IMG/VR virus record: IMGVR_UViG_3300003375_000001
Location: 96,001-160,000 of that record
Length of the DNA stretch: 64,000 nt
Reading direction: 5' to 3' (one strand)
From: a virus
Lineage: Duplodnaviria; Caudoviricetes
Shown here: positions 1-64,000 of the stretch, piece by piece
Position numbering within the stretch: position 1 is the stretch's first letter
How the letters are laid out: each line of letters opens with the position of its first letter
Program-made: the position numbers and the translations under genes
The notes under the pieces: model-generated
Seen by the model: the letters and a program-made list of their open reading frames with translations, nothing else
Database searches by the model: none
Told to the model about the DNA's origin: nothing

Positions 1-411
1 TTTCTAGTTTATACCAATGGTGGCTGGAACGTTATTCCTCCAGGTTCCCTAGTATATAATCCAGCGTCCATTGTTGGCGTTACTGCTACTAACGTAACGC
101 CAAACGCTACCACGTCGTCTACCGCTACGTCCGGAACTGTACAGTTGACCACGGCTAGCAACAGACTTCAGCGTTTCAATAACGCGCTTACAGCGAATAC
201 CGTTGTCGCTACCCCAGTGACAGGCGGCCAGGACGGTATGGAATTCGAGATCGTTAGAGACGCAGGTACACCGGGTGCATTTACTCTAACAATTAGTGAC
301 GTTACCTCTGGTAAGTCCTACACCATTGCCAGCAACACGCGTGGCTTTTGTAAAATGCGCTGTATAGGAGCAGGCGGATGGATCGTTTCAGCCGCTGGTA
401 CACTGCCATGA
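1..411 (+). CDS. 5'-truncated probable virion structural protein (C-terminal part)
   Basis: Frame 1 is open from base 1 (FLVYTNGGWNVIPPGS...) to TGA 409-411; T/S/G/A-rich like the neighbouring virion genes. Confidence 0.6.
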   Translation, partial: FLVYTNGGWNVIPPGSLVYNPASIVGVTATNVTPNATTSSTATSGTVQLTTASNRLQRFNNALTANTVVATPVTGGQDGMEFEIVRDAGTPGAFTLTISDVTSGKSYTIASNTRGFCKMRCIGAGGWIVSAAGTLP

Positions 412-632
412 TTAAAGGCATTGATACCGCTTTCTCACGGTGGGTTTCAAAACCCAAAGACGATAGCGTAGCTTCTTCGGCTTCTGCACCTACCAAGGTA
501 ACCTCTCGTGTTGATATATCAATACCAGATCAGTGCCCCGTGTGCAAAGCTACGATGGGAAAGGCAGAAGCACACGGTATCCCTGTGTACGTCTGCCATA
601 AGGACAGAGTAGTCCTTCCTCAACCTGATTAA
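408..632 (+). CDS. small zinc-ribbon protein
   Basis: ATG 408 overlaps the upstream stop (ATGA); CPVC...VCH motif. Confidence 0.65.
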   Translation: MIKGIDTAFSRWVSKPKDDSVASSASAPTKVTSRVDISIPDQCPVCKATMGKAEAHGIPVYVCHKDRVVLPQPD

Positions 633-644
633 CCGAAACCTCCT

Positions 645-2474
645 ATGCTGAAAAATCGCTACTCCGTAACTGGAGGCACGCTTCGCCCCTACGCACAGCC
701 TTCTTCCCGAGACAACTCTGCTTTGAAAAGTGCTAGGGTGACTGCCAACATGTTACCCGATGTTTCAGCAGGTACTCCAGTAGGGATGATGCCTGCTGGA
801 GGTGTTGGTTTCAATCGTATGTTCACAGGGATTCTTCCGGAAACAGAAGAGTCCCTGATCCCGTATTACCGGGACTGCTACCAGTTCGACGCGGTGGCAG
901 GAGCAACTATTGACATCATATCCAGCTTTCCTTTCTCGGACTGGACCTTGACAGGTATTGACTCTGAGGAAATGAAGCCGTTTAACGATACGCTTAGTCG
1001 TATCAATATGAGAGCCTTGCTACCAGAGATATCTAACTGCTATCTCAAAGACGGTGCATTCATAGGCTCTCTTATATATGACGCACGGACATCAACATTT
1101 CAAGACATCATGGTTCATGACCGTCTTAACTGTTCGATAACGCATTCGCCTCTGTTCTCTCAAGAGCCTATAATCAAGGCTAACTCTGCGCAGTACCTTA
1201 ACGCGTTTATACACTCGGATTCTCCTTATGTCCGAAAGATCATGGAGTCTTATCCTAAGGCCGTGATCGATGCCTTTACGCAAGGTGAAGCTGTTCTAGA
1301 CCCTGTCACCACTATCTATGTGCCTAGGCGCACGCAGGTAGACCAGGTAACAACTTCTTACCTGAAACGTTTGCTGCCTTTCTACATTCTAGAAAAGACT
1401 CTGTTTAGAGGAACGCTAATAGAGGCTACTAAACGCATGCGGGCTACTACCCATGTGCAGCTAGGAACAGACGTTTGGGAGCCAACGCCTAAGGAAATGC
1501 AGCAGGTTCTAGCTCAGTTCCAGATGTCTGAAATGGATCCTCTTGGCGCGTGGGTAGTTACCCGCCAAGGCGTTCAGGTTCAAGACATTCGCCAGGCAGG
1601 TGAAATGTGGAAGTGGACAGACGTTATCGACACGTTAGTCCCACATAAGCTTCGTGCTCTAGGTATCTCTGAAGCATTTTTGGCAGGAGACGCCGCCTAC
1701 GCAACAGCAGAAACTGCTATGACAGTGTTCCTCGAAAACATGGAAGGCTTTCGAGACTTTGTGAAGTACAAGACCTTTGACACAAAGATGTTCCCTCTTA
1801 TAGCCGTCATGCATCGACTGTTCAAAGATCCTACTAAGGCTAAGGCAAATACCACTGCCGAAAACTTGATGTATAACCTGTCGGATCGTACTAATCTTAA
1901 GATTCCTGACTTGCAGTGGCATAAGAAACTCATCACGAAGGACGCTAGTGAATTCGATCTGCTGGACAAGCTGAGTGAAAAGGGTCTGCCTATTCCGTTG
2001 AAGATGTTGGCTGCTGCCGGTGGAATTGATTTAAGCAGCCTACTGCAAGACTTAAAGGAAGATAGAGAGATTAGGGGAAAGATTTCCGCTGCGACAGGGG
2101 TGCCTATGCCTGCGTCGAATCAAGGTTCAGGCAATCCTGGAAGTGGCGGTGGCGATGATGACGGTGGAATGGGTTACTCTGAAGCTTCCTTGCAAAAGCT
2201 AGAAGCCCGTGCAGAACTACGTTCGCTGGCTAACCCCGTTCTAAACCGCCGCCGTTCTATCTTGCAGCGTGACTACGGAGAATCTGCTGTACCGTTGCGC
2301 ACGTCCAAGTCAGGTAAAGTACTTCACTCGGTTTATAACGAACACAAGGCTGTGCGCAAGCACGATGAGATCATCGCTAAGGCTGCTAAGAACTTGCGTG
2401 ACCCAGAAACGCGTGCCCGTGTCCGTGCCAAGATCATTGAACGAGTTGGACGTATGCCCAACGTAATCAAGTAA
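645..2474 (+). CDS. putative portal protein
   Basis: 609 aa; YYRDCYQFDAVAGATIDIISSFPFSDW segment resembles large-phage portal N-termini; directly upstream of a prohead-protease-like gene. Confidence 0.65.
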   Translation: MLKNRYSVTGGTLRPYAQPSSRDNSALKSARVTANMLPDVSAGTPVGMMPAGGVGFNRMFTGILPETEESLIPYYRDCYQFDAVAGATIDIISSFPFSDWTLTGIDSEEMKPFNDTLSRINMRALLPEISNCYLKDGAFIGSLIYDARTSTFQDIMVHDRLNCSITHSPLFSQEPIIKANSAQYLNAFIHSDSPYVRKIMESYPKAVIDAFTQGEAVLDPVTTIYVPRRTQVDQVTTSYLKRLLPFYILEKTLFRGTLIEATKRMRATTHVQLGTDVWEPTPKEMQQVLAQFQMSEMDPLGAWVVTRQGVQVQDIRQAGEMWKWTDVIDTLVPHKLRALGISEAFLAGDAAYATAETAMTVFLENMEGFRDFVKYKTFDTKMFPLIAVMHRLFKDPTKAKANTTAENLMYNLSDRTNLKIPDLQWHKKLITKDASEFDLLDKLSEKGLPIPLKMLAAAGGIDLSSLLQDLKEDREIRGKISAATGVPMPASNQGSGNPGSGGGDDDGGMGYSEASLQKLEARAELRSLANPVLNRRRSILQRDYGESAVPLRTSKSGKVLHSVYNEHKAVRKHDEIIAKAAKNLRDPETRARVRAKIIERVGRMPNVIK

Positions 2475-2484
2475 GGACATCATC

Positions 2485-3603
2485 ATGGAAACACTAGGTG
2501 TTCTGTGGGATACGGCCACCACAAGACTTGCTAACGCAATTATCATGGACGTTCTATCCATGCAGCATGAGTGGCCTGATCTTAAGCTGTATGTACCTCA
2601 GATAGCAGAGTCCGAAGAATTGTCTATGGCCTTGAGGGCTTTGGGTGTACCTACAGTTACCGACGCGCATACCGAGGTCTGGAAACTGTACTATGAAAAG
2701 GAATGCCCCGTAGCCCCTGAATCCGCTCAACACGTTTACAAACGTAAGTTGGACGACGGTGTCAAAGACCTGTCTATGCTGCCTGGTGTTACAAACTACC
2801 CCGCGTTCAAAGACCGTACGCGACCTGCGCCTCCCTACGCGAATCCTTTTAATAAGCCGCGTCCGCAACACCCCAAGATGAACGTTGACCTGTTCTTACC
2901 TCCTTGGGCTTATCAGTGGGCATCAACGATAACAAATACGGAGAAGGCTATGGCCGATTCTATCCTCGAAAGCAATAGCAGTAGTGAACTCGGGTTTGAG
3001 AAATGGTTACCCTTCGCTGCTCAAGCGTACAATCTCAGTACCAACGTGAAAGACTATCTGATTCATCCTGCAATGGTGATGATGTCGGATGTCCCTAATA
3101 GAAATGGTGTAGCTTTTCCTTTGAAAGAACTTATCAAGTGGAACTCTGACCATGGGATGCAGGCCTATCGCACTTGGATAGGCAAGCCAATGTTTGAAGA
3201 GCACCGCTCTGACGTATTGAAAACGGCTATAGGCATCGTCATAGACGTGTCTCTATCTCCGTTAGTCGGTTATGCCAACGGCAAGGTATACAAGGTGATG
3301 GCACTTATAGCTATCGATAGGACAAAGAATTCTGACCTTGCTAGACGCATTGAAGCAGGTGAACAGAATACCTATAGCATGGGCGCTTATGTAGGAGGGT
3401 ATCACTGCTCTTACTGTGATGAAGAAGTAGGCAAGTGTGGACACATAGACCCTCGCGACCCTGTCACCTTCTACGAGCAAAACGGCAGACTGGTATACAA
3501 AAACGTCTTTGATGTTGCCGGCTACGAATTTAGCTCTGTGGAAGATCCAGCTTACATATTCTGTACGGATACGCGTGACGGCTTAGTGCTAGATCATACC
3601 TAA
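2485..3603 (+). CDS. putative prohead (capsid maturation) protease
   Basis: PNRNGVAFP..EL, YRTWIGKPMFEEH, SMGA..CSYC..CGH motifs typical of this protease family. Confidence 0.7.
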   Translation: METLGVLWDTATTRLANAIIMDVLSMQHEWPDLKLYVPQIAESEELSMALRALGVPTVTDAHTEVWKLYYEKECPVAPESAQHVYKRKLDDGVKDLSMLPGVTNYPAFKDRTRPAPPYANPFNKPRPQHPKMNVDLFLPPWAYQWASTITNTEKAMADSILESNSSSELGFEKWLPFAAQAYNLSTNVKDYLIHPAMVMMSDVPNRNGVAFPLKELIKWNSDHGMQAYRTWIGKPMFEEHRSDVLKTAIGIVIDVSLSPLVGYANGKVYKVMALIAIDRTKNSDLARRIEAGEQNTYSMGAYVGGYHCSYCDEEVGKCGHIDPRDPVTFYEQNGRLVYKNVFDVAGYEFSSVEDPAYIFCTDTRDGLVLDHT

Positions 3604-3609
3604 CATCCT

Positions 3610-4434
3610 ATGCCGTCCGCTTCTTACTATACTCAGGTTGCTGCGGACTGTATAACTCTTGCCGCAGCTCAAGGGCTAAGCTCGTCCACACCGTCAGTAG
3701 TGGTTAACTACTACGTCCTTAATCCTGCGGGCACACCTGCGTTTTATACACAAATAACCGTAGCGTATTCTCTACCAGCCAGCATTGAGGGTACGGTATT
3801 TGTAGGAGCTAACCCACTAGTACCAGGTCAGTATAAAAAGATATTCGTCTACACCAGTGGGCAGTGGTATTTCTTATATCCTGCGGGTGTGCTATGGAGT
3901 TCTATAGCTCCTGAAGGACTTCTTACATCTGCCCAGATGATTGAAGGAGCGCTAAGTGTAGTAGGATATAATCCTTTAAATAACACGGCACTTAAGCCTG
4001 ACGGAACTGTCTTTTCTAGTAGTGGCAGCTCTGGAGGAGGATCATCTTCTTCTAGCAGTACTTTGTACGGTCCGTACGTGGCTACTGTAGACATGACCGC
4101 TGGCGTACCTGTATACATAAGGCGCTCTGACGGTCACTTAGACGAGGCCGACGCGTCCGTTTATACCAAGTGTTTTGTGATGGGTCTAACCCAAGCGTAT
4201 GTGGCTGCAGGTCATTCTGTGCAGGTGCAGACAGGTCCAGTTACGTTGTCCGATTGGACTTCTATAGCTGGCTCAACTTCTTTAGTCATAGGCGTCCCCT
4301 ACTTTTTGAACATTGGTGGCGGAATAACCACCGTGCCTCCCGTTTCTACAGGAAGCGTTGGCTCTTGCTTAGTAGGATACTCTGCTGACTCCCAGACTCT
4401 AATAGTCAAACCTTCTTCTCCAATCCTTTTATAA
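3610..4434 (+). CDS. virion structural protein with C-terminal decoration/cement-like domain
   Basis: Beta-rich; S/G linker; C-terminal domain paralogous to 4447-4935 (both end PILL). Confidence 0.6.
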   Translation: MPSASYYTQVAADCITLAAAQGLSSSTPSVVVNYYVLNPAGTPAFYTQITVAYSLPASIEGTVFVGANPLVPGQYKKIFVYTSGQWYFLYPAGVLWSSIAPEGLLTSAQMIEGALSVVGYNPLNNTALKPDGTVFSSSGSSGGGSSSSSSTLYGPYVATVDMTAGVPVYIRRSDGHLDEADASVYTKCFVMGLTQAYVAAGHSVQVQTGPVTLSDWTSIAGSTSLVIGVPYFLNIGGGITTVPPVSTGSVGSCLVGYSADSQTLIVKPSSPILL

Positions 4435-4446
4435 AAGGCAATTATC

Positions 4447-4935
4447 ATGGCAGTTCGTACACCCCTGGTTCTCGGTTCAGACGGCATCGCTCAACAGCTT
4501 CAGTCTGGCGATACTATTTCTGTGCCTTCTAATACACCTAGCATTAGGTCTGTCACTAATGGCGAGTCTTCTGCTGCCTTGACTATAGGTATGCCTGTAT
4601 ACGCAAGTGCGGCGGACACCGTAAAACGTGGTCAAGCCAATGCGAAGTCTACTAGCTATCTAGCAGGCTTAGTCTACGATGCCACAATTGCAGCCGCGGC
4701 TAACGGTAACATCGCACAATCGGGTGTTCTGGTTGCTACTACAACGCAGTGGGACGCAGTGGCAGGTACAAGTGGTGGCCTTGTGTTTAATACCAACTAT
4801 TTTCTCGATCCAGCCAACGTAGGTAAGCTTACGTCTACTGTCCCTACAACTGTGGGTCAATGCAACGTGCTAGTAGGTCGTGCAATTTCGTCCACAGAAC
4901 TTGAAGTTCTATTGCGTGATCCTATTCTGCTGTGA
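4447..4935 (+). CDS. virion decoration/fibre-base-like protein
   Basis: N-terminal RTPLVLGSDG..QQLQSGD motif; small-residue beta-rich domain. Confidence 0.6.
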   Translation: MAVRTPLVLGSDGIAQQLQSGDTISVPSNTPSIRSVTNGESSAALTIGMPVYASAADTVKRGQANAKSTSYLAGLVYDATIAAAANGNIAQSGVLVATTTQWDAVAGTSGGLVFNTNYFLDPANVGKLTSTVPTTVGQCNVLVGRAISSTELEVLLRDPILL

Positions 4936-5204
4936 CCACTAGACTTCCTCTGGTATTAGGTGACGACGGAGAACCTCAGCAGTTACAGTCTGGGGATTCC
5001 GTCGCTTTAATAATACCAGAATTAACCTCAGACCCCGCGTCACCCATTAACGGACAGGCGTGGGTGCTGAATACCACGTTAAATGCAGCTGGAACACTTC
5101 AAGCGTTCATAGGTAGCTTTCCTGTAGTTACCCCGACAGTGCAAAGCGCGTTTCAGCTATCGTTTGCGTCGTCTCAGGGTACAAAAAGGATAACAATGTC
5201 ATGA
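4932..5204 (+). CDS. small virion protein
   Basis: GTG start overlapping the upstream stop; N-terminal RLPLVLGDDG..QQLQSGD motif shared with the previous gene. Confidence 0.6.
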   Translation: MTTRLPLVLGDDGEPQQLQSGDSVALIIPELTSDPASPINGQAWVLNTTLNAAGTLQAFIGSFPVVTPTVQSAFQLSFASSQGTKRITMS

Positions 5205-6025
5205 GTGATTCGCACCTTAATGTACTCCAGGCTGCTTCCGGCGGAACAGCCGTAGCTACTATAACTTATACTGACTCTACCTCAACAGTAGTTCAGGCGT
5301 CAAAAACCGTAAACATAGACGCTAGTGGTAACCCTCTTAGCTCTCTGTCCTTTGCTAGTTTGTACGGTGAAGTTACCGCAGTGGGCGGATCAGTATTCGC
5401 GGCTAGTGCTTACAATAGCGTGTATACTATAGCGGCATCAGGTACATCTCCAGTAACTACTGGCTGGGAAAACGTACTGGCTGGTTCTAACATATCGATT
5501 CTTCTAACCAACACACAGGCATGTACCTTATCAGTGTATGCTTCTATTGACTCTAACGGTACGTATCAGCAACCGGTTGTAGTTTTCACTCTGGCTCAGA
5601 ATCAAGGTTTAGAAGTAAGCTTTCCTGCCAACGGTAATTACTACCAATATGTGGTTACCAACACAAGCGGGTCTTCCGGAACATTCAACCTTAACGTATA
5701 CTACGGCAGCATAGGCAGCAGTGGGCCTCTACCACTATCTTTAGCTCAGACTGTAACGCAGGCTATGCCTACTGGCTTGCAGAATGGTAAAGTTGGCGTA
5801 AGTGCTACGGCTGCGTCTTTAGGCTTAGGTATTTTGGGTGTTGGCGTAGTGGTAAGAGCATCAGGTGCCAATACTGCAAGCATATTTGTGGGCAACTCTT
5901 CTGTTTCAACAACAACTGGTTATGAGTTATCTCCGGGAGAGGCAGTTTCCCTAACGGTGTCTAACCTGTCTCAAGTATACGTTATAGCTGCCGCAGCTCA
6001 AAGCTGTACCTACATAGGATCTTAA
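5201..6025 (+). CDS. virion fibre-like protein
   Basis: ATGA overlap; S/T/G/A-rich beta-sandwich-like sequence. Confidence 0.55.
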   Translation: MSDSHLNVLQAASGGTAVATITYTDSTSTVVQASKTVNIDASGNPLSSLSFASLYGEVTAVGGSVFAASAYNSVYTIAASGTSPVTTGWENVLAGSNISILLTNTQACTLSVYASIDSNGTYQQPVVVFTLAQNQGLEVSFPANGNYYQYVVTNTSGSSGTFNLNVYYGSIGSSGPLPLSLAQTVTQAMPTGLQNGKVGVSATAASLGLGILGVGVVVRASGANTASIFVGNSSVSTTTGYELSPGEAVSLTVSNLSQVYVIAAAAQSCTYIGS

Positions 6026-6026
6026 C

Positions 6027-7877
6027 ATGCCAGTAGGAAACATAGGTTTCGGTAGTAGGTCTTCTGGTACTACTATAACAGCCGCAGACACAACCATAGT
6101 GGTAGGCGGCACTACATCTGCACCTACCCTTAAAGTAGGGCAGTCTGCACTTAGCGTAAACGTTAGGGTGTTCCGTCCACAAGACTACGGTACCCTAACG
6201 TACGATGGCTCCGTCTCTTGTGACGCAGCGTTTACTGCTATGATAGCCGCCGTGAACACGTTCGCTAACAGGTGTAAGATAGAAATACCCCCAGGTGTCT
6301 TTCTTATGTCTGCGGGTATCTTCACGCTAACTTCGACAGCACCGATAGAAATCGTCGGTAGTGGAAGATTCAATACTGTTCTTTATCAGCCTGCGAGCAC
6401 CACAGCCGACTATATAAAACTCGCTTCAGGGTCTGACGGCATTGGCCTTAGTGGATTTGCCATATATCAGAGCGGGACGCCTAATACTGCAGGTTCAGGT
6501 ATCAATACTAATGGAGCCTCTGACGTTCGTATATGTGACATGTTCTTTGTTGGTCAGTTCTATGACATCAACATAAATGCCAACAGTTACAAGGTTAGCA
6601 TAACAAAGACAGTCCATAGTCAAACAAACGGTAGCACTACTAGCGTAGGTATCTACGTAAACAACGGCGCTGTAGGTGACACTTACATTGGCCCCGACGT
6701 AGTTATGTCTAATACGGGTACCAACCGTAGGTATGCTTGCGTTCAGGTCGTGGCATCTGGTCACTACGAGGTTAACCAGAGTAACCTCACAGGATCTCAG
6801 TACGGCATTGTAATTTCTCCAGGCGCAGGTGTAATTGTCAGCTTCGGATTTCACAATGAAGTGTTGTGTGACTCTAATACCATAGCAGGCCTGTACCTCA
6901 ACGCGTCTACAGCTACCAGTACCATAAAGGCCATCAAGTCCACTACGTCTTGGTATTGCGGAACCGTATCAGGCGTAGGCACATCTGGTGTAGTTACATC
7001 CGGTGTTGCAGGCGGTATCATTGACGGCGTCAGCCATGTAAATGACCGGTTCTTGAATAATCAGCAGCACGGATACCTCCATCAGTTCGGCACTAACTTC
7101 CGTTGGGTAGGATGTGACGTTAGAGGGAATAGTGCGCAGACTGCTAACACGTATGACGGCATAAACGTTGCAGCAGGTGTTAGTAACTTCTCTGTGATTG
7201 GCGGTAAGATTGGTGGTACGGATACCGCGGCTACTGGAGGTAATCAACGTTATGGAATAAACATAGCCTCTGGTGGATCGACTCAGGTTCTTGTAGAAGG
7301 TGTGGACCTTACGGGCAACAACACTGGCGCGTACACCGGACCAAACTTGGGCAATATAGTACTGGCCAACAATTTGGGTATGGTTACGCAAAGGCCAACA
7401 AACGTAAACGGTACGACAATCCCCCTCACCACAATAACCAACGTAGACAACAACAGCGGGATTACGTTGCCTTTGGGTATGCGGATAGGTACTCACATAC
7501 GTTGGTATATAACCGCTACCAACTCAGCCACGGTACAAACGCTAACGGCTACTGTACGGTATGGTACAGGTAACTATAACGGTGACGCAGCAATTTTCAC
7601 TATTGCTTTGCCCGCAGGTACCGCCGTGGTAGGTAGCGCACTGTTTGAGGTTGACTTTATTCTTTTGTCAACCACTACAGCCATGGTAACGTTCAAGGCA
7701 TTTAACGGAAACAACGCAGCGACAGGCATGTTTGGTGCTACTTCCGTATTTAGTGCTTTAAGTACACCCGCAACCATAGTAACTACCGCCCTATCTTATG
7801 TAGGTGTTTACTTTTCTTCCGCTACAGCTTCGGCTGTTACTATCCGTAGTGTAGTGGCTCAAATGATAAGTCAGTAG
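6027..7877 (+). CDS. tailspike/depolymerase-like beta-helix protein
   Basis: RPQDYG..DGSVSCDAAF..IEIPPGVF..IVGSG opening resembles pectate-lyase-3-type beta-helices; N/G/T/S-rich repeats follow. Confidence 0.65.
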   Translation: MPVGNIGFGSRSSGTTITAADTTIVVGGTTSAPTLKVGQSALSVNVRVFRPQDYGTLTYDGSVSCDAAFTAMIAAVNTFANRCKIEIPPGVFLMSAGIFTLTSTAPIEIVGSGRFNTVLYQPASTTADYIKLASGSDGIGLSGFAIYQSGTPNTAGSGINTNGASDVRICDMFFVGQFYDININANSYKVSITKTVHSQTNGSTTSVGIYVNNGAVGDTYIGPDVVMSNTGTNRRYACVQVVASGHYEVNQSNLTGSQYGIVISPGAGVIVSFGFHNEVLCDSNTIAGLYLNASTATSTIKAIKSTTSWYCGTVSGVGTSGVVTSGVAGGIIDGVSHVNDRFLNNQQHGYLHQFGTNFRWVGCDVRGNSAQTANTYDGINVAAGVSNFSVIGGKIGGTDTAATGGNQRYGINIASGGSTQVLVEGVDLTGNNTGAYTGPNLGNIVLANNLGMVTQRPTNVNGTTIPLTTITNVDNNSGITLPLGMRIGTHIRWYITATNSATVQTLTATVRYGTGNYNGDAAIFTIALPAGTAVVGSALFEVDFILLSTTTAMVTFKAFNGNNAATGMFGATSVFSALSTPATIVTTALSYVGVYFSSATASAVTIRSVVAQMISQ

Positions 7878-7930
7878 TGTACGGAATTCTGTTAACTAAG
7901 CTTTGAGTTCTCTTCTATGAAAGGTAACTC

Positions 7931-8443
7931 ATGTCCTTCAACCTTTGTACCTGGCTGGGTAGTATAGTGAAGCCCAAAAAACCTCACCATAAACATCATC
8001 ACGATGAGGACGATAGTGATGATGTTACTCCCGTAGCCAATCATATCGTCCTTCAACTCTCTTGTCCTTTTTTCACTGTCTCTGGAGAATTTCTCATGGC
8101 TCAAATCATCACCGCCGATGGCAAGACAACCGCATCCGTAGTTGGCTACTATGTCGATCCCACAACTCAACAACAAGTGACAACGCCTTCGTTGCCTTCC
8201 GCCCCTGTCTGGACTGTCACGAACGGCTTCACTCTGAAGGCTTCTGCCGACGGCCTGTCCGTCTCTATCGTCCCTACTGACGCTACTCTGGTGGCTCAAG
8301 GTACTGTCACAGTTACGTCGGGTGCTCTGACTGCTTCTGCCGATGTGTCGTACACACCTGCATCGGCTCCAGCTCCAGCTCCCGCCCCAGCCCCAGCTCC
8401 AGTAGCTACATCGCTGGGCATCGTGTTCAGCCAAGCCGTTTAA
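7931..8443 (+). CDS. Ig-like virion protein with Pro-Ala linker; probable second in-frame start at 8096
   Basis: ATG 7931 after AAAGG and ATG 8096 after GGAGA; followed by a terminator. Confidence 0.65.
   Translation: MSFNLCTWLGSIVKPKKPHHKHHHDEDDSDDVTPVANHIVLQLSCPFFTVSGEFLMAQIITADGKTTASVVGYYVDPTTQQQVTTPSLPSAPVWTVTNGFTLKASADGLSVSIVPTDATLVAQGTVTVTSGALTASADVSYTPASAPAPAPAPAPAPVATSLGIVFSQAV
8366..8401 (+). repeat. (GCN CCN)6 tandem repeat encoding APAPAPAPAPAP
   Basis: gctccagctccagctcccgccccagccccagctcca. Confidence 0.9.
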
Positions 8444-8444
8444 T

Positions 8445-8460
8445 AGCTAACGCGTTAGCT
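8445..8460. repeat. perfect 16-bp palindrome
   Basis: AGCTAACGCGTTAGCT directly after the stop codon at 8443. Confidence 0.9.
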
Positions 8461-8473
8461 TGTACTGACGCAT

Positions 8474-8511
8474 AAGGGTGTGTCTCGAAAGGGTCACACC
8501 CTTTCTTTTTT
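8474..8511 (+). terminator. intrinsic terminator ending the virion block
   Basis: AAGGGTGTG..C(GAAA)G..CACACCCTT stem followed by TCTTTTTT. Confidence 0.9.
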
Positions 8512-8534
8512 ATCCAATCACAAAAGAATAAGCC

Positions 8535-8771
8535 ATGAGTGAAAACTCCATCGATAAAGCCTGTGAAGTTGAAGCAATGCTTACCGAGGCTGCCATAAAT
8601 GAGCAAAAGCTTAGAGCTGCCAGGGAGACAGCCCGGTTAAAGTATACAGGGAAGTGTTTCTACTGCGAAACGCCGCTAGGCGGAGCTCTCCGTTTTTGTG
8701 ACGCAGACTGTAGAGATTCCTATGATCGTGAGACCACATTGAAACAACGCAGAGGAGGTAGCGTCCCATGA
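8535..8771 (+). CDS. DksA/TraR-like zinc-finger protein
   Basis: N-terminal acidic helix (SIDKACEVE) then CFYC...FCDADC. Confidence 0.55.
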   Translation: MSENSIDKACEVEAMLTEAAINEQKLRAARETARLKYTGKCFYCETPLGGALRFCDADCRDSYDRETTLKQRRGGSVP

Positions 8772-9040
8772 TGTCAATACGAATGACAACCTCCGACTTC
8801 TTTAATTCGAGATTGACAGACTATCAAGCTTTCTCGAAGTCCATCCATGTAAGCATAGCAAACTTTTGTGCTCAACAAAGTCATATAGGAACCGATACTA
8901 TAAAAGACTTTGTTGATTGGTACTGTTTGAATACACTTAATTTCTTTACCGACGTGGAAGCTTACTGGAGTACGCTGGAAGAAGACGTACTCCATGTAAA
9001 CATATCACTTAAAGGTGAGAACCCAGACTTACTAAACTAA
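8768..9040 (+). CDS. hypothetical protein
   Basis: ATGA-coupled ORF. Confidence 0.6.
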   Translation: MMSIRMTTSDFFNSRLTDYQAFSKSIHVSIANFCAQQSHIGTDTIKDFVDWYCLNTLNFFTDVEAYWSTLEEDVLHVNISLKGENPDLLN

Positions 9041-9047
9041 GGACTGC

Positions 9048-10004
9048 ATGGCTTCATTTAAAGCCCCCGTACCTGTTCAAGCTAAACTGCACGCCAGACT
9101 CGAACAGGTATTTAAGACTGTGTTAGACGAAGGCTACGTTCAAAACAACGTAGATCCTACACGCCTTAATAAGCTCCGCATATCCTCCTTTCCGTTCTGC
9201 CCACGTCGCTGGTTCTTTGCTCTTCCATCGTCCACTGCTAGAACACGCCGTGACCCCACCATGACCCTGTTCTTTACTAGTATAGGCACAACCGTGCATA
9301 CTGTAATGCAAACAGCCATCGAGTCCCTAGACGAAGAATTCAAGGCACTTAAGTGCTGGATAGTAAGGGACTGGAAGTGTAGGAATCCTGAATGTGGCTG
9401 CGTTCACGTCTACGTGCCCAGACCTTCGGTGTGCAAGAACTGTGGCGAGTCTAACCTCGAAGGTATAGAACACACGGTGGTACACGGAAACCACATCGTA
9501 GGTCACATAGATGAGACCTTAGCTTTTCTCATGGATAAGCTTCAAGTTCAGATAACTTGCGACTACAAAACTACTTCAGGGCTTAAGATTGATAAAGGTG
9601 AGTTACCTCTGTCGGACAACGTTGCTCAGATAGAAGCCTACGCAGCCATCAAGAAGTCTCAGGGTCATCCTGTTATAGGCTGGTGCCTTATCTATATATG
9701 TCGAGACAACCCTAGCAATAGAAAGCTGGTACTCCACTTGTTTGAGGACGGTGAGGTAGAAGCCATCCTAAAGAAGCTAAGTAAGTACGAGATACGTTAT
9801 GTTAAGGCTCAACAAGCTAGGAAAGCTCTTGACGCTGAGGCAGCCTCTAAGCTCAGTCCTCTGTGCTCAAATGATTGCTTTGACAAGGACTGCAACTTCG
9901 TTGGCGTGTGCGAAGGCGGACAAGAAGCTGTCTTCAAAAAGTGCAATGAAGTTGTAGTTACCTTGCAGCGTCGAAAGGAGAAGGCCCGTGGCAAAAAAAT
10001 ATAA
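9048..10004 (+). CDS. PD-(D/E)XK (Cas4/RecB-like) exonuclease
   Basis: RISSFPFCPRR, GTTVH, GHID, DYKT, QIEAY motifs; Cys cluster at C-terminus; Zn-ribbon insertion. Confidence 0.8.
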   Translation: MASFKAPVPVQAKLHARLEQVFKTVLDEGYVQNNVDPTRLNKLRISSFPFCPRRWFFALPSSTARTRRDPTMTLFFTSIGTTVHTVMQTAIESLDEEFKALKCWIVRDWKCRNPECGCVHVYVPRPSVCKNCGESNLEGIEHTVVHGNHIVGHIDETLAFLMDKLQVQITCDYKTTSGLKIDKGELPLSDNVAQIEAYAAIKKSQGHPVIGWCLIYICRDNPSNRKLVLHLFEDGEVEAILKKLSKYEIRYVKAQQARKALDAEAASKLSPLCSNDCFDKDCNFVGVCEGGQEAVFKKCNEVVVTLQRRKEKARGKKI

Positions 10005-10899
10005 GAACACCTTGATAGTAGTTGACGGCAACTGGCTTATAAACAGAGCACATTCCGTTTACGCTACTCACCGTAACCCCGCGGAGTCCACGGCCAAGCA
10101 GGTCATAGCCTGGATGTTTGAGTACGCGCTGGTACATCAAGCCTCTCACATGCTTCTTGCTATAGACGGAGACAACGTTTTTCGCAAAATCATATTTCCA
10201 GGGTACAAGTTATCGCGTCAAAAGAAGCGAGAGGCCGAGGCCAGAGACAGCGGTAACTTCGTTGAAGGCGTATCAAATAGCAACCCCGTTTATGAATGCC
10301 TGTCCTCGCTTTTCGAAAGAGCTGACAAATTGAAGGTACCTTATATTCAAGAGGATGCCTTTGAAGCTGACGACATTCTAGTAGGCTGTGCCAATAAGTT
10401 CTCTGGCCCTGACTGTAAGGTCGTCCTCATATGCAATGATAAGGACGACATCCAAGGGCTAATAAACGAGCACGTGGTCTTATGGACGCCGGCCATGATG
10501 AAGAAAGAACCTGTGTACGTTACCTGTTCCAGCATAGAGGCCCTAGGACATAAGTTCAAAGACTCCCAGCAGTTCCTTCACTATCAGATTCTGATAGGTG
10601 ACCCGATGGACGATGTACCTCAGCTAATGACTCCGGCCAAAGCCTACAAGGTTGTGTCCACTTACGGCAGCTTAGGGGGATGGTTCAAAACGCCAGAAGG
10701 AAGAGAATGGTTTATGAAACACTCAGGTCCTGTTAAGCTTAACCGCGAGTTGATAACAATGGTTAATCAGTCTGTGGACAAACTAACCTTGTCTAAGCTA
10801 AAGCCTGAACAGGTAGCGGGTTATGAGGACATCAAGCCAAAGAACTACTACAACTACTTTGGCCTAGCCAAAACAGCACGTAGGTCTTTGTTCGGATAG
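9988..10899 (+). CDS. 5'-3' exonuclease / flap endonuclease (T4 RNase H-like)
   Basis: VVDGNW, EADDI, DKDD.Q, GDPMDDVP motifs. Confidence 0.85.
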   Translation: MAKKYKNTLIVVDGNWLINRAHSVYATHRNPAESTAKQVIAWMFEYALVHQASHMLLAIDGDNVFRKIIFPGYKLSRQKKREAEARDSGNFVEGVSNSNPVYECLSSLFERADKLKVPYIQEDAFEADDILVGCANKFSGPDCKVVLICNDKDDIQGLINEHVVLWTPAMMKKEPVYVTCSSIEALGHKFKDSQQFLHYQILIGDPMDDVPQLMTPAKAYKVVSTYGSLGGWFKTPEGREWFMKHSGPVKLNRELITMVNQSVDKLTLSKLKPEQVAGYEDIKPKNYYNYFGLAKTARRSLFG

Positions 10900-10989
10900 T
10901 CCAGTAAATAGTAGTCCTAGGGAGGCTCTAGGGACATCTAAAAGGCGTCAAAAACGGCGATCTGAGAAAATGTACTGAAACAGTGAAAA

Positions 10990-11028
10990 TGCTTAAAAAT
11001 GTAGCAAAAAGTGCTTAAAAATGTAGCA
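10990..11028. repeat. 17-bp direct repeat x2 (TGCTTAAAAATGTAGCA), 22-bp period
   Basis: Copies at 10990-11006 and 11012-11028 within a phased A-tract region. Confidence 0.9.
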
Positions 11029-11082
11029 TTTTACGAAAAATCGGCGAAAAAGTGAAGAAAATCAACTATTTAGCAGGTTTTC

Positions 11083-11091
11083 TGTTAAAAT
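11083..11091 (+). promoter_or_regulatory. extended -10 sigma70-type promoter (TGT TAAAAT)
   Basis: TGn plus TAAAAT at the end of the A-tract region, upstream of an accessory gene run; no good -35. Confidence 0.6.
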
Positions 11092-11166
11092 GAATACGAA
11101 AACGAGTAATTGCGCACTCACAACAAACGCGCGAATCACATACGCATACGAGGATGCGAATCAATC

Positions 11167-11502
11167 ATGAAAACACCAGAGTCTATAGATGCCGCTTTGT
11201 CTAAAGTACAAGCTGGCCTTTCCAACATCACAACTATCGCCTACAACCTGCGCTGCTACATCGAAACATTGGAGCTGGAGCTTGACCTCCTTCGTCAGTT
11301 TCGTATCAAGTACATCGTGGTAGGCTATAAAGGTGACAACGAGTCCCCAGCCTATATCAGCGAGGAACACGACACCTTCGATCAAGCACTAGCCGATGCT
11401 CACGCTAGTGGTCTTATCACTCGAATTGAAGTCCGACGCGAGATTACCAAGGACGAACGTACGAAAGGCTGGTTGCTAAAGGCTAAGCCAGAAGGTAACT
11501 AA
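11167..11502 (+). CDS. hypothetical protein
   Basis: ATG 11167 after GAGGA preferred to the track's upstream TTG. Confidence 0.65.
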   Translation: MKTPESIDAALSKVQAGLSNITTIAYNLRCYIETLELELDLLRQFRIKYIVVGYKGDNESPAYISEEHDTFDQALADAHASGLITRIEVRREITKDERTKGWLLKAKPEGN

Positions 11503-11503
11503 A

Positions 11504-11686
11504 ATGAGCCAGCTCTATCACATCTTCGCCGAGAATGTGATCACGAAAGAGCGTGTTCAGTTGACAACGCATGCTATGTCCAAGGCGCAGTCGGACTACA
11601 TGGCAGGCTTGTTCTCAACTCACTCGGCGCGCATTATTCGTGTTCTTCCTCTTCCAACTGTTATCCACTTCGAGGAATCCAAATGA
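11504..11686 (+). CDS. hypothetical protein
   Basis: Abutting ORF after GAAGG. Confidence 0.6.
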   Translation: MSQLYHIFAENVITKERVQLTTHAMSKAQSDYMAGLFSTHSARIIRVLPLPTVIHFEESK

Positions 11687-12063
11687 GCTTCGCCATGACT
11701 CGCATCCCTGTGTACCGTCGTCGGCCTGACGCCCGCGGGCGCTACCTTCCAAAGGAGCCTTACTTTTACGGAGGCCACAATCAAAGAACAGCGCGACAGG
11801 CTGCTGGCTCTTTCATGAAAGAGCATAAGTTGGAAGTTAAAGCCATGAAGGCTGATCCACGTGCGCGTAAGCATGACTGGTACAGCCTTCTCGACAAACT
11901 CAGGATGGATCGTAATATCTCCGAGCGTCGTTTGAAGAAAGCGTGGAAGCGTTTCGAGGCAAAGCAGGAACCGCGTGGCCGTGTTGAAAGGGCTTACGAA
12001 AGCGCCATATGTTATGAACTGTTTTGCAAAGCGGACGACCGACTGTATCGCAGTATGCTGTGA
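11683..12063 (+). CDS. hypothetical basic protein
   Basis: ATGA overlap, GAGGA RBS. Confidence 0.65.
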   Translation: MSFAMTRIPVYRRRPDARGRYLPKEPYFYGGHNQRTARQAAGSFMKEHKLEVKAMKADPRARKHDWYSLLDKLRMDRNISERRLKKAWKRFEAKQEPRGRVERAYESAICYELFCKADDRLYRSML

Positions 12064-12077
12064 AAGAGGAACAAAAG

Positions 12078-12308
12078 ATGAGTGCTGAAGCTATGGCCAA
12101 GTCTCTTTTCAACATAACCAGGGCCATCATTCATGGGCTCTGGGTTTATTTCTCTGTGATACTCGTTGCTGCCATAGCAATGAACGGATATCACGTCTGG
12201 GAAGAACGTCATGTCATTAACCTACCGTGCGTCGGTGGCGTTGTGATGTTTAGCGCAAACATAGTGACTCACGTAAAACGTGCGTGGACAACATGGTTGA
12301 GCTTCTAA
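12078..12308 (+). CDS. hypothetical membrane protein
   Basis: GAGGA RBS; two hydrophobic segments. Confidence 0.6.
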   Translation: MSAEAMAKSLFNITRAIIHGLWVYFSVILVAAIAMNGYHVWEERHVINLPCVGGVVMFSANIVTHVKRAWTTWLSF

Positions 12309-12363
12309 TTTTCTATCAGCCGTAACGACTGTATTCGTTGCATCATTAAACTCGGATCCTAAC

Positions 12364-13026
12364 ATGCCCAAACCAAAGTCCTTCAAGTCCATCATCAATT
12401 CTTTTGTGACGCCTGTAGATAAAAGAATATACCCCGTTTTTAGTCACGACGACGAAGACGACAGGCTAAAGGTATCCATCATAAATCCGTCTTTTGGGAA
12501 AGACGTGAAAAAACTGGAAGACACGTTATTAGAGGAAGGCTACACCAACCCTGAGATACAGGTAAAGTGTATTAAAGGAGACTGGACTTTTACCGCCGAG
12601 GCCACCGCCCCACAAAAGAAGGGAGAACTTACCGTATACCTGTCACCCTTGGAAGACTACTTGCGTAAGAACGAAGCTTCCGTTGTTCAGTTTCAAGCTA
12701 CAGAGGAACGGCTCAATGCCAAGGCCATCCCCGAGTTGGGAAAATTGGCGTCCGTGTTGGTTACCAAGTTTGATAAGAAAGGCAAAGGAAGCACTAGAGT
12801 GCTCTTACCTTGTTACATGGTAAGAGGTCAGTACTATGGGACTCGAGGTATATCGAATACTTGGACGATAAGGCCCGTCCTTCAAATACCAGATGACCAA
12901 GGTGTTCGTATTGAACTAGGCCCAGAAATCGAAGCTAACTACTGCTGGTTCGGTACCTACGTGGGTGACCTACGCTTGAGCCTTAGCGTAGTCTACAGTA
13001 AAGACTCCGAGTCTCAAAAAGCTTAA
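12364..13026 (+). CDS. hypothetical protein
   Basis: 220-aa ORF in the gene run. Confidence 0.7.
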   Translation: MPKPKSFKSIINSFVTPVDKRIYPVFSHDDEDDRLKVSIINPSFGKDVKKLEDTLLEEGYTNPEIQVKCIKGDWTFTAEATAPQKKGELTVYLSPLEDYLRKNEASVVQFQATEERLNAKAIPELGKLASVLVTKFDKKGKGSTRVLLPCYMVRGQYYGTRGISNTWTIRPVLQIPDDQGVRIELGPEIEANYCWFGTYVGDLRLSLSVVYSKDSESQKA

Positions 13027-13055
13027 ACTACACAAGTTTCTTGAAAGGAAACATA

Positions 13056-13418
13056 ATGGCACGCAAACACGGGTTTGTCCCCTCACCAATGATCCGTACA
13101 AAGTCTCTCAAGACTCTTGCGCGGGAATATCAAGACCTGTCTGAGCAGATCGCAGCCTTGCAGCGAAAACAGAATCTTGTGCGAGGTCAGCTGCAAGCGC
13201 AGGTAGGTATTGACTACTCTACTGTAGTTAAGCTGGAGCCGGGTGCTTTCGCAAAGATCAACGTCATCAAGTCTACGCGTGAAGACTATGACGGGGCCAA
13301 GCTGCTTGAATACGTTACGCCGTCTGTGTTGGCCAAGTGCCGTAAGCGCGTTCCCTACGTTCGGGTCACGGTGGCGCCTTGCACAGAAGACGTATACAAC
13401 TCCTACTTCGAGGTTTGA
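13056..13418 (+). CDS. hypothetical protein with coiled coil
   Basis: AAAGGA RBS before ATG 13056. Confidence 0.7.
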   Translation: MARKHGFVPSPMIRTKSLKTLAREYQDLSEQIAALQRKQNLVRGQLQAQVGIDYSTVVKLEPGAFAKINVIKSTREDYDGAKLLEYVTPSVLAKCRKRVPYVRVTVAPCTEDVYNSYFEV

Positions 13419-13420
13419 CC

Positions 13421-13648
13421 ATGTCGTCTATTACCACTTACGTCTTGTCCAACGCGGACAAGAACAGATTCCTGAGTCAGAAGTCGTTTGTAGTGTCTAC
13501 CACGTTTGACATTACAGATGCCCTGTTCTTATACGAGGACAAGGCTAGGCTTCTCCTCTCACTGGGGTCTAAGAACATGAGTTCTAATGTTCATGTTCAG
13601 GCTTTCCTTGAAGAAGCAGTCGTTACCCCTGTCACTATTACCTGGTAA
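13421..13648 (+). CDS. hypothetical protein
   Basis: GAGGT RBS. Confidence 0.6.
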   Translation: MSSITTYVLSNADKNRFLSQKSFVVSTTFDITDALFLYEDKARLLLSLGSKNMSSNVHVQAFLEEAVVTPVTITW

Positions 13649-13670
13649 TCAACTTTCAAAGGAAATCGTC

Positions 13671-14531
13671 ATGAAAAACAAACCTCTTGTTAACCTCGTT
13701 CACTTCCGTCCTGGAGCTATCGTTGAATTCAGGACTGGCTATCAGTCCGACACCGACACCTCGAACTACGTAGGCGTTATATCTCACCTCGTCCGCAATG
13801 GTGGTCACAGCTACCTGGCGGTGTTTTCCCACTGGTGGATGTCGGACAAGCCTGAAGAAGTTTTCACCGTGGACACAGGCTGCTTGTCTGATATGCAGAA
13901 GGCTGTCAACGTGGTCTGGGCTGTCAAGCTGCTTCAGCCTGCTCACCAGAACGCGACCGTCATAGTCGGCCCCAGGTACAAATTTGCTGAAATGGAGGAA
14001 CACCGGAAGAAACTTGACCGAGTCATATCAAATGGATGGGTTAAAATAAAACGTAACCAGGTCATATTTGAAATGGGCGTAGGTCAGCATGACTACCTCG
14101 CAGTGTACCTGGACAAGGGCAAATACAGCGTAGGTGAATTTGAATCCTTGGACTTCGAGAACTTGCGTATCGCATTGTTTGACCAAGGCACTATAGTTAG
14201 GCACAGGAAGAACGGCGCGGGTGGTTTTGTAAACCAGGACTCCTGGGTCTTGAACAAGAAGAGGCTGAAGCGATTCCTCGCAAGCCAGTTGAACAAGTTC
14301 AAGATCAACGGGCGTGCCGTGCAGAAGGCTGACGACGAGTTCTATGCCAGAATGTATGAAGAGGACATGGACAGAGAATATCGTAAGGAATACGGGGACG
14401 CCAAAGACAATATTACAGCGTCTGAAGCAAGATCGTGTTATGCACCTGACGAAACCTATGACGACTTCTTCGTTAGTCCTGTGACTCTTGACGAGGACAA
14501 CAGGCCTTCTGCTTCTGACCATATTAGCTAA
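13671..14531 (+). CDS. hypothetical protein
   Basis: AAAGGA RBS before ATG 13671. Confidence 0.7.
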   Translation: MKNKPLVNLVHFRPGAIVEFRTGYQSDTDTSNYVGVISHLVRNGGHSYLAVFSHWWMSDKPEEVFTVDTGCLSDMQKAVNVVWAVKLLQPAHQNATVIVGPRYKFAEMEEHRKKLDRVISNGWVKIKRNQVIFEMGVGQHDYLAVYLDKGKYSVGEFESLDFENLRIALFDQGTIVRHRKNGAGGFVNQDSWVLNKKRLKRFLASQLNKFKINGRAVQKADDEFYARMYEEDMDREYRKEYGDAKDNITASEARSCYAPDETYDDFFVSPVTLDEDNRPSASDHIS

Positions 14532-14583
14532 CCTCATAATCACTGACACTTTATCAACCAAACGAAAGTAAGAAGGAAACATC

Positions 14584-15066
14584 ATGGCTACAAAAGCAAA
14601 AGGCGAATGGTCTCACGAAGTTGTGGGCGAATGGAAACAGTCTGAGGCTGTTGTGTGGAAAGCTCAAGTCTCTAAGTCGCCCGAAGGCAAGACGTTGTTG
14701 GGTGTCCGTAAGTTCATCGTTCGAGCTGACGGCAACGAGATCGTCACGAAGGATGGCTTTAACTTGCCTCAAGACAACATACTGGAAAATGTTGAAGGCC
14801 TCACAGGGTTGTTAAACACGTTGACAGACACCAGTACGCCGAAGAAGGGTAAGAAGTCTTCGTCGAGCAAGTCTAACCAAAAGCTGGTTCTTTATAAGAA
14901 GGCCACAGACAGGTACCTGGTCAACGTCGTCGATGGCGTCATCAAGGTATCTGCTAAAAAGACCTCAGCTAAAGTCTTTGATGACTCTACCGAGGTCGAA
15001 GAATTCCTGTTTGAGGAAGGTGGTGACCTTCCCGCTCTCAAACACTTCAAGCCTATTAACGCCTAA
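14584..15066 (+). CDS. PC4-like ssDNA-binding domain protein
   Basis: N-terminal SPEGKTLLGVRKF...DG.....KDGFNL pattern resembles the PC4/YdbC fold. Confidence 0.55.
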   Translation: MATKAKGEWSHEVVGEWKQSEAVVWKAQVSKSPEGKTLLGVRKFIVRADGNEIVTKDGFNLPQDNILENVEGLTGLLNTLTDTSTPKKGKKSSSSKSNQKLVLYKKATDRYLVNVVDGVIKVSAKKTSAKVFDDSTEVEEFLFEEGGDLPALKHFKPINA

Positions 15067-15076
15067 GGAGGCAAGT

Positions 15077-15457
15077 ATGGACAACGCTGAACTTCTCAAA
15101 GTCACAGTAGTTCAGGTAGCTACCTTGATGGCAAAGTTAAGTAGCCATGACAAATTACTGAAGGTGATACCTGTTCACCCGAGTGAACCGCGAGCTGGTA
15201 CTATAGAAGAGAACGACGATCATGTAAGTCTATTCTTGCCTAGTTACCAAGTTGCAGAGGCGACCTCTAGACCGTTCGTCTTCTACTGGCGTAATGGAAA
15301 GCACGAGACTCTTTACGGGTCAACAGTAGAAGGCGCTTTCTCTACAAAGTACGGACGAGGTGCTATGCCTGCCCTTGACTTCTTTACTGACTACGGACCT
15401 GACATCCAGTATACTTGGAACCCCGAAACTCGTGAATGGGATAATAATCATGCGTAA
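15077..15457 (+). CDS. hypothetical protein
   Basis: AAGGAGG RBS before ATG 15077. Confidence 0.7.
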   Translation: MDNAELLKVTVVQVATLMAKLSSHDKLLKVIPVHPSEPRAGTIEENDDHVSLFLPSYQVAEATSRPFVFYWRNGKHETLYGSTVEGAFSTKYGRGAMPALDFFTDYGPDIQYTWNPETREWDNNHA

Positions 15458-16226
15458 CACCTATTACTACGTTCAGCGTCTTCTGTACGAAAGCGAGCCT
15501 AGATTGGGCCTTCTCAAACGTGATCCTCCTCAACATGTATCCGCTGTGGTAGCTCACGACTTTATGGGATCTTCCGAGTTCGAATGGGGATCTGTACCCA
15601 AAACTTGGAGTTACCTGACAACAGGTGAACGATCAAGTAGGAGTGTGAGCGAACTTAAGCTAGGGGTTATTCCAAAGGAAGACTTTGGAGGCAAACGCGA
15701 CTTGTTCCTTCTTTGCGATCCTGTAGACATGGACGCGGCGAGGATGGCCTTAGAATACCTTTGCGTCAAGGACGCGCCGTCTTGCAAAGAACGCACAGGC
15801 ATAAGCTCTGCGCTTTTTGACGACAAAGATCCTGAACATCGCATGTGGCTCGGCGTGGACAACTTCGTAGGCAGTACGCCAACGCCTACTAGGCCACCTG
15901 TCTTGTTTGGAACGTCCAAGCAAGAAATTATGGTGGTGCTTCTAGCGATCCTTGCACGCCGGCGCTTTTTGTTGAAAGATGTTCTGTTGGAGCAGGAAGA
16001 AATTCGAGTGTTGGATCAAGTGTTTTGGCCGCACAAAGGAAAACTCACTATTTTCAAAGTGGCGGCTGACCTGGACAACGCTGATGGTTTGCCTATGCTC
16101 CACCTTAAGCACTATACCACAAAGCGTTTCGTGCACAAGGATTATCCTCTTCGGGTGACTAATGTTAATGAAGACTTGCTTCTAAGCATAGTTGGAGCAG
16201 GTAACATCGAAACATTCTTTAGCTAA
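15450..16226 (+). CDS. hypothetical protein
   Basis: Overlapping start at 15450; long ORF. Confidence 0.7.
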   Translation: MRNTYYYVQRLLYESEPRLGLLKRDPPQHVSAVVAHDFMGSSEFEWGSVPKTWSYLTTGERSSRSVSELKLGVIPKEDFGGKRDLFLLCDPVDMDAARMALEYLCVKDAPSCKERTGISSALFDDKDPEHRMWLGVDNFVGSTPTPTRPPVLFGTSKQEIMVVLLAILARRRFLLKDVLLEQEEIRVLDQVFWPHKGKLTIFKVAADLDNADGLPMLHLKHYTTKRFVHKDYPLRVTNVNEDLLLSIVGAGNIETFFS

Positions 16227-16240
16227 GGACCAGACTAGTT

Positions 16241-16666
16241 ATGGGTAATTCTTTTGTATATAGTGTAAAAGGCCTTGGTCACTGGTATGAAAACAAGGAA
16301 GCTGACGGTAAGTACTGGGTTACTAATCCTGATTATCCAAACGAACGCTATTCATTCGAAACCGAGACGTGGGCTAGAGCCTGTACTATAGCGTTCAACA
16401 AACCTCAAACACTGAGACGTTTCATAGGTACTGTGACCACGGTCTCGGGTGTTAATGTTTCGTTTGTCAACCAGCGGCCTATGTCCTATTACTATATGGG
16501 TGATACCAAGCCGAGCTGGCTATTTATAGTGGTCAACTTAGTGCTAGGCCTCGACAAAATTATCGTGTTTGAAGATGTCACAAAGCGCATGCAAAGGGCT
16601 ATCGAAGTCAGAAAAAAGATAAAAGACGCGGTTCACGTTTTTCTTTGGGGCACAGGAAATTCGTGA
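16241..16666 (+). CDS. hypothetical protein
   Basis: ORF in the gene run. Confidence 0.65.
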   Translation: MGNSFVYSVKGLGHWYENKEADGKYWVTNPDYPNERYSFETETWARACTIAFNKPQTLRRFIGTVTTVSGVNVSFVNQRPMSYYYMGDTKPSWLFIVVNLVLGLDKIIVFEDVTKRMQRAIEVRKKIKDAVHVFLWGTGNS

Positions 16667-16672
16667 TATAAT
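16664..16672 (+). promoter_or_regulatory. extended -10 promoter TGA TATAAT upstream of ligA
   Basis: Perfect TGnTATAAT 30 nt before ATG 16702. Confidence 0.6.
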
Positions 16673-16701
16673 GAACTGTGTCTAAACTGGAGAGAAAAGT
16701 C

Positions 16702-18645
16702 ATGACGAAAGCTGAAATGCTGGCACTGTCGCTGGCGAAGAGGAAGTCCTTGTATAGCAAGGCGAAGCAGGCTTACTACAATTCGGAAGATGGAAAGGCC
16801 ATCCTGACCGATGCTATGTTTGACCTGTTGGAAGAAAGCATCCGAGTTGAAGAACCTAAATGGTCAGGACTCAAAGCCACTGGAGTAAAGGTCGGTAAGA
16901 AAGTAGAAGCTGACCTCGACGTGCCTTGTGCGTCACTCGAAAAGATTCTGCATGACAACCCTAAGGCCTTCGAACGTTGGAAAACGGCCGTTAGTCGTCT
17001 GCACTCTCACGCACACCTGAGCCGTAAGTTAGATGGTTCATCTTTGCAAGGTACTTGGATCAAAGGTACCTTGACACGTCTTCGCACCCGGGGTGATGGT
17101 GTGAAGGGAAAAGACATCAGCTATTTCATCCCGTATGTAAGTTTGCCAAAGACCTTGGTTGGCGTACCTGACAAGCTGGTGATTCGTTTCGAGGCCGTCA
17201 TCAAGCGTTCCGTCTATGAAAAGAAGTGGGCTAAACACTTCGAGTCGGCCCGCGCTTTGTCCTCGGCAGTGTTCAATCGGCAGGACGTTCACGAAGCCCT
17301 GAAAGACGTTGACCTCGTTGCCTTGAAGGTTCAACACCCCGTTATGGCACCCGCCGTAGGCTCAACGTTTCTGTGCAAGCATTACTTCGTTACCCCAGTT
17401 GGTGGTCGGGTGCCTCTGGAAAAGCTCACTCTGGAAAAGCTTACATCTTACACCGTCAACTCAAAGCAGGACTCCGAGTATGACATGGACGGCGTTGTTA
17501 TTCAGTCCGGCTCTGAAGATCCTAATCACTTTGTTGACACTGAAGATCGGCCCAAACTGGCGAAGGCCTTCAAGGTTAACACCGAAGTGGAAGAAGCCAT
17601 CGAGACAGTAATCGTAGGCATGGTTATCAAAGCTTCGTCATTCGGCGTACTCGTCCCCAAGGCGGTCATCAAGCCTGTGAAGATTGGTGACGTTACAGTA
17701 ACCAACGCAGCCGTGTATAACTTCAAGTGGGCTATTGACCGTGGCGCAGACATCGGTGCTACCGTGAAGGTTATCAGAGGGGGTGACATCATCCCTAAGA
17801 TTGTAGCGGTCACTAAGCCTGTCAAGTTCAAGTCCTATCCTAGCAAACAAAAGTTTGGCGAATACGACTGGGATGAAACTAAAACCAACCTCGTCCTTGT
17901 AGAGAAAGACTCGAAGGCCGTCATAGCTCAAAAGTTCCTGCGCTATTTCAACAAGCTTAAAATGGCCGATACCGGTATTGCACTAGCTACAAAGCTCGCG
18001 GACGCTGGGTATACTAGTACTGCTGAACTGGTATCCCTCAGCCTCTACGAAATTTCTTGCCTACCTGGTATCAAAGACTCTGCAAAGAAGTTGTATGGCC
18101 AGCTCTCTAGGGTTAGCAAGGGTGAGTACACTATTGTAGACCTGATGGCTGCCTCCTGCGTCTTTGATAAAGGCGTAGGTAGTACAAAGCTAGAAGCAGT
18201 ATACAGACACAATCCAGCATTGATGACAAGCAAGATTCCAACGGTAGCTAAAGAGCGTCAACGGTTCATAAAAGAACTAGAGGCTGAGGTTGCTACTATC
18301 AAAGGTAACGGCTGCGGTCCTGTCTTCGCAAAACTATACGCGTCCAAGTATGTAGAGTTTCAGGACTGGCGAAAAGAAGCTGGCTACCCCGAAGTGTGTA
18401 AGCCTAGTAACTTAAAGAAGCCTTCTGGCGCTGGTGGTACGTTGTCTGGGGAAGTAGTTACCATGACGGGCTACCGCGACGCGGAAGAGGTAGCCGCGTT
18501 GGAAGCCGCAGGTGCTGTGGTAGACAAGTTCAGCGCAAAGACCACGATTCTTTTGCACAGGCCAACAGGCAAGCGGTCAACTAAGTTAGACAAGGCTGCT
18601 AACGCGGGTATGCGTGTTTGTGAATTCAAGGACCTCAAGCTATGA
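16702..18645 (+). CDS. ligA: NAD-dependent DNA ligase
   Basis: KLDG adenylation motif, DMDGVV, GGDIIPKI, C-terminal BRCT-like domain; ATG 16702 after GGAGA. Confidence 0.92.
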   Translation: MTKAEMLALSLAKRKSLYSKAKQAYYNSEDGKAILTDAMFDLLEESIRVEEPKWSGLKATGVKVGKKVEADLDVPCASLEKILHDNPKAFERWKTAVSRLHSHAHLSRKLDGSSLQGTWIKGTLTRLRTRGDGVKGKDISYFIPYVSLPKTLVGVPDKLVIRFEAVIKRSVYEKKWAKHFESARALSSAVFNRQDVHEALKDVDLVALKVQHPVMAPAVGSTFLCKHYFVTPVGGRVPLEKLTLEKLTSYTVNSKQDSEYDMDGVVIQSGSEDPNHFVDTEDRPKLAKAFKVNTEVEEAIETVIVGMVIKASSFGVLVPKAVIKPVKIGDVTVTNAAVYNFKWAIDRGADIGATVKVIRGGDIIPKIVAVTKPVKFKSYPSKQKFGEYDWDETKTNLVLVEKDSKAVIAQKFLRYFNKLKMADTGIALATKLADAGYTSTAELVSLSLYEISCLPGIKDSAKKLYGQLSRVSKGEYTIVDLMAASCVFDKGVGSTKLEAVYRHNPALMTSKIPTVAKERQRFIKELEAEVATIKGNGCGPVFAKLYASKYVEFQDWRKEAGYPEVCKPSNLKKPSGAGGTLSGEVVTMTGYRDAEEVAALEAAGAVVDKFSAKTTILLHRPTGKRSTKLDKAANAGMRVCEFKDLKL

Positions 18646-19076
18646 CTACACTGAACTATGAGAAGTCGCCGCGCCCTGTTCATAACAGTGAGCTTCCTGT
18701 GTTTCCTCTTCCCGGTTGGAAAGAAAAGGCACCCAGTCCTACCTGGGTTAACCCTGCTGCTTTGAAGCCCCGAATCGTATGGGTGGCTGGCCTTAAGTTA
18801 ACCATCCCTCGTTCTGGTTGGAATACGGATAAAGGTGCTTGGCTATGCCATAACGAATACTGGATAACGGCTCAAGGGTCTTCACCAGAAGAGGCCTACG
18901 TCAAATGGCTTAAAAGAATGCAGTCCTTTTACGTAATCAAAAGACACGGTTGGTGGAATAAACGAGGCGCGCAAAACTGGTATAACGCTAACTGTTGGGC
19001 AGTGCGATCTTACATAGGTGACAAACGCATTTGCGGGTACCTCCCACAAACCGACGAACTTGTTCTTCAAGGATGA
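18642..19076 (+). CDS. hypothetical Trp-rich protein
   Basis: ATGA overlap. Confidence 0.65.
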   Translation: MTTLNYEKSPRPVHNSELPVFPLPGWKEKAPSPTWVNPAALKPRIVWVAGLKLTIPRSGWNTDKGAWLCHNEYWITAQGSSPEEAYVKWLKRMQSFYVIKRHGWWNKRGAQNWYNANCWAVRSYIGDKRICGYLPQTDELVLQG

Positions 19077-19354
19077 CTGTCATGATAACCATTCGAGTGC
19101 TTAGCGGTGGCGTGCACCGTTGTAATGAGAAGCGTGAGCCTCAGGCGTTTCTCGGTAACATAATCAGAGATCGTACTGACGAAGGTCCTTGGGACATGTA
19201 TCACGGTCCGTGGCGGTTCATCCAGTTAAGACCTGTCTCCCTGACTCAAGAGGACATAATCAAAATCTTTCCTAAGGTAGAGATTCTTAACATGCGTACC
19301 CGTATGTTAGGCACATGCGGAATAACTGATGACAGCATGCCGGAGGACTTCTAA
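19073..19354 (+). CDS. hypothetical protein
   Basis: ATGA overlap. Confidence 0.6.
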   Translation: MTVMITIRVLSGGVHRCNEKREPQAFLGNIIRDRTDEGPWDMYHGPWRFIQLRPVSLTQEDIIKIFPKVEILNMRTRMLGTCGITDDSMPEDF

Positions 19355-19356
19355 CA

Positions 19357-19923
19357 ATGACAGTCTTTCAACGTGTACTCCCCGGTCATAGAAACGTATG
19401 GCCAGAGGACTTAACTGTTATTTCTAACTTCGGCCTTGTTGTTTTGTTAAAGAAGTGCAATGGGCGTATAGCTAACTGCCAGGCTAAGATTGACTTGAGT
19501 TCCTTTGACATAGACTGCCCTGACGAAAGACGAAGAAGCCTGAAAGCTAGCATCCGTCAGGCCTACTTGGACAGAGACAGTATATTGCAGGAGATGTTGG
19601 CGCGACACAAGGCTAAGTTTTGCCTAGGCGATGACATCACACTTCCACGCCTCGGAGTCAAGTCGGTTATAGCTTCCGAAATAGCCATTGCCAGAGACAA
19701 CGCAAGTGTTATACTGGCAACTGAAAAACTAAAGGCAAAGGAAGCAGACGCTGCCAGGAAACATGAACTAGACCTGCTCAGAGCAGGCAGTGAAGCAGAG
19801 GTCATGAAGACCGTTATAAAAGAAATGCTGGGGTTAACCATTTACTACCAGGTAAAAGAGGTAGTAGCTAAACGACTAAACGAACAACTTGGAGTTCAAG
19901 ATGAAGACAGTATTGAAAACTGA
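19357..19923 (+). CDS. hypothetical coiled-coil protein
   Basis: GGAGG RBS. Confidence 0.7.
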   Translation: MTVFQRVLPGHRNVWPEDLTVISNFGLVVLLKKCNGRIANCQAKIDLSSFDIDCPDERRRSLKASIRQAYLDRDSILQEMLARHKAKFCLGDDITLPRLGVKSVIASEIAIARDNASVILATEKLKAKEADAARKHELDLLRAGSEAEVMKTVIKEMLGLTIYYQVKEVVAKRLNEQLGVQDEDSIEN

Positions 19924-20191
19924 AGCAGTCAAAGCCGGTCTATGGCTATTTGCACTTATGATAGCTGCCCTTGCTGTACTATGGGGTGACTTCAGTAATA
20001 GCTTTGGAACTAACGATGTGGCTAAGAAAGTTTACGAGGAGACCGACTACGCTGCCATAGAAGCGACCTTCAACAGGTGTGTGGCTGAAGCCTCTGAAGG
20101 TGACGACGTTGTAAAGGACTGTCGCAATACAGCCGAAGAGATAGAAGAGGGTAAAGCCCTTGAACGCATCCGCCGAAAGGAACACCAATGA
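19901..20191 (+). CDS. hypothetical exported/membrane protein
   Basis: GGAG RBS; N-terminal hydrophobic helix; Cys pair. Confidence 0.6.
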   Translation: MKTVLKTEAVKAGLWLFALMIAALAVLWGDFSNSFGTNDVAKKVYEETDYAAIEATFNRCVAEASEGDDVVKDCRNTAEEIEEGKALERIRRKEHQ

Positions 20192-20448
20192 AAGTACGTG
20201 GTCGCTCAATCCCCGAAGCAGTTCTGGAAGAAGCTCGATCCATTCTGTCTTTGGGGCGGTATGACGAAGGCGTGTTATCTGTTTCTATAGCCTATGACAT
20301 CTGTTGCGTTGTCATGGACTCTATTCAGGAGCAGGAAAAAGAGCTGCGAAGGAGTCTAGCCATTGCCGAGTCTACTATAACAGACCGCAACGCTACTATT
20401 CTCGGCCTTCACCGCCAGATAAAGGAATTGAAGAATGAGAAAGACTGA
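20188..20448 (+). CDS. hypothetical protein
   Basis: ATGA overlap. Confidence 0.65.
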   Translation: MKVRGRSIPEAVLEEARSILSLGRYDEGVLSVSIAYDICCVVMDSIQEQEKELRRSLAIAESTITDRNATILGLHRQIKELKNEKD

Positions 20449-20935
20449 CTTTAATCCAACAGAAAATCTTAAAGAACTTTACGCCATGCTATGGGGTATA
20501 CCAGATGAAAAGTTTGAACTTGAGTGTTGGCGCTCGGTTAAAGGGGACCCAACGCTTGGCATGTATATACCTGACGAACGTTTGATAACCGATTGCGGCA
20601 CCGCGGCCTGCGCCATTGGTTTTGCTACGGCCTATCCTCCTTTTGTAAAACAAGGCCTGACCATTAGTCATAAGATCGAAGACAGTGAGCCTAGGTTTAA
20701 ACACTTCAAGGGGTGGAATGCCGTTACAAGATTCTTTGGTGTAAATGACATTCAGGCAAACTTTCTGTTTCTTAAGTCCCATTACGAGGTAGCGTCTGAG
20801 GTGCCAACCAAGTATAATGTTATGCGACGTATATTGTCTGTCTTATACGACAATGGCCATATAGACATACATCGGATGTTAGCCTGTAAAAGGGAAGTCA
20901 AAAACTTGGAATTAGGAGTCCTACCATGTCCATAA
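20435..20935 (+). CDS. conserved phage protein, paralogue 1 (CGTAACAIG)
   Basis: Aligns end to end with 20926-21384. Confidence 0.75.
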   Translation: MRKTDFNPTENLKELYAMLWGIPDEKFELECWRSVKGDPTLGMYIPDERLITDCGTAACAIGFATAYPPFVKQGLTISHKIEDSEPRFKHFKGWNAVTRFFGVNDIQANFLFLKSHYEVASEVPTKYNVMRRILSVLYDNGHIDIHRMLACKREVKNLELGVLPCP

Positions 20936-21384
20936 CACCAGTTAACGATCCTGTAGACAACCTTAAAGAACTGTGGGCACTACTAGACGGCATACCTGAT
21001 GAGAGATTCGACCTTGAGAGCTGGCGTAGCGTTCCTGATATCAGCGACAACGATCTTATAACTGGTTGCGGTACAGCCGCTTGCGCTATAGGATGGGCCA
21101 CGGCCAACCCACTGTTTAAGGCCCGCGGTTTTTACGTTGGCCGTTACAGTCCTAGTTACAACGAGTACAATGGCTGGCGCGCGGTAGAAGAATTCTTTGG
21201 CCTAACTGGAGAAGCCGCCCTGTGGCTATTCCACAAAAACTCGTATACAGAACCTACAAAGACGAGTGTGATGAACCGCATTCTCGAACACCTGTGTGAG
21301 TTCGGGCACATCACGAAGGCTCGCAAAGACCTTCTGTGGAAGCCTATTCTCGAAGACGTGTTTGAATGTTCTACTTGCGATTGA
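20926..21384 (+). CDS. conserved phage protein, paralogue 2 (CGTAACAIG)
   Basis: AGGAG RBS; tandem paralogue of the previous gene. Confidence 0.75.
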   Translation: MSITPVNDPVDNLKELWALLDGIPDERFDLESWRSVPDISDNDLITGCGTAACAIGWATANPLFKARGFYVGRYSPSYNEYNGWRAVEEFFGLTGEAALWLFHKNSYTEPTKTSVMNRILEHLCEFGHITKARKDLLWKPILEDVFECSTCD

Positions 21385-21397
21385 TAGGACAACCAGC

Positions 21398-21604
21398 ATG
21401 ACTGACGAAGACTCTGAAAAATTCGTAGGTGACGCTTCTGCGGCATTCATAGCCAAAGTTAACGACACCATTATCCCGTCCACGTTGTCGTCTCATCCCG
21501 GCCGTGTCATTCGGCGATTGAAACGTCTTGGCATAACGTCTGCGGAGATCTGGAAATGCAGTTTAAGAAAGAAACGAAAGGCGGATGGTTTCACCCTTCC
21601 GTAA
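21398..21604 (+). CDS. hypothetical protein
   Basis: AGGA RBS before ATG 21398. Confidence 0.55.
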   Translation: MTDEDSEKFVGDASAAFIAKVNDTIIPSTLSSHPGRVIRRLKRLGITSAEIWKCSLRKKRKADGFTLP

Positions 21605-21984
21605 AACCTCCGTGTAAGCTAGTCTTATGCAAGGTATGTATTCATCCTAGAGGTTCCATCTACTACGCGGTATGGGACTTGTATCAATGGCTGACGTTCT
21701 CTTCGGACAAGCAGGCTGCCTTGAACATGTCTCATCACACAGACATACCTTTCTATTGGCAGGTGGTTAAAGAAATAGACAGCGTACCTATGACTAGCAA
21801 GCCTCCGGGTACGGGGTGGTACAAGGTCAAGATGAAGTCGCCCGCTGTTAAACACTGTGTTTTCTGGTGCTACTGGAATGGTGTCGACTGGTCTCAACTC
21901 TTCCCTGCGTTCCCTCATAAGTCTACACGCTTGGTGTTCTCTAAGAAAGACTTAATATACCTGTCAAACAATCTAGCATTTTAA
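21556..21984 (+). CDS. hypothetical Trp-rich protein
   Basis: GGAGA RBS; two loosely similar halves ending in W..W. Confidence 0.6.
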   Translation: MQFKKETKGGWFHPSVKPPCKLVLCKVCIHPRGSIYYAVWDLYQWLTFSSDKQAALNMSHHTDIPFYWQVVKEIDSVPMTSKPPGTGWYKVKMKSPAVKHCVFWCYWNGVDWSQLFPAFPHKSTRLVFSKKDLIYLSNNLAF

Positions 21985-22020
21985 TGCGGCCTTTCAACTC
22001 AGTAACTGGAAAGACGCATT

Positions 22021-22203
22021 ATGGCAGACGTATTAAACACCTCAGAACTTATAACTCACCTTGACCCCGATGGAGACACACTTACATGCCTAGGTTGTGG
22101 TAGCCCGATGACCGATAGTAATCAGGCCAATGTATTATGTGCCAAATGTCAGAATGACTTGGAGTCACCGTCGTCTTTCTCAAACGTTAGCCGCGACTTT
22201 TGA
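22021..22203 (+). CDS. small zinc-ribbon protein
   Basis: CLGC...CAKC. Confidence 0.6.
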   Translation: MADVLNTSELITHLDPDGDTLTCLGCGSPMTDSNQANVLCAKCQNDLESPSSFSNVSRDF

Positions 22204-22412
22204 TCCGTAGTCTTGCGGTGTCGGTTCTGTTAATAAGCAGTGACAAGACACCGCAAGGAGACTGCTTGGGTACTCGTAGCCCTTTAATCTACAAGATATC
22301 ATTAGGCCTATCCTGTGCCACACTATCCCTGTATCCCGCACTGAAGTCTGTCACCTCTCTAGTCTGGCTATACCTAGCATTACCTGTCAAGACCAAAAGA
22401 AAGAACCCCCTT

Positions 22413-22823
22413 ATGCCCAACACCTCGTTTACAGACCTCGAAACCCGTCTCAACAATCTACGGAGGGAAAACGCAAGCTTAGACGCTAGCCCCATTATAG
22501 TGGAACCTGGTAGTCAGCCTGTGGACTACTCTTACGGGTGTCTGCTAATTGACCTGGCAAAGAAAAATCTAGATGAAGCGTGCCCTGATAGACAGAAGGA
22601 ACGTATTAGTCTTTCTCTTGAAGTACTTCATATCGGCCTAGATAGCCTGAAGGAGTGGGCTCGTCTTAAGGGTGTACCTGTCGCTGACCTCAAAGAGCCT
22701 CGCCGTACCTTTCATTTAGAAGCTGGCGTTGTGCCCCATACCGTGTGCACCGCTGACCTAGTAACCCGACTGGGTAGTGGTGCTGCCCAAGGAGAACTGA
22801 AGCACTTTCAAAATAAAGACTGA
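22413..22823 (+). CDS. hypothetical protein (start uncertain; track gives TTG 22200)
   Basis: First ATG is at 22413; the upstream 210 nt are rich in inverted repeats. Confidence 0.6.
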   Translation: MPNTSFTDLETRLNNLRRENASLDASPIIVEPGSQPVDYSYGCLLIDLAKKNLDEACPDRQKERISLSLEVLHIGLDSLKEWARLKGVPVADLKEPRRTFHLEAGVVPHTVCTADLVTRLGSGAAQGELKHFQNKD

Positions 22824-22858
22824 AGCGTTGTTGTAGTCACCAAACAGGAGAAAAGCAA

Positions 22859-23215
22859 ATGTACCCAAAAGCAATAACTGGCATCGTTCAAGTAGACACC
22901 GAAGAACAGGTTGTTGATGTTATGGATAACCATAACTCGACTAAACCGAAACGAACGATAAAGCCCAAGTCATTTGATGCGTTTCTTAAACTACACAACG
23001 CCAGAAAGAAGACTGACCATCAACGTTTAGGTCAACGGTTTTGTTTCATGTATGTACCACGCAAGTGGCCCGAGTTGTTTTACGCGGACTTCCCTACAGC
23101 AAAGGAGATGATATGTGCCTGGCTTATTGAAAATCAATTCACTACCTACCTTCCCGAGGTCAACGATCTTGAAAATAGGATTCGTGAACTTCGTGCCAAG
23201 TTCGGCAAAGCTTAA
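22859..23215 (+). CDS. hypothetical protein
   Basis: AGGAG RBS. Confidence 0.7.
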   Translation: MYPKAITGIVQVDTEEQVVDVMDNHNSTKPKRTIKPKSFDAFLKLHNARKKTDHQRLGQRFCFMYVPRKWPELFYADFPTAKEMICAWLIENQFTTYLPEVNDLENRIRELRAKFGKA

Positions 23216-23247
23216 TCAAGCAAGCCTCTTTATAGAAAGATCATCAC

Positions 23248-23919
23248 ATGTCTCTCATTTCCAAACTGGTTTCTACTGCTACTGGTCTCGCTCATGACGC
23301 GGTCGACGCATTGACTCCCACTGAGTCAGCCTTGCGTCAAGCAAAGCGTGAAGACGCAGAAGCCATTGACAAGCTCAACGCCTCTTTGGTAGACCTGGAA
23401 GCACGTAAGACCGTCGCACAAGCTAAGTTGAACGAAGCCGACGGTACTGTCGAAAACTGGAACCGCCTTGCGCAGGACAACGCTACGGCATCCAAGGAGA
23501 ATCCTGATAATGCAGATTCCTTTGTCGCCAAGGCTCGCCAGTGTTTGGAGCATGCGCAAGCCAGCAAGGCCCAAGCCGACGCACTACGCAAGGAACTGTC
23601 AACCCTGGAAGAGTCTACGAAAGGTCTGAAGGATCAATTGCTGAAGGCCAAAAGTCAGATCGAAGACAATGCAGCGGGCATTGAAATCCTTGGCATTAAA
23701 GCGTCTGCCGCAGAAGCGAAAGAGGCCGTAGCCGACGTGGTTGCTTCCGCGACATCAGGCCTAGCACGTAACGAACTGACGGACAAGATCGTACACCAGG
23801 ACGCAGTGGCTTCAGCCCGAATCAACCTCGCTAGTGAGTCGAACCCGACAGCCAATGACTTTGAAGTGCCTAAGACTTCGAGCGTTGACGCCGCCCTTGC
23901 CGACTTGCTGAAAAAGTAA
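23248..23919 (+). CDS. pspA: PspA/IM30 (bacterial ESCRT-III) family protein
   Basis: 223 aa, all helical; N-terminal amphipathic MSLISKLV.., ALRQA.RE, long coiled coil, C-terminal VDAALADL. Confidence 0.7.
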   Translation: MSLISKLVSTATGLAHDAVDALTPTESALRQAKREDAEAIDKLNASLVDLEARKTVAQAKLNEADGTVENWNRLAQDNATASKENPDNADSFVAKARQCLEHAQASKAQADALRKELSTLEESTKGLKDQLLKAKSQIEDNAAGIEILGIKASAAEAKEAVADVVASATSGLARNELTDKIVHQDAVASARINLASESNPTANDFEVPKTSSVDAALADLLKK

Positions 23920-23920
23920 C

Positions 23921-24115
23921 GTGTCAAAGGCCCTTGAGTTTAAAGGCCACACTGTTATGCCTGGAACTGTTCTACATGAGCTGCTTACCAAAGGTGAGAC
24001 AAAGAAAGCGAATGAACAGTTCCAGCAAGTGTTGACTACTTACAAAAAGCTTACTGGCGAGTTCGCTAAAGCTTCTGTTCAATCTCCCGAAACTATTGAA
24101 GGAGTTAAATCATGA
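23921..24115 (+). CDS. hypothetical protein
   Basis: GTG start abutting pspA; ATGA-coupled to the next gene. Confidence 0.6.
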   Translation: MSKALEFKGHTVMPGTVLHELLTKGETKKANEQFQQVLTTYKKLTGEFAKASVQSPETIEGVKS

Positions 24116-25359
24116 TGAAAAACCTTTACCTTATAGTCTGCGCGTTAGCCGTTACACTCGCGTATGCCTTACCGTCTGAAGACGCAGTGAAGGGCTTAAT
24201 GCGACAAGGTAACTTTGCCGTTGCAGAAGACCAGATTAAACAACTGGTTAACGCGGAGCCAAACAATGCCAAGTACTTGTACTGGCTATCTCAGTCGGAA
24301 GAGAGAAACAAGGAACTTCCGCAGGCTCTGGTGCACATTCGTCACGCTCTCACTATCGACCCCTCTATCTCGTTTGGTCGACCCGAAGTTGTAACCGCCA
24401 TGGTATCGCGTCTTGACCGACTGCAAAATCACACGTATGCACGAGCTGAGCTTAGTCAGCAGGTCGCGCGCACAGATCAACGGAGGTTGGAAAGTCAACC
24501 AGCGCACTCTGAAGACAACTCCTGGATTTGGCGCTCTGCTGTTGCTGTGTTTTTCATCCTGTGCATGATAGTAGGATCGATCCTACTTATCAAGTGGTGG
24601 GTTACGAGAACTAAGGCTATAAAAGAGCGGGCCAAGTTTATGAAGGCCAAGACAGATATTCTCACGGTGTTTTTGAACACACGTAAGAAGGCTGAAGACG
24701 CGCTTGCCATGTATCGTTTGTCTACTAATGAAGGTGACAAGACACGGGTTGATCAAGTCAGTGATGTTCTAACCAGCTACATCTATCCAGGTATAAACAA
24801 TCTTCAAAAGTTTGAGTATAAGCCTGGAGCTTACTCCGACTTATCCATACATGAGCGTAACGCAAACAACGTGGTTAGTCTGCTGTTGAAAGCACAGACG
24901 GTTAAGGTTGATGCCACACCTCTTAAAGGTAGTCTAGGAGACAAGTCTGATTCATTTCAGCAGATTTTTGGTAAAGTCTTTGAGAACGACAGACAGCCTG
25001 CAGCCAATACAAAAACAACCACCTATGCCGATTCTAGCCCACGTAGGGCTCATCGATCTGCCGGCTACGCGCCTCCACCCTCACCTCCAGTAGTTAATCA
25101 CCATGACACTACGACCGTGGTGGTAGCAGGCCAACAAAACTCTGTGGTGGATGACATTATAAGACTAGATATGGCCGAGAGTCTGCTTGAACAAACTCGT
25201 CCAGAGGTAGTGAATAACTATTATGAGCGTCCACGCGTAGACGTAGACTACACGCCAGCCCCGACCCCTAGTTACGACAGCAGCCCTAGCCTTGATATAG
25301 ATTCAGGCTCTGGTTCAGGCTTCGACTTTGACAGTGGCCCTTCATTGGACCTGGACTAA
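24112..25359 (+). CDS. signal peptide + TPR + transmembrane protein with low-complexity acidic tail
   Basis: Signal peptide, EPNNAKYLYWLSQ..AL..DP TPR, TM helix, cytoplasmic coiled region, D/S/G tail. Confidence 0.75.
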   Translation: MMKNLYLIVCALAVTLAYALPSEDAVKGLMRQGNFAVAEDQIKQLVNAEPNNAKYLYWLSQSEERNKELPQALVHIRHALTIDPSISFGRPEVVTAMVSRLDRLQNHTYARAELSQQVARTDQRRLESQPAHSEDNSWIWRSAVAVFFILCMIVGSILLIKWWVTRTKAIKERAKFMKAKTDILTVFLNTRKKAEDALAMYRLSTNEGDKTRVDQVSDVLTSYIYPGINNLQKFEYKPGAYSDLSIHERNANNVVSLLLKAQTVKVDATPLKGSLGDKSDSFQQIFGKVFENDRQPAANTKTTTYADSSPRRAHRSAGYAPPPSPPVVNHHDTTTVVVAGQQNSVVDDIIRLDMAESLLEQTRPEVVNNYYERPRVDVDYTPAPTPSYDSSPSLDIDSGSGSGFDFDSGPSLDLD

Positions 25360-25446
25360 CTTAACTGTTAACCCTAAGCAAGAGTTAGGCCCGCGGTGCT
25401 CCTACTCTTGCAATATTTCAAACGCACCGCAAACAACTTGGAAATA

Positions 25447-25947
25447 ATGAACATGCCTTCTATTCGTTTTGATCAACTCGGCCTTCTCTCCGTATTCACT
25501 CTTTCAAAGAAGTCAGCCCTTGACCCTAGCTTTATTCTGATAAAGGTTGGAAATACAACTGCCGTCAAACGAGGAGCTGACGTAAGGCCTGAGAAGGTAC
25601 GCTTTAAGAAGTCGGCTGAAGTTTGGGAACAGCACGGGCTTACTGTAAGCTTTGACGGATTCTTGCTAGGGTTGTCACATGACGCGTTCCCAGAGGTACC
25701 TGAGTCCTCGGCTACAGGAGAATCGGAGTCTGATAGGATGACTTACATATCCACAAATGCTATGACCACGTCCATGCAAGACAAAGAGGCCGACGACTTG
25801 GTTAAGGCCCTAGAGAAGGTCCCTGACGCCATCGCAAACAATAAAAAACTGCCGATGACGAAAGTCCAGAAAAAGGCACTGCCGAAGAAGGATCCGGGGA
25901 AGAAGGTAGCCAAGAAAGCTCTTCCTAAGAAGACTTCCAAGAATTAA
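25447..25947 (+). CDS. hypothetical protein with Lys-rich H1-like tail
   Basis: KKALPKK twice at the C-terminus. Confidence 0.65.
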
Positions 25948-26009
25948 ATCCCAATAACAGAGAAGCTTATAACCTAGGCTCCTCTTCCTTTTTACTACAA
26001 AGGACAATC

Positions 26010-26969
26010 ATGAACCAATACGAAACTTACCTACGCCACGTTTTGACAAAGGGTCGCTACAAGACAGATAGAACAGGCACAGGCACCTTGTCGACCTTTG
26101 GGTATCAAATTAGGTTTGACCTCGCTGAAGGTTTCCCTTTGGTCACCACTAAGAAGGTGCACTTCAAGTCTATCGTCACTGAACTGCTGTGGTTCTTGCG
26201 TGGTGACACAAACGTCAAATGGCTGCAGGAACATGGCTGCACAATCTGGGATGAGTGGGCTCGGGCTGACGGGTCACTAGGTCCCGTGTACGGTAAGCAA
26301 TGGCGCGACTGGTCAGGAAAAGTAAGTTTACACCGTAGTGACGTGATTCACCCTTTGTATGCTAACGCGTATCTTGTCGATGAGGATAACAAAGGTGTAG
26401 TTGCTTTTCAGGAACGCATTGATCAATTACAAGACGCCATTACCAAGCTTCGCACTAACCCCGATGACCGTCGTATCATCGTTAGCGCGTGGAACGTTGC
26501 TGATATCCCTGACATGGCTTTACCACCTTGCCATGCATTTTTTCAGTTCTACACTGAGGAACTTACCTTGACGGAACGCGAAGACCTTGCCGCTGCCGAC
26601 GAGATTCCTAAATACTACATGGACGAAAATCATGTACCAACTCGTAGGTTGTCTTGCCAGCTGTATCAGCGGTCCTGCGATTCTTTCCTGGGCGTCCCTT
26701 TCAATATCGCAAGCTATGCATTGCTGACGCATATCATTGCAGCAGAAGTGAACATGGTCGCGGGGGACTTCGTTTGGACAGGGGGTGACTGCCATATCTA
26801 CAACAATCACATGGAACAGGTTCACCAACAGTTGCAACGTGACCCCTACCCCTACCCCACCCTCCTCTTTGTCAACGGCGTCAAGAAATTTGACGAATAC
26901 CTGCCTGGAGATTTTGACGTAGACAAATACGTTCATCACCCCGCCATCAAAGCACCTGTTGCGGTATGA
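26010..26969 (+). CDS. thyA: thymidylate synthase
   Basis: [54 protein letters not shown]. Confidence 0.97.
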
Positions 26970-27403
26970 ACTTCTACGATACAACAAGGCAGGTTAGTGC
27001 AAGAGACTTGCAGACCATAGCGGCGTTGTCTTGCTTTGTAGACCAAGTACCTAAGTCAGTTCTATACGAGGTAGCTTACTACGTGCAACGCTGCGAAATG
27101 AAAGGCTTTGCCACCACGGATGACCAGAGGCGTCTTTGTGCGAACAGGTACTTGGCAGGAAAGCGAAAGGTTAGCGCGCCAGGCACTGAAAGGCGCAGAA
27201 AGGCTAAAGCCGTTTGCAAACGCATTGTTAGTAATCCTCCTTCTGAACTTGTCAAAGCGTTGGAAACAGCTCTAGCTAGCGTTCCGTCTCAAAAGTCTGA
27301 TAACAAGGTAATCAACTCTATCGTGGGAAAGGTCTTGAAAATATACAAGACAGACCCTCAAGCAGTACGCGAGTTGATAGTTAAACGTTTAGCCCCTTAC
27401 TAG
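26966..27403 (+). CDS. protein with C-terminal GatB/YqeY-like helical domain
   Basis: [23 protein letters not shown] resembles the GatB tail. Confidence 0.45.
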
Positions 27404-27411
27404 GAGAACTA

Positions 27412-27615
27412 ATGTCATTCCTATGCAATCTAGGATTTCACCGCTTCAAAAAGCGTGAGATTCACTTTAACCAGGGGGCGCCTTGGGTGCCGGAAGTACC
27501 AGTGCCTGCGTCCGTCTTGCTTCGATGTGCTTGTGGAGAAGCCAAGCTAGACCCCAGTGGAGAAATGCCAACTATCCTAGTGTTCTCTACATCGCCTGTA
27601 AAGGTAAAGTCATGA
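27412..27615 (+). CDS. hypothetical protein
   Basis: AGGAG RBS; LC.LGFH...RCACG. Confidence 0.6.
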   Translation: MSFLCNLGFHRFKKREIHFNQGAPWVPEVPVPASVLLRCACGEAKLDPSGEMPTILVFSTSPVKVKS

Positions 27616-27860
27616 GTACAATAGGCAGTATTCAATATGCAAGACCTGATACTGTGGCTAAAGTAGAGGCTCTGCACGCTGAAATTAAACATTTGCTAGA
27701 CTTGGAGAAAGAGGTTGTACTAGCCACTCAGTATAGCCACCTTAGTGACTTCTGGAAGTCGGTTGTTGAAACCAACATAGACTTCCTTAGACATCCCCCC
27801 GCCTATAGAAAATCTTGGGGCTCAAGTTCAGGTCAAAATGTACGTCTACCTGGAGATTGA
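27612..27860 (+). CDS. hypothetical protein
   Basis: ATGA overlap. Confidence 0.6.
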   Translation: MSTIGSIQYARPDTVAKVEALHAEIKHLLDLEKEVVLATQYSHLSDFWKSVVETNIDFLRHPPAYRKSWGSSSGQNVRLPGD

Positions 27861-27862
27861 TC

Positions 27863-28231
27863 ATGAAAGAAATAGCTTTCGAAAGTTACGTGGAACACCT
27901 TTGTGAAATGAATGCCTTGCATTTTAAAGACTGCCCTAACGAACGAGGTGTCCTAAACGACGTATGCGACGTTTTGGACAAGATGGCGCAAGAAGTACCT
28001 TTCGCATACTTGCGTGGCGACGGAGTTATAGTATTCAACGAAAAGAATTCTCCGCCTCCTCAAATAAAGAACTGGCCTGCAGCCCTTAACTGGACTATGT
28101 GGCACGGTGAACATCATGAAGCTCTACGACACGGCTGGCTTCCGTTGTATCTCAACCCCTTTCAGTCTCTGCCACAACAAACAGTCTCCCCTCAACTCGA
28201 TCTTGCCATTCAAGGGCAAGAATACTGTTAA
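27863..28231 (+). CDS. hypothetical protein
   Basis: GGAG RBS. Confidence 0.65.
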   Translation: MKEIAFESYVEHLCEMNALHFKDCPNERGVLNDVCDVLDKMAQEVPFAYLRGDGVIVFNEKNSPPPQIKNWPAALNWTMWHGEHHEALRHGWLPLYLNPFQSLPQQTVSPQLDLAIQGQEYC

Positions 28232-28246
28232 ACAATAGCAAGACTA

Positions 28247-28289
28247 AAGATGGTACTATAAGCCTTAAGCCGGTTGATAGTACCATCTT
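28247..28289. repeat. 13-bp perfect inverted repeat (hairpin, 17-nt loop)
   Basis: AAGATGGTACTAT ... ATAGTACCATCTT in an intergenic gap. Confidence 0.85.
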
Positions 28290-28311
28290 CCCTATCTAAA
28301 CGAGGTTCACA

Positions 28312-28635
28312 ATGTCTTATACTGAACGCTGGTTAGTATGTAAAATGCATGGGGACAAGAAAGCTGTCTTCTATACGCTTTCCGTTGAAAGAAACAGTTC
28401 TACTTACAGACAAAGGATATCTTTGTTTTGGTTTAAGACCAGGGAACTCGGTAGGGCTTTTGGAAAAAAACCAGGAAACCATCGTAAGGTTAAATACTGC
28501 TTTGTAGAACCTTTCTATGAACACAGGGCCCAGTTGACCCCTATCGAAAAAGAATTCACCAGCGTGTTTGAGTTTTACGAACATATAGGGTATGATCGTA
28601 AGGCCCAACGATACAGAAAACCCACATGCGTTTGA
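28312..28635 (+). CDS. hypothetical protein
   Basis: GAGGT RBS. Confidence 0.65.
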   Translation: MSYTERWLVCKMHGDKKAVFYTLSVERNSSTYRQRISLFWFKTRELGRAFGKKPGNHRKVKYCFVEPFYEHRAQLTPIEKEFTSVFEFYEHIGYDRKAQRYRKPTCV

Positions 28636-28668
28636 GTACGCGACGGTCTATTTTAACGGAGATACTGA

Positions 28669-29175
28669 ATGACTGAACCTAAACGCGCGTGGGACGCCGT
28701 TTTGTCCGAAACGAAAGAACGGCTGGCCAACCCAGTAGTAGGAGACCGCTTTCAAGAGCACTATACCTATTTTATTTATGTGCTAGCTGTAGACGACACC
28801 CACGTCACTATAGCTGACACTGTGGGATGTGAAGCCTCTTACGCTGCTAGGATGAAAGCTAAAGGCAAGTCACTGGTAGGGGACACTACCAGGTGTGAAG
28901 TGCCAGACGACTTGCGTCTAGTTAAGATGACTAGAGAAGAACTAGTGGAAAACAGAAGTGGTGTTGTTTACTTGGATACCGTGGCACTTCATAGTATAGA
29001 AGGTTGGCTCGAAGTGCTGCAGGGAAAAGAACCGCCACCAAAAGAAAAGCTTCCTGACCCCACGTACTACGAGGCCAAGAGGAAGCTAATGCTGGACGTG
29101 GCTAATGCTAAAACTGGACAAGCAATCCACGCGGTGCTGTTAAAAGCACTAGATACCTTTCAACTCTATTTGTGA
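28669..29175 (+). CDS. hypothetical protein
   Basis: GGAGA RBS. Confidence 0.7.
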   Translation: MTEPKRAWDAVLSETKERLANPVVGDRFQEHYTYFIYVLAVDDTHVTIADTVGCEASYAARMKAKGKSLVGDTTRCEVPDDLRLVKMTREELVENRSGVVYLDTVALHSIEGWLEVLQGKEPPPKEKLPDPTYYEAKRKLMLDVANAKTGQAIHAVLLKALDTFQLYL

Positions 29176-29181
29176 GTCTAC

Positions 29182-29841
29182 ATGAAACATCGATTAAACC
29201 TACCAGGATTCGATTCCGACGTATGCTGGACAATAGACAAGACCCTAGAACTCTGCTATGGCCATAGGGTGTGGACGCAAGTTCTTGACGATAGATTTTC
29301 TAATGACCTAAAGTGTGCCTGCCGTCATCTACATGGACACGAAGCAAAGATTCAGGTTTACTTATCTGGATCAGAGCTGAATCCTCAAGGCATGCTGACG
29401 GACTTCCGTCATTTGGAATGGGCCAAGAAGTTGTTCAATAGCCTGATCGATCATCAATTTATTATGCACAAGGAAGACCCCTTGTTGCCTATCATTCTAG
29501 ACACCACTAAACCCGGAAGCTATAAGCCTGAGCCTCAGTTTTTAGATCAAGTGCCTCTAGGTAGCTGGACTACAGCCAGCAAGATGTTCCTAGGTACTAG
29601 AGTACTGTATAACGGAACTAACAACGCGGTAAACGAACTGTTTGACGGACTGTTAGTTGTAGACTTTGTTCCTACATCAGAAAACCTAGCCAAATGGGTT
29701 CACTCTATTGTCAACTTCCGTATGTATTCCTTGCAGGTCGCGTGCACCCGCGTGGACTGGTGGGAGACCCCAAAGAGTAGAAGCTCTCATGTTAATACAG
29801 AGTCAATCGCCTGGAATTCAGAGCCAACCTTTACCCTTTAG
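29182..29841 (+). CDS. queD: 6-carboxy-5,6,7,8-tetrahydropterin synthase
   Basis: K..E.CYGHR, CRHLHGH, DH, PTSENLA, WETP motifs. Confidence 0.9.
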   Translation: MKHRLNLPGFDSDVCWTIDKTLELCYGHRVWTQVLDDRFSNDLKCACRHLHGHEAKIQVYLSGSELNPQGMLTDFRHLEWAKKLFNSLIDHQFIMHKEDPLLPIILDTTKPGSYKPEPQFLDQVPLGSWTTASKMFLGTRVLYNGTNNAVNELFDGLLVVDFVPTSENLAKWVHSIVNFRMYSLQVACTRVDWWETPKSRSSHVNTESIAWNSEPTFTL

Positions 29842-29847
29842 TAGATT

Positions 29848-30399
29848 ATGGAAAACCACACTTTAACCAATGTCGAAAACGTATCTGCACGTATGTCTGA
29901 TACGATTTTTTCTGTCAAAGCCATAGTGCTGAGAGGTCTTCCAGGGTCTGGTAAGTCTACGTTGTCTAACTGGATAGTAGACACGTTGGCCTTGAAGGGG
30001 TTTACTCCGTTTCAGATTAACGCTGACTTTATTAGGTCAGGCCTTAATGCGCATCTGGGTTTTAGCCATGAGGATCGTATTCGTCAAGCAGAGTCTTTAG
30101 GTCATATAGCGAGGCTAGCCTTGTGCAACAAGTGTCTGCCCGTTGTTGACTTTGTTATGCCTACTGAGGAAACATTACACGCATTTACTAAAGGCTTCGG
30201 TACTGACAACTTCATGGTAGTGTCCATGCGCCCTTACCACGCCACAGACAAAGACAGATATGGGGATACGTCCGCTATATTCGAGGACGACGTTTCTAGC
30301 AGTTGGTACATATCTGACGACAACTGCCTTGAGCTATTCAAGTACAACTTCCAGCGTTACCCTGCCGACTTCTTTGTTCAACACCAATCACAAAATTAA
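29848..30399 (+). CDS. adenylylsulfate (APS) kinase-like P-loop kinase
   Basis: GLPGSGKSTL, NADFIRSGLN..LGFSHEDRIRQAE.LG matches the CysC pattern. Confidence 0.75.
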   Translation: MENHTLTNVENVSARMSDTIFSVKAIVLRGLPGSGKSTLSNWIVDTLALKGFTPFQINADFIRSGLNAHLGFSHEDRIRQAESLGHIARLALCNKCLPVVDFVMPTEETLHAFTKGFGTDNFMVVSMRPYHATDKDRYGDTSAIFEDDVSSSWYISDDNCLELFKYNFQRYPADFFVQHQSQN

Positions 30400-30400
30400 C

Positions 30401-30835
30401 ATGACAAACTTAACTCGCAATAATCCTCGCATTTGGGTGACCTTTCAGCTTGAAGGCTTCCACAGGTACCCTGACGCACCGGACCAAGTAGCCTACTTGC
30501 GAAATGAACATCGACACATGTTCAACTTCAAGGTGACGTTGGAAGTCACACATGACAACCGTGAAGTTGAATTCCACATGTTTAGGTCAGAACTGATTAG
30601 TCTGTTTGGTAAGAACACCTTACAGATAGATCACAAGTCTTGCGAAATGCTAGCCGCCGACGTAATGAACTACCTGGATATGGCGTATTCAGGGCGCTTT
30701 GCTGAGGTAGAGGTATCAGAAGACGGAGAATGTGGTGCTGTGTTAACACGCCCTAACGTAGAAGACGTGCGTGACGTGGTGAACGACATGCTGGCAGAAC
30801 ACCGTAGGAACTCTCATGATTCATTCGGAGCGTGA
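30401..30835 (+). CDS. second QueD-like T-fold protein (candidate DpdL-type enzyme)
   Basis: EGFHRYP, HRHMFNFKV, REVEFH, SCEMLA, EVSEDGECG; His-rich T-fold pattern distinct from the canonical QueD. Confidence 0.6.
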   Translation: MTNLTRNNPRIWVTFQLEGFHRYPDAPDQVAYLRNEHRHMFNFKVTLEVTHDNREVEFHMFRSELISLFGKNTLQIDHKSCEMLAADVMNYLDMAYSGRFAEVEVSEDGECGAVLTRPNVEDVRDVVNDMLAEHRRNSHDSFGA

Positions 30836-32216
30836 ATACCATCAAGGCAAATCGCGCTTGGTATTTGCCGGACAAGAGTCACTTAACGGCTATTATCAAA
30901 TAGCCGTTAAGTTTGAAAAGAACAAAAACACGCAGACACTAGTTAGCCGAAACCCCAAGGTGCTAGAGATAAGGCTGCCTGATAGGACTGTGTACGTGTC
31001 GGGCAAGTCATCAAAAAGGTCTACAGTCCTTGATAGAGACGTTGATCTTATAGTGTCTACTAAACGGGACTTGAACCAGCATAAGGAAATGGGGACTGAC
31101 ATGCTTCTGTTCAATCCCATCCATGCGCCTCTTGCTATGGACACCCGTTCATACTTGCGTGAAGGCATAGACGTACTGGTCGACTCTGGAGGGTTTCAGC
31201 TAGCGCAAGGTACGTCAGACTTTGTGTCCCCATTGGAGACCGCTCAGTTCTACACTAAACATGCGTCAATAGGCATGGGGCTAGACTTCCCCTCTCCAGG
31301 TTTTATAGACAAGGCTCTATACGTGGAGAACTGTAGACTACAGGCCCTTAACAACGATTACATCCGTAGAAACATTCCTGACACCGTTAGTATGGCCCCC
31401 GTTGTTCACGGGGTTTCGCCTTTTACGCGCAAGCATTGCCTAGACACAGTTTTTAAGAAAGGCCGTGACAAGGCAATGGCACTCGCGGGCCTTATATCAA
31501 AAAGAACAGACTCGCCAGAGGCATTCAAACAGAGATTCGCGTGCATGGCTATGGTTCTAAATGAAACACGTCAGGACGTCATCTACTATCACGCTCTGGG
31601 AGCAACATCCCCTTGGATGCTGGCGTTGTACGCGCTGCTAACGAAGTCTAACTACGTGGTATCAATTGGTGGAGACTCCGTTAGTCACAGGCAGAATGCT
31701 ATCGGTGGGTCTTACAAGATACTACCGTACTTCAACGGTCCTGTCACCTTAACTCAACCGGTTACAACCAATACGCCTGCCCGACTCCCTTGTAGCTGCC
31801 CCGCGTGTGTAGCCGTAGGGGACGCTCGCATCTTGAGAGACTTTCGCATATCAGAGCTTCATCACTTGTATATGGCTAGTCATCAGAAGGTGTCCATAGA
31901 CAATTGCATTGACGCTTATATAAAGGGTCGGGTGTCGCGTGGGGAGATGTGGAAGTTTGTTATGGGCGATTCCAACCAAGGTTTCCGTACATTACCAAAC
32001 ATGGTATTCGACTACTTTGAGGCTGTGTTATCAAAGGGGTATGACAACGTGCCTAAGCTAGCGCCCTTTAAGGGGTACAGTGCGCGAGGCTCTTTATTTG
32101 GCTCGGCGGCTAGTACCAGTAAGCAAAAAAGCATCTTTGACAGATATCATGCCATTCACGCAGTTTACGAAAAGTTTCATGGCGTGTCCTTAAAGACTGG
32201 AAAGAAACTTGCATGA
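30816..32216 (+). CDS. dpdA: DpdA-like DNA guanine transglycosylase (TGT fold)
   Basis: VDSGGFQ, GLDFP, PVVHG, YHALG, DSVSH, CSCPAC..H zinc site; clustered with queD/queE/folE. Confidence 0.8.
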   Translation: MIHSEREYHQGKSRLVFAGQESLNGYYQIAVKFEKNKNTQTLVSRNPKVLEIRLPDRTVYVSGKSSKRSTVLDRDVDLIVSTKRDLNQHKEMGTDMLLFNPIHAPLAMDTRSYLREGIDVLVDSGGFQLAQGTSDFVSPLETAQFYTKHASIGMGLDFPSPGFIDKALYVENCRLQALNNDYIRRNIPDTVSMAPVVHGVSPFTRKHCLDTVFKKGRDKAMALAGLISKRTDSPEAFKQRFACMAMVLNETRQDVIYYHALGATSPWMLALYALLTKSNYVVSIGGDSVSHRQNAIGGSYKILPYFNGPVTLTQPVTTNTPARLPCSCPACVAVGDARILRDFRISELHHLYMASHQKVSIDNCIDAYIKGRVSRGEMWKFVMGDSNQGFRTLPNMVFDYFEAVLSKGYDNVPKLAPFKGYSARGSLFGSAASTSKQKSIFDRYHAIHAVYEKFHGVSLKTGKKLA

Positions 32217-32659
32217 CCACTGACATAAGAATAAGGGGTAAGGCATACAAAGACGTAGGCGGTCTTGTATTCTTTCCTGACAAGCATAACAGGCAACTAT
32301 GGGAAAGCGCCGGCTACTCAGTTTACCCCAGAATAGAATCTTGGATAACTGCTGGTTGCCCCGACAAGTCTGTTGTACATGACTACGCTGGGGTATTGGT
32401 TGATACAAGCATACCCATTGTAGACTCTGTGTATAGACACGGTATATACCACAAGGTTCAGAACTTCGTCTACAAAGGGTTACCTGCAACAGTCTACTCC
32501 ATTCGACCACTTGCTAAAGAGGCAAAGATGTACTCTAAGTTTGAAATGGAAATTCTTGACAATCACGGCGTCACCATGGTTGACGCAGAAGTATCCAAGG
32601 CGTCTTCCGGTCATGGTAAGATGACACGGGGCGGTTCACACAGAAAGGCCAAGAAATGA
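32213..32659 (+). CDS. hypothetical protein in the modification cluster
   Basis: ATGA-coupled to dpdA. Confidence 0.7.
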   Translation: MTTDIRIRGKAYKDVGGLVFFPDKHNRQLWESAGYSVYPRIESWITAGCPDKSVVHDYAGVLVDTSIPIVDSVYRHGIYHKVQNFVYKGLPATVYSIRPLAKEAKMYSKFEMEILDNHGVTMVDAEVSKASSGHGKMTRGGSHRKAKK

Positions 32660-33441
32660 AAGTTTGCTTTGTCTTAAGAAATGCTCCCGATTGGCATGGC
32701 CTGTCAAAATTATATGACAAGAACGGATACGTAGACCCTTCTTTATATCTTCCCCGTGACAAAGTCCCTTGTTTTCCTAAAAATGTTCCTCATTTTATAG
32801 ACGTTTGGAACGACACCCTTCCTGTAAGTTACTTTAAGTTCAGGTCCGTCCTGTCCGACGTGTCTAGGGCCTATGTTAAGGCTACAGGCTGTCCTTCCTT
32901 CTCTATAAGTTGCATACCCAACGACACAAATACGCTGGTTTACTTTCATGATGACGATGATCTTTTTTCATCAGAAATAACAGGCCTCACTCTACCTGAC
33001 GGTTATGACGTAACAGTAACGCCTCTCCTTCGTATAGACCCCAACAACTACTTCTTATTTTCGGCTGTACCTGTTACTTGTGGCATAGAGGTAAAGGCGA
33101 ATACCTATAGGTATAACACCAATAACTACGGAATACGGGCGTCCGTAATAGCGGATGCGCCAGGTCCTCGGGCCTACGAGGACCATATTAGAGCCTCTAC
33201 CTATGCTAAGACGGCTCTGTTAAAAGACAGTTGGTGTAACACAGTAGTTAGCGCAACCATCAAAACTCCAGCCAGCGCGTCTATCCTACCAAGAAGCTGT
33301 AAGTCACCAGAATCTCTTATAAAACAACTGTCTAAGTTTGACGTACTCTTAGGAAGTCTTTTGACTGAGCCTTTACATTCTAGCCTAGTCAAAAGTCTAA
33401 CCGAACTCCGAGTATTAACTTCGGATGCTCTTTCCAAGTAG
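32656..33441 (+). CDS. putative GT-A-like glycosyltransferase
   Basis: YFHDDDDLF (DxD-type) motif after a beta strand; family assignment tentative. Confidence 0.45.
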   Translation: MKVCFVLRNAPDWHGLSKLYDKNGYVDPSLYLPRDKVPCFPKNVPHFIDVWNDTLPVSYFKFRSVLSDVSRAYVKATGCPSFSISCIPNDTNTLVYFHDDDDLFSSEITGLTLPDGYDVTVTPLLRIDPNNYFLFSAVPVTCGIEVKANTYRYNTNNYGIRASVIADAPGPRAYEDHIRASTYAKTALLKDSWCNTVVSATIKTPASASILPRSCKSPESLIKQLSKFDVLLGSLLTEPLHSSLVKSLTELRVLTSDALSK

Positions 33442-33447
33442 GTAACC

Positions 33448-34128
33448 ATGAAAAACATACTCATCCTGTCTATGCCTCGTACCCGTAGTACCTTGCTGTA
33501 TAAGGCTATATGTCAGAAAAATCCCGAGTACTACCGTTTCTACGAGCCAGGACTCGGGTATAACTGGGGTAAGTTACAGCCTAGAGAGGCTGCGGCTTTG
33601 AACGAAGCAGAAATGACGAACGTGGATAAGGCCCTAGCTTCGGGTAAGGGGACAATCGTTAAGCTCCTGCCCGCAGGTCCTTACTACCAGATATCACCAG
33701 GCCGTCTCCTAGAATGGAGTCAAGCATTCGACACCGTGTACGTCCTCAATCGGGACTTCAAGGACATTGCTAAGTCTTTTATCATAGCTAGCTCTACCAA
33801 TGTCTTTGTTGCCGATGAGGACAATCGAATAGCCCCTCGCACCACAGTGGCCTACAACCCCTTTGTTCATGAAAAGATTATATGGGAGCTGGCCTATGGC
33901 CGACAGAACCTCGACTACTGGGGAACAATTCTGACTGATAAACCACGCAACGGTAAGACCAAGTATGTAACGGAGATTGAGTATGACCATGTGTTACGCT
34001 ACATGGAGAGTCATGGTCTGAATACACAGGCTACCGAGGCTCAGACTGAGGTAAACTTTATAGACAGCGACGAGTTTACCTCACACGTTGCTTACGCCTC
34101 TAGGCTATACAACGAAAGCTTAGTATGA
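33448..34128 (+). CDS. sulfotransferase-like protein
   Basis: N-terminal ILILSMPRTRSTLL (PAPS-binding loop like PRTGST) followed by FYEP. Confidence 0.65.
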   Translation: MKNILILSMPRTRSTLLYKAICQKNPEYYRFYEPGLGYNWGKLQPREAAALNEAEMTNVDKALASGKGTIVKLLPAGPYYQISPGRLLEWSQAFDTVYVLNRDFKDIAKSFIIASSTNVFVADEDNRIAPRTTVAYNPFVHEKIIWELAYGRQNLDYWGTILTDKPRNGKTKYVTEIEYDHVLRYMESHGLNTQATEAQTEVNFIDSDEFTSHVAYASRLYNESLV

Positions 34129-35219
34129 AACGAGTTCTATTCATAACGGCTACACCATTTACTCCGGCCAACCAAGGCAATTCTCAAAGAGCCTTGCAAA
34201 TGCTTGAGATATATAAGCAACTCGGTTACTCTGTTACCGTTCTATATCACGAAGCGGAAAGGCCCTTCGACTTTAACGATAGGGACGACACTAAGGACAC
34301 GGTAGACATTCTTAGAGTGGTTACTACAAATACAGACAAGTCCTCATTCCTTGATCCTATAACGCACCAGGCCAATCCGGATGACTGGTTTGACGGGTAT
34401 TTATTACTGAAGTCGGAAATCGAACTTCAAAGAAGCCTTTACCATTTTGACGTGGTGCACGTAAACTACGTTTGGTATTCTAAGGCGTTTGAATACTTTC
34501 CAAACTCCTTAAAGGTGATTGACACCCACGACGTGTTCTCCAATAGAGACAAGGTATTTACTAAAGCTGGACTGAAACCAGAATGGTTCTCTACTTCTAT
34601 AGACGCAGAGCGTGAGGCTCTTCTTAGAGCTGATATGGTGCTGGCTATATCTACGGAAGACGCACGCGAGTTTTTGTGTCTAGGTGTAGTACCTACCTAC
34701 CTGCCATACTACAGAGAGCCTTGCAGGAGAAAGCCAGAGGTAGGTTACATAGCAGCGGACAATGACTTTAATAGGCTCGCAGTTAGACACCTGTTGCTCT
34801 CTTTCTCGCAACTCACACACCGCAACTTTATTTTGAACATCGCAGGCTCTATCTGCAAGTATGCAGAGAGCCTACGGGTACTGGGTCTGGCTGACAATGA
34901 GGTTGTTTACTCCGGCTATGTGAAACACCTTGACGAGTTCTACTCTAGTATTGACCTTGCTGTTAATCCAGCTAAAGCAGGCACCGGTTTAAAGATAAAG
35001 ACCATAGAGGCTATGATGTATGGCGTGCCGGTTGTAACTACTAGCGCAGGTAGTACTTCAGCCTTAGATAATTGTCATTCCAGATCCGTTACTGTAGTTA
35101 AGGACACTGACGAACTAGTGAGAGCCTGCCAAAGCCGTTTCGAAATAGAGGGGATACGACCGTATGTGAACGACTACCTCAAGTCCCTTAGCTTTTTTCA
35201 AGCCCAACTAAAATCATGA
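34125..35219 (+). CDS. GT4 (GT-B) glycosyltransferase
   Basis: IDTHDV, AIS.ED, GYV..LDEFY, GTGLKIKTIEAMMYGVPVVTT. Confidence 0.85.
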   Translation: MKRVLFITATPFTPANQGNSQRALQMLEIYKQLGYSVTVLYHEAERPFDFNDRDDTKDTVDILRVVTTNTDKSSFLDPITHQANPDDWFDGYLLLKSEIELQRSLYHFDVVHVNYVWYSKAFEYFPNSLKVIDTHDVFSNRDKVFTKAGLKPEWFSTSIDAEREALLRADMVLAISTEDAREFLCLGVVPTYLPYYREPCRRKPEVGYIAADNDFNRLAVRHLLLSFSQLTHRNFILNIAGSICKYAESLRVLGLADNEVVYSGYVKHLDEFYSSIDLAVNPAKAGTGLKIKTIEAMMYGVPVVTTSAGSTSALDNCHSRSVTVVKDTDELVRACQSRFEIEGIRPYVNDYLKSLSFFQAQLKS

Positions 35220-35920
35220 CCAAGACTATCAAAATCTACCAGATGGAGTCCACAAGTAAGTGCTCCGCTACGTGCTCCTTTTGTCCTCATCCTACTATGG
35301 AGAGAACGAAAGAGCATATGGACTTACACTTGTTCAAACGAGCTATCGATGTGATGGAGAACGACTATCTCGCTCTACATCACTTTGGTGAGCCTCTTCT
35401 GCACCCTAACCTACCAGACATGATATGGTATGCCAAAGAGAAAGGTAAACGTGTTGAATTCAGCACGAACGGGAAAGGTTTGAATAATCAGAAAGACGGC
35501 GACGACTACCTCCGTCGCGTTCTGGCTGCCGAACCTCATCGTATGCGTATTGCTTATGACTTCTTTCAACCGGATGAGTTTGTCAAAAAAGCTCTAACGC
35601 TTAACGTGTCAACCATTATTACTATGCACGCGGTAACGAAAGGCATACTCCTAGACTACAAGCCTCTCAACAACTGGGCTAATCAAATGCCTGAGCTTGG
35701 AGAGTCAGAGATAAAAGGTGAATGCTACTTCTTGAAGTACAACTACTACGCTGTAATGGCTAGTGGAAATGTAGTCCCCTGCTGCCAGGACTACGAAGGC
35801 AAACATGTGATTGGTCACATCGACGACTTGGATAACCTCAAGCCCCAAAAATCTTACACCCTGTGCAAAGGTTGCTCGGGCATGCAGTTTGCCAAGGACG
35901 GAGGCTGGGTTGCAGAATGA
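35216..35920 (+). CDS. radical SAM protein with SPASM/twitch-like C-terminus
   Basis: CSATCSFC, HHFGEPLLHP, STNG, PCCQD...CKGC. Confidence 0.88.
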   Translation: MTKTIKIYQMESTSKCSATCSFCPHPTMERTKEHMDLHLFKRAIDVMENDYLALHHFGEPLLHPNLPDMIWYAKEKGKRVEFSTNGKGLNNQKDGDDYLRRVLAAEPHRMRIAYDFFQPDEFVKKALTLNVSTIITMHAVTKGILLDYKPLNNWANQMPELGESEIKGECYFLKYNYYAVMASGNVVPCCQDYEGKHVIGHIDDLDNLKPQKSYTLCKGCSGMQFAKDGGWVAE

Positions 35921-36636
35921 CTACAAAAACCTTTACCATAGTAGCACCTCACGTCGATGACGAGGTAATAGGATGCTATAGCCTTCTTGACGCTGGTCTA
36001 GTGTCTGAAGTAATATACCTGTATGAAGTAGACGAGGTGCGAAAGTCTGAGGCTCTTGCTTGCGCTAAGAGGTTCGGGTTTAAAGCTACCATAGCTGGCG
36101 TTGACTACCCCGAGTCGGAGTTACAGGCCTACTTAAGAAAAGACGTAGCGCGTAGTATAGTTTTGCCTTCAGCTTATGACAGCCATCCTGACCATAAGAA
36201 GGCGAATGCAAAGTTTAGGCCTATTGACGACTTTTCCTATACGTCTTACTACGGGGTGGACATGAGCACTCCTAATACTACGGTACTATCGGTTGAGACT
36301 CGTGACAAAAAGAGACATGACCTTTACACCCTCTTCCCCTCACAGGCCTCGTTGTTTAATAGCAGTGATAAGTATCATCTGTTCGAAGACATGAGGAACC
36401 ACGACTGCACTTTCTATAGAAATTATGGGTGGACTAATAGAAATAACACTAAGATCGTCCTGAGTAGCTTTGGTGAAAGGGGCTTCCCTCCTAGTCTCGA
36501 ATGGTGCTTCCATGCTATTGATAACGTTGGTGCTCACAACATAGAGCTAATAGCTGATCGTATCCGCTCCCTGTACCCTAAGCTAGGGGTTAAGGTGACT
36601 GTTAACGAGTCTCACTCTGTTAGTATACCTATCTAG
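35917..36636 (+). CDS. PIG-L/LmbE family de-N-acetylase
   Basis: VAPHVDDEVIG and HPDH motifs; ATG 35917 overlaps the upstream stop. Confidence 0.8.
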   Translation: MTTKTFTIVAPHVDDEVIGCYSLLDAGLVSEVIYLYEVDEVRKSEALACAKRFGFKATIAGVDYPESELQAYLRKDVARSIVLPSAYDSHPDHKKANAKFRPIDDFSYTSYYGVDMSTPNTTVLSVETRDKKRHDLYTLFPSQASLFNSSDKYHLFEDMRNHDCTFYRNYGWTNRNNTKIVLSSFGERGFPPSLEWCFHAIDNVGAHNIELIADRIRSLYPKLGVKVTVNESHSVSIPI

Positions 36637-36644
36637 GACACGTA

Positions 36645-36842
36645 ATGACTTTGAGCCAACAGCCCTCTGCGGAAGAATTACTGTCAATACTCTACCACTC
36701 GCTGCCAGACATTCTCCCTGCCGTTGTAGTAGACAGATTCAATAGAACAGGTGTCTGGGCTGAAGGCAGCCATTACGCTAAAAGAGGTTTTACCTCAAAG
36801 GTAGTATACCGACTTGACGATGATATTCACATAGTCCTGTAA
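36645..36842 (+). CDS. hypothetical protein
   Basis: AGGA RBS. Confidence 0.5.
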   Translation: MTLSQQPSAEELLSILYHSLPDILPAVVVDRFNRTGVWAEGSHYAKRGFTSKVVYRLDDDIHIVL

Positions 36843-36897
36843 GTCATGGATAGCGCAAACAAACTCTTCACACAGGCTAAGCCTAAGGAAACTCACC

Positions 36898-36975
36898 ATG
36901 AACCTAGTTAAACAGCCACTCCCCTTGTACCTTGTACCCTTGGAGCCTATAGCGTCTAAAATCTTGTACCGTTAG
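36898..36975 (+). pseudogene. stranded 5' end of the glycosyltransferase gene (MNLVKQPLPLYLVPLEPIAS-KILYR*)
   Basis: Strong RBS AAGGAAACTCACC-ATG; LYLVPLEPIAS matches LFLVTLEPIAS at the start of 37987-39147. Confidence 0.75.
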
Positions 36976-38040
36976 AACCTCTCATTTTTATTCAGGATAA
37001 ACTACACCTGACGAAAATGCCTAAAATCATATGGACTGACGAAAAGATTAAAACTGAATTTTACAGTGCTTGGAAAAATGCGTGTGTAATACTAAATAAG
37101 GGCACTAAGGGCAAGGCTTCCCGCTTAAAAATTAAGTGTACGCATCATGGTATATTTGAAAGCACTGTAACCAACGCTATTCGTAAAGGCTGCCCTCACT
37201 GCGCGGGCCTTACCAACTATTTATGGTCTGATGAAAGAAAACAAAAGGCCAGCCATAGACAAAAAGGTGAGCCTAAGCGTAAGGGGAGAAATAACCCCTT
37301 AACTCTTACTTTAGAAGAAGTTAAAAACAAGATAGTTAGTCTGCATGGTAATAGATACGACTTGTCTTTCATAAAAGACCCTTTCCCGCCTAATAACAAA
37401 TTTACCTTAGTATGTTCTACTCACGGTAAATTTGTCAAACATCGCACAGACATCCTGTATAACGCTAAAACAGGCTGTCCAAAATGTAAAGGTGGGAAGC
37501 TGTTAACGTCTATAGAGGTTAAGAAAAGGTTGAAGGCTACGCAGCCTAAATGGATAAGTTATTCAAAGCTAGAGTACAGTAGAGAAGGCTTTACCATAAC
37601 ATGCAAGCTCCACGGCGATAGCATAGTAAAGCCAAGTAGAATCTATTCTAAAGGCTACGTTTGCAAGCAGTGTAACGTTAAGAGAGTTAGAGACTTAAAG
37701 GTTGCAAGTGGTTTATACCTTGACCCGAAACTAAAATCAGCCTTTGCCGTATACAGGCAAGAAGTTAGAAGACTTTCCGATAAAACGTTTAAACTTCACT
37801 TCGATAAGGACACCCGGACTAAAGACGTTCACTTAGACCACGTATATTCTATAAGATCGGGATTTGACAATGAAGTCCCACCTGAGGTTATAGCTAGTTT
37901 ACCTAACCTTAGACTTCTGTCCAGAACAGATAACCAGAGTAAACGAGATAAGTGTGACATTTCACTAAAAACCTTGTATAAGTTATATGCAAAGACCAAA
38001 AACTAAACTTTTTCTAGTTACTCTTGAACCTATAGCGTCT
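36958..38040 (+). mobile_element. free-standing HNH homing endonuclease insertion carrying a replacement 5' end for its target gene
   Basis: Bounded by a 12-nt direct repeat CCTATAGCGTCT (36946-36957 and 38029-38040); visibly more A-rich than its flanks. Confidence 0.7.
37017..38006 (+). CDS. HNH homing endonuclease with three Zn-finger repeats
   Basis: C..HG.F...GCP.C-type repeats x3; HLDHVYS...NLRLLSRTDNQSK HNH core. Confidence 0.85.
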   Translation: MPKIIWTDEKIKTEFYSAWKNACVILNKGTKGKASRLKIKCTHHGIFESTVTNAIRKGCPHCAGLTNYLWSDERKQKASHRQKGEPKRKGRNNPLTLTLEEVKNKIVSLHGNRYDLSFIKDPFPPNNKFTLVCSTHGKFVKHRTDILYNAKTGCPKCKGGKLLTSIEVKKRLKATQPKWISYSKLEYSREGFTITCKLHGDSIVKPSRIYSKGYVCKQCNVKRVRDLKVASGLYLDPKLKSAFAVYRQEVRRLSDKTFKLHFDKDTRTKDVHLDHVYSIRSGFDNEVPPEVIASLPNLRLLSRTDNQSKRDKCDISLKTLYKLYAKTKN

Positions 38041-39147
38041 CGGTATACAGGTTCTTGGTACAAAAACTTTCCCCCAGCCTTTGAAGAGCTGGGGTTTGCC
38101 GTTACTGTGCTTGACGGTACGCCACTCACAGATACCATAAAAGTTGGTAGCTTTCTTGATATCAATTCCACGATAGCTTATAAGAACTCCCAAATGGGGA
38201 AGATAGCTGGCATGTTTCATAGAAAGGAAGTGCCTCAAGGCGCTCACTTCTATTTCATGGACATAGAATTCTGGGGAATTGAGTCGTTGCGCTTGATGGC
38301 TGACATGAACAACGTCAAGATTCATATATCCGGGTTCCTGCATGCGGCTTCTTACACAGTAGACGATGCGTTTTCTATTGCAGCTCCTTACCAGAGGTAT
38401 ACAGAGGTTGGCTGGATAGCGGCATTGGACTTGGTATTCGTTGGCTCGGAGTACCACAAGAGAGCACTAATAGACCGGCGTCTTACTCTACCAGGTCTAA
38501 GCGACTTGTCCAAGAAGGTAATCGTAACCGGCAACCCCTTGTTTCAATCTGATTATCCTGTTTATGGCTTGCCAAAGAAGAACCAGATAATACTGCCTAA
38601 TCGTATTGACTGGGGTAAGAGGCCTGACCTTAGTTTTGCTGTGGCTGCGTTGTTCAAGGCACAGAGACCTGATTGGAATGTAGTAGTAACAACAGGTAAA
38701 GAAACGTTGTCCAGTGATAAGCAATGGCTTAGTGACTATGCCTACTGGATGCAGAAGCTAGGAGTTCTTGAGATAAAAACCAACTGTACTAAGGAAGACT
38801 ACCATAAGACCTTAGCCGAAAGCAAGCTTATGATGTCATTCTCTATAGAGGAAAACTTCGGGTACTGTATAGCAGAAGCCATTATCTATAACGTACTGCC
38901 AATCCTTAGGTCAGGCTTGTCCCATGACGAATTTAGCCTTCCAGATGCCTGCTATTTTGATGACGAAGACGGAGCGTTAAAAACATTGTTGGCCCTTACG
39001 GATCTTAATAACTATAAGTATAAGCATAGAGTGACCATAGAGGATACCGTTAATACACTAAAGCACGGTAGCTGTAAGTATTTAGGCTACCCCGGTAACA
39101 ATACGTCTATACGGGAAATGGCTATTGAAATGAAGGCTCTGATATGA
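37987..39147 (+). CDS. GT-B fold glycosyltransferase-like protein
   Basis: LEPIASRYT..W, FLHAASY, NRIDWGKRP, EENFGYCIAEA (ExFG..E nucleotide-sugar motif). Confidence 0.75.
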   Translation: MQRPKTKLFLVTLEPIASRYTGSWYKNFPPAFEELGFAVTVLDGTPLTDTIKVGSFLDINSTIAYKNSQMGKIAGMFHRKEVPQGAHFYFMDIEFWGIESLRLMADMNNVKIHISGFLHAASYTVDDAFSIAAPYQRYTEVGWIAALDLVFVGSEYHKRALIDRRLTLPGLSDLSKKVIVTGNPLFQSDYPVYGLPKKNQIILPNRIDWGKRPDLSFAVAALFKAQRPDWNVVVTTGKETLSSDKQWLSDYAYWMQKLGVLEIKTNCTKEDYHKTLAESKLMMSFSIEENFGYCIAEAIIYNVLPILRSGLSHDEFSLPDACYFDDEDGALKTLLALTDLNNYKYKHRVTIEDTVNTLKHGSCKYLGYPGNNTSIREMAIEMKALI

Positions 39148-39602
39148 GACAAGACCTTGTTGTGTTTGACATTGACGGCTGCGTTATTGACTCTGAACAT
39201 CGAGTTGATCTAATGCATCAAGGCAAGATAGATCAGTACCATGCAAAGTGGGTAGACGACAAACCTATTAAACAAGGTTTGGTTATTTACGATCTGATCA
39301 TGAAGACCAGTGACCTTAAGTGGGTGTTCGTAACCGGTCGCTTCGAATCGTGTAGAGAGTACACCCAAGCTCAACTGGAAGGTATGTTTGGTGAAGTTGT
39401 CAACTCGAAGAACCTTTTGATGCGGCCTGACGGAATGACCTCAAAGGTTAAAGAAGACGCGGAGCTGAAGCCATGGCTGCTTGAACGCGCCGGCTACTCG
39501 CTGGATAGAGTTTTTCTTGTGTTCGAAGACCGTAACAGCATGGTTAAGGCCTGGCGCAAACTAGGCAAAGTGGTCTATCAAACCGCAGAAGGGGATTTTT
39601 GA
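39144..39602 (+). CDS. HAD phosphatase (PNKP-like)
   Basis: VFDIDG, VTGR, LLMRP, FEDR. Confidence 0.88.
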   Translation: MRQDLVVFDIDGCVIDSEHRVDLMHQGKIDQYHAKWVDDKPIKQGLVIYDLIMKTSDLKWVFVTGRFESCREYTQAQLEGMFGEVVNSKNLLMRPDGMTSKVKEDAELKPWLLERAGYSLDRVFLVFEDRNSMVKAWRKLGKVVYQTAEGDF

Positions 39603-40414
39603 TGACTATACCTATCGTCGTGCAGAATGCCGACATCAATTTGACCAAGAACTTCTTTAAGAACTTCAAAGAAGATGAGCTAGCTGTTCACGGTACATTT
39701 TACACAGTACAAGGTGAGGGGCCCTTAGCAGGTATTCCTGCCTGGTTCATTAGGCTGGCCGGTTGCAACTTCGGTGCCAAGGACATAGCTTGCAGTTTTT
39801 GCGATACGGCTTTTAGTGTTATGAAGTCTAAGGTAAGGACCATTCACGATCTGTGCAATGAGTTTTATTCCCTTTGCTACGGCTTAGGCTTTGTCCCAGT
39901 AGTGGTTATAACTGGAGGTGAACCCCTGCTCCAAGATAACGTAGAAGGGCTGGTTAGCGCCTTGCTGACTAAGACCAGTCTTTACTATGTGCCTAATACC
40001 AAGGTTCAGATAGAGACAAATGGTACACAGATACCCGTTGTTAAAAGGCTACTAAGAGACTGGGAAGACGAAGAAAATTTCGCTTTGGTAATAAGTCCAA
40101 AGACTGTTAAAGGTAGCTATGGGTTAGAAAAAGACTACGGGTATAAGACTGGATACTACTATAAGTTTGTAGTGTCCGCTGACCCTAACAACCCACATCA
40201 TGAGGTACCCAAATGGGCAGACAACATTATCACGTACGTTTCTCCTATGACAGTGTATAAAAAAGCGTACGAAGGTGAAGTGTCGAGCGTTTGGGACGGT
40301 GACCTCATAGACAGAGAAGCCACTAAAGCCAACTATGAATACGCGGCTAAGCTGGCTATGAAATACGGCTATAGGGTGTCTGTTCAAATGCACACCTTTC
40401 TTAATATCGCATAG
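39599..40414 (+). CDS. queE: 7-carboxy-7-deazaguanine synthase (radical SAM)
   Basis: FYTVQGEG..G.PAWFIRLAGCN......CSFCDT, TGGEPLLQ, IETNG, SPK, SVQMH. Confidence 0.92.
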   Translation: MMTIPIVVQNADINLTKNFFKNFKEDELAVHGTFYTVQGEGPLAGIPAWFIRLAGCNFGAKDIACSFCDTAFSVMKSKVRTIHDLCNEFYSLCYGLGFVPVVVITGGEPLLQDNVEGLVSALLTKTSLYYVPNTKVQIETNGTQIPVVKRLLRDWEDEENFALVISPKTVKGSYGLEKDYGYKTGYYYKFVVSADPNNPHHEVPKWADNIITYVSPMTVYKKAYEGEVSSVWDGDLIDREATKANYEYAAKLAMKYGYRVSVQMHTFLNIA

Positions 40415-40417
40415 ATC

Positions 40418-41269
40418 ATGAACCACATACACGAAAAGCATAGTCTTGAGTCCTCGATAAGAGGTATGTATCCTCAGGACGCAGAAACCCTTGTCGATCA
40501 CGCTGCTGACATTAAAACGGCTATAGCAAAGTATTGTAGTGACGAGGAGTCATTGTCCATGCTTGACGGTCAAGCGTCTGAGTCGGAGCTTGCAAACTTT
40601 GCAGACACACCTATTCGTGCGGCTAAGGCTTTGCAGGGAGTGCTTAAAGAAGTAGCACGCTTGGAAGAGGACACTTGTCAGCCTCTTTACCTTCATCGCG
40701 TGCTTAACGACAGAAAGACTCTTATAGACAGCCTAATGGCTAAGCCTAGATACTTCGCGGAAGTAAAGGAAATCATCGCTACAGGTTTTCCTACAGAGGA
40801 TGAGGACTGTGGCATTGTCACTCAAGGGCCCATTCATGCAAAAGGTCTATGCCCCCATCACTTCCTTCCGGTTTACTACACGGCCTTTATTGCTTACAAA
40901 CCCACAAAGGGTGGGTATGTACTTGGTCTAAGCAAACTGGCGCGCATTGTGATCGCCTTAGCCGCTCGCCCCGTTTTGCAAGAACAACTTACTGCCGATA
41001 TTGCCGACGTTCTATATAGGCACAAACAATCCAGTGTGCCTAGCGCGCAGGCTATTACAGTGAAGCCTACTGAGTCAAGACCTTGTATAGACAGCGATGG
41101 TTCAGCTCTACAGCTAATTGGTGAGCACACCTGCATGTCGTGCCGTGGCGTACGGTCTAACGCACGTACACTAACCACTGTTCTAAGAGGTGCATTCTCA
41201 AAAGACTTACACCTCAAAAGCGAGTTCTATTCCGCTATAGAAGCCATTAGACAGACGCGAAATGGCTAA
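40418..41269 (+). CDS. folE: GTP cyclohydrolase I
   Basis: DTP.RAAK, LCPHHFLP, LGLSKLARIV, LQEQLT, HTCMSCRGV. Confidence 0.93.
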   Translation: MNHIHEKHSLESSIRGMYPQDAETLVDHAADIKTAIAKYCSDEESLSMLDGQASESELANFADTPIRAAKALQGVLKEVARLEEDTCQPLYLHRVLNDRKTLIDSLMAKPRYFAEVKEIIATGFPTEDEDCGIVTQGPIHAKGLCPHHFLPVYYTAFIAYKPTKGGYVLGLSKLARIVIALAARPVLQEQLTADIADVLYRHKQSSVPSAQAITVKPTESRPCIDSDGSALQLIGEHTCMSCRGVRSNARTLTTVLRGAFSKDLHLKSEFYSAIEAIRQTRNG

Positions 41270-41298
41270 TTTTCGCTAAAAAGTGTCGTTTTTACGTC

Positions 41299-41374
41299 GA
41301 AAATGGACAAAAATAGCGAAAAATCGGCATTTTTGTCCATTTTCTGCATTTTCTTGTTGAATTTTGTCCATTTT
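41299..41374. repeat. 16-bp perfect inverted repeat plus a third copy of TTTTGTCCATTTT
   Basis: GAAAATGGACAAAAAT 41299-41314 / ATTTTTGTCCATTTTC 41329-41344; third copy at 41362-41374 in the promoter spacer. Confidence 0.9.
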
Positions 41375-41385
41375 GGTGTTAAACT
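41357..41385 (+). promoter_or_regulatory. sigma70 promoter TTGAAT-17 bp-TAAACT with extended TG
   Basis: -35 at 41357-41362, TG 41377-78, -10 at 41380-41385, phased A/T tracts upstream. Confidence 0.8.
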
Positions 41386-41450
41386 GAAAGCACACAAACA
41401 GAGAAGCACTCACTCTGAAAACTGAGCGCAACTTTTGAAAGAGTCTCATC

Positions 41451-41882
41451 ATGCAACGCACTCACGTCAACCAATTCGTCAAGTTCAACCCTGAAGTCGC
41501 AGCCAACACGCGCTTTGTTCAGATCGATGGCCAGCGCAAAACGTTCTTCCGTGTCGTGGTCAAGGGCATTGGCGACAAGTTCATCATGCCAACAGACGAC
41601 GGTGTATTCCGCCCCTTCGCTTCGCCCCGCTCGGAGGCTCTTGAAGGCTTCGATGGCAAGACCGCCAAGGAAGTTTGGCTCAAGCTGGCCGAGTCGATTC
41701 GTCAGAATGGTGTGTTTCCTGAAGCTGGCCGCAAGACGAAGAAGGCCAAGGTTGTCGCAGTCAAGGCAACTAAGCCGGTCAAGGCTGCGAAGAAGGTTCA
41801 TGGCGAGATCGTGGGCAAGAGCCGGAAGGGAAAGGTTCGCGGCGAAGACTTTGACTTCGAACAGATGTCGGCAAACATGTGA
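41451..41882 (+). CDS. monocistronic probable early protein with Lys/Ala-rich tail
   Basis: Own promoter and terminator; strongly C-ending codon usage. Confidence 0.8.
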   Translation: MQRTHVNQFVKFNPEVAANTRFVQIDGQRKTFFRVVVKGIGDKFIMPTDDGVFRPFASPRSEALEGFDGKTAKEVWLKLAESIRQNGVFPEAGRKTKKAKVVAVKATKPVKAAKKVHGEIVGKSRKGKVRGEDFDFEQMSANM

Positions 41883-41902
41883 GAACGTAAGCTCACATAA
41901 AC

Positions 41903-41935
41903 GAAAAGGGCCACTAGGCCCTTTTCCTATTTCTG
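41903..41935 (+). terminator. intrinsic terminator
   Basis: GAAAAGGGCC-ACTA-GGCCCTTTTC followed by T-rich sequence. Confidence 0.85.
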
Positions 41936-41954
41936 CCTTTTTGCGAGGTGTCTC

Positions 41955-42434
41955 ATGAGAACCAAATTCTTAGTCCTGTTAACGAGAGAAGACGGACAGC
42001 AAAGGTATCTTAATAGCGCGACGGCCAAGCTGGAACGAGGCTATTACAAGGAGACGGGCGTAGCTATAAACAGGCTACTTGCGTTCGTGAAGAATCGGCC
42101 TACATGGAAAGGCTGTGTATACCAAGTTGGTCCTAGCTACCGACTCCTGGCCAGCCAAATAGTTTTCGCCACACTCAACCTAAGAAGTCAAACCATGAAA
42201 TTCAATCGAGAAGACGTCCAGCTGCGAGATACAGAGTCAGGAGACGTTACTACAACAACGATCTACTCCGCAGTATACGACAAAGACCTTTACGAGGTCA
42301 CAACGTTTCTAGGTACGCTGTTGTATAGAAAGAATGGTAGAGACTGGATGCCATATTCTGAGAGTCACGCCCACGCCTGGATAGTAGACCACTTCCAGTT
42401 GAAGAACACAGTAGCCCGGGAGGACTTACAGTGA
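41955..42434 (+). CDS. hypothetical protein
   Basis: GAGGT RBS. Confidence 0.7.
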   Translation: MRTKFLVLLTREDGQQRYLNSATAKLERGYYKETGVAINRLLAFVKNRPTWKGCVYQVGPSYRLLASQIVFATLNLRSQTMKFNREDVQLRDTESGDVTTTTIYSAVYDKDLYEVTTFLGTLLYRKNGRDWMPYSESHAHAWIVDHFQLKNTVAREDLQ

Positions 42435-42613
42435 TAACGATTTATGTACTGATGGCGGTGTTCGCCATCTGCCTGGTCTACCTGTTTCTAACTGAGCCAA
42501 GTAGACTGGAGCGAGAGTTGAAACAAGCGAAGGCTTGGGAAGAAGCCGGGGTAAAGGTTTGCAGTCAAAGGCAAAAGCAAGCGAAACGACTAAGGTCGAG
42601 GCGTCACTGTTAA
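42431..42613 (+). CDS. small membrane protein
   Basis: GGAGG RBS, GTG start, N-terminal TM helix. Confidence 0.6.
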   Translation: MITIYVLMAVFAICLVYLFLTEPSRLERELKQAKAWEEAGVKVCSQRQKQAKRLRSRRHC

Positions 42614-42654
42614 TAAGTAATGCAAAAGCACAACACCTCTATAAGGAGAGTTTC

Positions 42655-43020
42655 ATGCAACGTATTTCTTCAGATGACCTGCAACGCCAAACTGATCCTC
42701 AGAAAGCTCTGAACAAACAGGACTACAGAGGGCGGCTCACCCAGATGTTTCCGTGGTTGCCTAAGGATTTTTCTCTTCAGACAAATCCGGTTTCTGGTGT
42801 TGAGGACACAGACAAACTCTGTCAGCGGATAGAAAGAGTTTATAGAACTCACCTTACCTGCTCTGATCCTTCTTACCTGCGTAGAGAAGCATTCAGGGCA
42901 ATAGCCTTAGTTCGTTCCACAAAGAACGGCTGGCAAGCGGACTACGGGTCGCGTAACCATCGACCACAAACCGTGGTACATGCCTTTCCTCAAACAGCGT
43001 TTCCTTATAGCCGGCCTTGA
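42655..43020 (+). CDS. hypothetical protein
   Basis: AAGGAG RBS before ATG 42655. Confidence 0.7.
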   Translation: MQRISSDDLQRQTDPQKALNKQDYRGRLTQMFPWLPKDFSLQTNPVSGVEDTDKLCQRIERVYRTHLTCSDPSYLRREAFRAIALVRSTKNGWQADYGSRNHRPQTVVHAFPQTAFPYSRP

Positions 43021-43023
43021 GTC

Positions 43024-43248
43024 ATGTCAGACTCACCTCAGCCAACGGCGCAGCCTATCAAAAAGCTTACAGTAAAGAAATACTTTGAGCTGGAAAGCGA
43101 ATGGGTAAACGCGCAGGGTCGTAGACGAACATTCGGGCGATGGTTTCTTCAAACATACTTTCCAAACGTCACTGACGACGACTTGTATAACTGCAAGGAA
43201 ACCTATAGAGCTTCTTTAATCATTCTGGCCAAGTACATTCTACCTTAG
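43024..43248 (+). CDS. hypothetical protein
   Basis: Abutting ORF. Confidence 0.65.
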   Translation: MSDSPQPTAQPIKKLTVKKYFELESEWVNAQGRRRTFGRWFLQTYFPNVTDDDLYNCKETYRASLIILAKYILP

Positions 43249-43258
43249 GAGAATTGTC

Positions 43259-43846
43259 ATGTCTCTTTTGAAATTGGAAGTAGGTGTTACGTACCAAGTT
43301 ATTATGAATCCTCAGGCTCTGGTAGGAGATGAGTCGCCAGGCAAAAGTTTACCTGTGCCATACTCCTTAGTGTGTAGGGCAGATGTCGTATGGGAAGCCC
43401 GAATAATCGAATTACAGCAGACCATTGTTCGTGGAAGCACTGGACTATTCACGACAAAAGTAGTTTGGAGCTTGATGTCTAAAGAATACCCTCTACTGGT
43501 ATTGAGGGCCGTTCACTACGAACCTCTTGGCACGGAGCGTCTGTTCAAGTTGGTTTTGCCTTCGCAAACCTCTGTACCAGAATCGGCCAAGCCTCATGTG
43601 AGCGCAGAAGAGGTTAAGCAACCAAAAGCAGGTGAGGTTAAAACGTGGAGGTTAACCCCTGGGACAGACGGCGTTCTATTGACGACACCAGGTGAACACG
43701 ACGTACTGACTAAGAGGCTGACCGTGTTTGTTCCGGTCAGCACAGTCTTTAGCGAAGACGAAGACCAGCCGTTTTTATCCTGCATGGGAATCCTTGTGCG
43801 TGAAGGTGAGAGCGTTTTTATAAAGAGGCCGTCCTACGTATGCTAG
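43259..43846 (+). CDS. hypothetical protein
   Basis: AGGAG RBS. Confidence 0.7.
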   Translation: MSLLKLEVGVTYQVIMNPQALVGDESPGKSLPVPYSLVCRADVVWEARIIELQQTIVRGSTGLFTTKVVWSLMSKEYPLLVLRAVHYEPLGTERLFKLVLPSQTSVPESAKPHVSAEEVKQPKAGEVKTWRLTPGTDGVLLTTPGEHDVLTKRLTVFVPVSTVFSEDEDQPFLSCMGILVREGESVFIKRPSYVC

Positions 43847-44409
43847 TAGCGTCTAGTCCAGTGGTACAAGACCTTCAGCTAGGCTTTGACACAATGTTTG
43901 AGAGTCCTCGAAAGAGGTCAACTAACTATGAGTCTGACGCCTGGGTAGAACTAAGGCGAATTGTAGTGGCCTTGATCCGAGACTCAACTTCGTGGGTCCC
44001 ATCACGGCAGCTAACACAGAAGGTTTATGCTTACTTCCTGCCTGAAGGTATGCGTAAAGCAGAGACCATGAAACGCAAGACAGGCGAACTGCTTCCGCAC
44101 ATGGTGAAAGAAGGAACTCTGCTGATTCACTTGTCACGGTTATGCCAGGAAGAGGCTTCGGCACTAGTAAAGTCTAAGTATGCTTCCTATATGTGGTCAG
44201 GCACAGAGATTGAGGAGGACACAGACCTAGACGTAAGCCCAACCGCAGTAGAAGTATTATCCAAGCTATTCCCCGTTTTTGTGCCGGGTACTACGCACAG
44301 AACCACGTATGTCCTCAGTCCAAATCTTTGGTACCTTGATGACTATTTAGAACCAGACCAAACCATGGTATGCTACCCCAAACTTGTAGAAGAGGTTTTA
44401 TATGACTAA
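43840..44409 (+). CDS. hypothetical protein
   Basis: Overlapping ORF. Confidence 0.7.
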   Translation: MLVASSPVVQDLQLGFDTMFESPRKRSTNYESDAWVELRRIVVALIRDSTSWVPSRQLTQKVYAYFLPEGMRKAETMKRKTGELLPHMVKEGTLLIHLSRLCQEEASALVKSKYASYMWSGTEIEEDTDLDVSPTAVEVLSKLFPVFVPGTTHRTTYVLSPNLWYLDDYLEPDQTMVCYPKLVEEVLYD

Positions 44410-44848
44410 CAAGAGGCATAGCCTTATAGAATTCGTGGCACCTGCTTTGATATCTAAAGTCAGGAAGTCAGCTACTCTTATAACGTACCCCTCGAGGATA
44501 CGTCCCCGGTCTTCAGACACTATGGTGCTCCTAGGCGACCCTTTAGTTAACGCGGTTAGAACTGCTCAGATGCAAGGCACCGCGCAAGGTCTTGTTCAAG
44601 AGGAGGACTTGACCGAGTTTATCAACACGGCTGTTAGTGCTACGATTAAAGAAATTCTTTCAGAGATTTCCTCTGTAGCCAACAACGCGCATAAGGAAGG
44701 TAAGTTTAGAGACGCTGCTATTCTCTTTAATCTTATTAAAGACCTGGACGAAAAATTCAAACCTCCACACCATGAAGCCTCTAGCCAGCCAAGCCTTATC
44801 GACAATGAATCTGGCAACCCTAGTGGAATCAGTAGCGAAGGCAATTAA
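44402..44848 (+). CDS. hypothetical protein
   Basis: GAGG RBS. Confidence 0.7.
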   Translation: MTNKRHSLIEFVAPALISKVRKSATLITYPSRIRPRSSDTMVLLGDPLVNAVRTAQMQGTAQGLVQEEDLTEFINTAVSATIKEILSEISSVANNAHKEGKFRDAAILFNLIKDLDEKFKPPHHEASSQPSLIDNESGNPSGISSEGN

Positions 44849-44972
44849 CATACAGGCCGAAGGGCATTCAAACTACTGGGTTGGCTACAGGCCTATGGCC
44901 GAAGCCGCACTTTATACAATAGACAGTTTGTTGCTGTCTAAGGAGAAAAATGATGGTAAACAAGTTCCTTGA
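44805..44972 (+). CDS. possible small protein
   Basis: Fills the gap between 44848 and 44950; start uncertain. Confidence 0.4.
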   Translation: MNLATLVESVAKAINIQAEGHSNYWVGYRPMAEAALYTIDSLLLSKEKNDGKQVP

Positions 44973-45564
44973 AATGGTCAAGTCTTTCTTTGCCCCATTG
45001 ATGTGGAAAAGCCCCCAGACCAACAAGCACGTAGACGACGAAGTGGATAAGCCCCTGGTAGAAAAACCGGCATTTGAGGGGTTGGTGGAAGTCACGTTTA
45101 ATACCCGTCTTTGTATTCACGTAACAGAGCCCTACCGTTTCCAAATGGACAACGATAGAGGAGCTATGTCCTCTGGGCGTGTCTATCAGGCAACGACTGT
45201 CTTTATTGCTAAGGAAATTGACGCAAAAACTCTTATGGCCGCCAAAGACTTTCTGGCCAGGGTAAAGGAGCTGGTAGCTTGTACCAGCTTAAAGGCCGCT
45301 TGTGACACGGCTTTCTCCATGTATATGACTGATACATTCTTGTCCGTCAAGACGGGGGAAAGTCTGGAGTGTTTTTCTTTAGCGGGGATTAGCCTTACAA
45401 CAATAACCCACGCTATTAGGGTTAGGGACGCATTTGGTAGCGATGAATCATTAACCACTGAGAAAGGGTTAGTAGTTCTTCAAGACCTTATAGACACTTG
45501 GTCTTCACACCTGAGTAAAGCACGGTCAGAGGTTTCAAAAGCTGAAGGTCAAAGCAATGCTTAA
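44950..45564 (+). CDS. hypothetical protein
   Basis: AAGGAG RBS. Confidence 0.7.
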   Translation: MMVNKFLEMVKSFFAPLMWKSPQTNKHVDDEVDKPLVEKPAFEGLVEVTFNTRLCIHVTEPYRFQMDNDRGAMSSGRVYQATTVFIAKEIDAKTLMAAKDFLARVKELVACTSLKAACDTAFSMYMTDTFLSVKTGESLECFSLAGISLTTITHAIRVRDAFGSDESLTTEKGLVVLQDLIDTWSSHLSKARSEVSKAEGQSNA

Positions 45565-46393
45565 GCAACTTAGCGACGAGACCGACTGGTTCTCTAGTGA
45601 CTTGCACCTCGGTCATAAGCCTATAGTAGAAGACCGCGGTTTCTCGTCCATAGAAGAAATGGACGAGGCAGTAATCCGGTCTATAAATAGCTCTGTGCAA
45701 CCTCTTGACCGTTTGTACCTCCTAGGTGACATATCTTTTCATAAGCAAGAGCGCACAGCAGAACTTCTAAACGAGATCCACTGCAAGAACATCATCCTTG
45801 TAAGGGGAAATCACGATAAGGTGTTGTCAAAGCCAAGCCTGCGTGAAAGGTTTTTTCATGTAGACGGCCTGTTGCGAAAGACGTTTAGACTGGTATATGA
45901 TCACGGAGAGTCCATATCGGTGCCAATGACTCTAAGTCATGATCCCCTGTACGTTTGGGACCGCATGCACCATGGAGCGTTTCAACTACACGGGCACAGT
46001 CACGGGTCATGCATATATCCTAGTGAGGCCCGCCAGTTAGACGTAGGCTGGGACATCTATTGTCGGCCACTATCTTTGATAGAGGTTTACTCCAAGTTGA
46101 TACACAAGCCTATTCCTATTCGTGACTGGCACATATATCCAGGTAGGACTGAGGCTAACGACTACAGGGAAATAAGGTCTTCGTTAGAAGCCATACAGAC
46201 TAAGATAACTCTGGCCCTAGCGGTTTCGCCTGACGTAACTCTAGTGCAGTCCCACTTTGAAACCATATTCGAATTGGGAGACATCCAGAACGTTCTGGTA
46301 AGCCTAGGTAACACGGTTAACAACCGAAAGATGGCGATAGAACGAGAGTTAGCGTCACTGGCTTTCGAACAGGAGAGATTCAAAAATGATTGA
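45557..46393 (+). CDS. calcineurin-like metallophosphoesterase
   Basis: SDLHLGH, LGD, RGNHD, LSH.P, HGHSH. Confidence 0.9.
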   Translation: MLKQLSDETDWFSSDLHLGHKPIVEDRGFSSIEEMDEAVIRSINSSVQPLDRLYLLGDISFHKQERTAELLNEIHCKNIILVRGNHDKVLSKPSLRERFFHVDGLLRKTFRLVYDHGESISVPMTLSHDPLYVWDRMHHGAFQLHGHSHGSCIYPSEARQLDVGWDIYCRPLSLIEVYSKLIHKPIPIRDWHIYPGRTEANDYREIRSSLEAIQTKITLALAVSPDVTLVQSHFETIFELGDIQNVLVSLGNTVNNRKMAIERELASLAFEQERFKND

Positions 46394-47093
46394 TGCCATA
46401 AAATACGGTGTATCCGTATATCTAAAGAGCGCCCGCCACCTTCTTGTCCAACGCGCCAAGTGCGTGGTCGGGCGCTCTTTCGTTTACGTCAACCCTGCAG
46501 ACACACGTGTCCGTGACCCTTTTGGCGCGTTGTTAACGCAAGGTGCTCTTAAAGCTATGCCTGGCATCATAGGCGCTAGCTCGTTAAGCGCCGAAGACTG
46601 GACAAAAGCTTTAGTACTATCCGGCATTGATCCCAGTGTGTTCTACGTCACGGAAGCGCTAGCTCGGTTATCTCACATTCACGATCAAGAGAGTGTAGCC
46701 ACGTGGGACTCCTGTATACGCTTACAGTTTCAGGAACTATTTCCTCCTGTTCCCTGGATGCCTGAAATGACCTCTTATGTTAGAGGTGGCGCTTTAGGCC
46801 CCTATGGTATGCCTCTTCTCCGACATGACGACTTAGGGTCTATTAAGCATGTAGACTTTGAGGAGGCTATGAACCGTCTCACTTTGGAAGCAGACCTTAG
46901 CGCAGGTAAGTTTGACTTCGAGTTACAAACACTGTATGGAAACCTAGGCAAAGAGGTTGTGAAGAGGTTTACGTCTCACAACAAATGTCCTGTAGATTCT
47001 ATACAGTTGAAGCGGGGCGCTATAAAAGAAGTCTTAGACCGCATCGATACCTTAACTAAGAAGCCGTGGGCTGGTGAAAATGATTACTCCTGA
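46386..47093 (+). CDS. hypothetical protein
   Basis: AGGAG RBS. Confidence 0.7.
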   Translation: MIDAIKYGVSVYLKSARHLLVQRAKCVVGRSFVYVNPADTRVRDPFGALLTQGALKAMPGIIGASSLSAEDWTKALVLSGIDPSVFYVTEALARLSHIHDQESVATWDSCIRLQFQELFPPVPWMPEMTSYVRGGALGPYGMPLLRHDDLGSIKHVDFEEAMNRLTLEADLSAGKFDFELQTLYGNLGKEVVKRFTSHNKCPVDSIQLKRGAIKEVLDRIDTLTKKPWAGENDYS

Positions 47094-47577
47094 CAAAGAA
47101 CCACGTAGCATTGAAGACTCCCTTAAAGAGCTATTCGCTACTCATAGGTCTAACTTTACCAATAGCACAATATCTATAGCAAAGGCCCTTATTCTCCTGC
47201 TGGAGAAAGGCGACAACAAGCCTAGCCCTATTCTTAAACTTAAGGCTAGCATAAATTTCTCGGCCCCTATAGTATACAAGGCTATATCAGTAATGGAAGC
47301 CGGGGGCCTTGTAAACGTTATCCGAGCCGTGGAAGACCCCGAAGAACAAGGCGTCAGACGAAACTTTATATCCGTTAAGAATGGCTATGACCTGGACAGA
47401 TTTATAGCGTGTGTAGAACCCTTAGTAGCCAGCAAGCTGCAATCTACGAAAGGGCGGCCTGTCCGACTTGCTATTGAAGATGAACACATCGACTTGTCGT
47501 CTAACGATATTGTTAATATAGCAAAGACTACAGTTCCTAAGAGTGTCTTTGACCTGGGTAGTCTAATCAAATCTTAA
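47080..47577 (+). CDS. putative winged-helix protein
   Basis: LKASINFSAPIVYKAISVMEAGGLV helix-turn-helix-wing-like pattern. Confidence 0.45.
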   Translation: MITPDKEPRSIEDSLKELFATHRSNFTNSTISIAKALILLLEKGDNKPSPILKLKASINFSAPIVYKAISVMEAGGLVNVIRAVEDPEEQGVRRNFISVKNGYDLDRFIACVEPLVASKLQSTKGRPVRLAIEDEHIDLSSNDIVNIAKTTVPKSVFDLGSLIKS

Positions 47578-47593
47578 CTATAGGCGACTATTT

Positions 47594-47893
47594 ATGAAGT
47601 CATTGCGCCCAAATGATTCCTTGACAAAAGACCTACTTCACAAGTCTTCTAGCCTCTTGTCATTTTTCAATGACACATGGATACCAGCCAATCAAGAGTT
47701 TGTCACCCGGCTTTCTTTTCACTTAAAGACACTAGGATTTGACTGGCAGTCAGAACAAGAATTTAGTACGATCATGGAAAGAGCTACAAGCCTTGGCCTT
47801 GTTCAAATCATGCCCGGCGAAAACGGTGTTGTCCTTGCAAAACGAGGATACTACTTCCATCAGGTTCACAAGGAGCCTCGTTGTGTCCAGTAG
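47594..47893 (+). CDS. hypothetical protein
   Basis: ORF in the gene run. Confidence 0.6.
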   Translation: MKSLRPNDSLTKDLLHKSSSLLSFFNDTWIPANQEFVTRLSFHLKTLGFDWQSEQEFSTIMERATSLGLVQIMPGENGVVLAKRGYYFHQVHKEPRCVQ

Positions 47894-48380
47894 TAGTAGT
47901 AGCACCGAACCTAAAAGGTCTTACAAAGAGAAGACAGAAGACTATATGGTATCAATTGGTGCTGTTAAAGTATGGTCAGTTATAAAGAAGTCTCCTAGTC
48001 AGCCTATAAACTTTGCTTTGGGCAACCCTTATATAGTATGCACTAGTCCTGAGCTTGCGCACGCCTGGTTAGAACATGCGTTCGAAGATACTAGACAAGT
48101 TCACACCGTGCATGGACCTAGGTGGGCTATAGCCGTCGCCGGCGGTAACTATCATTTTATAAACGCAACCAAGATTCGAGTAACCTCCAAACAACCGGAG
48201 AAAACAGATGCTAGTCAAAGTAAGCATGACCGTGACGTATCACGACAGTCACCGTCACGTAAAGTCTCTAGAGAAGATTCTCTTCCAGGGTTCAACAATT
48301 CTGGATTACAGGATAACCAAGGCAACAGACATGAGCCTGCCGGAAATGACGATGATCCACCTTGGGCGGAAAGTGATTGA
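47883..48380 (+). CDS. hypothetical protein (3' end overlaps the next ORF by 173 nt)
   Basis: AAGGAG RBS before GTG 47883. Confidence 0.55.
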   Translation: MSSSSSSTEPKRSYKEKTEDYMVSIGAVKVWSVIKKSPSQPINFALGNPYIVCTSPELAHAWLEHAFEDTRQVHTVHGPRWAIAVAGGNYHFINATKIRVTSKQPEKTDASQSKHDRDVSRQSPSRKVSREDSLPGFNNSGLQDNQGNRHEPAGNDDDPPWAESD

Positions 48381-48639
48381 GCCTGCTTTTGTAGCCTCTT
48401 CTACTCTGGTAAGTGATTTGATCAAGCTTTCCTTGTCAGACAACCAGGCGTTCTTTCTTGATGCCATAATGAATGCTAGAATTGACGTACTTACCGTGGT
48501 CAATGGAGGTAAGTGGTCAAATACCAGTAAGCAGCGATACCGAGGTCATAATCCTGGTGACAATGAATCTATGACCCGCACAGTTACTACTCAGGTTACC
48601 TTTGACAAGTCCACAGCCCCAAGGATATCATTACCATGA
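48208..48639 (+). CDS. hypothetical protein
   Basis: GGAGA RBS before ATG 48208; ATGA-coupled to the next gene. Confidence 0.6.
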   Translation: MLVKVSMTVTYHDSHRHVKSLEKILFQGSTILDYRITKATDMSLPEMTMIHLGRKVIEPAFVASSTLVSDLIKLSLSDNQAFFLDAIMNARIDVLTVVNGGKWSNTSKQRYRGHNPGDNESMTRTVTTQVTFDKSTAPRISLP

Positions 48640-49115
48640 CCCTCTTACTTAAAAGACGTGCCTTTTTAGTGGCAGGCTTAAGCACTTTGCTGTCGCCACT
48701 AGTATTGCCTGCTAATGCAAACTCCTTAAGTCCCTACAGCCCTTATGCAGAACCTGGGCCTACACTGTACGGTGACGGGGTACATGAAGATACAGAGGCA
48801 CTACAGGCTCTATTCGATGGTAAGGCTGTTTATGACGCACAAGGTAACAGACTCCTAAATAATCAGGAATTTCAAGGTAAGACATTTGTTGTCACCAGAC
48901 TGCTTGAAGTAGACCTGTCGAAAATTTCCCACAGGCTGTCTTTTGTAGACTCTAGATTCCACTACTTTATTGGAGACATAAACTCAAATCTTATGGAGAT
49001 GAAGGGCAAGTCAACAACAGGGATGCTGACTATGCAGAGGGTAACGTTTATTAACCGGGGATCACAGACGAGTGGTGTAAGTTTTGTAGGAGAGGCTAAT
49101 GGCAAACGATCCTAG
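48636..49115 (+). CDS. Tat-signal protein with a beta-helix-cap-like motif
   Basis: KRRAFL + hydrophobic stretch + ANA; LYGDGVHEDTEALQAL. Confidence 0.6.
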   Translation: MTLLLKRRAFLVAGLSTLLSPLVLPANANSLSPYSPYAEPGPTLYGDGVHEDTEALQALFDGKAVYDAQGNRLLNNQEFQGKTFVVTRLLEVDLSKISHRLSFVDSRFHYFIGDINSNLMEMKGKSTTGMLTMQRVTFINRGSQTSGVSFVGEANGKRS

Positions 49116-49764
49116 TAAGTTCAACACTATTAGCCTCGTCATGCGTTCATCCAAGGCTTTCGATTGGATGTCAGTCAACGAGTTTCTTAACTTCAAGGAA
49201 TACACCGTTGACAAAAGCTACCGTGTTGAGATACCAAGAAGCTACCAAGCTGTTCGTCTAGATCCTGCGTACCTTTACTTTGTGGTATATGGGTACCTGG
49301 AAATCATGTGCTACGGGCCTGATGGCTCAGGCGACGACACGGTGCAATACACAGTGCAAAACGGAGACCTGTTGTTTCTAGACTCAGTGTTGAATGACAA
49401 GCAAGGGCTAACCGACACAACGTTTTTGCGATGCAAGAATAAGTCGGCTACTCTAATAAAGATACCGAAGTCGGTTTATAGGGCAGCCATGTTTGACAGT
49501 ACAGGAAGCCGGGACTACTCTCTAAACATGATTCTTGACATGGTAAAAGAGCGGGCAGAGTTTCCTGCACGCCTTCTTACCCTCCCCGTTAGAGACCGCG
49601 TAATACTTGTATTGGCCAAGGAACTAGGTTCAAGACCTTTTCATTCTGCACGCAGGGTCAGTGGGCAAATACTGGCTAACAAAATAGGTGCTTCCCGAGA
49701 AATGGTATCTCGCGTACTAACGGCCATGCGCATAAACAAAGAACTTATCGAAGGAAAACTATGA
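49099..49764 (+). CDS. CRP/FNR family transcriptional regulator
   Basis: cNMP-like beta domain, C-helix LPVRDRV, HTH LANKIGASREMVSRVL. Confidence 0.82.
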   Translation: MANDPSKFNTISLVMRSSKAFDWMSVNEFLNFKEYTVDKSYRVEIPRSYQAVRLDPAYLYFVVYGYLEIMCYGPDGSGDDTVQYTVQNGDLLFLDSVLNDKQGLTDTTFLRCKNKSATLIKIPKSVYRAAMFDSTGSRDYSLNMILDMVKERAEFPARLLTLPVRDRVILVLAKELGSRPFHSARRVSGQILANKIGASREMVSRVLTAMRINKELIEGKL

Positions 49765-50477
49765 GCATCCTTGGCGCCCTTAGTCTCAGTACCAAGCTGT
49801 CTGAATTCGAAGACTTTGACGATAGTCCTCCAGATAATGCTAACAGAGACATACCTAACGAACACTGGACTAACGCGCCAGAAGAGTTGGAGTTTGTTTC
49901 CACCTGGGTGCTGGAGAATACGTTTGTTAGAACGGTAACGGTTAAGTATGAGCAAGGTCTGCTTCATAAGTCTGCGTTGTTACTGCTGGCAGATCCTCTA
50001 AGTGAAGCAGGTGCTAGCGTAGAGGAGATAGATCACTTGCGTGGACCTGTTGAGGGCTTCTTATCCGGTAACAATCTTATTGCATCCGCAGACATATCTG
50101 GTAGCAAGGTAACCGTTATAGCTCAGTTTGAGTCTTCAGCGTTAGGTCTTAAGCTAGCAAAGCTTCTTGGATATGCTTTGTCTATAGGAAACACTAGCCT
50201 TAATGCCGTAAACGAAAAGTCTCTTCAAGAACTGGTAGAGGCTTTCAAAGCAGAAGTACCTGAAGACTACATACAAGAAACGGCCATGGCCCGCCGGCTT
50301 GAACACTTCCTTGAGGCCAATTCTGTAGCACCTGCGTTGCGCGTTGCCTTGCGAAGAGAGGTAAATTCTGACTTTGAACTAGGTGGCAAAATGCTTGAGA
50401 ATAGGCATGACCTTCAGTTACAAAACGCCGTAGCAGCAAAGAGGCTTGGTCATGACCCCAGTAATCCTTCTACCTAG
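49761..50477 (+). CDS. hypothetical protein
   Basis: ATGA overlap. Confidence 0.7.
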   Translation: MSILGALSLSTKLSEFEDFDDSPPDNANRDIPNEHWTNAPEELEFVSTWVLENTFVRTVTVKYEQGLLHKSALLLLADPLSEAGASVEEIDHLRGPVEGFLSGNNLIASADISGSKVTVIAQFESSALGLKLAKLLGYALSIGNTSLNAVNEKSLQELVEAFKAEVPEDYIQETAMARRLEHFLEANSVAPALRVALRREVNSDFELGGKMLENRHDLQLQNAVAAKRLGHDPSNPST

Positions 50478-50817
50478 TGTGCCAGACAAGAGTCTATGCT
50501 TGCCCTTTGAGCCTAAGCTAACTCTAGAGTCTTTTATAGCCTTGTCCCGATGTCTTGGTCTACCGTGCACCCACTTTTTCTGTGGACCTTACGGACTTGA
50601 CATACTGACAAAAGCTATAATAAAGGACAAGCTCCTGTACGAGGCAATACTTACTACTCCTGATTCTGAGTTTCACACTATCTCTATAAATGGAATAGCA
50701 ATCGTAGAGCCTAAGCCTGAGTATCCTTACGGTAAGTCCATTGCGTTTGCATGCGTTAAAGGCAAAGACGTATACCCACTATCCGTCCTTCAAGTAAATT
50801 GGAACCCAACAAAATGA
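50446..50817 (+). CDS. hypothetical protein
   Basis: ORF in the gene run; start may be ATG 50452. Confidence 0.6.
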   Translation: MVMTPVILLPSVPDKSLCLPFEPKLTLESFIALSRCLGLPCTHFFCGPYGLDILTKAIIKDKLLYEAILTTPDSEFHTISINGIAIVEPKPEYPYGKSIAFACVKGKDVYPLSVLQVNWNPTK

Positions 50818-51334
50818 CTGACATAACCACCTTCGATCCTAATGCCCTAAAAAGAGGGTTGAAGAACACATCATCAATAACTTCGGGATGATGATCCCAC
50901 CTGGGGAGTTTGAAAAGATGATCAACAGGGAGATATCCGCTTTCTTTAATGAAGAGAAGGAGTGGAATCTTTCTGAGGACAGGGGCGGCTACAACTGTAC
51001 CAAATATACTATAAGTGCAAGGGTATCACCTTTCCGACAACTTGTATGGAACCAAGTTAGAGGCCTTGTTAACGAAAGACTTGTCCATCACTTCGACACT
51101 GAGGGGAACGCTAGACTGAAGGCTCAAGTGGACGAGTGGCTTAACCTTAAAGAAGTTAAGCAAGATGAATTGCTTACAGCTCAAGGCATGATGCTGGCCA
51201 TGGCTGCCGAAATGTTTGCTTCAGCCTTTGCTGCGCATGGAGACAAGGTCAAATTCGGGTTAGCCAATTCACTCAGAGAAAGAGGCATGCCAGATATAGG
51301 CTACGCCATAGTTAATGCCAACATTAGGATCTAG
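50814..51334 (+). CDS. hypothetical protein apparently split by a -1 frameshift at an A5 run
   Basis: ATG 50814 frame stops at 50891; the -1 frame is open from 50843 to 51334; the joined product reads MTDITTFDPNALKKRVEEHIINNFGMMIPP... Confidence 0.55.
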
Positions 51335-51336
51335 TC

Positions 51337-51735
51337 TTGATTCCTGTTAAACAGACAATAGAGGGACGCGAAGGTAACTGCTTTTCAGCTACACTCGCGT
51401 CCCTCTTGCATTTGCCTATAGAAACTATACCTACGTTCAACGAGTCTACGTGGCAAGCTGACGTTAATGAATTTCTTAGGCCGTTTGGTTTAGCTTTCAT
51501 ACTGCTTGTATATAACGAGGAGATGTTTAAGGTTCATGACCTGCGTGGCCTATATCATGAGGTAGGTGTTGAATCCGGAGTAGAAAACTTAGGGCACTCA
51601 TGTGTGGGCTTAGACGGTGAAGTAGTATTCGATCCGGCGAAGCTAACCCGAGCTTCTTACAACGTGGACACAGTTGGTGTGTTCGTTCTACTAAAACCTT
51701 GGAAATTCCTGGAGAAGAAAAATGGAACCAGATGA
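51337..51735 (+). CDS. putative papain-like (C39-like) cysteine peptidase
   Basis: GNCFSATLASLL, GHSCV, VVFDP (Cys-His-Asp spacing). Confidence 0.5.
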   Translation: MIPVKQTIEGREGNCFSATLASLLHLPIETIPTFNESTWQADVNEFLRPFGLAFILLVYNEEMFKVHDLRGLYHEVGVESGVENLGHSCVGLDGEVVFDPAKLTRASYNVDTVGVFVLLKPWKFLEKKNGTR

Positions 51736-52117
51736 AGTTATACACGCTCCTGTCTCTAAAGCCTTGGCGTTTGTTAACGCCGCGTGTGCAGGTGAAGTAG
51801 ACTCTAGGCCTAAAGCTTACGCCGCTATGCGATGGGTAGAGGCTAAGCTAGCACAAGGTAAACTTGAAGACGTTATAGAGTTTGTTAGAGGCCTGGATGC
51901 CAGTACTGCGCATCCCGGCGTTATCGGCAGTGTGTTTCGTATAACCAAGAGAGTATATGAACGAGAGAAGGCGATGTTCTCTGACTGGCCAGACCTCCAC
52001 AACGGGGCTCGTAATAGTTACATGGCCAGTGAGAACTCTGTTTTCGCTTCTATTGCTAACGCTCTTTTCTTCCACAACGTAAAGGGATCTACCGATGCTG
52101 ATTCAAAACCTGCCTAA
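51722..52117 (+). CDS. hypothetical protein
   Basis: GGAGA RBS. Confidence 0.65.
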   Translation: MEPDEVIHAPVSKALAFVNAACAGEVDSRPKAYAAMRWVEAKLAQGKLEDVIEFVRGLDASTAHPGVIGSVFRITKRVYEREKAMFSDWPDLHNGARNSYMASENSVFASIANALFFHNVKGSTDADSKPA

Positions 52118-52958
52118 CCCTCTGTCTACATGGAGGCACCATAACGGAAACGAGTACCTAGTACTATTTCTAACAAACCTAATGTCTAATGACCACTTGC
52201 GTTATCCCATTGAGGTAATTTACGCAAGTGTTAATTCACCTGGGGTATGGTCTAGAAAGGCCGATGACTGGCACCGGTCCATGACGCTCATTGAAGACTA
52301 TAAGCCTACTATTGAATCAGGTAAAGAACCCCTCGCCTCTGATCTGCTGGCCCACTTAAGTTACCTATGCTTCACACTACGCGAAGTTTCTGACAAAGGT
52401 TTTGTTCATCAAGTCCTTGACACGATATTCGGCAAAATAGCTAGCCTTGAAGCCTTGGTCGATAACACCTCAGGCGTCCTTAATAGTCTGTATCGCCATT
52501 CTGACTATACGGTCACCAAAGCGCACGACATGGCAAAAGCTAATCCTACTCGTGCGACTATGGGCCACTATGACGAAAATGCGTTTAGTCACGTTATAGG
52601 ATGGGTCAAAGAGCTTAAAAAGGAATTGCCTGCTCGTACTTTAGTAACGACCAGAGAAGACAAAGCCGAATACACGGAGTCCAACGTTCCTGAGTCAATG
52701 AAGCTGCCGATGTGCCCGGTGTGTGGTAGCCGTACCAAGATGTACGACTACGTGCGCCCTACTGACGGTGTAGCGAAAGTGGTAATGTGTGATAACGGAG
52801 ACCTGTTAGGCGATGAGTCTCACGACATAACGTGCCCCTTATACTTTCCTCCATACGAACTCTACGCGGCGACACAACGAGAGGCTTTGACAAACTTTAT
52901 TAACTACGCGGACATCATATTAGAAACAAGGAAAAGGAATCATGATAGACCTGCCTGA
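52095..52958 (+). CDS. multidomain protein: DUF1653-like N-terminus, C-terminal zinc ribbon
   Basis: WRHHNGNEYLVL..VIY...WSR; CPVCGS...C. Confidence 0.55.
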   Translation: MLIQNLPNPLSTWRHHNGNEYLVLFLTNLMSNDHLRYPIEVIYASVNSPGVWSRKADDWHRSMTLIEDYKPTIESGKEPLASDLLAHLSYLCFTLREVSDKGFVHQVLDTIFGKIASLEALVDNTSGVLNSLYRHSDYTVTKAHDMAKANPTRATMGHYDENAFSHVIGWVKELKKELPARTLVTTREDKAEYTESNVPESMKLPMCPVCGSRTKMYDYVRPTDGVAKVVMCDNGDLLGDESHDITCPLYFPPYELYAATQREALTNFINYADIILETRKRNHDRPA

Positions 52959-53568
52959 GGTAAAGATGATTGGGTATTTCTCAGACTGTGTTAGGCCTAT
53001 ATACAAGGGTAAAAACCTTGCTTATCACAACTGGGATCATGTGACCAAAGTTATGCGTAACGCCAGTTATCTTTATGACTACGGGTCTTCCACAGAGCTG
53101 GAACTTATACTAGCCATTTTATACCATGACGTTATATATGTCCCAGGTGCTTATACCGACTACAACGAGACCATGTCGGCAGGCCTGTTCAAAAGGGACT
53201 ATGATAGCTGGGTTACTTGTTTAGACAACGGGGTAGCTGTTAATTCAGAGTACGTGCAAGAGTTGATAAAAGCTACTGTTGTAGGTAACCACATTAGTGT
53301 TGATCACTCTCCGAAGTCTGTATGGGAAGCCATAATTCTAGACGCAGACCTTTCGTCGCTTGCCGATCCTTATCCTGATTTTGTTGTTCATCAGGAAAAC
53401 ATAGCAAAGGAACATGACTACGTACCCTACGAAACGGCTATTGAAAAAGGAAAGAGCTTTCTTACCAAGTTTCTTGATCCTCAACGAAAGTCAATATATC
53501 ACACGCCTGCCGCATTAGAGCTTTGGGAAGACAAGGCTCGAATCAACATCCAACTTTATACAAGGTAA
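52942..53568 (+). CDS. HD-domain phosphohydrolase
   Basis: YHNWDHV, ILYHDVIY, LDADLSSLA. Confidence 0.85.
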   Translation: MIDLPEVKMIGYFSDCVRPIYKGKNLAYHNWDHVTKVMRNASYLYDYGSSTELELILAILYHDVIYVPGAYTDYNETMSAGLFKRDYDSWVTCLDNGVAVNSEYVQELIKATVVGNHISVDHSPKSVWEAIILDADLSSLADPYPDFVVHQENIAKEHDYVPYETAIEKGKSFLTKFLDPQRKSIYHTPAALELWEDKARINIQLYTR

Positions 53569-53575
53569 AATCATT

Positions 53576-53782
53576 ATGAAAACAGTCAACCCTTTTGGCA
53601 ACTTTTTCGCTAACGGCGTCACCTCTTACACGCCCTCCTGGCACGATAAGAAAGTTCACGCCGCCAAGGTTACGGTATCCAAGGAGATCGCAGCTTGGAA
53701 CTACGCCGTGGATGAAAAGCGAAAGGCGAAGCAGGCTCGCAAGCTGCCGCGCTTCGGTAATCCGCAGCGGTCTAACCCTTGA
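53576..53782 (+). CDS. small basic protein
   Basis: AAGGT RBS; C-ending codon bias. Confidence 0.6.
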   Translation: MKTVNPFGNFFANGVTSYTPSWHDKKVHAAKVTVSKEIAAWNYAVDEKRKAKQARKLPRFGNPQRSNP

Positions 53783-54176
53783 TCAGGCACAGAGGCTTGC
53801 ACTGGCAACCCTTACGCATGCTTTTCAGGATGCGCTTGTCAAGGGTTGTGTAGAAGATAGAAACTACGTTGGACTAGCCAAGCTTCTTTCTCAACGAATA
53901 GCCTCAGAGTTTGAAGTTGATATAGTAAACGAAATGGAACACATGGAGTTTACTCAAGACAAGGCCGCACGAGTTAGAGACCAGCTTGCTAACGTGATAG
54001 TTGCTTGGGAATACCGTAAGTATGAGCGTGCGTCAGATACCGTGACCTTTCATTTTACACGTAACGAGTCTGAGGCTAAGGCTAGCGATCAGTATGCTAT
54101 GGCTCTTACTTATCTGGACAGGTCAGTGTTCGAACCCACCAGAAACAACCCTTCCTTAATCGTTAGAATGCGATAA
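53712..54176 (+). CDS. hypothetical protein (start uncertain)
   Basis: Open frame fills 53782-54176; nearest upstream ATG is 53712. Confidence 0.5.
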   Translation: MKSERRSRLASCRASVIRSGLTLDQAQRLALATLTHAFQDALVKGCVEDRNYVGLAKLLSQRIASEFEVDIVNEMEHMEFTQDKAARVRDQLANVIVAWEYRKYERASDTVTFHFTRNESEAKASDQYAMALTYLDRSVFEPTRNNPSLIVRMR

Positions 54177-54178
54177 CA

Positions 54179-55474
54179 ATGATTGACTTAACCTCCATAA
54201 AAACTTTGGGCATAGGTGGTGTTGCTGTAGCTGTTGCCACTGGCTGGACAACAGTCAAGGCCTGGCTTAACAACCTATCAGCTTACCTCATCATTCACCT
54301 TGAAGCAGACAACCTGACGGCACAACCTATCAAAAAGCTACTTAGAACTGAGTGGAGCACTGTTCCGTCTGGCATACACAAGGTATTCTCTACACAGCTT
54401 AAGCATAGGGACGGTAAGACACGACTTACGCCTTTCCGCATTCTAGGGTTGACTTCTATATTCTACTCTTGGAAACGCAAGGCCGTAGTCGTAGTAACGT
54501 TTTCGCAGTACGGGCCCTACGGATCTGTTAGCATGTGGACTCTACGCGGCATGCTAAAGTACTCGGACTTCATTCGAGAAGCTATCACCAAGCATGCTAG
54601 TGAGAACATAATCGAGGATCGTTTTAGGATAAGTGAGATTAGAGGGCACGCGGGTTCCTTTCTCTTTAGTAAGAACCGCAATGGTGATCATAATAAAGAC
54701 TCTGTTCAGCCTGAAGGCGCCACTACGCTGTCCGATAGCACCATAAATGAGATAGACGTATACTTGGATGAGTCTCTACTGTTCAACAGGTCAGACTTCT
54801 TATTGGATAAGACGGATGACCCACTAAAAGCTCTGTTCTACCCTGAGACGGTTCTTACCAATCTTAACGATGCAACAAAGTGGTATGCGTCTAAAGACTG
54901 GTACGCTAGACACTCTATCCCCTGGCGTAGAGGTTGGTTGTTGTATGGACCTGGAGGTACTGGTAAAAGCAGTCTTGCTGTAGCCACAGCAAAGACACTA
55001 CGCATACCTCTTATAAGCTTTGCTCTCGCAACCTTTACAGACGAGGAGTTCATTGACAGGTGGCGTACACTACCTACTCCGTGCGTCGTTTTGTTTGAAG
55101 ACATTGACACCGTGTTTGAAGGCCGTGTCAGTATGACCGAGCATAAGTCACTAACATTTGAGTGCATACTAAATCAGCTAAGTGGAGTCAACACCCAGCC
55201 AGGTGTGTTTCTCATTGTTACCACAAACCGAATCGAAACTATAGACCCCGCGCTAGGTGCTATGGATGAGAATGGGTTGTCTTCACGCCCAGGTCGTATA
55301 GACCGACTCATATACGTTGGAGTAGCTGACGAGGACTGTCGCATGAAGTATATAAAGTATGTACTAGCCGACTGGCCTGACACTTGGGAAGAGGTTCTCA
55401 AGCAGACGGAAGGTATGACAATGGTGAAGGTTCAAGAGACCTGCGTTCAAATTGCGTATGCGAGGCTGCAATAA
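54179..55474 (+). CDS. BCS1-like membrane-anchored AAA+ ATPase
   Basis: N-terminal TM; RRGWLLYGPGGTGKSSL, VLFEDID, TTNR...DPAL, RPGRID. Confidence 0.85.
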   Translation: MIDLTSIKTLGIGGVAVAVATGWTTVKAWLNNLSAYLIIHLEADNLTAQPIKKLLRTEWSTVPSGIHKVFSTQLKHRDGKTRLTPFRILGLTSIFYSWKRKAVVVVTFSQYGPYGSVSMWTLRGMLKYSDFIREAITKHASENIIEDRFRISEIRGHAGSFLFSKNRNGDHNKDSVQPEGATTLSDSTINEIDVYLDESLLFNRSDFLLDKTDDPLKALFYPETVLTNLNDATKWYASKDWYARHSIPWRRGWLLYGPGGTGKSSLAVATAKTLRIPLISFALATFTDEEFIDRWRTLPTPCVVLFEDIDTVFEGRVSMTEHKSLTFECILNQLSGVNTQPGVFLIVTTNRIETIDPALGAMDENGLSSRPGRIDRLIYVGVADEDCRMKYIKYVLADWPDTWEEVLKQTEGMTMVKVQETCVQIAYARLQ

Positions 55475-55534
55475 TAACCAAGTAGTAGACTTTTCCATAG
55501 TTGCCAATGACAAATCCTTAACTGAGATCCCCTT

Positions 55535-55861
55535 ATGCTGTTATCCAAAAATGAATCCCTTATAGCCGAAGTAGAAAAGGCCTGGAAGTATACGGAAGAC
55601 TACGGACAGTCCTATACACAGTGCATGTCTAGACAAGAAAAGGCCATTCATGTCTTACAGGTAGTGGACACGCACTTGGCTAACGGTAAGGTAACAGAGC
55701 TTACGCCGTGCCTCCAGTGTAAGGAAGCAAACGACCTTATATCTGAATTCGTCGAGGCTCTTCTAGCCAACAACGTTGAGCAAGGCAAGGAAGTGGTTAA
55801 GAAAATTACCACGTATGCTTTTGATAAGAGACTTGTGCTTCCATTATCCGAAAGACAATAA
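55535..55861 (+). CDS. hypothetical protein
   Basis: ORF in the gene run. Confidence 0.65.
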   Translation: MLLSKNESLIAEVEKAWKYTEDYGQSYTQCMSRQEKAIHVLQVVDTHLANGKVTELTPCLQCKEANDLISEFVEALLANNVEQGKEVVKKITTYAFDKRLVLPLSERQ

Positions 55862-56143
55862 ATGACTTCTAGCTTAAGTACCCCAACGTCTGGCCTAGAA
55901 GCCGAGTTATTCTCGGCCATTAGAGAGCTTGGCTATACAACGTCAGCTCAGACACACACCGTGGTTGATGCAGTCCTGGCTAAGCTCCAGTATATGATGG
56001 CTGAAGCACCTCACGTGGGTGAGATTGTTAGGTCTTTTTCAGACCCCTCAGGAATTGACGTAAAACTTACAGGTAGCTTGACATCAGATATCCCCGGAAT
56101 AGTTGGAAGCAAGCTATACCTGAAACTAGATATACGGAGTTGA
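55862..56143 (+). CDS. hypothetical protein
   Basis: Abutting ORF. Confidence 0.65.
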   Translation: MTSSLSTPTSGLEAELFSAIRELGYTTSAQTHTVVDAVLAKLQYMMAEAPHVGEIVRSFSDPSGIDVKLTGSLTSDIPGIVGSKLYLKLDIRS

Positions 56144-56144
56144 C

Positions 56145-56399
56145 GTGGTCTCTAAGAACACCAAGTATAAACCTAAGCTTACCCGGCCGCACTTGTATGA
56201 CAAAAAGCGTGGCATAGGTCGTGAAGTTTGGGTGGCTTTGGTACGTATTAGGTATCCAAACGCCATCATCCGACAGGACAAGGACAATAAGGAAGACTAC
56301 GTGGCGGAGTTATACTCAGGAGAAAACGTAGGCACATACACAGACTTCAAAGGCGGTAGTGTTAAACCTGTTAAACCTGTTAAAGCGAGTCAATCATGA
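56145..56399 (+). CDS. hypothetical protein
   Basis: GGAG RBS, GTG start. Confidence 0.6.
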   Translation: MVSKNTKYKPKLTRPHLYDKKRGIGREVWVALVRIRYPNAIIRQDKDNKEDYVAELYSGENVGTYTDFKGGSVKPVKPVKASQS

Positions 56400-56695
56400 A
56401 AGACCCCAACTCTAAGTATAACGCTCAGGTTATAGAAAGAGCCTTTGCTATTATCAACGTCCTGAAAGACGGTAGAGAAATTGCTCTTAAAGACCTCGCA
56501 GTCCTAGCCAACATCAATCCTAGTACAACCCATAGAATACTAGCTGACCTAGTCACCTCAGGTATGGTTATGACTAAAGGAAAGTGGATTGGCGTCTACT
56601 CAATAAACCCATATTACTTTACTTCGTTTATAAAACACCCAGAAGCACCAGCTAACGTAGGACAGGAGTCTGTATGCAAACCAACGGAAGACTGA
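56396..56695 (+). CDS. stand-alone IclR-type HTH protein
   Basis: QVIERAFAII..L...IALKDLA...NINPSTTHRILADLV matches the IclR DNA-binding domain; no effector domain. Confidence 0.75.
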   Translation: MKDPNSKYNAQVIERAFAIINVLKDGREIALKDLAVLANINPSTTHRILADLVTSGMVMTKGKWIGVYSINPYYFTSFIKHPEAPANVGQESVCKPTED

Positions 56696-56961
56696 CTTCG
56701 TTTACCAAATCAGACTTTCCAGTAAGCACACTCGCTCGCCTTACCTACAGCCCCGCGCTCAATAGTCCTAACCTTGGAGCCATAGTAGCTATATTAGGCT
56801 ATGACTCTCGACCTACTAACCTGATCCAGATAGTTAAGGCTGATAGTACGTGTTTAATAGGCTTAGAAAACGTTCCAGGTGGAATAGCCTATGCTAGGCC
56901 TGAATGGCTGGAACCCGTTACTACTGAGGAGTATCATGAAAGTCGTAAAAAGCACCCCTAG
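56674..56961 (+). CDS. hypothetical protein
   Basis: AGGAG RBS. Confidence 0.6.
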   Translation: MQTNGRLTSFTKSDFPVSTLARLTYSPALNSPNLGAIVAILGYDSRPTNLIQIVKADSTCLIGLENVPGGIAYARPEWLEPVTTEEYHESRKKHP

Positions 56962-57139
56962 GCCTGATGGTAAGGTTAGAGTTACCATCGACCTAGATCC
57001 TGAGGAAGAGGTAACGGTAATTAAAGAGGATAGGCACTATAAGTTACCTTATCCTTTAGACGACGTAGTTCTTGACGGTCGTCACCTAAAAGAGGCTACT
57101 CCTGTGCACTGGTGTGTCCTCGAACAGAAATGGATTTGA
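56936..57139 (+). CDS. hypothetical protein
   Basis: GAGGAG RBS before ATG 56936. Confidence 0.65.
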   Translation: MKVVKSTPRPDGKVRVTIDLDPEEEVTVIKEDRHYKLPYPLDDVVLDGRHLKEATPVHWCVLEQKWI

Positions 57140-57140
57140 T

Positions 57141-57413
57141 ATGTTCCTATCAAACAAGCCTGACGCGTTAACCGACGTCGTGTACGGGGTAAAAGTTTAC
57201 GTGTCTGAAGACCTACCTAAAAAGACGCTCTCCGAAGAGGTTATACCTGGGGTTGTGCCTTGGCCGCCTGGCTTCAAGGAAGAGATAGATGCCTGGATGA
57301 TAAGTTTCTTTGGCACGTATAACAACGTTAAAGACGGCGAGATAATAAAAACGGTATATGGACTTCATATGAATCCCCGCACGCGAGAGAAAGTTAGGGA
57401 AGCTATAAGATAG
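57141..57413 (+). CDS. hypothetical protein
   Basis: Abutting ORF; start may be GTG 57114. Confidence 0.6.
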   Translation: MFLSNKPDALTDVVYGVKVYVSEDLPKKTLSEEVIPGVVPWPPGFKEEIDAWMISFFGTYNNVKDGEIIKTVYGLHMNPRTREKVREAIR

Positions 57414-57424
57414 CAGCAAAAGTC

Positions 57425-58048
57425 ATGAGGGGCTACTTTTTATTCTTAGGTGGACCGGCTGACGGTGATTGGATCAGTGCAGACGACAACAGGGAACACT
57501 GGCGGGTTACTGATGTAGGTGACAAGCCTTCTATGTCCTACACGACAGTAATATATACTAGAACGCACCTCGCAGAAAAGAAAGACGACTGCTTTGACCC
57601 GCGATTCTTTACCGTCTACCTGACGGGCTATACAGAAAAGCCTGACCCTATAAGCCGTCTGTTAAACGGATACCAGGGCGTAGGTAGGTTACACACTATT
57701 AAAGGCGAGTGTTTGTTTATAGGCGGCGAGCACGCGGACGAGTGGATCTCCGTTGACCTTGACAGCCCCTACATTCAGATAAACTACCTTGACAGCCCTC
57801 TCATAAGATACGGCTATGTCCAGTTCTGTACTTTACCTGACACTAAACCTACTCGGACTGTAAGTGTACCTAATGGAGATACTGTATACGCCGTTCCTGA
57901 ACCCGAATTTGTGTTCCCTAGCCGTGTGTATAAGCGACTCGTCATGAAAGAGAATGACAAGACTTTTACCGTGTACGTGTGCGTGAAAGAATTCCCTACC
58001 ACGTTCGTCACCGACGTACTAATAACTGGATACAGAAAGGTTAAATAA
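57425..58048 (+). CDS. hypothetical protein with an internally duplicated domain
   Basis: FLFLGGPADGDWISAD and CLFIGGEHADEWISVD. Confidence 0.7.
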   Translation: MRGYFLFLGGPADGDWISADDNREHWRVTDVGDKPSMSYTTVIYTRTHLAEKKDDCFDPRFFTVYLTGYTEKPDPISRLLNGYQGVGRLHTIKGECLFIGGEHADEWISVDLDSPYIQINYLDSPLIRYGYVQFCTLPDTKPTRTVSVPNGDTVYAVPEPEFVFPSRVYKRLVMKENDKTFTVYVCVKEFPTTFVTDVLITGYRKVK

Positions 58049-58179
58049 TGCACTACTTTTGGTTTTGGTTCTTTAGGCCCATAGGTACATTCCTTGGCGA
58101 CCTGTTCCTAGTTCTTTTGCTAGCCGCAATCTTTGTAGCTTGGATCTTGTGGAGAACTCGCAAGTACTCCCGTAAATGA
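58048..58179 (+). CDS. 43-aa membrane protein (not in the ORF track)
   Basis: TAATG-coupled; MHYFWFWFFRPIGTFLGDLFLVLLLAAIFVAWILWRTRKYSRK. Confidence 0.55.
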   Translation: MHYFWFWFFRPIGTFLGDLFLVLLLAAIFVAWILWRTRKYSRK

Positions 58180-58203
58180 TGCAGTCACGTTTGACCACTA
58201 AAC

Positions 58204-58244
58204 AAAAAGGCCCGCTAACTCATCTGTAGTTAGCGGGCCTTTTT
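58204..58244. terminator. bidirectional intrinsic terminator
   Basis: AAAAAGGCCCGCTAACT-7 nt-AGTTAGCGGGCCTTTTT between convergent gene blocks. Confidence 0.92.
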
Positions 58245-58930
58245 CATTCTTCACTGCTTTTATGAATAAGGTACTGTAGCTCGAATTCGTCAGCCCCTAG
58301 TTCCTCTATAGCTTTCTCTATACCTATCTCCTTAGCCTTTATAGCGTGCTCTCGAAGCTTGGTAGCAAACTCGTTTCTTAGCAAAACGTCTAACGCGTTT
58401 ATTCCTGTAGTGGGAACCTTGCTAGTCTTCCCACTTAAGTAATTCCATACAGCCTTTTGTAGCTTAGACCTAGCGTCCTTGTCTGCAACCCTGTAGAACA
58501 AGGTGTGGCATCTTTGTACCACAGACGTATCCGTCACGTATATGCCTTTAACGTTCGCCATGTTATCAGTTAGCCTAGCAAACATAGGCGCGGCAGTTAG
58601 CAAGTTATCAAAGGATAGAACGTCTTGCTTGTCTACGTCGTCCTTAGCCCATACCGGTAGCTGGGCTTCCTCTAACAATAGAGGGTTACCTGCAACGAAT
58701 ACACAGTATCGGAAGCCCGACCGTATAAGTCTTTCCTGCACTCCAAAGAAGGCGTACGCATCTTGACACAGTACCAATCGTGTAGCTGTGAACATGCGTT
58801 TCTTACTAGGCTTAGTGACTTTACACTCGCCTTGTGTAGAAACAAACAGGAACGAAGCACCTAATGCTTCGAACATAAAGGTCCAGTGTAGTTTTGTTGC
58901 ACCTGGACACCCAAACACTCCAACTATCAT
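58244..58930 (-). CDS. hypothetical protein (replication block)
   Basis: ATGA-coupled to the SbcC-like gene. Confidence 0.7.
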   Translation of the reverse strand: MIVGVFGCPGATKLHWTFMFEALGASFLFVSTQGECKVTKPSKKRMFTATRLVLCQDAYAFFGVQERLIRSGFRYCVFVAGNPLLLEEAQLPVWAKDDVDKQDVLSFDNLLTAAPMFARLTDNMANVKGIYVTDTSVVQRCHTLFYRVADKDARSKLQKAVWNYLSGKTSKVPTTGINALDVLLRNEFATKLREHAIKAKEIGIEKAIEELGADEFELQYLIHKSSEE

Positions 58931-61095
58931 GCAGCCTTCTTTCTGGACACTGGCGCTGTCCTGTGCTTACCTGGAACTATCTTGCTTTCTGACCCTTGCT
59001 TTATAACGGTATAGTATTTAACTTGATCTCCGTAGTTGTCTTCCGTTCTAGGCGTGATGATAACTATGTGAGGAATGACCTGGTTGAGTGTAGGTAAGAA
59101 CCTAACGAAGCTACTAGTCATCTCCGCACTGAAGTTTGCGTTAAACTCGTCCAGGATAAGTATGTTAGGTCTCTTAGCTGGAGGAACAAACGTTAGCAGG
59201 CTCATAGTCAGCACTAGGTTAAAACAGGAAGCTTCAGCACCTGATAACTTTCGCACGTCCGACGCTATAGCTTTACCTCCGACATTACGGGACACCGTTA
59301 TGGAGAACTGGGTCTGTAGGTCGAACGTGAAGTCATAGTCTTCTGGCAACAATAACTTGCTATACTTATTAACCTGTTCTTCCAACTTGCTACACAGGCC
59401 CTGGATGATTATCTGCTTGATGCTACCTGCGCGATCACCGGAGAACGCTTTCTCCATCACGTCTAAAACCTCAAGCTCGTCTAGCTCTACACTCAAGGCT
59501 TTAATGCGTGCGCTTAACTCTGAACCTTCTTTGTTCAAGGCCTCTGCGCGCATGAGGTCAGATTCAAGCTTTGAGACTACCTCTGTCGCTTTGGTAGCGT
59601 CTCGGAGAGCCTCTTCATATTCGCCTTCTCTAAGAGGTTGAAAGTTATCCTCTTTGATAACATCGCTGAATCCCGACTGAGCCACTGTCTCAATGGCTCT
59701 TAGAATGGTCCTTATCTTGCTCTGCCGTTCGTGTAGGCTTTCAACGTCTATGCCTGGGGGTAGAGCCTTTAGCCCCTCTGGTCTAGTCACCTTCTCGGGT
59801 TCCTTTGGACCATTAGACAAAAGGTCTATCTTAGCCTGTAGCCTAGCCAGCTTCTTTGAAGGTTCCGGCATGACAGGTTTTTCCCCAACGTCAATACCGG
59901 CTATGGCTTCTTCCAACTCTGCTACTTCTGCCTTAAGGTCGGCGCGCTCTTTGTTGTAGTGTTTGTTGGTAACTGGCTGCCCGCATTTAGAACAGTCACC
60001 TTCCCGTTTTAGCGAATTTAGGCTATTTCTAACCTTTTCTAGTTTAGCCTCAAAATCGGCCTTTTTCGACACTCTTTGGTCATAGCTGCGCAATTCATCA
60101 TAATGCGCTTTTTCTGCTTGTTTAATAGTCCCCAGAAGGCTCTGAACACCCTTCTTTGCCTCTTCGGCATCGAAGTCAGTTAACTCATTCTCGGATAAGT
60201 AGTTTTGATACGCTTCAAGTCTTTTCCCGTATAAGGCGCATTCAGCCTTATACTCGTTAATGGCAGAGGCCATTGTCAGCCAGGCTTTAACCTGACGGAG
60301 TTCCTTACGTAGCTTGTCCGCTGTGGAGTCATACTTGCGAAACAGTTTAACGGACAGCTCGTTGGCTTCTATAAAAGAAGATACTTGGTCGATGCGTCGA
60401 AGGTCTTCAAGCCTCGCCATCGTACCTTGAGCTTTGGCATTAGCATCCAGCAAGGCTAGACGAATAGCCTTTGCGTCCAACCCTGCCTTCTGCTCTTTCA
60501 ATACGGACATGCGAGACTTTAGCTCCTCAAACACCAGGGCCTTGGCTCTAAGCTCGTCCTTGTCTTTCTTTACCAGTTTCTTTATCTCATCTGCCGCCGC
60601 CAGATCGAAGAAGCCTGTAAAGAACTTGCGCCTTACCGCAGTATCCCCTGTGCGGATTAGATGAGTCTTTGTGTTGTCCAAGTACATAAGCAGAGACAGC
60701 ACATCGGTAGAGTAACCACCTATGATTCTCTCAGCGTAGTCACGCGCGTCGGACAAGGTATGTATGTCTAACTTCACTCCATTCTTGGCAATAAGAAGTT
60801 TCTCAGGCGACTTATACACCCGACGAATCTTGTACTCTGTACTACCTACCTTAACACCTACTTCAGTGAAGCCTGTTCTTAGTCTGTCCTTTGGGTTAGT
60901 GAACTCCCGGCTAGGAGCTACGGTCTCCATGATCTGAGAAAAGAACAGAGACTTGCCTACGAAATTTGTATTGCCGGTCTTACCACTGTTAGTGTTAAGA
61001 CCCAAAATAGCAGAAATCCCTTTCTGCGACAGATCAAACTTCTGATCCTTGAAGAAAGGGATTCCTTTGACATGAATATACTGGTACTCGCGCAT
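58927..61095 (-). CDS. sbcC: SbcC/Rad50 (gp46-like) ATPase
   Basis: Walker A with insertion (GLN...VGKS), coiled coils, CSKC zinc hook, LSGAE signature, LILDE Walker B. Confidence 0.9.
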   Translation of the reverse strand: MREYQYIHVKGIPFFKDQKFDLSQKGISAILGLNTNSGKTGNTNFVGKSLFFSQIMETVAPSREFTNPKDRLRTGFTEVGVKVGSTEYKIRRVYKSPEKLLIAKNGVKLDIHTLSDARDYAERIIGGYSTDVLSLLMYLDNTKTHLIRTGDTAVRRKFFTGFFDLAAADEIKKLVKKDKDELRAKALVFEELKSRMSVLKEQKAGLDAKAIRLALLDANAKAQGTMARLEDLRRIDQVSSFIEANELSVKLFRKYDSTADKLRKELRQVKAWLTMASAINEYKAECALYGKRLEAYQNYLSENELTDFDAEEAKKGVQSLLGTIKQAEKAHYDELRSYDQRVSKKADFEAKLEKVRNSLNSLKREGDCSKCGQPVTNKHYNKERADLKAEVAELEEAIAGIDVGEKPVMPEPSKKLARLQAKIDLLSNGPKEPEKVTRPEGLKALPPGIDVESLHERQSKIRTILRAIETVAQSGFSDVIKEDNFQPLREGEYEEALRDATKATEVVSKLESDLMRAEALNKEGSELSARIKALSVELDELEVLDVMEKAFSGDRAGSIKQIIIQGLCSKLEEQVNKYSKLLLPEDYDFTFDLQTQFSITVSRNVGGKAIASDVRKLSGAEASCFNLVLTMSLLTFVPPAKRPNILILDEFNANFSAEMTSSFVRFLPTLNQVIPHIVIITPRTEDNYGDQVKYYTVIKQGSESKIVPGKHRTAPVSRKKAA

Positions 61096-61098
61096 GCG

Positions 61099-61716
61099 TT
61101 ACTCTGGACAAAGTTCTCTTAGATCATCAGCCTTTAGTGGTGTCATTACTTTTACGTTGAACACCTGATAGTGAACGTCCTCAGACCAGATTGTTTCACT
61201 AAGAGCCTTATGAACAGCCAAAGTAAAGTTACCATTCACGTCAACCTCAACACCTTGATCTGGTACTAGGACGCTGACTACACGTTGGTCAACGTCAGTG
61301 TAGGATACCTTATAAACAAAGCTGTCATAGTGCTTACCTATGGTTACACTAACAACAGGTTTACCGTCAACATACATTCGGTAGTCGGTGTTGGACCACG
61401 GAATGTTGTCAAACAACGTATTCAGTCTGACCGGGGGCAGTTGTACCTGCAAAGTCAGAATACATTCCGCCAGGTATCCTGAAGCGTGTCTTATCAAGGC
61501 ATTGGTACACGCCCAGTCTCCTGAAGGCACTGACAAAAGTTCCTGTTGAGGTACAACGTAGTTAAGCCCTCCCGCCGATAGGCAGACTACACCTTCTTTA
61601 GCTATCTCACGCGCAAAGGGGTAACGACTAGGTTCGAAAGTAAAAAGGTCAGCCTTCGTTACGAGGTAACCGTTAGCCAGCACTGTGTGGGTCTGCAAGA
61701 ACTTCATTAGCTTCAT
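61099..61716 (-). CDS. hypothetical protein
   Basis: Abutting ORF in the replication block. Confidence 0.7.
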   Translation of the reverse strand: MKLMKFLQTHTVLANGYLVTKADLFTFEPSRYPFAREIAKEGVVCLSAGGLNYVVPQQELLSVPSGDWACTNALIRHASGYLAECILTLQVQLPPVRLNTLFDNIPWSNTDYRMYVDGKPVVSVTIGKHYDSFVYKVSYTDVDQRVVSVLVPDQGVEVDVNGNFTLAVHKALSETIWSEDVHYQVFNVKVMTPLKADDLRELCPE

Positions 61717-61718
61717 GA

Positions 61719-62849
61719 TCAGGCTACCTTTAAGATAGACTTAAGAGCTTCGATGGTATCAAAGCTAAATGTGCTAACAGCCATCTGTTCAGGAATAGCA
61801 AACGTTTGAACCTGAGACTGAAGACGCGCTATAGCCGATTGAACAAAACCGAATGCGCGCATGCGCACAGTAACGTCTTCCGCTTCAAGCAAAGTTGCTA
61901 CTTGAGCCTTCAGAGCATAGGACGACTTATTACCCCACACCTTGGGGTGCTTTGCGCCTTTCAGCACCGCGTCGTTCAGTAGGAACCAGTTAAGGTAACT
62001 AAGCTTGCGCACGAAACCAAACCCGTCTTCTATGTCAAGAATAGTGCGTTGAGCCGCACCAAACTTTTTCGCATACACGGCAATAAGAAGTTTCACAGCA
62101 GCCGCGTCGTCGTTAGAACTTGCAGCCGCTATAGCAGCCTCAACTGCGTCACCTGATATCTTGTCTGGCTTGTCTTCAAGCCCGTTATAGTATGCGGCTA
62201 CGCCTTCAATGAGGTTGGCCAGTGTCCTCATCTCCTTGTTAGACTGCTCCACTATTTTGTCGCGTAGTTCTTTGGTAAAGAAAGTGAAACCTTCACCCTT
62301 TATGATACGCCCAGCTTGTTTTTTCAGGTCATCCTCAGATGGCGGTTTCAGATGGAATTGCATACTGCGGTTAAGCATAGCAACACCGTTTTTGTTGGTC
62401 GAGAACTTATCCGGGTCCATACTACCCAGTATCCAAGTAGTAGACTTTGGCGGTTCTTCCAGGGGCTTCAGCAGTGCAGCCGCGGCTTGAGGATTACTAA
62501 GTATGCCTTGAGCTTCATCGGCCATAACAAAGCGTCGGATCTTGCTAACAGGCCTCAGCTTTGAAATGCCGATCATGTTACGGACGTCTTCTATGGTCTT
62601 GTTGTCTGTACCATTCAGCTCGAACCAATCGGGGTTGCCGTCTTCTACTGGCTTACCCAAAACCGTAGATGCGAACGCACGAGCTAGCGTGGTCTTGCCT
62701 ACGGAAGACGGGCCGAAGAAGGCAATAGCTGAAGGATACTTGCCAGAAGCTATGATACCCTTCAACTTGCTTACGGCTTGTTCGTGACCGACCACGTCGT
62801 CAAGGGTTAGAGGACGATACTTTAAGTGAAGTGCAGAATGATCAGACAT
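61719..62849 (-). CDS. dnaX: DnaX (gamma/tau)-like clamp loader subunit
   Basis: LKYRP.TLDDVVGHE, GPSSVGKTTLAR, DEAQ, LLKPLEEPP. Confidence 0.85.
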   Translation of the reverse strand: MSDHSALHLKYRPLTLDDVVGHEQAVSKLKGIIASGKYPSAIAFFGPSSVGKTTLARAFASTVLGKPVEDGNPDWFELNGTDNKTIEDVRNMIGISKLRPVSKIRRFVMADEAQGILSNPQAAAALLKPLEEPPKSTTWILGSMDPDKFSTNKNGVAMLNRSMQFHLKPPSEDDLKKQAGRIIKGEGFTFFTKELRDKIVEQSNKEMRTLANLIEGVAAYYNGLEDKPDKISGDAVEAAIAAASSNDDAAAVKLLIAVYAKKFGAAQRTILDIEDGFGFVRKLSYLNWFLLNDAVLKGAKHPKVWGNKSSYALKAQVATLLEAEDVTVRMRAFGFVQSAIARLQSQVQTFAIPEQMAVSTFSFDTIEALKSILKVA

Positions 62850-62868
62850 GTCGTGTAAGGAAGTAGGG

Positions 62869-63120
62869 TTAGAAAAACTTGGCTAGTTCATCTGGAGTAA
62901 ACGAGTCAGGTGAGTGTAACGAGTAGCCTTCGCTAGTGTGCTCAGTAGGATTGCCATCGAGCCTGAACTTGTAGTTTACACCAGTCGGCGGATGCCGGAC
63001 TACTACGCGCTCTCCATTGACTTGCTCAATCTTAACGCTTAACAGTCCATTGAACTTGGTCTTAACTACAGCCCGGTTGAGGCTAGCCCAGTCTGTTTTA
63101 GCTACCACTTGCTTACTCAT
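62869..63120 (-). CDS. hypothetical protein
   Basis: ATGA-coupled to the SbcD-like gene. Confidence 0.6.
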   Translation of the reverse strand: MSKQVVAKTDWASLNRAVVKTKFNGLLSVKIEQVNGERVVVRHPPTGVNYKFRLDGNPTEHTSEGYSLHSPDSFTPDELAKFF

Positions 63121-64000
63121 GCGGATACCTTCTCTTGATAGAGTTTGAACTTTGCCTTCACTCTTTCGGCTAGGGCTTTAGAGACCTTGTTATTCGTCAG
63201 CCAGTCTGACAGAATCTCATCGTGTCTTATAAGAACTTCAGAGCTAACATCATCCAAAACAAGTTCCTCAATGATCAAAGCTTTCAATTCTTCCTTGTTA
63301 GCGAAGTAGTTGGTCTTGACAACGTTAGGCTTACCGTTGAAAGCTCCGTTAGGTAATATCACCGACTTCTTGACAAATACCTTGTAAAGTACGTAAGGAT
63401 CGTCTTCCAGCTCATCTATCTCACTAGCCTTTGATATTACCTTGTTGACTAAAGTATACGTTGGCTTGTGAGGAACTAGTTCAACAGAGGACGTCTTAAT
63501 ATTCCCTGTCCACTTAATGTGATGAAAGAACTTTTCTTGAGGCTCACCAAATGATACCTGGTAAGTCGTACCGGAGAAGTGAGAGTTGCGAACTGACTGT
63601 GCCTTGTGTACGTGGCCAACAACACACAAGTGGTTAGTCAAGAAGCCTCCGGTTACCTGTCTACCTGTCTCCCACGTTGTTCCTGCAGCCTCTGTGTGCA
63701 TAACGTTGAGACAGTCCTTACGTGTTTCTTTCGCAGGCCAGGGCAGAAGGTTAACAGGAGTGGCTGTGTCTTCAAATAGCACCTCTGGCTTCAAGGCTAC
63801 GTGAAGGTTAGGTATGGCTTTATTGTCACTTAGAAACTTCAAGTAGTCAAGGCTACAATTCTCAGAGTCCATAACATCGTGGTTGCCTTTGATGATAATG
63901 AACTCTATGTGAGGGTTGCTTAAAAAGACTTCAGTCAGTCGGATGTGAGCATCCGCAGACATTACAGGCCCGTCACATATGTCACCATACAGGATAACAG
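63117..64000 (-). CDS. sbcD: SbcD/Mre11 (gp47-like) nuclease, 5'-truncated
   Basis: Frame open to the window edge (VILYGDICD), then KGNHD, MH, VGHVH. Confidence 0.85.
   Translation of the reverse strand, partial: VILYGDICDGPVMSADAHIRLTEVFLSNPHIEFIIIKGNHDVMDSENCSLDYLKFLSDNKAIPNLHVALKPEVLFEDTATPVNLLPWPAKETRKDCLNVMHTEAAGTTWETGRQVTGGFLTNHLCVVGHVHKAQSVRNSHFSGTTYQVSFGEPQEKFFHHIKWTGNIKTSSVELVPHKPTYTLVNKVISKASEIDELEDDPYVLYKVFVKKSVILPNGAFNGKPNVVKTNYFANKEELKALIIEELVLDDVSSEVLIRHDEILSDWLTNNKVSKALAERVKAKFKLYQEKVSA

Follow-up and report, generated by a model that had tools for sequence, protein, structure and literature searches.

Gene content and organization of the locus

We analysed a 64,000-nt stretch (the window) of a 238-kb phage genome that is 100% complete. 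Positions 29182-41269 of the window form a single tightly coupled operon of 15 genes, all on the plus strand, most of which overlap by 4 nt or abut, a layout that points to their translational coupling. Every gene that an earlier note had named in this co-oriented run was recovered on that strand at the position given for it; two further genes, the DpdL homologue and the HNH/DUF723 endonuclease, had been missed. The features are the following.

29182-29841, plus strand: QueD (6-carboxytetrahydropterin synthase), 219 aa; Pfam PTPS 2e-22, phrog_2389 9e-30, CxxxHGH present
29848-30399, plus strand: APS-kinase-like P-loop kinase, 183 aa; Pfam APS_kinase 1.5e-13, below NCBIfam cut-offs
30398-30835, plus strand: DpdL homologue (T-fold), ~145 aa; phrog_17812 3e-27, motif LRNEHRHMF
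30816-32216, plus strand: DpdA-like DNA guanine transglycosylase, 466 aa; TGT-fold, DSGGFQ and CSCPAC
32213-32659, plus strand: unknown 148-aa protein (o148), which follows dpdA in relatives
32656-33441, plus strand: unknown 261-aa protein (o261), weak GT-A (GT2-like) look-alike; DDDD motif, Atlas structure
33448-34128, plus strand: sulfotransferase-like protein (o226), 226 aa; Atlas features and structure, PAPS-binding motifs
34125-35219, plus strand: second GT-B (GT4-type) glycosyltransferase (GT1), 364 aa; Pfam Glyco_trans_1_4 3.4e-17, Glycos_transf_1 1.5e-7
35216-35920, plus strand: 234-aa radical SAM dehydrogenase resembling BtrN, its C-terminus of SPASM/twitch type; Pfam Radical_SAM and SPASM
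35917-36636, plus strand: PIG-L/LmbE-like metal-dependent de-N-acetylase, ~239 aa; Pfam PIG-L 3e-5 (below cut-off), zinc motifs AHxDD and DxHxxH conserved
37017-38006, plus strand: HNH/DUF723 homing endonuclease; Pfam DUF723 1.3e-7, phrog_681 and phrog_559 (endonuclease)
37987-39147, plus strand: 386-aa glycosyltransferase of retaining type from family GT4, with a GT-B fold, conserved as a partner to DpdL and PIG-L; structure model, GT4 matches
39144-39602, plus strand: 152-aa HAD phosphatase of T4 PNK type, encoded as a stand-alone protein; Pfam HAD_PNKP 3e-14, phrog_415 8e-21, DIDG motif
39599-40414, plus strand: QueE (7-carboxy-7-deazaguanine synthase), TTG start; phrog_2076 1.5e-36, Pfam Radical_SAM 6e-10
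40418-41269, plus strand: FolE (GTP cyclohydrolase I), extended at its N-terminus; Pfam GTP_cyclohydroI 7.5e-30, phrog_2197 1.6e-30
41903-41926, no strand assigned: GC-rich bidirectional hairpin (10-bp stem, 6 GC pairs), the first terminator-like site past the operon

The HNH/DUF723 gene, at which the GC content falls to 0.42, was not found in any relative's locus fetched; it is a mobile insert lying outside the pathway.

A DpdL-type 7-deazaguanine core

By homology, FolE, QueD and QueE would convert GTP into 7-carboxy-7-deazaguanine (CDG), where the earlier note had placed the end of the route. The three enzymes held up and the endpoint did not, since the DpdL homologue had been overlooked and the predicted base is dDG. 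The motif LxxxHRHxF of DpdL was defined in PMC10516641, and tblastn with the homologue matched 29 phage records, the DpdL of phage phiST among them. The protein is a proposed CDG decarboxylase that, according to the published prediction, would yield 7-deazaguanine (DG). QueC was not found anywhere in the complete genome, so the preQ0 branch is closed, and its absence together with the presence of a DpdL homologue indicates a DpdL-type 7-deazaguanine DNA system.

A Pfam TGT search with the DpdA-like protein gave no match. A profile of 18 homologues (A2) compared with the PDB matched archaeosine TGT (4.8e-10), QTRT1 (2e-8) and the bacterial DpdA 7ui4 (0.007). DSGGFQ is invariant in this profile and CSCPAC is found in the phage's own protein, which is 24-30% identical to the Motura 'tRNA guanine transglycosylase' and to its counterpart in BCSR5. 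Its homology suggests that the enzyme would exchange guanine in DNA for the deazaguanine base. From these sequence comparisons, it is very probable that the phage encodes a deazaguanine DNA system, and dDG is the base predicted in the literature for clusters with DpdL and this gene set.

The closest precedent is Cellulophaga phage phiST, whose operon likewise combines FolE, QueD, QueE, an LxxxHRHxF DpdL and a TGT-superfamily transglycosylase in the absence of QueC, and which makes dDG through QueD, QueE, FolE, DpdL and DpdA with no glycosyltransferase (Cui, Hutinet et al., NAR 2023, PMC10516641). However, the 466-aa DpdA studied here belongs to another subfamily, to which the 259-aa DpdA3 of phiST has no match, and the phiST cluster lacks GT4 (no match at E <= 1e-5), PIG-L, radical SAM, sulfotransferase-like and kinase genes. 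A different DpdA and a phiST cluster devoid of tailoring genes make plain dDG an unlikely product here. In E. coli, dpdL and dpdA of ACP17 alone gave no dDG, which led the authors to suggest that additional enzymes might be required (PMC10516641). dDG offers no obvious acceptor group, as DG has no hydroxyl, which makes the chemistry of a sugar-bearing base harder, not easier.

A glycosyltransferase and a deacetylase linked to DpdL

The model of the GT4 enzyme encoded at 37987-39147 (pLDDT 83.8) had BshA, MshA, PIG-A, glycogen synthase and tetrahydrobiopterin (BH4) glucosyltransferase as its top Foldseek matches (E ~1e-12). No T4-type DNA glucosyltransferase was present among the matches listed, and by this model the nearest structural relatives are enzymes whose substrates are small molecules or lipids rather than nucleic acid. 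The Glycos_transf_1 domain was found in 21 of the 21 members of its family. Profile searching with the PIG-L-like protein matched only TT1542 (0.043) and an LmbE-related protein (0.27), in alignments spanning the zinc motifs. BshA, MshA and PIG-A are GT4 enzymes teamed with PIG-L-family deacetylases, the known pairings being BshA/BshB for bacillithiol, MshA/MshB for mycothiol, PIG-A/PIG-L for the GPI anchor and BtrM/BtrD for butirosin. The phage pair resembles them, as its GT4 is structurally closest to BshA, MshA and PIG-A and its partner is a PIG-L-like zinc enzyme, and the operon also shares a BtrN-like radical SAM enzyme with the butirosin pathway. In contrast, sequence identity to enzymes of these pairs is only 12-16%, the acceptor would not be malate, inositol phosphate, PI or 2-deoxystreptamine, and the phage pair sits among deazaguanine genes, with which it is often fused.

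Using this GT4, we collected 36 viral loci from IMG/VR (30-56% identity) and counted neighbours within 10 kb. PIG-L was found in 33/36 loci, DpdL in 32/36, FolE in 25/36 and QueE in 17/36, and PIG-L and DpdL were fused as one ORF in 20 loci. DpdL was carried by all 17 cultured-phage records with GT4, which all fall within the 29 DpdL records, and the two genes adjoined each other in the five loci examined (BCSR5, X1, ACP17, PA5oct and Phosso). By this linkage, GT4 and PIG-L accompany the deazaguanine genes in nearly all cases. No PIG-L gene is present in the cluster of the closest relative. The operon includes a DpdA gene in this phage and in 22 of 47 loci; within 10 kb, a DpdA of this subfamily was lacking in roughly half of the GT4 loci, and two complete ~95-kb genomes with the module had none anywhere. 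Elsewhere, the usual module also includes a PP-loop ATPase and a 143-aa protein, both missing from this genome, so that the chemistry here may differ. PA5oct, a bearer of the GT4-DpdL pair, contains modified G in its DNA, the identity of which was not given, and this DNA resists several restriction enzymes in a G-dependent manner (PMC12191111). Such resistance does not distinguish plain dDG from a larger base.

A lineage-specific cassette downstream of dpdA

Family and fold searches with o148 both gave no match; its homologues (27-38% identical) lie directly 3' of dpdA in BCSR5, L011, L057 and several IMG/VR loci. The sulfotransferase-like o226 carries a 5'-PSB-like PRTRST and a 3'-PB-like R102-x7-S110, with R11, R102 and S110 invariant in the alignment. 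In the Atlas it matched Stf0/Sulfotransfer_3 clusters (features 0.95-0.96, TM 0.62-0.66), and its full-length VIA alignments to sulfotransferases scored Z 9.1-9.6, a level that P-loop kinases equalled with ~150 residues aligned. A Pfam search gave no match and the cut-off of a curated family was not reached. As for the three glycosyltransferase-like genes previously claimed, those at 34125-35219 and 37987-39147 are solid; o261 is only a weak look-alike, with a low-confidence model reaching TM ~0.5 to GT2 clusters in the Atlas and with no homologue in any fetched locus.

BtrN was the sole strong PDB match of the radical SAM protein (2.5e-9, full length), which has homologues 69-86% identical in L011/L052 and L059, and a 37% identical homologue of the second glycosyltransferase occupies the same position in L057. 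The order dpdA-o148-o226-(GT1)-radical SAM is conserved, with identities of 31-57%, in L011/L052 and L057, and the same clusters include homologues of the HAD phosphatase in L011, BCSR5 and L023. Among the loci compared, o226, the second glycosyltransferase and the radical SAM enzyme are specific to this small lineage, and their place right after dpdA is kept in two further lineages. A check for co-occurrence with dpdA in relatives, proposed in the earlier note, was favourable for part of the cassette: GT4 and PIG-L are nearly always found with the deazaguanine genes, these three genes keep their place after dpdA in two further lineages, the APS-kinase-like gene has a looser tie and o261 has none.

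The APS-kinase-like gene and the pyrimidine route

All 21 PDB sequence matches of the APS-kinase-like protein were APS kinases (best 2.8e-10), in an alignment confined to residues 24-109. It is the N-terminal half that aligns; DGDN is replaced by NADF and LGFSxEDR is retained. In the closest relative, the gene lies beside thyA, 4 kb upstream and outside the operon, and it seems to be tied less tightly to the deazaguanine operon. Elsewhere, homologues are paired with sulfotransferases in hydroxymethyl-uracil DNA-modification clusters. A ThyA-family gene is directly 3' of the kinase homologue in L052, L054, L060 and L061, and in L054, L060 and L061 the homologues share clusters with HMUDK and sulfotransferase genes. 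ORF230-238 of phiRSL1 and the uncultured L054, L060 and L061 resemble our operon in joining such a kinase (33-48% identical) to a sulfotransferase and glycosyltransferases in a DNA-base modification cluster. Those clusters are, however, built on a ThyA-family enzyme (the pyrimidine route), with HMUDK in the three uncultured ones, and their sulfotransferases are of the Sulfotransfer_2 or Gal-3-O type, unrelated to o226.

These likenesses raise the alternative that the glycosylation/sulfation cassette serves to modify a hydroxymethyl-pyrimidine of the DNA, the probable target of phiRSL1-type clusters, and is nested in deazaguanine genes by chance. We consider this highly improbable. The only ThyA-family gene of the genome (window 26013-26966) is canonical (373 bits), neither HMUDK nor TAGT was found in the genome, and by tblastn this ThyA gave no match (E <= 1e-4) in L054, the only cluster of this kind that was compared; moreover, in relatives o226, GT1 and the radical SAM gene come after dpdA, not thyA. 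The asparagine of ThyA, from which the absence of a hydroxymethyl-pyrimidine acceptor had been argued, cannot alone exclude hydroxymethyl-dUMP; what makes a pyrimidine acceptor unlikely in this phage is that HMUDK and TAGT are missing and that ThyA scores as canonical.

A proposed sugar-tailoring pathway and its alternatives

Two precedents bear on a sugar-bearing deazaguanine. Huimycin and dapiramicin, natural products of the 7-deazaguanine class, carry a sugar at their N2 amino group, and the GT4-type HuiG transfers GlcNAc from UDP-GlcNAc to N2 of the 7-deazaguanine base (PMC7439116). The huimycin route shares with the phage FolE, QueD and QueE homologues and a GT4-type enzyme (HuiG and the phage GT4 being likened by description only). 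It differs in giving a soluble actinomycete metabolite on O-methylated preQ0, in needing QueC and in lacking DpdA, DpdL, deacetylase and sulfation genes. The tRNA-queuosine mannosyltransferase QTMAN/GTDC1 is also a GT4 enzyme of GT-B fold and acts on a 7-deazaguanine derivative in nucleic acid; the Drosophila QTMAN ranked 13 among the Swiss-Prot model matches of the phage GT4 (E 4e-12, TM 0.56), tied with many GT4 enzymes. Yet the QTMAN_N domain occurs in 0/21 family members, and the QTMAN acceptor, queuosine's cyclopentenediol, is out of reach for this phage, which lacks QueC.

It is unlikely, in our view, that the DNA contains plain dDG as in phiST, with the sugar, oxidation and sulfation genes decorating virion proteins, host envelope glycans or another macromolecule and sharing the operon through expression timing. 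phiST does reach dDG without a glycosyltransferase, DG has no obvious acceptor, glycans and small molecules are the normal substrates of GT4, sulfotransferase and PIG-L enzymes, the kinase gene shifts position among relatives and o261 has none. However, GT4 and PIG-L adjoin DpdL in 32-33 of the 36 loci, in very different phages, shared timing alone cannot account for the PIG-L-DpdL fusions, every cultured-phage record with GT4 has DpdL, and the cassette lies between dpdA and GT4 in three lineages. The fusions would also suit two consecutive small-molecule steps, with a free intermediate, deazapurine or pterin, as the substrate of GT4 and PIG-L. The sugar would then be a transient handle removed before or during DpdA insertion, or would belong to a soluble product resembling huimycin or a pterin glycoside, and the final base would be sugar-free. 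GlcNAc transfer onto a free base in huimycin, the tetrahydrobiopterin glucosyltransferase among the structural matches, the free base as DpdL substrate in the published model (PMC10516641) and the complete genomes that have the module without a DpdA of this subfamily are in line with this reading. We nevertheless regard it as quite improbable, given the dpdA gene within nearly half of the operons, the G-dependent resistance of PA5oct DNA (with its ambiguity as to base size) and the cost of a second glycosyltransferase, an oxidase and a sulfotransferase for a transient handle.

Homology and gene linkage lead us to favour, with even confidence, a DpdL-type 7-deazaguanine DNA-modification operon with a built-in sugar-tailoring pathway. 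Following the logic of BshA/BshB, MshA/MshB, PIG-A/PIG-L and BtrM/BtrD, GT4 would place an N-acetyl-hexosamine, probably from UDP-GlcNAc, on the deazaguanine or its precursor, and the PIG-L-like enzyme would strip the acetyl group to leave a free amine, as the conserved linkage suggests; candidate attachment points are N2 (the huimycin position), C7 once decarboxylation has taken place and the carboxyl of CDG, and the sugar may be added ahead of the DpdA step or following it. In this lineage only, the amino sugar may be oxidised by the BtrN-like dehydrogenase, extended by the second GT4 and perhaps by o261, and sulfated by o226, the APS-kinase-like enzyme adding to the supply of PAPS; the HAD phosphatase would remove phosphate from an intermediate. 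That the base in DNA carries an amino sugar stands, in our estimate, at an even chance; that it is further tailored, perhaps sulfated, is a more tentative and rather doubtful proposal. We found no description in the literature of a sugar-bearing, possibly sulfated deazaguanine in DNA. If the proposed pathway is correct, its product would be a bulky 7-deazaguanine bearing an amino sugar and possibly a sulfate, and restriction would be blocked.

Organization and gene content of the operon

The genome from which the window comes is 238,517 bp long, has direct terminal repeats and is rated 100% complete in IMG/VR. Across the window, its GC content is even (0.45-0.49) except between 36 and 38 kb, where it falls to 0.42. 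The region 29182-41269 comprises 15 ORFs, all on the + strand and nearly all overlapping by 4 nt or spaced by 3-6 nt; the sole break in this spacing is a 380-nt non-coding gap upstream of an HNH gene. The HNH gene, which was not found in any relative compared, is a mobile insert that separates the PIG-L gene from the glycosyltransferase gene GT4. The operon and gene content described in the earlier note were confirmed, with amendments that concern DpdL, the HNH gene and a weak third glycosyltransferase (a GT-A look-alike).

Genes of the operon (window coordinates, strand, description)
29182-29841, +, QueD (PTPS 2e-22; CxxxHGH)
29848-30399, +, APS-kinase-like protein (kinase)
30398-30835, +, DpdL homologue (LRNEHRHMF)
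30816-32216, +, DpdA-like protein (466 aa; DSGGFQ, CSCPAC)
32213-32659, +, unknown 148-aa ORF (o148)
32656-33441, +, weak GT-A look-alike (o261)
33448-34128, +, sulfotransferase-like protein (o226)
34125-35219, +, GT4-type glycosyltransferase (GT1; Glyco_trans_1_4 3e-17)
35216-35920, +, radical SAM/SPASM protein (rSAM)
35917-36636, +, PIG-L-like protein
37017-38006, +, HNH/DUF723 homing endonuclease
37987-39147, +, glycosyltransferase GT4
39144-39602, +, HAD_PNKP phosphatase
39599-40414, +, QueE
40418-41269, +, FolE

A promoter and terminator scan of the window performed no better than on shuffled sequences (24 vs 19.3; 15 vs 12.3), and its only noteworthy site was a hairpin at 41903-41926, the first strong one 3′ of the operon. 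No tRNAs were found in the window, and a megablast search of cultured phages with the 12-kb region returned no match.

A DpdL-type deazaguanine pathway

The genes for the synthesis of 7-carboxy-7-deazaguanine (CDG), folE, queD and queE, all lie within the cluster (Pfam and PHROG, 2e-22 to 1.5e-36). The suggestion that the pathway stops at CDG was not borne out, as a DpdL homologue was found between the kinase gene and dpdA, and QueC is missing. The ORF at 30398-30835 bears the sequence LRNEHRHMF, corresponding to the signature LxxxHRHxF that replaces the CxxxHGH of QueD and defines DpdL, which is proposed to decarboxylate CDG in the phiST system for the deoxynucleoside of 7-deazaguanine, dDG (Cui, Hutinet et al., PMC10516641). 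By tblastn, the window protein matched DpdL of phiST (29% identity, 4e-6), of ACP17 (47%, 1e-27) and of 27 other phage records. Neither QueC (PF06508; controls positive 14/14) nor a PAPS-reductase-family protein was detected in the complete 238.5-kb genome. The presence of a DpdL homologue together with the lack of QueC in a complete genome therefore indicates a DpdL-type pathway, and not merely one ending at CDG.

The DpdA-like protein gave no match to the Pfam TGT model. When a profile of 18 homologues was compared with the PDB, it recovered archaeosine TGT (4.8e-10), eukaryotic QTRT1 (2e-8) and bacterial DpdA 7ui4 (0.007); all 18 homologues retain the catalytic motif D123-S-G-G-x-Q (DSGGFQ) unchanged, and a CSCPAC zinc site is present in the window protein. 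It groups with the proteins of BCSR5, Motura, X1, ACP17 and PA5oct. Assignment to the DpdA3 subfamily of phiST was rejected, since phiST DpdA3 has 259 aa vs 466 aa here, and a search with phiST DpdA3 across the fetched loci, a set exclusive of the window ORF, gave no relative. A single-protein search of IMG/VR with DpdA found no related loci; an iterated HMM located DpdA of the window's subfamily in 22 of 47 loci, and two further genomes carry DpdA elsewhere. Two IMG/VR genomes of 95 and 92 kb (L034 and L036; 100% and 91% complete) contain GT4, a PIG-L-DpdL fusion, FolE and QueE, and the DpdA profile had no match over either whole genome; these phages may rely on a transglycosylase from a different family or lack one altogether.

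GT4 and the PIG-L gene accompany the deazaguanine genes

The key comparative result is that GT4 and the PIG-L gene are, as judged from gene content in relatives, part of the deazaguanine pathway. The GT4 family has more than 300 relatives at ∼50% identity, many of them on 200-295-kb contigs. Of the IMG/VR loci retrieved, 36 aligned with GT4 (30-56% identity); scoring their neighbours by tblastn at E <= 1e-3, we found within 10 kb of GT4 a PIG-L gene in 33, DpdL in 32, FolE in 25 and QueE in 17. A single ORF encodes the PIG-L-like domain together with DpdL in 20 loci, a fusion difficult to account for if the two do not share a substrate molecule. The fusions (L009:8747-9586 and 19 other loci) measure 246-303 aa, with the PIG-L-like domain N-terminal and DpdL C-terminal.

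The same association was seen in cultured phages, where GT4 homologues occur in 17 records, every one of them among the 29 that carry DpdL, and the two genes are adjacent in each of the five loci fetched (X1, BCSR5, ACP17, PA5oct and Phosso). Of the cultured carriers, BCSR5, X1 and BUDD possess GT4, PIG-L and DpdL; PA5oct, ACP17 and Phosso possess GT4 and DpdL. In Burkholderia phage BCSR5, local tblastn located in one cluster the relatives of DpdL (51%), PIG-L (34%), GT4 (49%) and DpdA (30%), along with matches to QueD, the 148-aa ORF, QueE, FolE and HAD of the window. The GT4/PIG-L/DpdL module is usually accompanied by a PP-loop ATPase with an SGGKDS motif and a faint match to PAPS_reduct (27 loci), and by a conserved protein of ∼143 aa and no known family (23 loci), both of which are missing from the window's genome even at E <= 10.

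Examples of the two additional module proteins (PP-loop ATPase, then ∼143-aa protein)
L005:10350-10883, 11531-11962
L003:8811-9635, 10359-10826
L009:8176-8790, 9556-10008

Predicted activities of GT4 and the PIG-L-like protein

The AlphaFold model of GT4 (pLDDT 83.8) adopts a GT-B two-Rossmann fold, and the Foldseek matches listed (∼1e-12) include BshA, MshA, PIG-A, glycogen synthase and tetrahydrobiopterin glucosyltransferase. A Glycos_transf_1 C-terminal domain was recognized in 21/21 family members (best 7e-15), the window protein itself scoring 24.6 bits vs a cut-off of 26.4. BshA, MshA and PIG-A are GlcNAc-transferring GT4 enzymes whose product then passes to a PIG-L-family de-N-acetylase. 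From the PIG-L partnership and the nearest structures only, we infer UDP-GlcNAc as the putative donor. No T4-type BGT/AGT or TAGT appeared among the 50 PDB and 30 Swiss-Prot matches listed for the model, and the substrate may still be DNA. The tRNA-queuosine mannosyltransferase QTMAN was rejected as an assignment, QTMAN_N being found in 0/21 family members at E <= 1; its structural rank was 13, tied with generic GT4 enzymes.

Among the zinc-motif residues of the PIG-L-like protein, D88, H90 and H93 are invariant across 15 homologues, and A10, P11, H12, D14 and D15 nearly so; both motifs (AHxDD, DxHxxH) align with those of TT1542. The Pfam PIG-L score of 25.0 bits falls short of the 28.2-bit cut-off. 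The single sequence found nothing meaningful in the PDB, and the profile recovered solely two LmbE-family entries, weakly (0.043, 0.27).

A BtrN-like radical SAM protein within a lineage-specific cassette

The rSAM protein displays the CX3CX2C motif as CSATCSFC and a Cys-rich C-terminal auxiliary-cluster domain (Pfam SPASM 6e-4). Its phmmer match to BtrN in the PDB (4m7s) reached 2.5e-9 over residues 2-204, the next match being at 0.026. On these features, 35216-35920 is a putative BtrN-type radical SAM dehydrogenase. BtrN oxidises an amino-cyclitol during butirosin biosynthesis, a pathway that also employs a GT4 enzyme (BtrM) and an LmbE-type deacetylase (BtrD).

A single-protein search of IMG/VR with rSAM found no related loci, and the kinase, o261, o226, GT1 and HNH genes were missing from 36/36 IMG/VR GT4 loci. 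The closest relative consists of two ENA contigs, L052 and L011, which have identical gene content at their overlapping ends and are colinear with window positions 21.3-41.3 kb. They carry dpdA (57%), o148, o226 (39%), an unknown 180-aa ORF, rSAM (86%), GT4 (59%), HAD, QueE and FolE; their cluster is without o261, GT1 and PIG-L, and their kinase gene (53%) is located outside the operon, directly upstream of thyA. In this relative, a LAGLIDADG endonuclease gene splits thyA (L052:10525-12467), and QueE, 615 aa in length, contains a Hint (intein) domain (L011:5686-7533); both window copies are uninterrupted.

A third lineage (L057) presents dpdA (52%), o148, o226 (31%), GT1 (37%) and rSAM in unchanged order, and in a fourth (L059) o226 lies beside rSAM in a different context. 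That o226, rSAM and GT1 stay immediately downstream of dpdA despite 30-57% divergence points to a shared function. The condition set in the earlier note, co-occurrence of the glycosyltransferase and sulfotransferase genes with dpdA in relatives, comes out in favour for part of the cassette; the kinase gene, which is elsewhere in the closest relative, is less closely linked. rSAM is 69-86% identical between the window and L011, L052 and L059, vs 30-57% for neighbour genes, and is, judging from these identities, under unusually strong constraint between lineages. For GT1, neither a full-length relative among cultured phages nor a sequence match in the PDB was found. More distant rSAM relatives (27%) occur in Firehammervirus phages, a group known for deazaguanine-modified DNA; in Campylobacter phage CPt10 (L051, record 73874-85560) the relative is part of a stretch with six radical SAM genes and an amidinotransferase-like gene.

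Sulfotransferase-like and APS-kinase-like proteins

o226 has no Pfam match, gave no tblastn match in cultured phages and retrieved only itself in a word-based homologue search; a full HMMER scan recovered seven short relatives. In a protein atlas it falls with Stf0/Sulfotransfer_3-type clusters (features 0.95-0.96, TM 0.62-0.66). The PAPS-binding motifs were located as a 5′-PSB, PRTRST at residues 10-15 (PRxxST loop), and a 3′-PB, R102-x7-S110; R11, R102 and S110 are invariant in eight homologues, and no Walker A GxxxxGK is present. With Foldseek and VIA-align, the model (pLDDT 83.5) left sulfotransferases (Z 9.1-9.6 over 178-193 residues, the whole protein) and P-loop kinases (Z <=10.0 over ∼150 residues) tied.

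The kinase contains GLPGSGKST and LGFSHEDR, while the DGDN motif reads NADF; on our reading of the alignment, its second Asp and the Arg are still in place. It exceeds the Pfam APS_kinase cut-off (51.5 vs 21.1 bits) and falls below that of NCBIfam apsK (49.7 vs 138.7 bits), the latter alignment being confined to residues 24-125; its PDB relatives are APS kinases only (best 2.8e-10, over residues 24-109). Homologues (40-48%) were found in three clusters (L054, L060 and L061) with HMUDK, Sulfotransfer_2, APS kinase, a ThyA-family gene and an HD hydrolase, which also hold glycosyltransferase or sugar-nucleotide genes. The cultured Ralstonia phage phiRSL1 encodes an APS kinase (33%), three DNA-type glycosyltransferases and a sulfotransferase adjoining a ThyA-family gene, in a stretch where HMUDK is not annotated. 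Judged by gene content, these four clusters are candidates for a sulfated sugar modification of hydroxymethyl-uracil.

Pyrimidine-type clusters with APS-kinase-like genes
L054:3361-12110
L060:786-8017
L061:3529-10134
L062 (phiRSL1 ORF230-238)

An APS-kinase-like gene and a sulfotransferase gene thus recur together in two chemically different DNA-base modification clusters, which makes a real PAPS/sulfotransfer pair in the window more likely. The same recurrence also raises the alternative that the kinase is linked to thyA and not to the deazaguanine cassette, as its homologues share clusters with ThyA-family genes in L054, L060, L061 and phiRSL1 and the kinase gene of the closest relative adjoins thyA outside the operon. 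Against this, the window's genome encodes a single ThyA, which is canonical (373 bits), and neither HMUDK nor TAGT was found in that genome; a pyrimidine acceptor is therefore unlikely. These results support the earlier proposal that no hydroxymethyl-pyrimidine acceptor is encoded in the window.

A candidate sugar-bearing deazaguanine and its significance

DG, the 7-deazaguanine base, has no hydroxyl group as an attachment point for a sugar. HuiG, a GT4-type enzyme, attaches GlcNAc to N2 of 7-deazaguanine in huimycin (PMC7439116), a chemical precedent for GlcNAc on deazaguanine. In the simplest reading, GT4 would transfer GlcNAc, the PIG-L-like protein would then remove the acetyl group to leave a free amine, and the BtrN-like rSAM would carry out an oxidation after deacetylation. 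The glycosylated and possibly sulfated base put forward in the earlier note is partly supported, its sugar part better than its sulfation. A sugar on deazaguanine is the best explanation of the gene content, and we rate its chances as about even. Sulfation is coherent, yet weaker than the sugar reading and, on present sequence evidence, rather doubtful. Still somewhat less probable is the full scheme, in which this lineage would replace guanine with an amino-sugar 7-deazaguanine whose sugar is further oxidised, extended and sulfated.

To our knowledge, the 7-deazaguanine bases described in phage DNA to date carry small groups only, and we know of no sugar-bearing purine or sulfated base reported in DNA. 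No description of a deazaguanine with a sugar or sulfate in DNA was found in the literature, and glycosylation is unmentioned in the 2023 DpdL paper (PMC10516641). Expression of dpdL and dpdA of ACP17 in E. coli yielded no dDG (PMC10516641), and PA5oct DNA contains an unidentified modified G (2025 preprint, PMC12191111); a sugar-bearing base, if true, would explain both observations.

If the full scheme is true, its product would be without precedent in any DNA, both as a glycosylated purine and as a sulfated base, and would come from a series of aminoglycoside-like tailoring enzymes (GT4, LmbE-type deacetylase, BtrN-like dehydrogenase) supplied with phage-made PAPS. Seen alongside the pyrimidine clusters of phiRSL1 type, such a base would mean that DNA-sugar sulfation arose at least two times in phages, and the sulfation layer would represent a new chemical class with new enzymes for DNA labelling. 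Mass spectrometry of nucleosides from phages now in culture would put the hypothesis to a direct test. The conserved GT4/PIG-L pair, tied and often fused to DpdL, suggests that a whole class of jumbo and T4-like phages, whose cultured members include PA5oct, BCSR5, X1, ACP17 and Phosso, may bear a much bulkier purine. Such a base would affect the sequencing and cloning of the phages that carry it, some of which are phage-therapy candidates, and would have effects on restriction, CRISPR and newly found modification-sensing nucleases.

Follow-up and report, generated by a model that had tools for sequence, protein, structure and literature searches.

The window analyzed here, a 64,000-nt stretch covering positions 96,001 to 160,000 of IMGVR_UViG_3300003375_000001, is part of a complete phage genome of 238,517 bp and contains a cluster of deazaguanine genes (Table 1). 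The first-pass annotation had pointed out a CysC-pattern kinase gene between queD and a second T-fold gene, as well as a sulfotransferase-like (ST-like) gene with a PRT(R)ST motif three genes past dpdA. Both ORFs were confirmed on the plus strand. The first starts with ATG and encodes 183 aa, while the second encodes 226 aa and is the third gene downstream of the TGT/DpdA-like gene. Deazaguanine genes lie to either side of the two genes, and the packing is tight, with gaps of 1 to 6 nt around the kinase gene and 4-nt ATGA overlaps from dpdA on. The genes of this cluster are translationally coupled.

Table 1. Features of the deazaguanine cluster (window coordinates).
Position	Strand	Product	Evidence
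29182..29841	+	QueD (CPH4 synthase)	CxxxHGH motif as CRHLHGH; Pfam PTPS E 2e-22, PHROG QueD-like E 9e-30, NCBIfam QueD E 6.5e-14
29848..30399	+	Lid-truncated APS-kinase-family kinase, proposed PAPS-forming	Pfam, PDB, Foldseek, family invariants
30401..30835	+	DpdL-type QueD paralogue (proposed CDG decarboxylase)	LRNEHRHMF = LxxxHRHxF; PHROG 17812 E 3e-27
30816..32216	+	Divergent TGT/DpdA-like DNA transglycosylase	VDSGGFQ, CSCPAC...H; NCBIfam TgtA E 0.011 at zinc motif (weak)
32213..32659	+	148-aa protein, always after dpdA	Homologs directly follow DpdA in L003, L014, BCSR5
32656..33441	+	261-aa protein, possibly GT-A-like (weak lead)	Low-confidence Atlas model similar to GT2 clusters, TM about 0.5
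33448..34128	+	Orphan Stf0-like sulfotransferase (putative)	Motifs, profile, AF2 fold, Atlas neighbors
34125..35219	+	GT4-family glycosyltransferase	Pfam Glyco_trans_1_4 E 3.4e-17
35216..35920	+	Small radical SAM/SPASM enzyme	Pfam Radical_SAM E 1.2e-8, SPASM E 6e-4
35917..36636	+	PIG-L/LmbE-type deacetylase	Pfam PIG-L E 4e-5 (under cut-off); APHVDDE and HPDH motifs
37017..38006	+	HNH/DUF723-type homing-endonuclease-like insertion	Pfam DUF723 E 1.3e-7
37987..39147	+	GT-B glycosyltransferase, core partner of DpdL/DpdA set	Pfam Glycos_transf_1 E 2e-5 (under cut-off)
39144..39602	+	HAD phosphatase, PNKP type	Pfam HAD_PNKP E 3e-14; BCSR5 homolog
39599..40414	+	QueE (CDG synthase)	Pfam Radical_SAM E 6e-10; 45% identity to annotated BCSR5 7-carboxy-7-deazaguanine synthase
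40418..41269	+	FolE (GTP cyclohydrolase I)	PF01227, 72.7 and 28.8 bits at window 40766-41239

The deazaguanine cluster and its relatives

The second T-fold protein carries the LxxxHRHxF signature of DpdL, as defined in PMC10516641, and shares 51% identity with its homolog in Burkholderia phage BCSR5. Because of this signature and because no QueC was found in the phage genome, the modified base predicted from the gene set is probably 7-deazaguanine, replacing guanine in the phage DNA. The DpdA-like protein was related by tblastn to a BCSR5 protein encoded beside QueE and FolE (30% identity) and, at 24% identity, to a phage Motura protein annotated as TGT, and it has closer homologs in loci L003 (57%) and L014 (52%). 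The order of dpdA, the 148-aa protein gene and the ST-like gene is kept in both of these loci, and in L014 a GT4 homolog comes after the ST-like gene. The 148-aa protein had no family or Atlas match, and the 261-aa protein, absent from L003, had no match in Pfam or NCBIfam.

Several downstream genes also recur elsewhere. The radical SAM/SPASM gene travels with the ST-like gene, its product being 86% identical in L003 and 69% identical in L016, where it lies directly after the ST-like gene. The GT-B glycosyltransferase, one of three glycosyltransferase-like genes alongside in the cluster, has homologs in L003 and L004 (62 to 69% identity) and in BCSR5 (49%), there directly upstream of DpdA. The likely start of the PIG-L gene is the ATG at 35917, which overlaps the upstream stop, and its BCSR5 homolog is 34% identical. 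The HNH/DUF723-type insertion is absent at the same site in L003 and L004 and lies outside the pathway.

This gene set resembles the dDG system of Cellulophaga phage phiST (DpdL/DpdA3-type; Cui, Hutinet et al., NAR 2023, PMC10516641), which likewise comprises FolE, QueD, QueE, a QueD paralogue with LxxxHRHxF and a TGT-like DpdA of strongly diverged sequence; QueC is absent there too. Unlike in phiST, the set is here interleaved with genes for the kinase, the sulfotransferase, three glycosyltransferase-like proteins, PIG-L and radical SAM/SPASM. Term searches of the phiST paper turned up neither "glycosyl" nor a kinase or sulfotransferase partner.

The kinase and the sulfotransferase-like protein

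The kinase is a member of the APS-kinase family, with a similarity far beyond chance. Its match to Pfam APS_kinase PF01583 (E 1.5e-13, 51.5 bits for a cut-off of 21.1 bits) spans profile positions 4 to 105 of 152 and is the only one for this model in the complete genome. All 21 phmmer matches in the PDB were APS kinases, as were all of the 50 best Foldseek matches to its AF2 model (pLDDT 81; E 6e-9). Its score against the NCBIfam apsK equivalog was 49.7 bits, far under the cut-off of 138.7. Alignment to M. tuberculosis CysC and its published active site (PMC4373884) paired the catalytic Asp480 with D60, and Arg483, Phe492 and Arg497 with the APS-site residues R63, F72 and R77, all four being invariant or nearly so across the phage kinase family. 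The fold and the P-loop (GLPGSGKST, residues 30-38) are also common to canonical CysC (M. tuberculosis 4BZP/4RFV; human PAPSS1 2OFW). In contrast to these enzymes, the phage kinase has lost the first half of the lid, approximately 20 residues including the equivalents of Arg559 and Lys562, the latter said to stabilize the transition state (PMC4373884), and R137-Y138-x-D-T is what is left of the lid. Moreover, the LDGD motif reads INAD (residues 57-60), with Asn in place of Asp478, and the protein falls within a large phage-only clade. Considering its family, fold and APS-site residues, the kinase most likely produces PAPS.

The ST-like protein, which begins with MKNILILSMPRTRSTLL, had no family match of its own among Pfam models. 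It contains a 5'-PSB-like loop, PRTRST (residues 10-15, nt 33475-33492), and a 3'-PB-like motif, R102-x7-S110 (nt 33751-33777). Eight family members share invariant R11, E33, P34, K72, R102, S110, Y136 and W158. The Arg found at the usual Gly of the loop had been taken as a reason to doubt activity, but this position is naturally variable in the family (R, L or Q) and is not a sign of decay, R11, R102 and S110 being invariant. A profile search of the PDB gave as top match Stf0, aligned at both motifs. Stf0, a trehalose 2-sulfotransferase (1TEX; PF09037), and related carbohydrate sulfotransferases also have the Arg-bearing, P-loop-like 5'-phosphosulfate loop; they further share the 3'-phosphate motif, a strand-helix element with R-x7-S, and the general fold, although the phage protein is shorter, differs at the loop Gly and matches no Pfam sulfotransferase model significantly. 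By hhalign, it aligned with a phage Sulfotransfer_3 family with both motifs in register (E 4e-5, probability only 70%). Every family-bearing Atlas neighbor by features belonged to a sulfotransferase cluster (Stf0-type, Sulfotransfer_1/3), and the neighbors by structure were mostly sulfotransferase clusters (TM 0.61-0.66).

Structure prediction had been suggested by the first-pass annotation for the two PAPS-binding motifs. Sulfotransferases covered the whole AF2 model (pLDDT 83.6; residues 1-226, Z 8.1-9.6), but adenylate, thymidylate and shikimate kinases tied with them in fold score (Z 9-10) while covering only residues 1-191. No single test is decisive; several independent ones converge and point to a PAPS-dependent, Stf0-like sulfotransferase.

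Linkage of the two families in other phages

We surveyed 85 non-redundant loci holding relatives of the kinase, and their commonest neighbor family was a Pfam-verified Sulfotransfer_3/1 protein. A sulfotransferase was present in the locus for 22 of 42 unfused kinases and, in 16 loci (all unfused), it ended 8 to 20 nt ahead of the kinase P-loop codons. The kinase was fused to an NMNAT-like nucleotidyltransferase in 43 of the 85 loci, where sulfotransferases were rare. Kinases of the same clade occur together with Sulfotransfer_2 and glycosyltransferases in three metagenomic hmU-type DNA-modification clusters (L001, L009, L010), and the same combination is found in the cultured Ralstonia phage phiRSL1 (ORF230-238), the kinase identity being 33-48% in this group. 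The framework of these other clusters consists of thymidylate-synthase-family genes together with 5-hmdU DNA kinase and TAGT-type genes, whereas the cluster studied here is 7-deazaguanine-based and uses the unrelated Stf0-like family. From the other side, three distant members of the ST-like family (L099, L102, L103) are directly followed by a phage-type APS-kinase gene. In several independent phage lineages, relatives of the one gene adjoin relatives of the other type, which supports the pairing of the two genes as functionally linked, in agreement with the first-pass annotation.

Proposed sulfation pathway and its target

We consider it likely, and well supported, that the two proteins form a phage-encoded sulfation pair. 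Host-made APS would be used, since the phage lacks ATP sulfurylase, and the kinase would phosphorylate its 3'-OH to give PAPS, from which the Stf0-like enzyme would move the sulfate onto a hydroxyl or amino group. No further sulfotransferase, PAPS reductase, sulfurylase, cysH or cysD/N was found in the phage genome, and the ST-like protein is therefore the only candidate PAPS user encoded by the phage. In parallel, FolE, QueD, QueE and DpdL would make 7-deazaguanine and the DpdA-like transglycosylase would put this base into DNA. Because the pair sits in a coupled cluster with the transglycosylase, three glycosyltransferase-like proteins, PIG-L and radical SAM/SPASM, the most likely acceptor would be an attached sugar or amino sugar on the modified DNA. 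Such a bulky, anionic hypermodification would block host nucleases. That DNA is the target, as suggested by the embedding of both genes in the deazaguanine cluster, is a tentative proposal to which we give somewhat less than an even chance, while the statement as a whole, a sulfation pair acting on a sugar on modified phage DNA, comes very close to even.

If true, sugars on the DNA of this phage may be sulfated, and such chemistry has never been demonstrated on DNA. Our literature searches found no characterized sulfated phage DNA base, as the first-pass annotation had also stated. Still, the idea of phage nucleotide sulfation is not wholly new, judging from a secondary citation: phage systems of glycosyltransferases and sulfotransferases in nucleotide glycosylation/sulfation were, according to a paper of 2024, described computationally by Iyer et al. 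(2013). The island of the cultured phage BCSR5 (MW460245) contains homologs of DpdL, DpdA, the 148-aa protein, GT-B, PIG-L, HAD, QueE and FolE and is without the kinase, ST-like, GT4 and radical SAM/SPASM genes. It would therefore correspond to an unsulfated version, with sulfation as an optional add-on to the DpdL/DpdA/GT-B/PIG-L core.

The pair could also be genuine and act on a free glycoside or small molecule, a virion-protein glycan or a host envelope polysaccharide, the cassette merely lying inside the cluster. In many metagenomic loci with the kinase-sulfotransferase pair, no DNA-modification genes are visible and the surrounding genes encode 2OG oxygenases, carbamoyltransferases, methyltransferases and sugar epimerases; an NDP-sugar dehydrogenase accompanies the pair in L099, and the ST-like gene of L016 is grouped with genes for a carrier protein and a radical SAM enzyme. 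The absence of the pair from BCSR5 is in line with such a target, and 7-deazaguanine has no obvious attachment point for a sugar. However, the translational coupling with deazaguanine genes on both sides, the gene order kept in L003 and L014, and the occurrence of the enzyme pair inside hmU DNA-kinase/DNA-glycosyltransferase clusters in three other lineages and phiRSL1 make a non-DNA target unlikely, if worth serious consideration.

It is improbable that the kinase is a diverged P-loop kinase with another substrate, such as a dNMP kinase acting alongside thymidylate synthase or an enzyme that phosphorylates the 3' position of another AMP-X. The loss of half of the lid with its Lys, the score under the equivalog cut-off and the NMNAT-like fusions would fit this explanation, and a thymidylate-synthase-family gene is adjacent or near in L001, L003, L009, L010 and L012; in L003, a close relative, the kinase gene is beside thyA and 7 kb away from the ST-like gene. 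Yet the residues that hold APS at its phosphosulfate and its adenine are conserved, unfused kinases most often have a sulfotransferase as immediate neighbor, relatives of the ST-like gene are directly followed by the same kinase type, and in phiRSL1 the kinase shares a cluster with the sulfotransferase, while seven genes lie between it and the thyA-family gene.

We see little chance that the 226-aa protein is instead a degenerate kinase-fold protein binding nucleotide or DNA phosphate, as its lack of a Pfam match and the tied fold scores might suggest. No Walker-A GK[ST] was found in its family, in which neither the Gly nor the Lys is conserved; invariance is seen at the residues of the two PAPS-binding motifs, the kinases leave the end of the chain uncovered, and the profile match, the Atlas neighbors and the adjacency to APS kinases all favor a sulfotransferase. 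Finally, viral cysC genes have been described as widespread sulfur-assimilation auxiliary metabolic genes of aquatic viruses in a study that nowhere mentions sulfotransferases (bioRxiv 10.1101/2021.01.05.425418), but an ordinary gene of this kind, boosting host sulfate assimilation and unrelated to the ST-like gene, is very improbable here, as the phage is without cysH, cysD/N and sulfurylase and its kinase gene, a member of a family linked to sulfotransferases, is found within a DNA-modification operon.

Gene content of the cluster and the predicted base

The genome around the window is complete (238,517 bp, with direct terminal repeats), and the window represents its bases 96001-160000. From 29182 to 41269, all genes are on the + strand and tightly packed, with many 4-nt start/stop overlaps. 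Our ORF and family assignments across this cluster agreed with the coordinates and gene order of the first-pass annotation.

Genes assigned in the cluster, with positions in the window
Feature	Position	Strand	Remarks
QueD	29182-29841	+	CRHLHGH (= CxxxHGH) motif
APS-kinase-family kinase under study	29848-30399	+	
Second T-fold gene, DpdL signature	30401-30835	+	LRNEHRHMF (= LxxxHRHxF)
TGT/DpdA-like gene, 466 aa	30816-32216	+	VDSGGFQ, CSCPAC...H, weak TgtA match
148-aa protein without detectable family	32213-32659	+	directly after DpdA-like gene
261-aa protein	32656-33441	+	Atlas search: low-confidence GT2-like lead only
Sulfotransferase-like gene under study	33448-34128	+	
GT4 glycosyltransferase	34125-35219	+	
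Radical SAM/SPASM enzyme, small	35216-35920	+	
PIG-L-type deacetylase	35917-36636	+	
HNH/DUF723-type endonuclease insertion	37017-38006	+	overlaps GT-B gene, just upstream of it
GT-B glycosyltransferase	37987-39147	+	
PNKP-type HAD phosphatase	39144-39602	+	
QueE	39599-40414	+	
FolE	40418-41269	+	

The DpdL-type set for 7-deazaguanine (dDG) is complete, with FolE, QueD, QueE, DpdL and DpdA, and a genome-wide search found no QueC, ATP sulfurylase or PAPS reductase. DpdA was assigned by motifs and distant homology only: no Pfam model matched the 466-aa protein, the weak TgtA match falls on its zinc motif, and it resembles phage TGTs that are annotated or supported by context. According to Cui, Hutinet et al. 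(PMC10516641), DpdL, a proposed 7-carboxy-7-deazaguanine decarboxylase, is defined by the change of the QueD motif CxxxHGH to LxxxHRHxF and occurs in phages with DpdA, FolE, QueD and QueE and without QueC; the type case given there is Cellulophaga phage phiST, in which all G is replaced by 7-deazaguanine. The window phage fits this published gene pattern exactly. Since it combines the DpdL signature with a genome without QueC, 7-deazaguanine is predicted rather than preQ0-type bases, and the phage probably inserts either this base or its carboxy precursor into its DNA.

Homologues of DpdL, DpdA, the 148-aa protein, GT-B, PIG-L, HAD, QueE and FolE, nearly all annotated as 'hypothetical', were found in the cultured jumbo phage BCSR5 of Burkholderia (MW460245, 2308-21540), which has no kinase, sulfotransferase-like gene, GT4 or radical SAM gene. 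Sulfation would therefore be an optional layer on a deazaguanine core. The HAD phosphatase was set aside as a candidate PAP 3'-phosphatase, since it is retained in BCSR5, which has no sulfation genes. The 148-aa protein, which had no match in an Atlas search, is always directly 3' of the DpdA-like gene (related loci L003 and L014, and BCSR5) and may serve the transglycosylase as an accessory subunit.

A Megablast search with the cluster found no near-identical DNA in 50,697 phage records, and a promoter/terminator scan within the cluster found nothing beyond shuffled sequence. About 630 nt past FolE, a perfect 10-bp GC-rich hairpin (41903-41926), readable on both strands, may be a bidirectional terminator. 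The HNH/DUF723-type gene is missing at the equivalent site in the sister phage (L003, L004), and thyA of the window (26010-26969) is intact, while a LAGLIDADG endonuclease insertion interrupts the thymidylate synthase gene of the sister phage (L003:10525-12467).

The APS-kinase-family protein

The first-pass annotation had seen a CysC-pattern kinase, and Pfam, PDB sequence and fold matches all bore out the APS-kinase family. The match to PF01583 (APS_kinase; E 1.5e-13) scored 51.5 bits, above the cut-off of 21.1, and spanned positions 4-105 of the 152-position profile only; with the NCBIfam equivalog apsK the protein scored 49.7, far below the stricter cut-off of 138.7. Its PDB sequence matches were APS kinases without exception, as were the best 50 Foldseek matches of its AlphaFold model (pLDDT 81; E 6e-9, TM 0.6-0.68). 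No other APS-kinase match was found in the whole genome.

The P-loop GLPGSGKST is present and the LDGD motif reads INAD, so that Asp478 of Mycobacterium tuberculosis CysC corresponds to Asn58, and Asp480, the catalytic base, aligns with D60. Arg483, Phe492 and Arg497, which in CysC bind APS through its phosphosulfate and adenine (PMC4373884), correspond to R63, F72 and R77. Across the phage family alignment, these three residues and D60 hardly vary or do not vary at all. Between strand 4 and an R-[FY]-x-D-T motif, the lid lacks about 20 residues, among them the counterparts of Arg559 and Lys562, and no conserved Lys is present. The remnant lid motif, R-[FY]-x-D-T-x3-[FYW]-[ED], has the same spacing as F-T-G-I-D-x2-Y-E, which we take to be the canonical consensus, and Y138 may for that reason be the second adenine-stacking aromatic. 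With D60, R63, F72 and R77 kept and the lid residues gone, the kinase is, as judged from its sequence, a lid-truncated member of the family with an intact APS site, and is predicted to form PAPS.

A scan of viral contigs gave more than 272 relatives of the kinase, of which 80 loci were retained; the relatives in these loci share GLPGSGKT, NAD-x2-R, LGF-x3-DR and DF[VI]CPT. Surrounding ORFs were clustered without prior labels and then named by Pfam, and the commonest neighbour family was Sulfotransfer_3/Sulfotransfer_1 (E 2e-19 and 5e-12). A recognisable sulfotransferase was found in 22 of the 42 loci with an unfused kinase, and it ends 8-20 nt before the kinase P-loop codons in 16 loci, all unfused, although such counts overstate independent events because many kinase loci are close kin. 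Closer relatives (40-48% identity) were found in three distinct thymidine-hypermodification clusters (L001, L009, L010), which hold a 5-hmdU DNA kinase, Sulfotransfer_2, glycosyltransferases or TAGT, and a thymidylate-synthase-family gene. The same set-up recurs in the cultured Ralstonia phage phiRSL1, where the depositors' annotation names it as such (APS kinase, three HMC-glucosyltransferase-like genes, two sugar nucleotidyltransferases, a galactose-3-O-sulfotransferase and a thymidylate-synthase-family gene). The closest relatives (53% identity) belong to the sister phage (L003-L005), in which the kinase adjoins thyA, and the deazaguanine cluster and sulfotransferase-like gene follow 4-7 kb downstream. 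In the window phage, the kinase is relocated into the deazaguanine cluster.

In 43 of 85 loci, the phage APS-kinase-like gene encodes a fusion with a C-terminal domain of some 120 aa (L020:9956-10747, L026:10001-10807, L091:4133-4966 and about 40 more) that resembles archaeal NMNAT-type nucleotidyltransferases (GR[YF]QP[WF]HxGH ... ISAT.IR). Only four of these 43 loci also hold a sulfotransferase. The layout recalls PAPS synthase or CoA synthase, and the fusion may act as a minimal sulfurylase-kinase or have another function.

The sulfotransferase-like protein and its partners

Alone, the 226-aa protein had no Pfam or NCBIfam match even at E 10, and no match in PHROGs; a word-based protein search returned only itself, and tblastn found nothing among 50,697 phage records. 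Sulfotransfer_2 and Sulfotransfer_3 models had no match in the genome, nor did the PF09037 profile, which was silent on its controls as well and is therefore uninformative. An exhaustive HMMER search recovered eight relatives, only two of which had family matches, both weak (E 0.002-0.004). Their alignment has ten invariant residues, including R11, R102 and S110. The first of these belongs to the loop P10-R11-T12-R13-S14-T15, which follows strand 3-8, agrees with the 5'-phosphosulfate pattern P-K/R-x-G-[ST]-[ST] apart from the G, and has the family consensus P-R-[ST]-x-[SGT]-[ST]. The first-pass annotation had doubted activity from the R in place of G in PRTRST; the family has R, L or Q at position 13, and R13 is thus simply a variable site. 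R102-x7-S110, which has the spacing of the sulfotransferase 3'-phosphate-binding motif and lies where strand 96-101 meets helix 104-117, aligns with that motif in Stf0 and in a phage Sulfotransfer_3 family.

The top match of the PDB profile search was Stf0 (trehalose 2-sulfotransferase), with a weak E of 0.087 and falling exactly on R11 and the R102/S110 motif. Hhalign against the phage Sulfotransfer_3 family gave E 4e-5 and a probability of 70% with both motifs in register, and gave no meaningful match to phage Sulfotransfer_2 proteins. In the confident AlphaFold model (pLDDT 83.6, pTM 0.82), the structure prediction that the first-pass annotation had proposed for the two PAPS-binding motifs, R11 lies after strand 1 and R102/S110 at the strand-helix junction. 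A nucleotide kinase was the alternative raised by the fold search: such proteins matched with Z 9-10 over residues 1-191 only, while sulfotransferases matched over residues 1-226 with Z 8.1-9.6 (heparan 2-O-sulfotransferase, SULTs, Stf0 and NDST, Z 8.3-9.6), P-loop kinases scoring equal or higher. This mixture is expected because sulfotransferases share the P-loop kinase fold, and no Walker-A glycine or lysine is conserved in the family alignment. By features, all family-bearing ESM Atlas neighbours were sulfotransferase clusters (Stf0-type, Sulfotransfer_1/3); by structure, most were (TM 0.61-0.66).

The strongest single result for the assignment is genomic: in three distant members on unrelated contigs (L099, L102, L103), a phage-type APS-kinase gene directly follows the sulfotransferase-like gene. 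Taking motifs, profile, fold, Atlas and neighbourhood together, we consider it likely that the protein is a PAPS-dependent sulfotransferase, in keeping with the first-pass label of a sulfotransferase-like gene.

Other partners were also observed. The gene is followed by a PIG-L-type gene in L100, and in four lineages it is accompanied by the gene for the small radical SAM/SPASM enzyme. The latter is unusually conserved, being 86% identical to its counterpart in L003 (18913-19614) and 69% in L016 (7358-8188), loci in which identity of the sulfotransferase-like protein is lower (39% and 27%); both proteins may act on the same intermediate. Directly 3' of the sulfotransferase-like/APS-kinase pair of L099, an NDP-sugar dehydrogenase-like gene was found (2153-3037) on a contig of 5 kb where RecA is encoded as well, again placing the family beside sugar-nucleotide genes. 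The 261-aa protein of the window has no similarity to a 280-aa protein of L099, with which it had been considered as a shared glycosyltransferase partner.

Possible acceptors and implications

The first-pass annotation proposed that the phage sulfates its modified DNA. Both enzyme assignments have good support, and so does their coupling; DNA as the target is the weak link of this proposal, plausible and unproven. In its favour, the sulfation genes are translationally coupled and have deazaguanine genes on both sides, the order dpdA, 148-aa gene, sulfotransferase-like gene is kept in L003 and L014, and the same enzyme pair occurs inside the hmU-type (thymidine-hypermodification) clusters. Against it, many metagenomic kinase-sulfotransferase pairs are surrounded by genes for sugar tailoring and have no visible DNA-modification genes nearby, and BCSR5 has the deazaguanine core but neither member of the pair. 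To our knowledge, 7-deazaguanine also offers no obvious attachment point. A sugar acceptor is suggested by the nearest characterised relatives of the sulfotransferase-like protein, which are carbohydrate sulfotransferases, by the GT4, GT-B, perhaps GT-A-like and PIG-L proteins of the cluster, and by the dehydrogenase gene of L099. Tentatively, as a possibility rather than an expectation, we propose that the DNA carries a 7-deazaguanine-derived base bearing a sulfated (amino)sugar, with PAPS self-supplied by a module of the lid-truncated APS kinase and an unnamed Stf0-like viral family. More broadly, the system would plausibly be a sulfation layer on a 7-deazaguanine system, with an unnamed sulfotransferase family, and of a kind already known and computationally predicted.

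The phage DNA hypermodifications known so far consist of added sugars, amino acids or polyamines. The first-pass annotation knew of no characterised sulfated phage DNA base, and our literature search likewise found no paper describing a sulfated DNA base, nor one linking sulfotransferases to deazaguanine or thymidine hypermodification. A 2024 paper, citing Iyer et al. [quoted passage not shown] If the proposal is true, natural DNA of any kind would for the first time be seen to carry a sulfate ester or sulfamate, and phage DNA a glycosylated purine. Sulfate would bring a new, strongly anionic chemistry to DNA and would affect restriction evasion, packaging, sequencing or enzymatic handling.

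Viral cysC genes are known as AMGs and have been read as sulfur assimilation, sulfotransferases being unmentioned there (bioRxiv 10.1101/2021.01.05.425418); they now gain a functional reading, in phages most often as sulfotransferase partners, and an unannotated viral sulfotransferase family is defined. We know of no cultured isolate of the window phage. Testable cultured systems are phiRSL1 for the hmU type and BCSR5 as the unsulfated deazaguanine control, the latter also offering a ready way to test for a glycosylated deazapurine that lacks sulfate.

Follow-up and report, generated by a model that had tools for sequence, protein, structure and literature searches.

How can an endonuclease gene come to reside within the coding region of another gene, with neither an intron nor an intein around it, and leave a complete protein encoded downstream? 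This question is raised by a locus in a 238.5-kb virus record of IMG/VR, a metagenome assembly that carries direct terminal repeats. The window analyzed here comprises bases 96001–160000 of that record (64,000 nucleotides), and the locus occupies approximately 36.9–39.1 kb of the window on the + strand. At this location, a gene for a candidate HNH endonuclease lies within the 5′ end of a gene for a glycosyltransferase (GT).

A preliminary description of this DNA had proposed that an HNH element without an intron stranded the original start of its target gene and supplies a replacement start. Our analysis supports this main reading. The features on which it was built, namely a minigene, the HNH ORF, the restart of the GT, a repeated 12-mer, and a third copy of the gene start, are all present where they had been placed. 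The components of the locus are as follows.

36885–36889, + strand: Shine–Dalgarno sequence AAGGA, which belonged to the original GT start and now serves the stub; a 5-nt match located 8 nt 5′ of the stub ATG
36898–36975, + strand: orphan stub of 25 codons; the first 20 codons match the resident GT N-terminus and are followed by 5 junk codons (KILYR) and TAG
36931–36957, + strand: copy A, the LVPLEPIAS codons of the target segment, assigned by composition to the resident genome; mostly G/C-ending codons, with the near-invariant Pro kept
36958–38028, + strand: inserted cassette, a compositional island; its right limit may lie anywhere in 38029–38040 owing to the shared 12-mer
36963–36980, + strand: copy B, an LVPLEP fragment of 18 nt that is in frame with the HNH ORF; 15 of 18 nt match copy A (36931–36948)
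36983–37019, + strand: hairpin predicted by RNA folding, in which the HNH AUG (37017–37019) is paired with CAU (36983–36985)
37017–38006, + strand: putative free-standing endonuclease gene for a protein of 329 aa, in which three zinc-ribbon (DUF723-type) modules precede a C-terminal HNH domain
37830–37943, + strand: predicted HNH catalytic core with H272, D274, H275, N297, N306, and K309, from residue conservation and structural match
37987–39147, + strand: intact, predicted GT-B glycosyltransferase, 386 aa, with an N-terminus that appears to be supplied by the cassette; the start is inside the HNH ORF in another frame
38005–38040, + strand: copy C, the live replacement of about codons 7–18 (KLFLVTLEPIAS); A/T-ending codons, with Thr instead of the near-invariant Pro
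38029–38040, + strand: 12-mer CCTATAGCGTCT, the probable right-hand crossover zone; identical to 36946–36957

The product of the stub reads ...LYLVPLEPIAS and then runs into the five unrelated codons (KILYR) and the stop, and the N-terminus of the GT product is MQRPKTK-LFLVTLEPIAS-RYTG. Copies A and C both end in the 12-mer CCTATAGCGTCT (36946–36957 and 38029–38040), which gives a spacing of 1083 nt, or 3 × 361. Copy B is located directly 3′ of a TAA at 36957–36959 and is in the HNH reading frame. The GT ORF overlaps the 3′ end of the HNH ORF by 20 nt in a different frame.

The GT gene start is present in three copies

Short repeats of 12–18 nt are frequent around this locus, where nine direct families are found when imperfect ones are included. 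Because such repeats are common here, the weight of the evidence falls on the in-frame homology and not on the 12-mer alone. A profile HMM for the segment that precedes RYT was built from 120 GT homologues and compared with the six-frame translation of positions 36600–38100. Copies A, C, and B score 8.9, 7.7, and 2.3 bits, respectively, and the fourth-best match scores −2.6. When the same profile was applied to 29 loci, taken from 26 distinct contigs of relatives (each about 7–9 kb long), exactly one positive match was found in each locus, and the best second match did not exceed 0.8 bits. Copy B is short (18 nt), and its 2.3 bits are to be read against this background of at most 0.8 bits. Neither an endonuclease gene nor a duplicated start is present at the GT locus in any of the 26 contigs. 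As judged from this comparison with 29 relatives' loci, the triplicated gene start is real and is peculiar to this genome.

The three copies differ from each other in a telling manner. Copies A and B have three differences, all of which are synonymous third-position changes. Copies A and C are identical at 20 of 27 nt (74%), and five of their seven differing codons are silent. To the left of the shared 12-mer, 7 of 15 nt of copy C differ from copy A, again mostly synonymously. Such a preponderance of synonymous differences suggests that the copies are fragments of alleles that were once functional, rather than local duplicates that have been decaying in place.

Since the record is a metagenome-assembled genome and no second genome with the same arrangement was found, reads from an endonuclease-free and an endonuclease-bearing strain might have been misjoined so that the stub was placed beside the cassette. 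We regard such a chimera as very unlikely. The sole exact repeat is 12 nt in length, which is too short to mislead a k-mer assembler, and the junction between copies A and B lacks any repeat. Moreover, a misjoining would leave the presence of copy B within the insert unexplained.

The GT gene is uninterrupted in its relatives

The GT belongs to a family of 314 proteins at E ≤1e-20. It scores 24.6 bits with the Pfam model PF00534 (Glycos_transf_1), which is below the cut-off of 26.4, and the same model is the precomputed assignment for this GT and for most of its homologues. The family profile also matches the GT1-family chains 5i45 and 2x6q at E of about 1e-3. All 46 of 46 family-invariant residues are retained in the protein encoded at the locus.

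The preliminary description had predicted that relatives free of the endonuclease would carry the interrupted motif as a contiguous unit. This expectation is borne out, because four hydrophobic residues, P-(I/L)-E-P-(L/I)-x-(E/S), and RYT follow each other without interruption in 121 of the 121 listed homologues. The two nucleotide blocks that are best conserved in the 5′ end of the gene flank the insertion point, a position that is usual for homing sites.

In relatives, the GT gene is flanked in the order PIG-L-like deacetylase, a protein of ~140 aa, GT, and DpdA, which forms part of a 7-deazaguanine cluster. This order is found in Xanthomonas phages X1 and BUDD, in Burkholderia phage BCSR5, and in many uncultured viruses. 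An ORF of 65 aa upstream of the locus (36645–36842) was considered as a remnant of the 140-aa gene that precedes GT in relatives and was rejected on comparison. No homologue of the HNH protein is encoded anywhere in the records of five large relatives.

The closest GT homologues, P0005 (63% identical) and P0006 (56%), have leaders that vary, with a MxxPxLFLV pattern that is slightly nearer to copy C than to copy A. Scans for close relatives yielded none above about 56% identity among viral contigs and none above about 51% among metagenome contigs. No GT relative with more than 63% protein identity occurs in any of the collections searched, and thus neither an empty allele nor a donor was found. 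Because these two alleles were not seen, the order of events described below is inferred from one sequence.

The insert leaves little room for an intron

The preliminary description had argued that the ORF fills almost the entire insert, and our measurements agree. The insert is 1083 nt long, of which 91% is the HNH ORF (990 nt), so that only 59 + 34 nt (93 nt) are outside the ORF. The HNH ORF and the GT ORF are in different frames, and there are stops on both sides of the HNH ORF.

The existence of a self-splicing intron, of group I or of some other type, that rejoins the stub to the GT body is hardly credible. In this case the true protein would start with MNLVKQ, U (36957) would be the last base of the 5′ exon, the spacing between copies A and C (1083 nt) would be a multiple of three as observed, and the good Shine–Dalgarno sequence that the stub keeps would have a use. 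However, a permissive cmscan of positions 36500–38400 against all Rfam families identifies no intron family at E values up to 10, and merely 59 + 34 nt would be available to the intron outside the ORF. The last nucleotide of such an intron would be T, and sliding the boundary along the shared 12-mer never yields a 5′ exon that ends in U together with an intron that ends in G. Furthermore, if splicing restored the original N-terminus, there would be no need for a second complete one that has its own ATG.

Composition distinguishes the resident start from the imported start

The HNH ORF is the lowest-GC window of 990 nt in the entire 238.5-kb genome (0.390 versus 0.471 ± 0.019), and this value is more than 4 SD below the mean. 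In windows of 90 nt, GC content descends to 0.34 at about position 36955 and returns to 0.52 at about 38035. These steps coincide with both junctions (36957 and 38040). Judged by its composition, the cassette is demonstrably foreign to this genome.

The same property can be used to sort the gene starts. In copy A most codons end in G or C, as they do elsewhere in the genome. In contrast, the codons of copy C are A/T-ending like the insert, and GC3 in the first 30 GT codons is 0.23. The good Shine–Dalgarno sequence likewise goes with copy A. The Pro residue of copy A is present in 115 of 121 listed homologues, whereas the Thr of copy C is present in none of the 121. On this evidence, copy A is the original start of this genome and copy C arrived with the insert. 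The earlier claim that the original start was stranded and that its replacement came from the insert is thereby upheld. Likewise, the claim that an HNH element without an intron occupies the 5′ end of the GT gene is supported by the endonuclease-free homologues, by the composition, and by the absence of a matching intron model.

With these assignments, the cassette interrupts the resident GT gene after codon 17–20, in the most conserved stretch of its 5′ end. The gene start carried by the cassette, a diverged copy of codons 10–20, completes the GT, and the resident start persists solely as the 25-codon stub. When the stub is joined in silico to position 38041 onward, the product scores 521.1 bits with the family HMM; the real protein scores 520.1 bits, and the protein without its N-terminus scores 503.0 bits. 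By the first two scores, both starts are competent N-termini for this family.

These compositional data also bear on a simpler history, in which replication slippage duplicated the GT 5′ end and an unrelated endonuclease gene later landed between the copies. A small tandem repeat of TTGTACC within copy A and the tandem placement of copies A and B, which are 32 nt apart, are features that slippage could produce. However, copy C belongs compositionally to the insert, the differences among copies are concentrated at synonymous sites, and the endonuclease ORF overlaps the live start. We therefore consider this history extremely improbable.

The endonuclease combines zinc ribbons with a predicted HNH domain

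The protein of 329 aa contains three Cys4 zinc-ribbon units (DUF723, E 1.3e-7), and the PHROG families to which it is related are annotated as endonuclease and HNH endonuclease. Among 27 homologues, residues H272, D274, H275, N297, N306, and K309 are invariant or nearly so. An AlphaFold model based on the homologue alignment has a mean pLDDT of 86, with values above 90 over the C-terminal domain. Structural matches to residues 241–310 were sought with an all-against-representatives search in VIA-align. The top match is the Gme HNH nicking endonuclease 4h9d (Z 5.3, rmsd 3.1 Å, 62 residues aligned), and lower-ranked matches include Cas9 HNH domains, GVE2 HNH, T5 SciA, and I-HmuI.

Other searches were less informative. 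A Foldseek comparison of the whole three-domain model with the PDB yielded no match at E ≤1e-3, phmmer against PDB sequences gave chance matches only, and the Pfam HNH models do not match the 329-aa protein. Given that a Z score of 5.3 is modest, the HNH assignment is best viewed as a prediction that rests on motif and fold jointly. The endonuclease looks active, since its ORF is intact with all catalytic residues kept, the residues concerned are invariant, and the fold model is favorable.

The zinc-ribbon modules are very widespread, occurring in 7316 library proteins at E ≤1e-3, and the same modules are fused to other nuclease domains in P0126–P0128. A modular design in which DNA-binding modules are combined with a nuclease domain is typical of homing endonucleases. 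The nearest homologue of the HNH protein, P0124, is 42% identical. A tblastn search of the HNH protein against 50,697 phage records at E ≤1e-8 returned only distant zinc-ribbon matches in Vibrio and Klebsiella phages, and single-protein scans for the loci of its relatives found nothing useful. By its motif, its DNA-binding modules, its sporadic presence, and the lack of an intron or intein around it, the gene can be classified as a putative free-standing HNH homing endonuclease gene. Elsewhere in this genome there are other HNH-like genes and a second low-GC spot.

One-sided homing could create the arrangement

The explanation that we consider probable is that a free-standing HNH cassette of ~1.08 kb, which carries the first ~18 codons of a GT allele at its 3′ end, entered this genome by one-sided homing. 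In the genome that carried it previously, the HNH gene would have been located immediately upstream of the GT start and would have overlapped it. The enzyme would first cut an endonuclease-free GT allele near the codons for PxEPxxx-RYT. The right-hand end of the break would then invade the homologous GT gene of the donor phage, and copying would proceed leftward through the donor gene start and then through the endonuclease gene. In the last step, the left junction would be formed illegitimately next to retained resident sequence, leaving the resident start as a stub. An illegitimate junction is expected on the left, where the cassette offers hardly any homology. In T4, one-sided homing in which the other end is joined at microhomology has been documented (PMC2988022, citing Parker, Belisle and Belfort 1999).

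Copy B is probably a remnant of the stub of an earlier host that was carried along at the left edge of the cassette, because it is inside the low-GC insert and is closer to copy A than to copy C. If this is true, three GT alleles are recorded here, and the cassette has made two or more successive moves through them. The suggestion in the preliminary description that the element may have cycled more than once thus gains support, given that copy B differs from copy A at three synonymous third positions and is found within the low-GC insert.

One detail does not follow directly from this scheme. The exact 12-mer common to copies A and C is unexpected if copy C is wholly derived from the donor. 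Its presence needs a crossover just left of the 12-mer, chance conservation, or a later patch conversion.

An adaptive version of these events had been favored previously. In this version, the element would have arrived by de novo insertion at codon 20, bringing an N-terminus that was selected, recoded against self-cleavage, and kept as the GT is indispensable. Several observations agree with it. Copy C differs from copy A at 7 of 15 nt left of the 12-mer, mostly in a synonymous manner, and the GT has kept 46 of 46 family-invariant residues. In addition, the nick site of MobA is located in its replacement region, which has diverged as well (bioRxiv 10.1101/2022.08.31.505936). However, the live junction retains 12 identical nucleotides plus the entire right half of the presumed site, and immunity is not evident from the sequence. 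If copy C is simply the allele of another phage, the synonymous divergence and the A/T-ending codons would be no less expected. The insert also looks recent, so that the integrity of the GT says little about selection. On balance, the adaptive version seems rather unlikely.

Under one-sided homing, the patch that completes the GT would arise by itself when the break is repaired through homology on the GT side, and would not necessarily be an adaptation. Because a donor-derived start would result automatically from such repair, the fact that the GT was kept alive does not compel selection. Similarly, since the insert looks recent, GT integrity is compatible with selection but is no proof of it.

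Expression of the endonuclease and GT genes

No Shine–Dalgarno-like match is present at either the HNH start or the GT start, and a match of this kind (at least 4 nt) is absent at about half of the crude ORF starts of the genome. The GT ATG is located about 17–20 nt before the HNH stop, and this proximity makes coupling by termination and reinitiation possible. Translation of the GT probably relies either on such coupling to the HNH cistron or on read-through out of it. A scan for promoter and terminator consensus sequences provided no informative signal.

The region 36955–37040, which includes the hairpin that pairs with the HNH AUG, is predicted to fold with −12.7 kcal/mol (z −2.0), and 8 of 200 shuffled sequences fold equally well. 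It is tempting to speculate that a ribosome terminating on the stub at 36975 reaches the base of this hairpin and may open it, thereby unmasking the HNH AUG; the folding prediction favors such a role weakly. RNA folding around the GT start provides nothing beyond what is seen with shuffles (z −0.55). A −1 frameshift that joins the stub to the HNH frame, which is open from just after the TAA at 36957–36959, was considered and rejected, because there is no slippery heptamer and the homologues start at the same Met.

If these elements are combined, the cassette could be pictured as a self-perpetuating replacer of gene starts. With long homology on its right side only, it would move in a one-sided manner every time. 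Each one-sided move would strand the start of the host gene and drag along a piece of the previous stub, so that stubs A and B would be a fossil series of hosts. The stranded ribosome binding site of the host would drive the endonuclease and, by coupling, the GT via hairpin melting, and would do so only where the host gene was translated. We put forward this fuller picture as a conjecture with a slim chance of being correct.

Comparison with known elements

The closest known parallels appear to be the T4 MobA element and the endonuclease "gene hybrids" of fungal mitochondria. Bonocora and colleagues reportedly described in 2011 mobA together with an N-terminal extension of gene 60, a homologous replacement region, and a bypass cassette in T4-like phages. 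To our knowledge, published cases in which a phage element encodes a replacement of its target are essentially MobA and gene 60 only.

The MobA element is 1097–1106 nt in length and contains an HNH gene, the new start of the downstream ORF overlaps the HNH ORF out of frame by 8–32 nt, and the homologous replacement region encoded by the element has 67–81% DNA identity to the target segment (bioRxiv 10.1101/2022.08.31.505936). The locus described here has corresponding values of 1083 nt, an out-of-frame overlap of 20 nt, and 74% identity over 27 nt. In both cases a free-standing HNH gene of ~1.1 kb occupies a coding region without being housed in an intron or intein, and its presence varies among related genomes. 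There are also differences. MobA is located in the middle of its target gene and gives rise to two functional polypeptides, whereas here the upstream piece is a stub of 25 codons and the GT ORF is uninterrupted. MobA deletes 55–75 nt of parental sequence, whereas here the parental segment is retained as a duplicate. MobA also depends on a bypass cassette, whereas this locus has no bypass gap. The target is a GT instead of a topoisomerase, and the endonuclease, with its DUF723 zinc ribbons, appears to be of another lineage; tblastn against the phage records at E ≤1e-8 gave no T4-like match to the HNH protein.

Gene hybrids are found in atp6 of Allomyces macrogynus and in atp6, atp9, cox2, and nad3 of Glomus, where the inserted and native ends are 64–81% identical in DNA and encode nearly identical protein (PMC3630166). 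As in those hybrids, the endonuclease ORF appears to bring a foreign gene terminus, and the native terminus is orphaned alongside (unexpressed in mitochondria). In contrast to the C-terminal replacements of mitochondria, the N-terminus or 5′ end is replaced here (~18 codons only), as in a mirror image. Those endonucleases are LAGLIDADG or GIY-YIG proteins of an organelle, whereas this is an HNH protein of a phage. The locus is accordingly an analogue of the gene hybrids and not a member of that group.

The proposed mechanism resembles that of T4 free-standing endonucleases in its co-conversion of flanking gene sequence and in its microhomology junctions when one flank is homologous. However, the seg and mob genes of T4 are usually located between genes, and a stranded start with a replacement is not described for them in the texts covered. 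In Aeromonas phage Aeh1, nrdA is reported to be split by another HNH gene, mobE (Friedrich et al. 2007, cited in PMC2988022). Like the present gene, mobE resides inside a conserved enzyme gene whose function is retained without splicing. In that case the enzyme requires its two halves, which reassemble, whereas here one complete polypeptide is restored.

A literature search of incomplete coverage found no phage case of a stranded gene start combined with its replacement. Engineered home-and-rescue gene drives link a nuclease to a recoded rescue copy of the targeted segment. The resemblance to these drives is an analogy only, as they are synthetic, Cas9-based, and eukaryotic, and their rescue copy is made immune by design, whereas immunity of the copy described here is hypothetical.

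Implications

The arrangement suggests that an endonuclease gene can live in a coding region without an intron, an intein, or gene splitting, if its own copy of the beginning of the gene overwrites the original. Replacement of a gene terminus by an endonuclease element is known from fungal mitochondria at 3′ ends, and this locus would be a phage version that acts at the 5′ end. Stubs that apparently come from three alleles would constitute a compact natural record of serial homing, and the cassette may be viewed as a natural counterpart of gene drives that combine a nuclease with a recoded rescue.

There are also consequences for annotation. Short "leader" ORFs located 5′ of endonuclease genes may be stranded gene starts, and the N-terminus of the protein encoded downstream may be foreign. 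For this virus, the affected GT is part of a cluster for 7-deazaguanine and sugar modification of DNA, and to express it the virus now probably has to read through a selfish gene.

Gene neighborhood of the glycosyltransferase family

The GT-B family to which the glycosyltransferase (GT; 37987-39147) belongs comprises 314 proteins (E up to 1e-20). The family consistently accompanies DpdA in phage 7-deazaguanine clusters, and the order of genes in the clusters of relatives (loci L002-L007 and L012-L038) is a PIG-L-like deacetylase, a protein of ~140 amino acids, GT and then DpdA. The gene for the ~140-amino-acid protein is not detectable in the genome that carries the window. Downstream from GT in this genome, genes for a PNKP-type HAD phosphatase, QueE and FolE are found in place of the arrangement of the relatives.

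Other HNH_3 matches and compositional features

Two additional HNH_3 matches are located in the same genome record (G000:C1), outside the window:

G000:C1:214339-214929, minus strand: second free-standing HNH_3 endonuclease gene, 196 amino acids (L009; E 3.4e-13)
G000:C1:225949-226029, minus strand: HNH_3 domain within a 1053-amino-acid open frame (L010; 26.4 bits)

The L010 domain may represent an endonuclease that is carried by an intein within a large protein or fused to it. The genome's second-lowest-GC kilobase (GC about 0.40) also lies outside the window, at G000:C1:13400-14200, where there are no ORFs of at least 70 amino acids except one dubious 70-amino-acid frame.

Within the HNH ORF of the inserted cassette, a hairpin resembling a terminator, with a T-rich tail after it, is present at 37280-37301 (plus strand), as identified by consensus match only. 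By such matches, the region has four terminator-like sites versus 1.3 ± 1.2 in shuffles.

The left junction and the N terminus of GT

A small tandem TTGTACC repeat (36926-36939) is present within copy A, the resident segment of the GT N terminus. Copy B, the 18-nucleotide fragment inside the insert, begins with the same heptamer (36964-36970), which may be microhomology used at the left junction of the cassette.

Residue 12 of the live, cassette-supplied N terminus (38020-38022) is Thr. At this position, 115 of 121 homologs carry Pro, whereas five carry Cys and one carries His. The substitution could slightly impair the first β-strand and loop of the enzyme, or it could mark their foreign origin.
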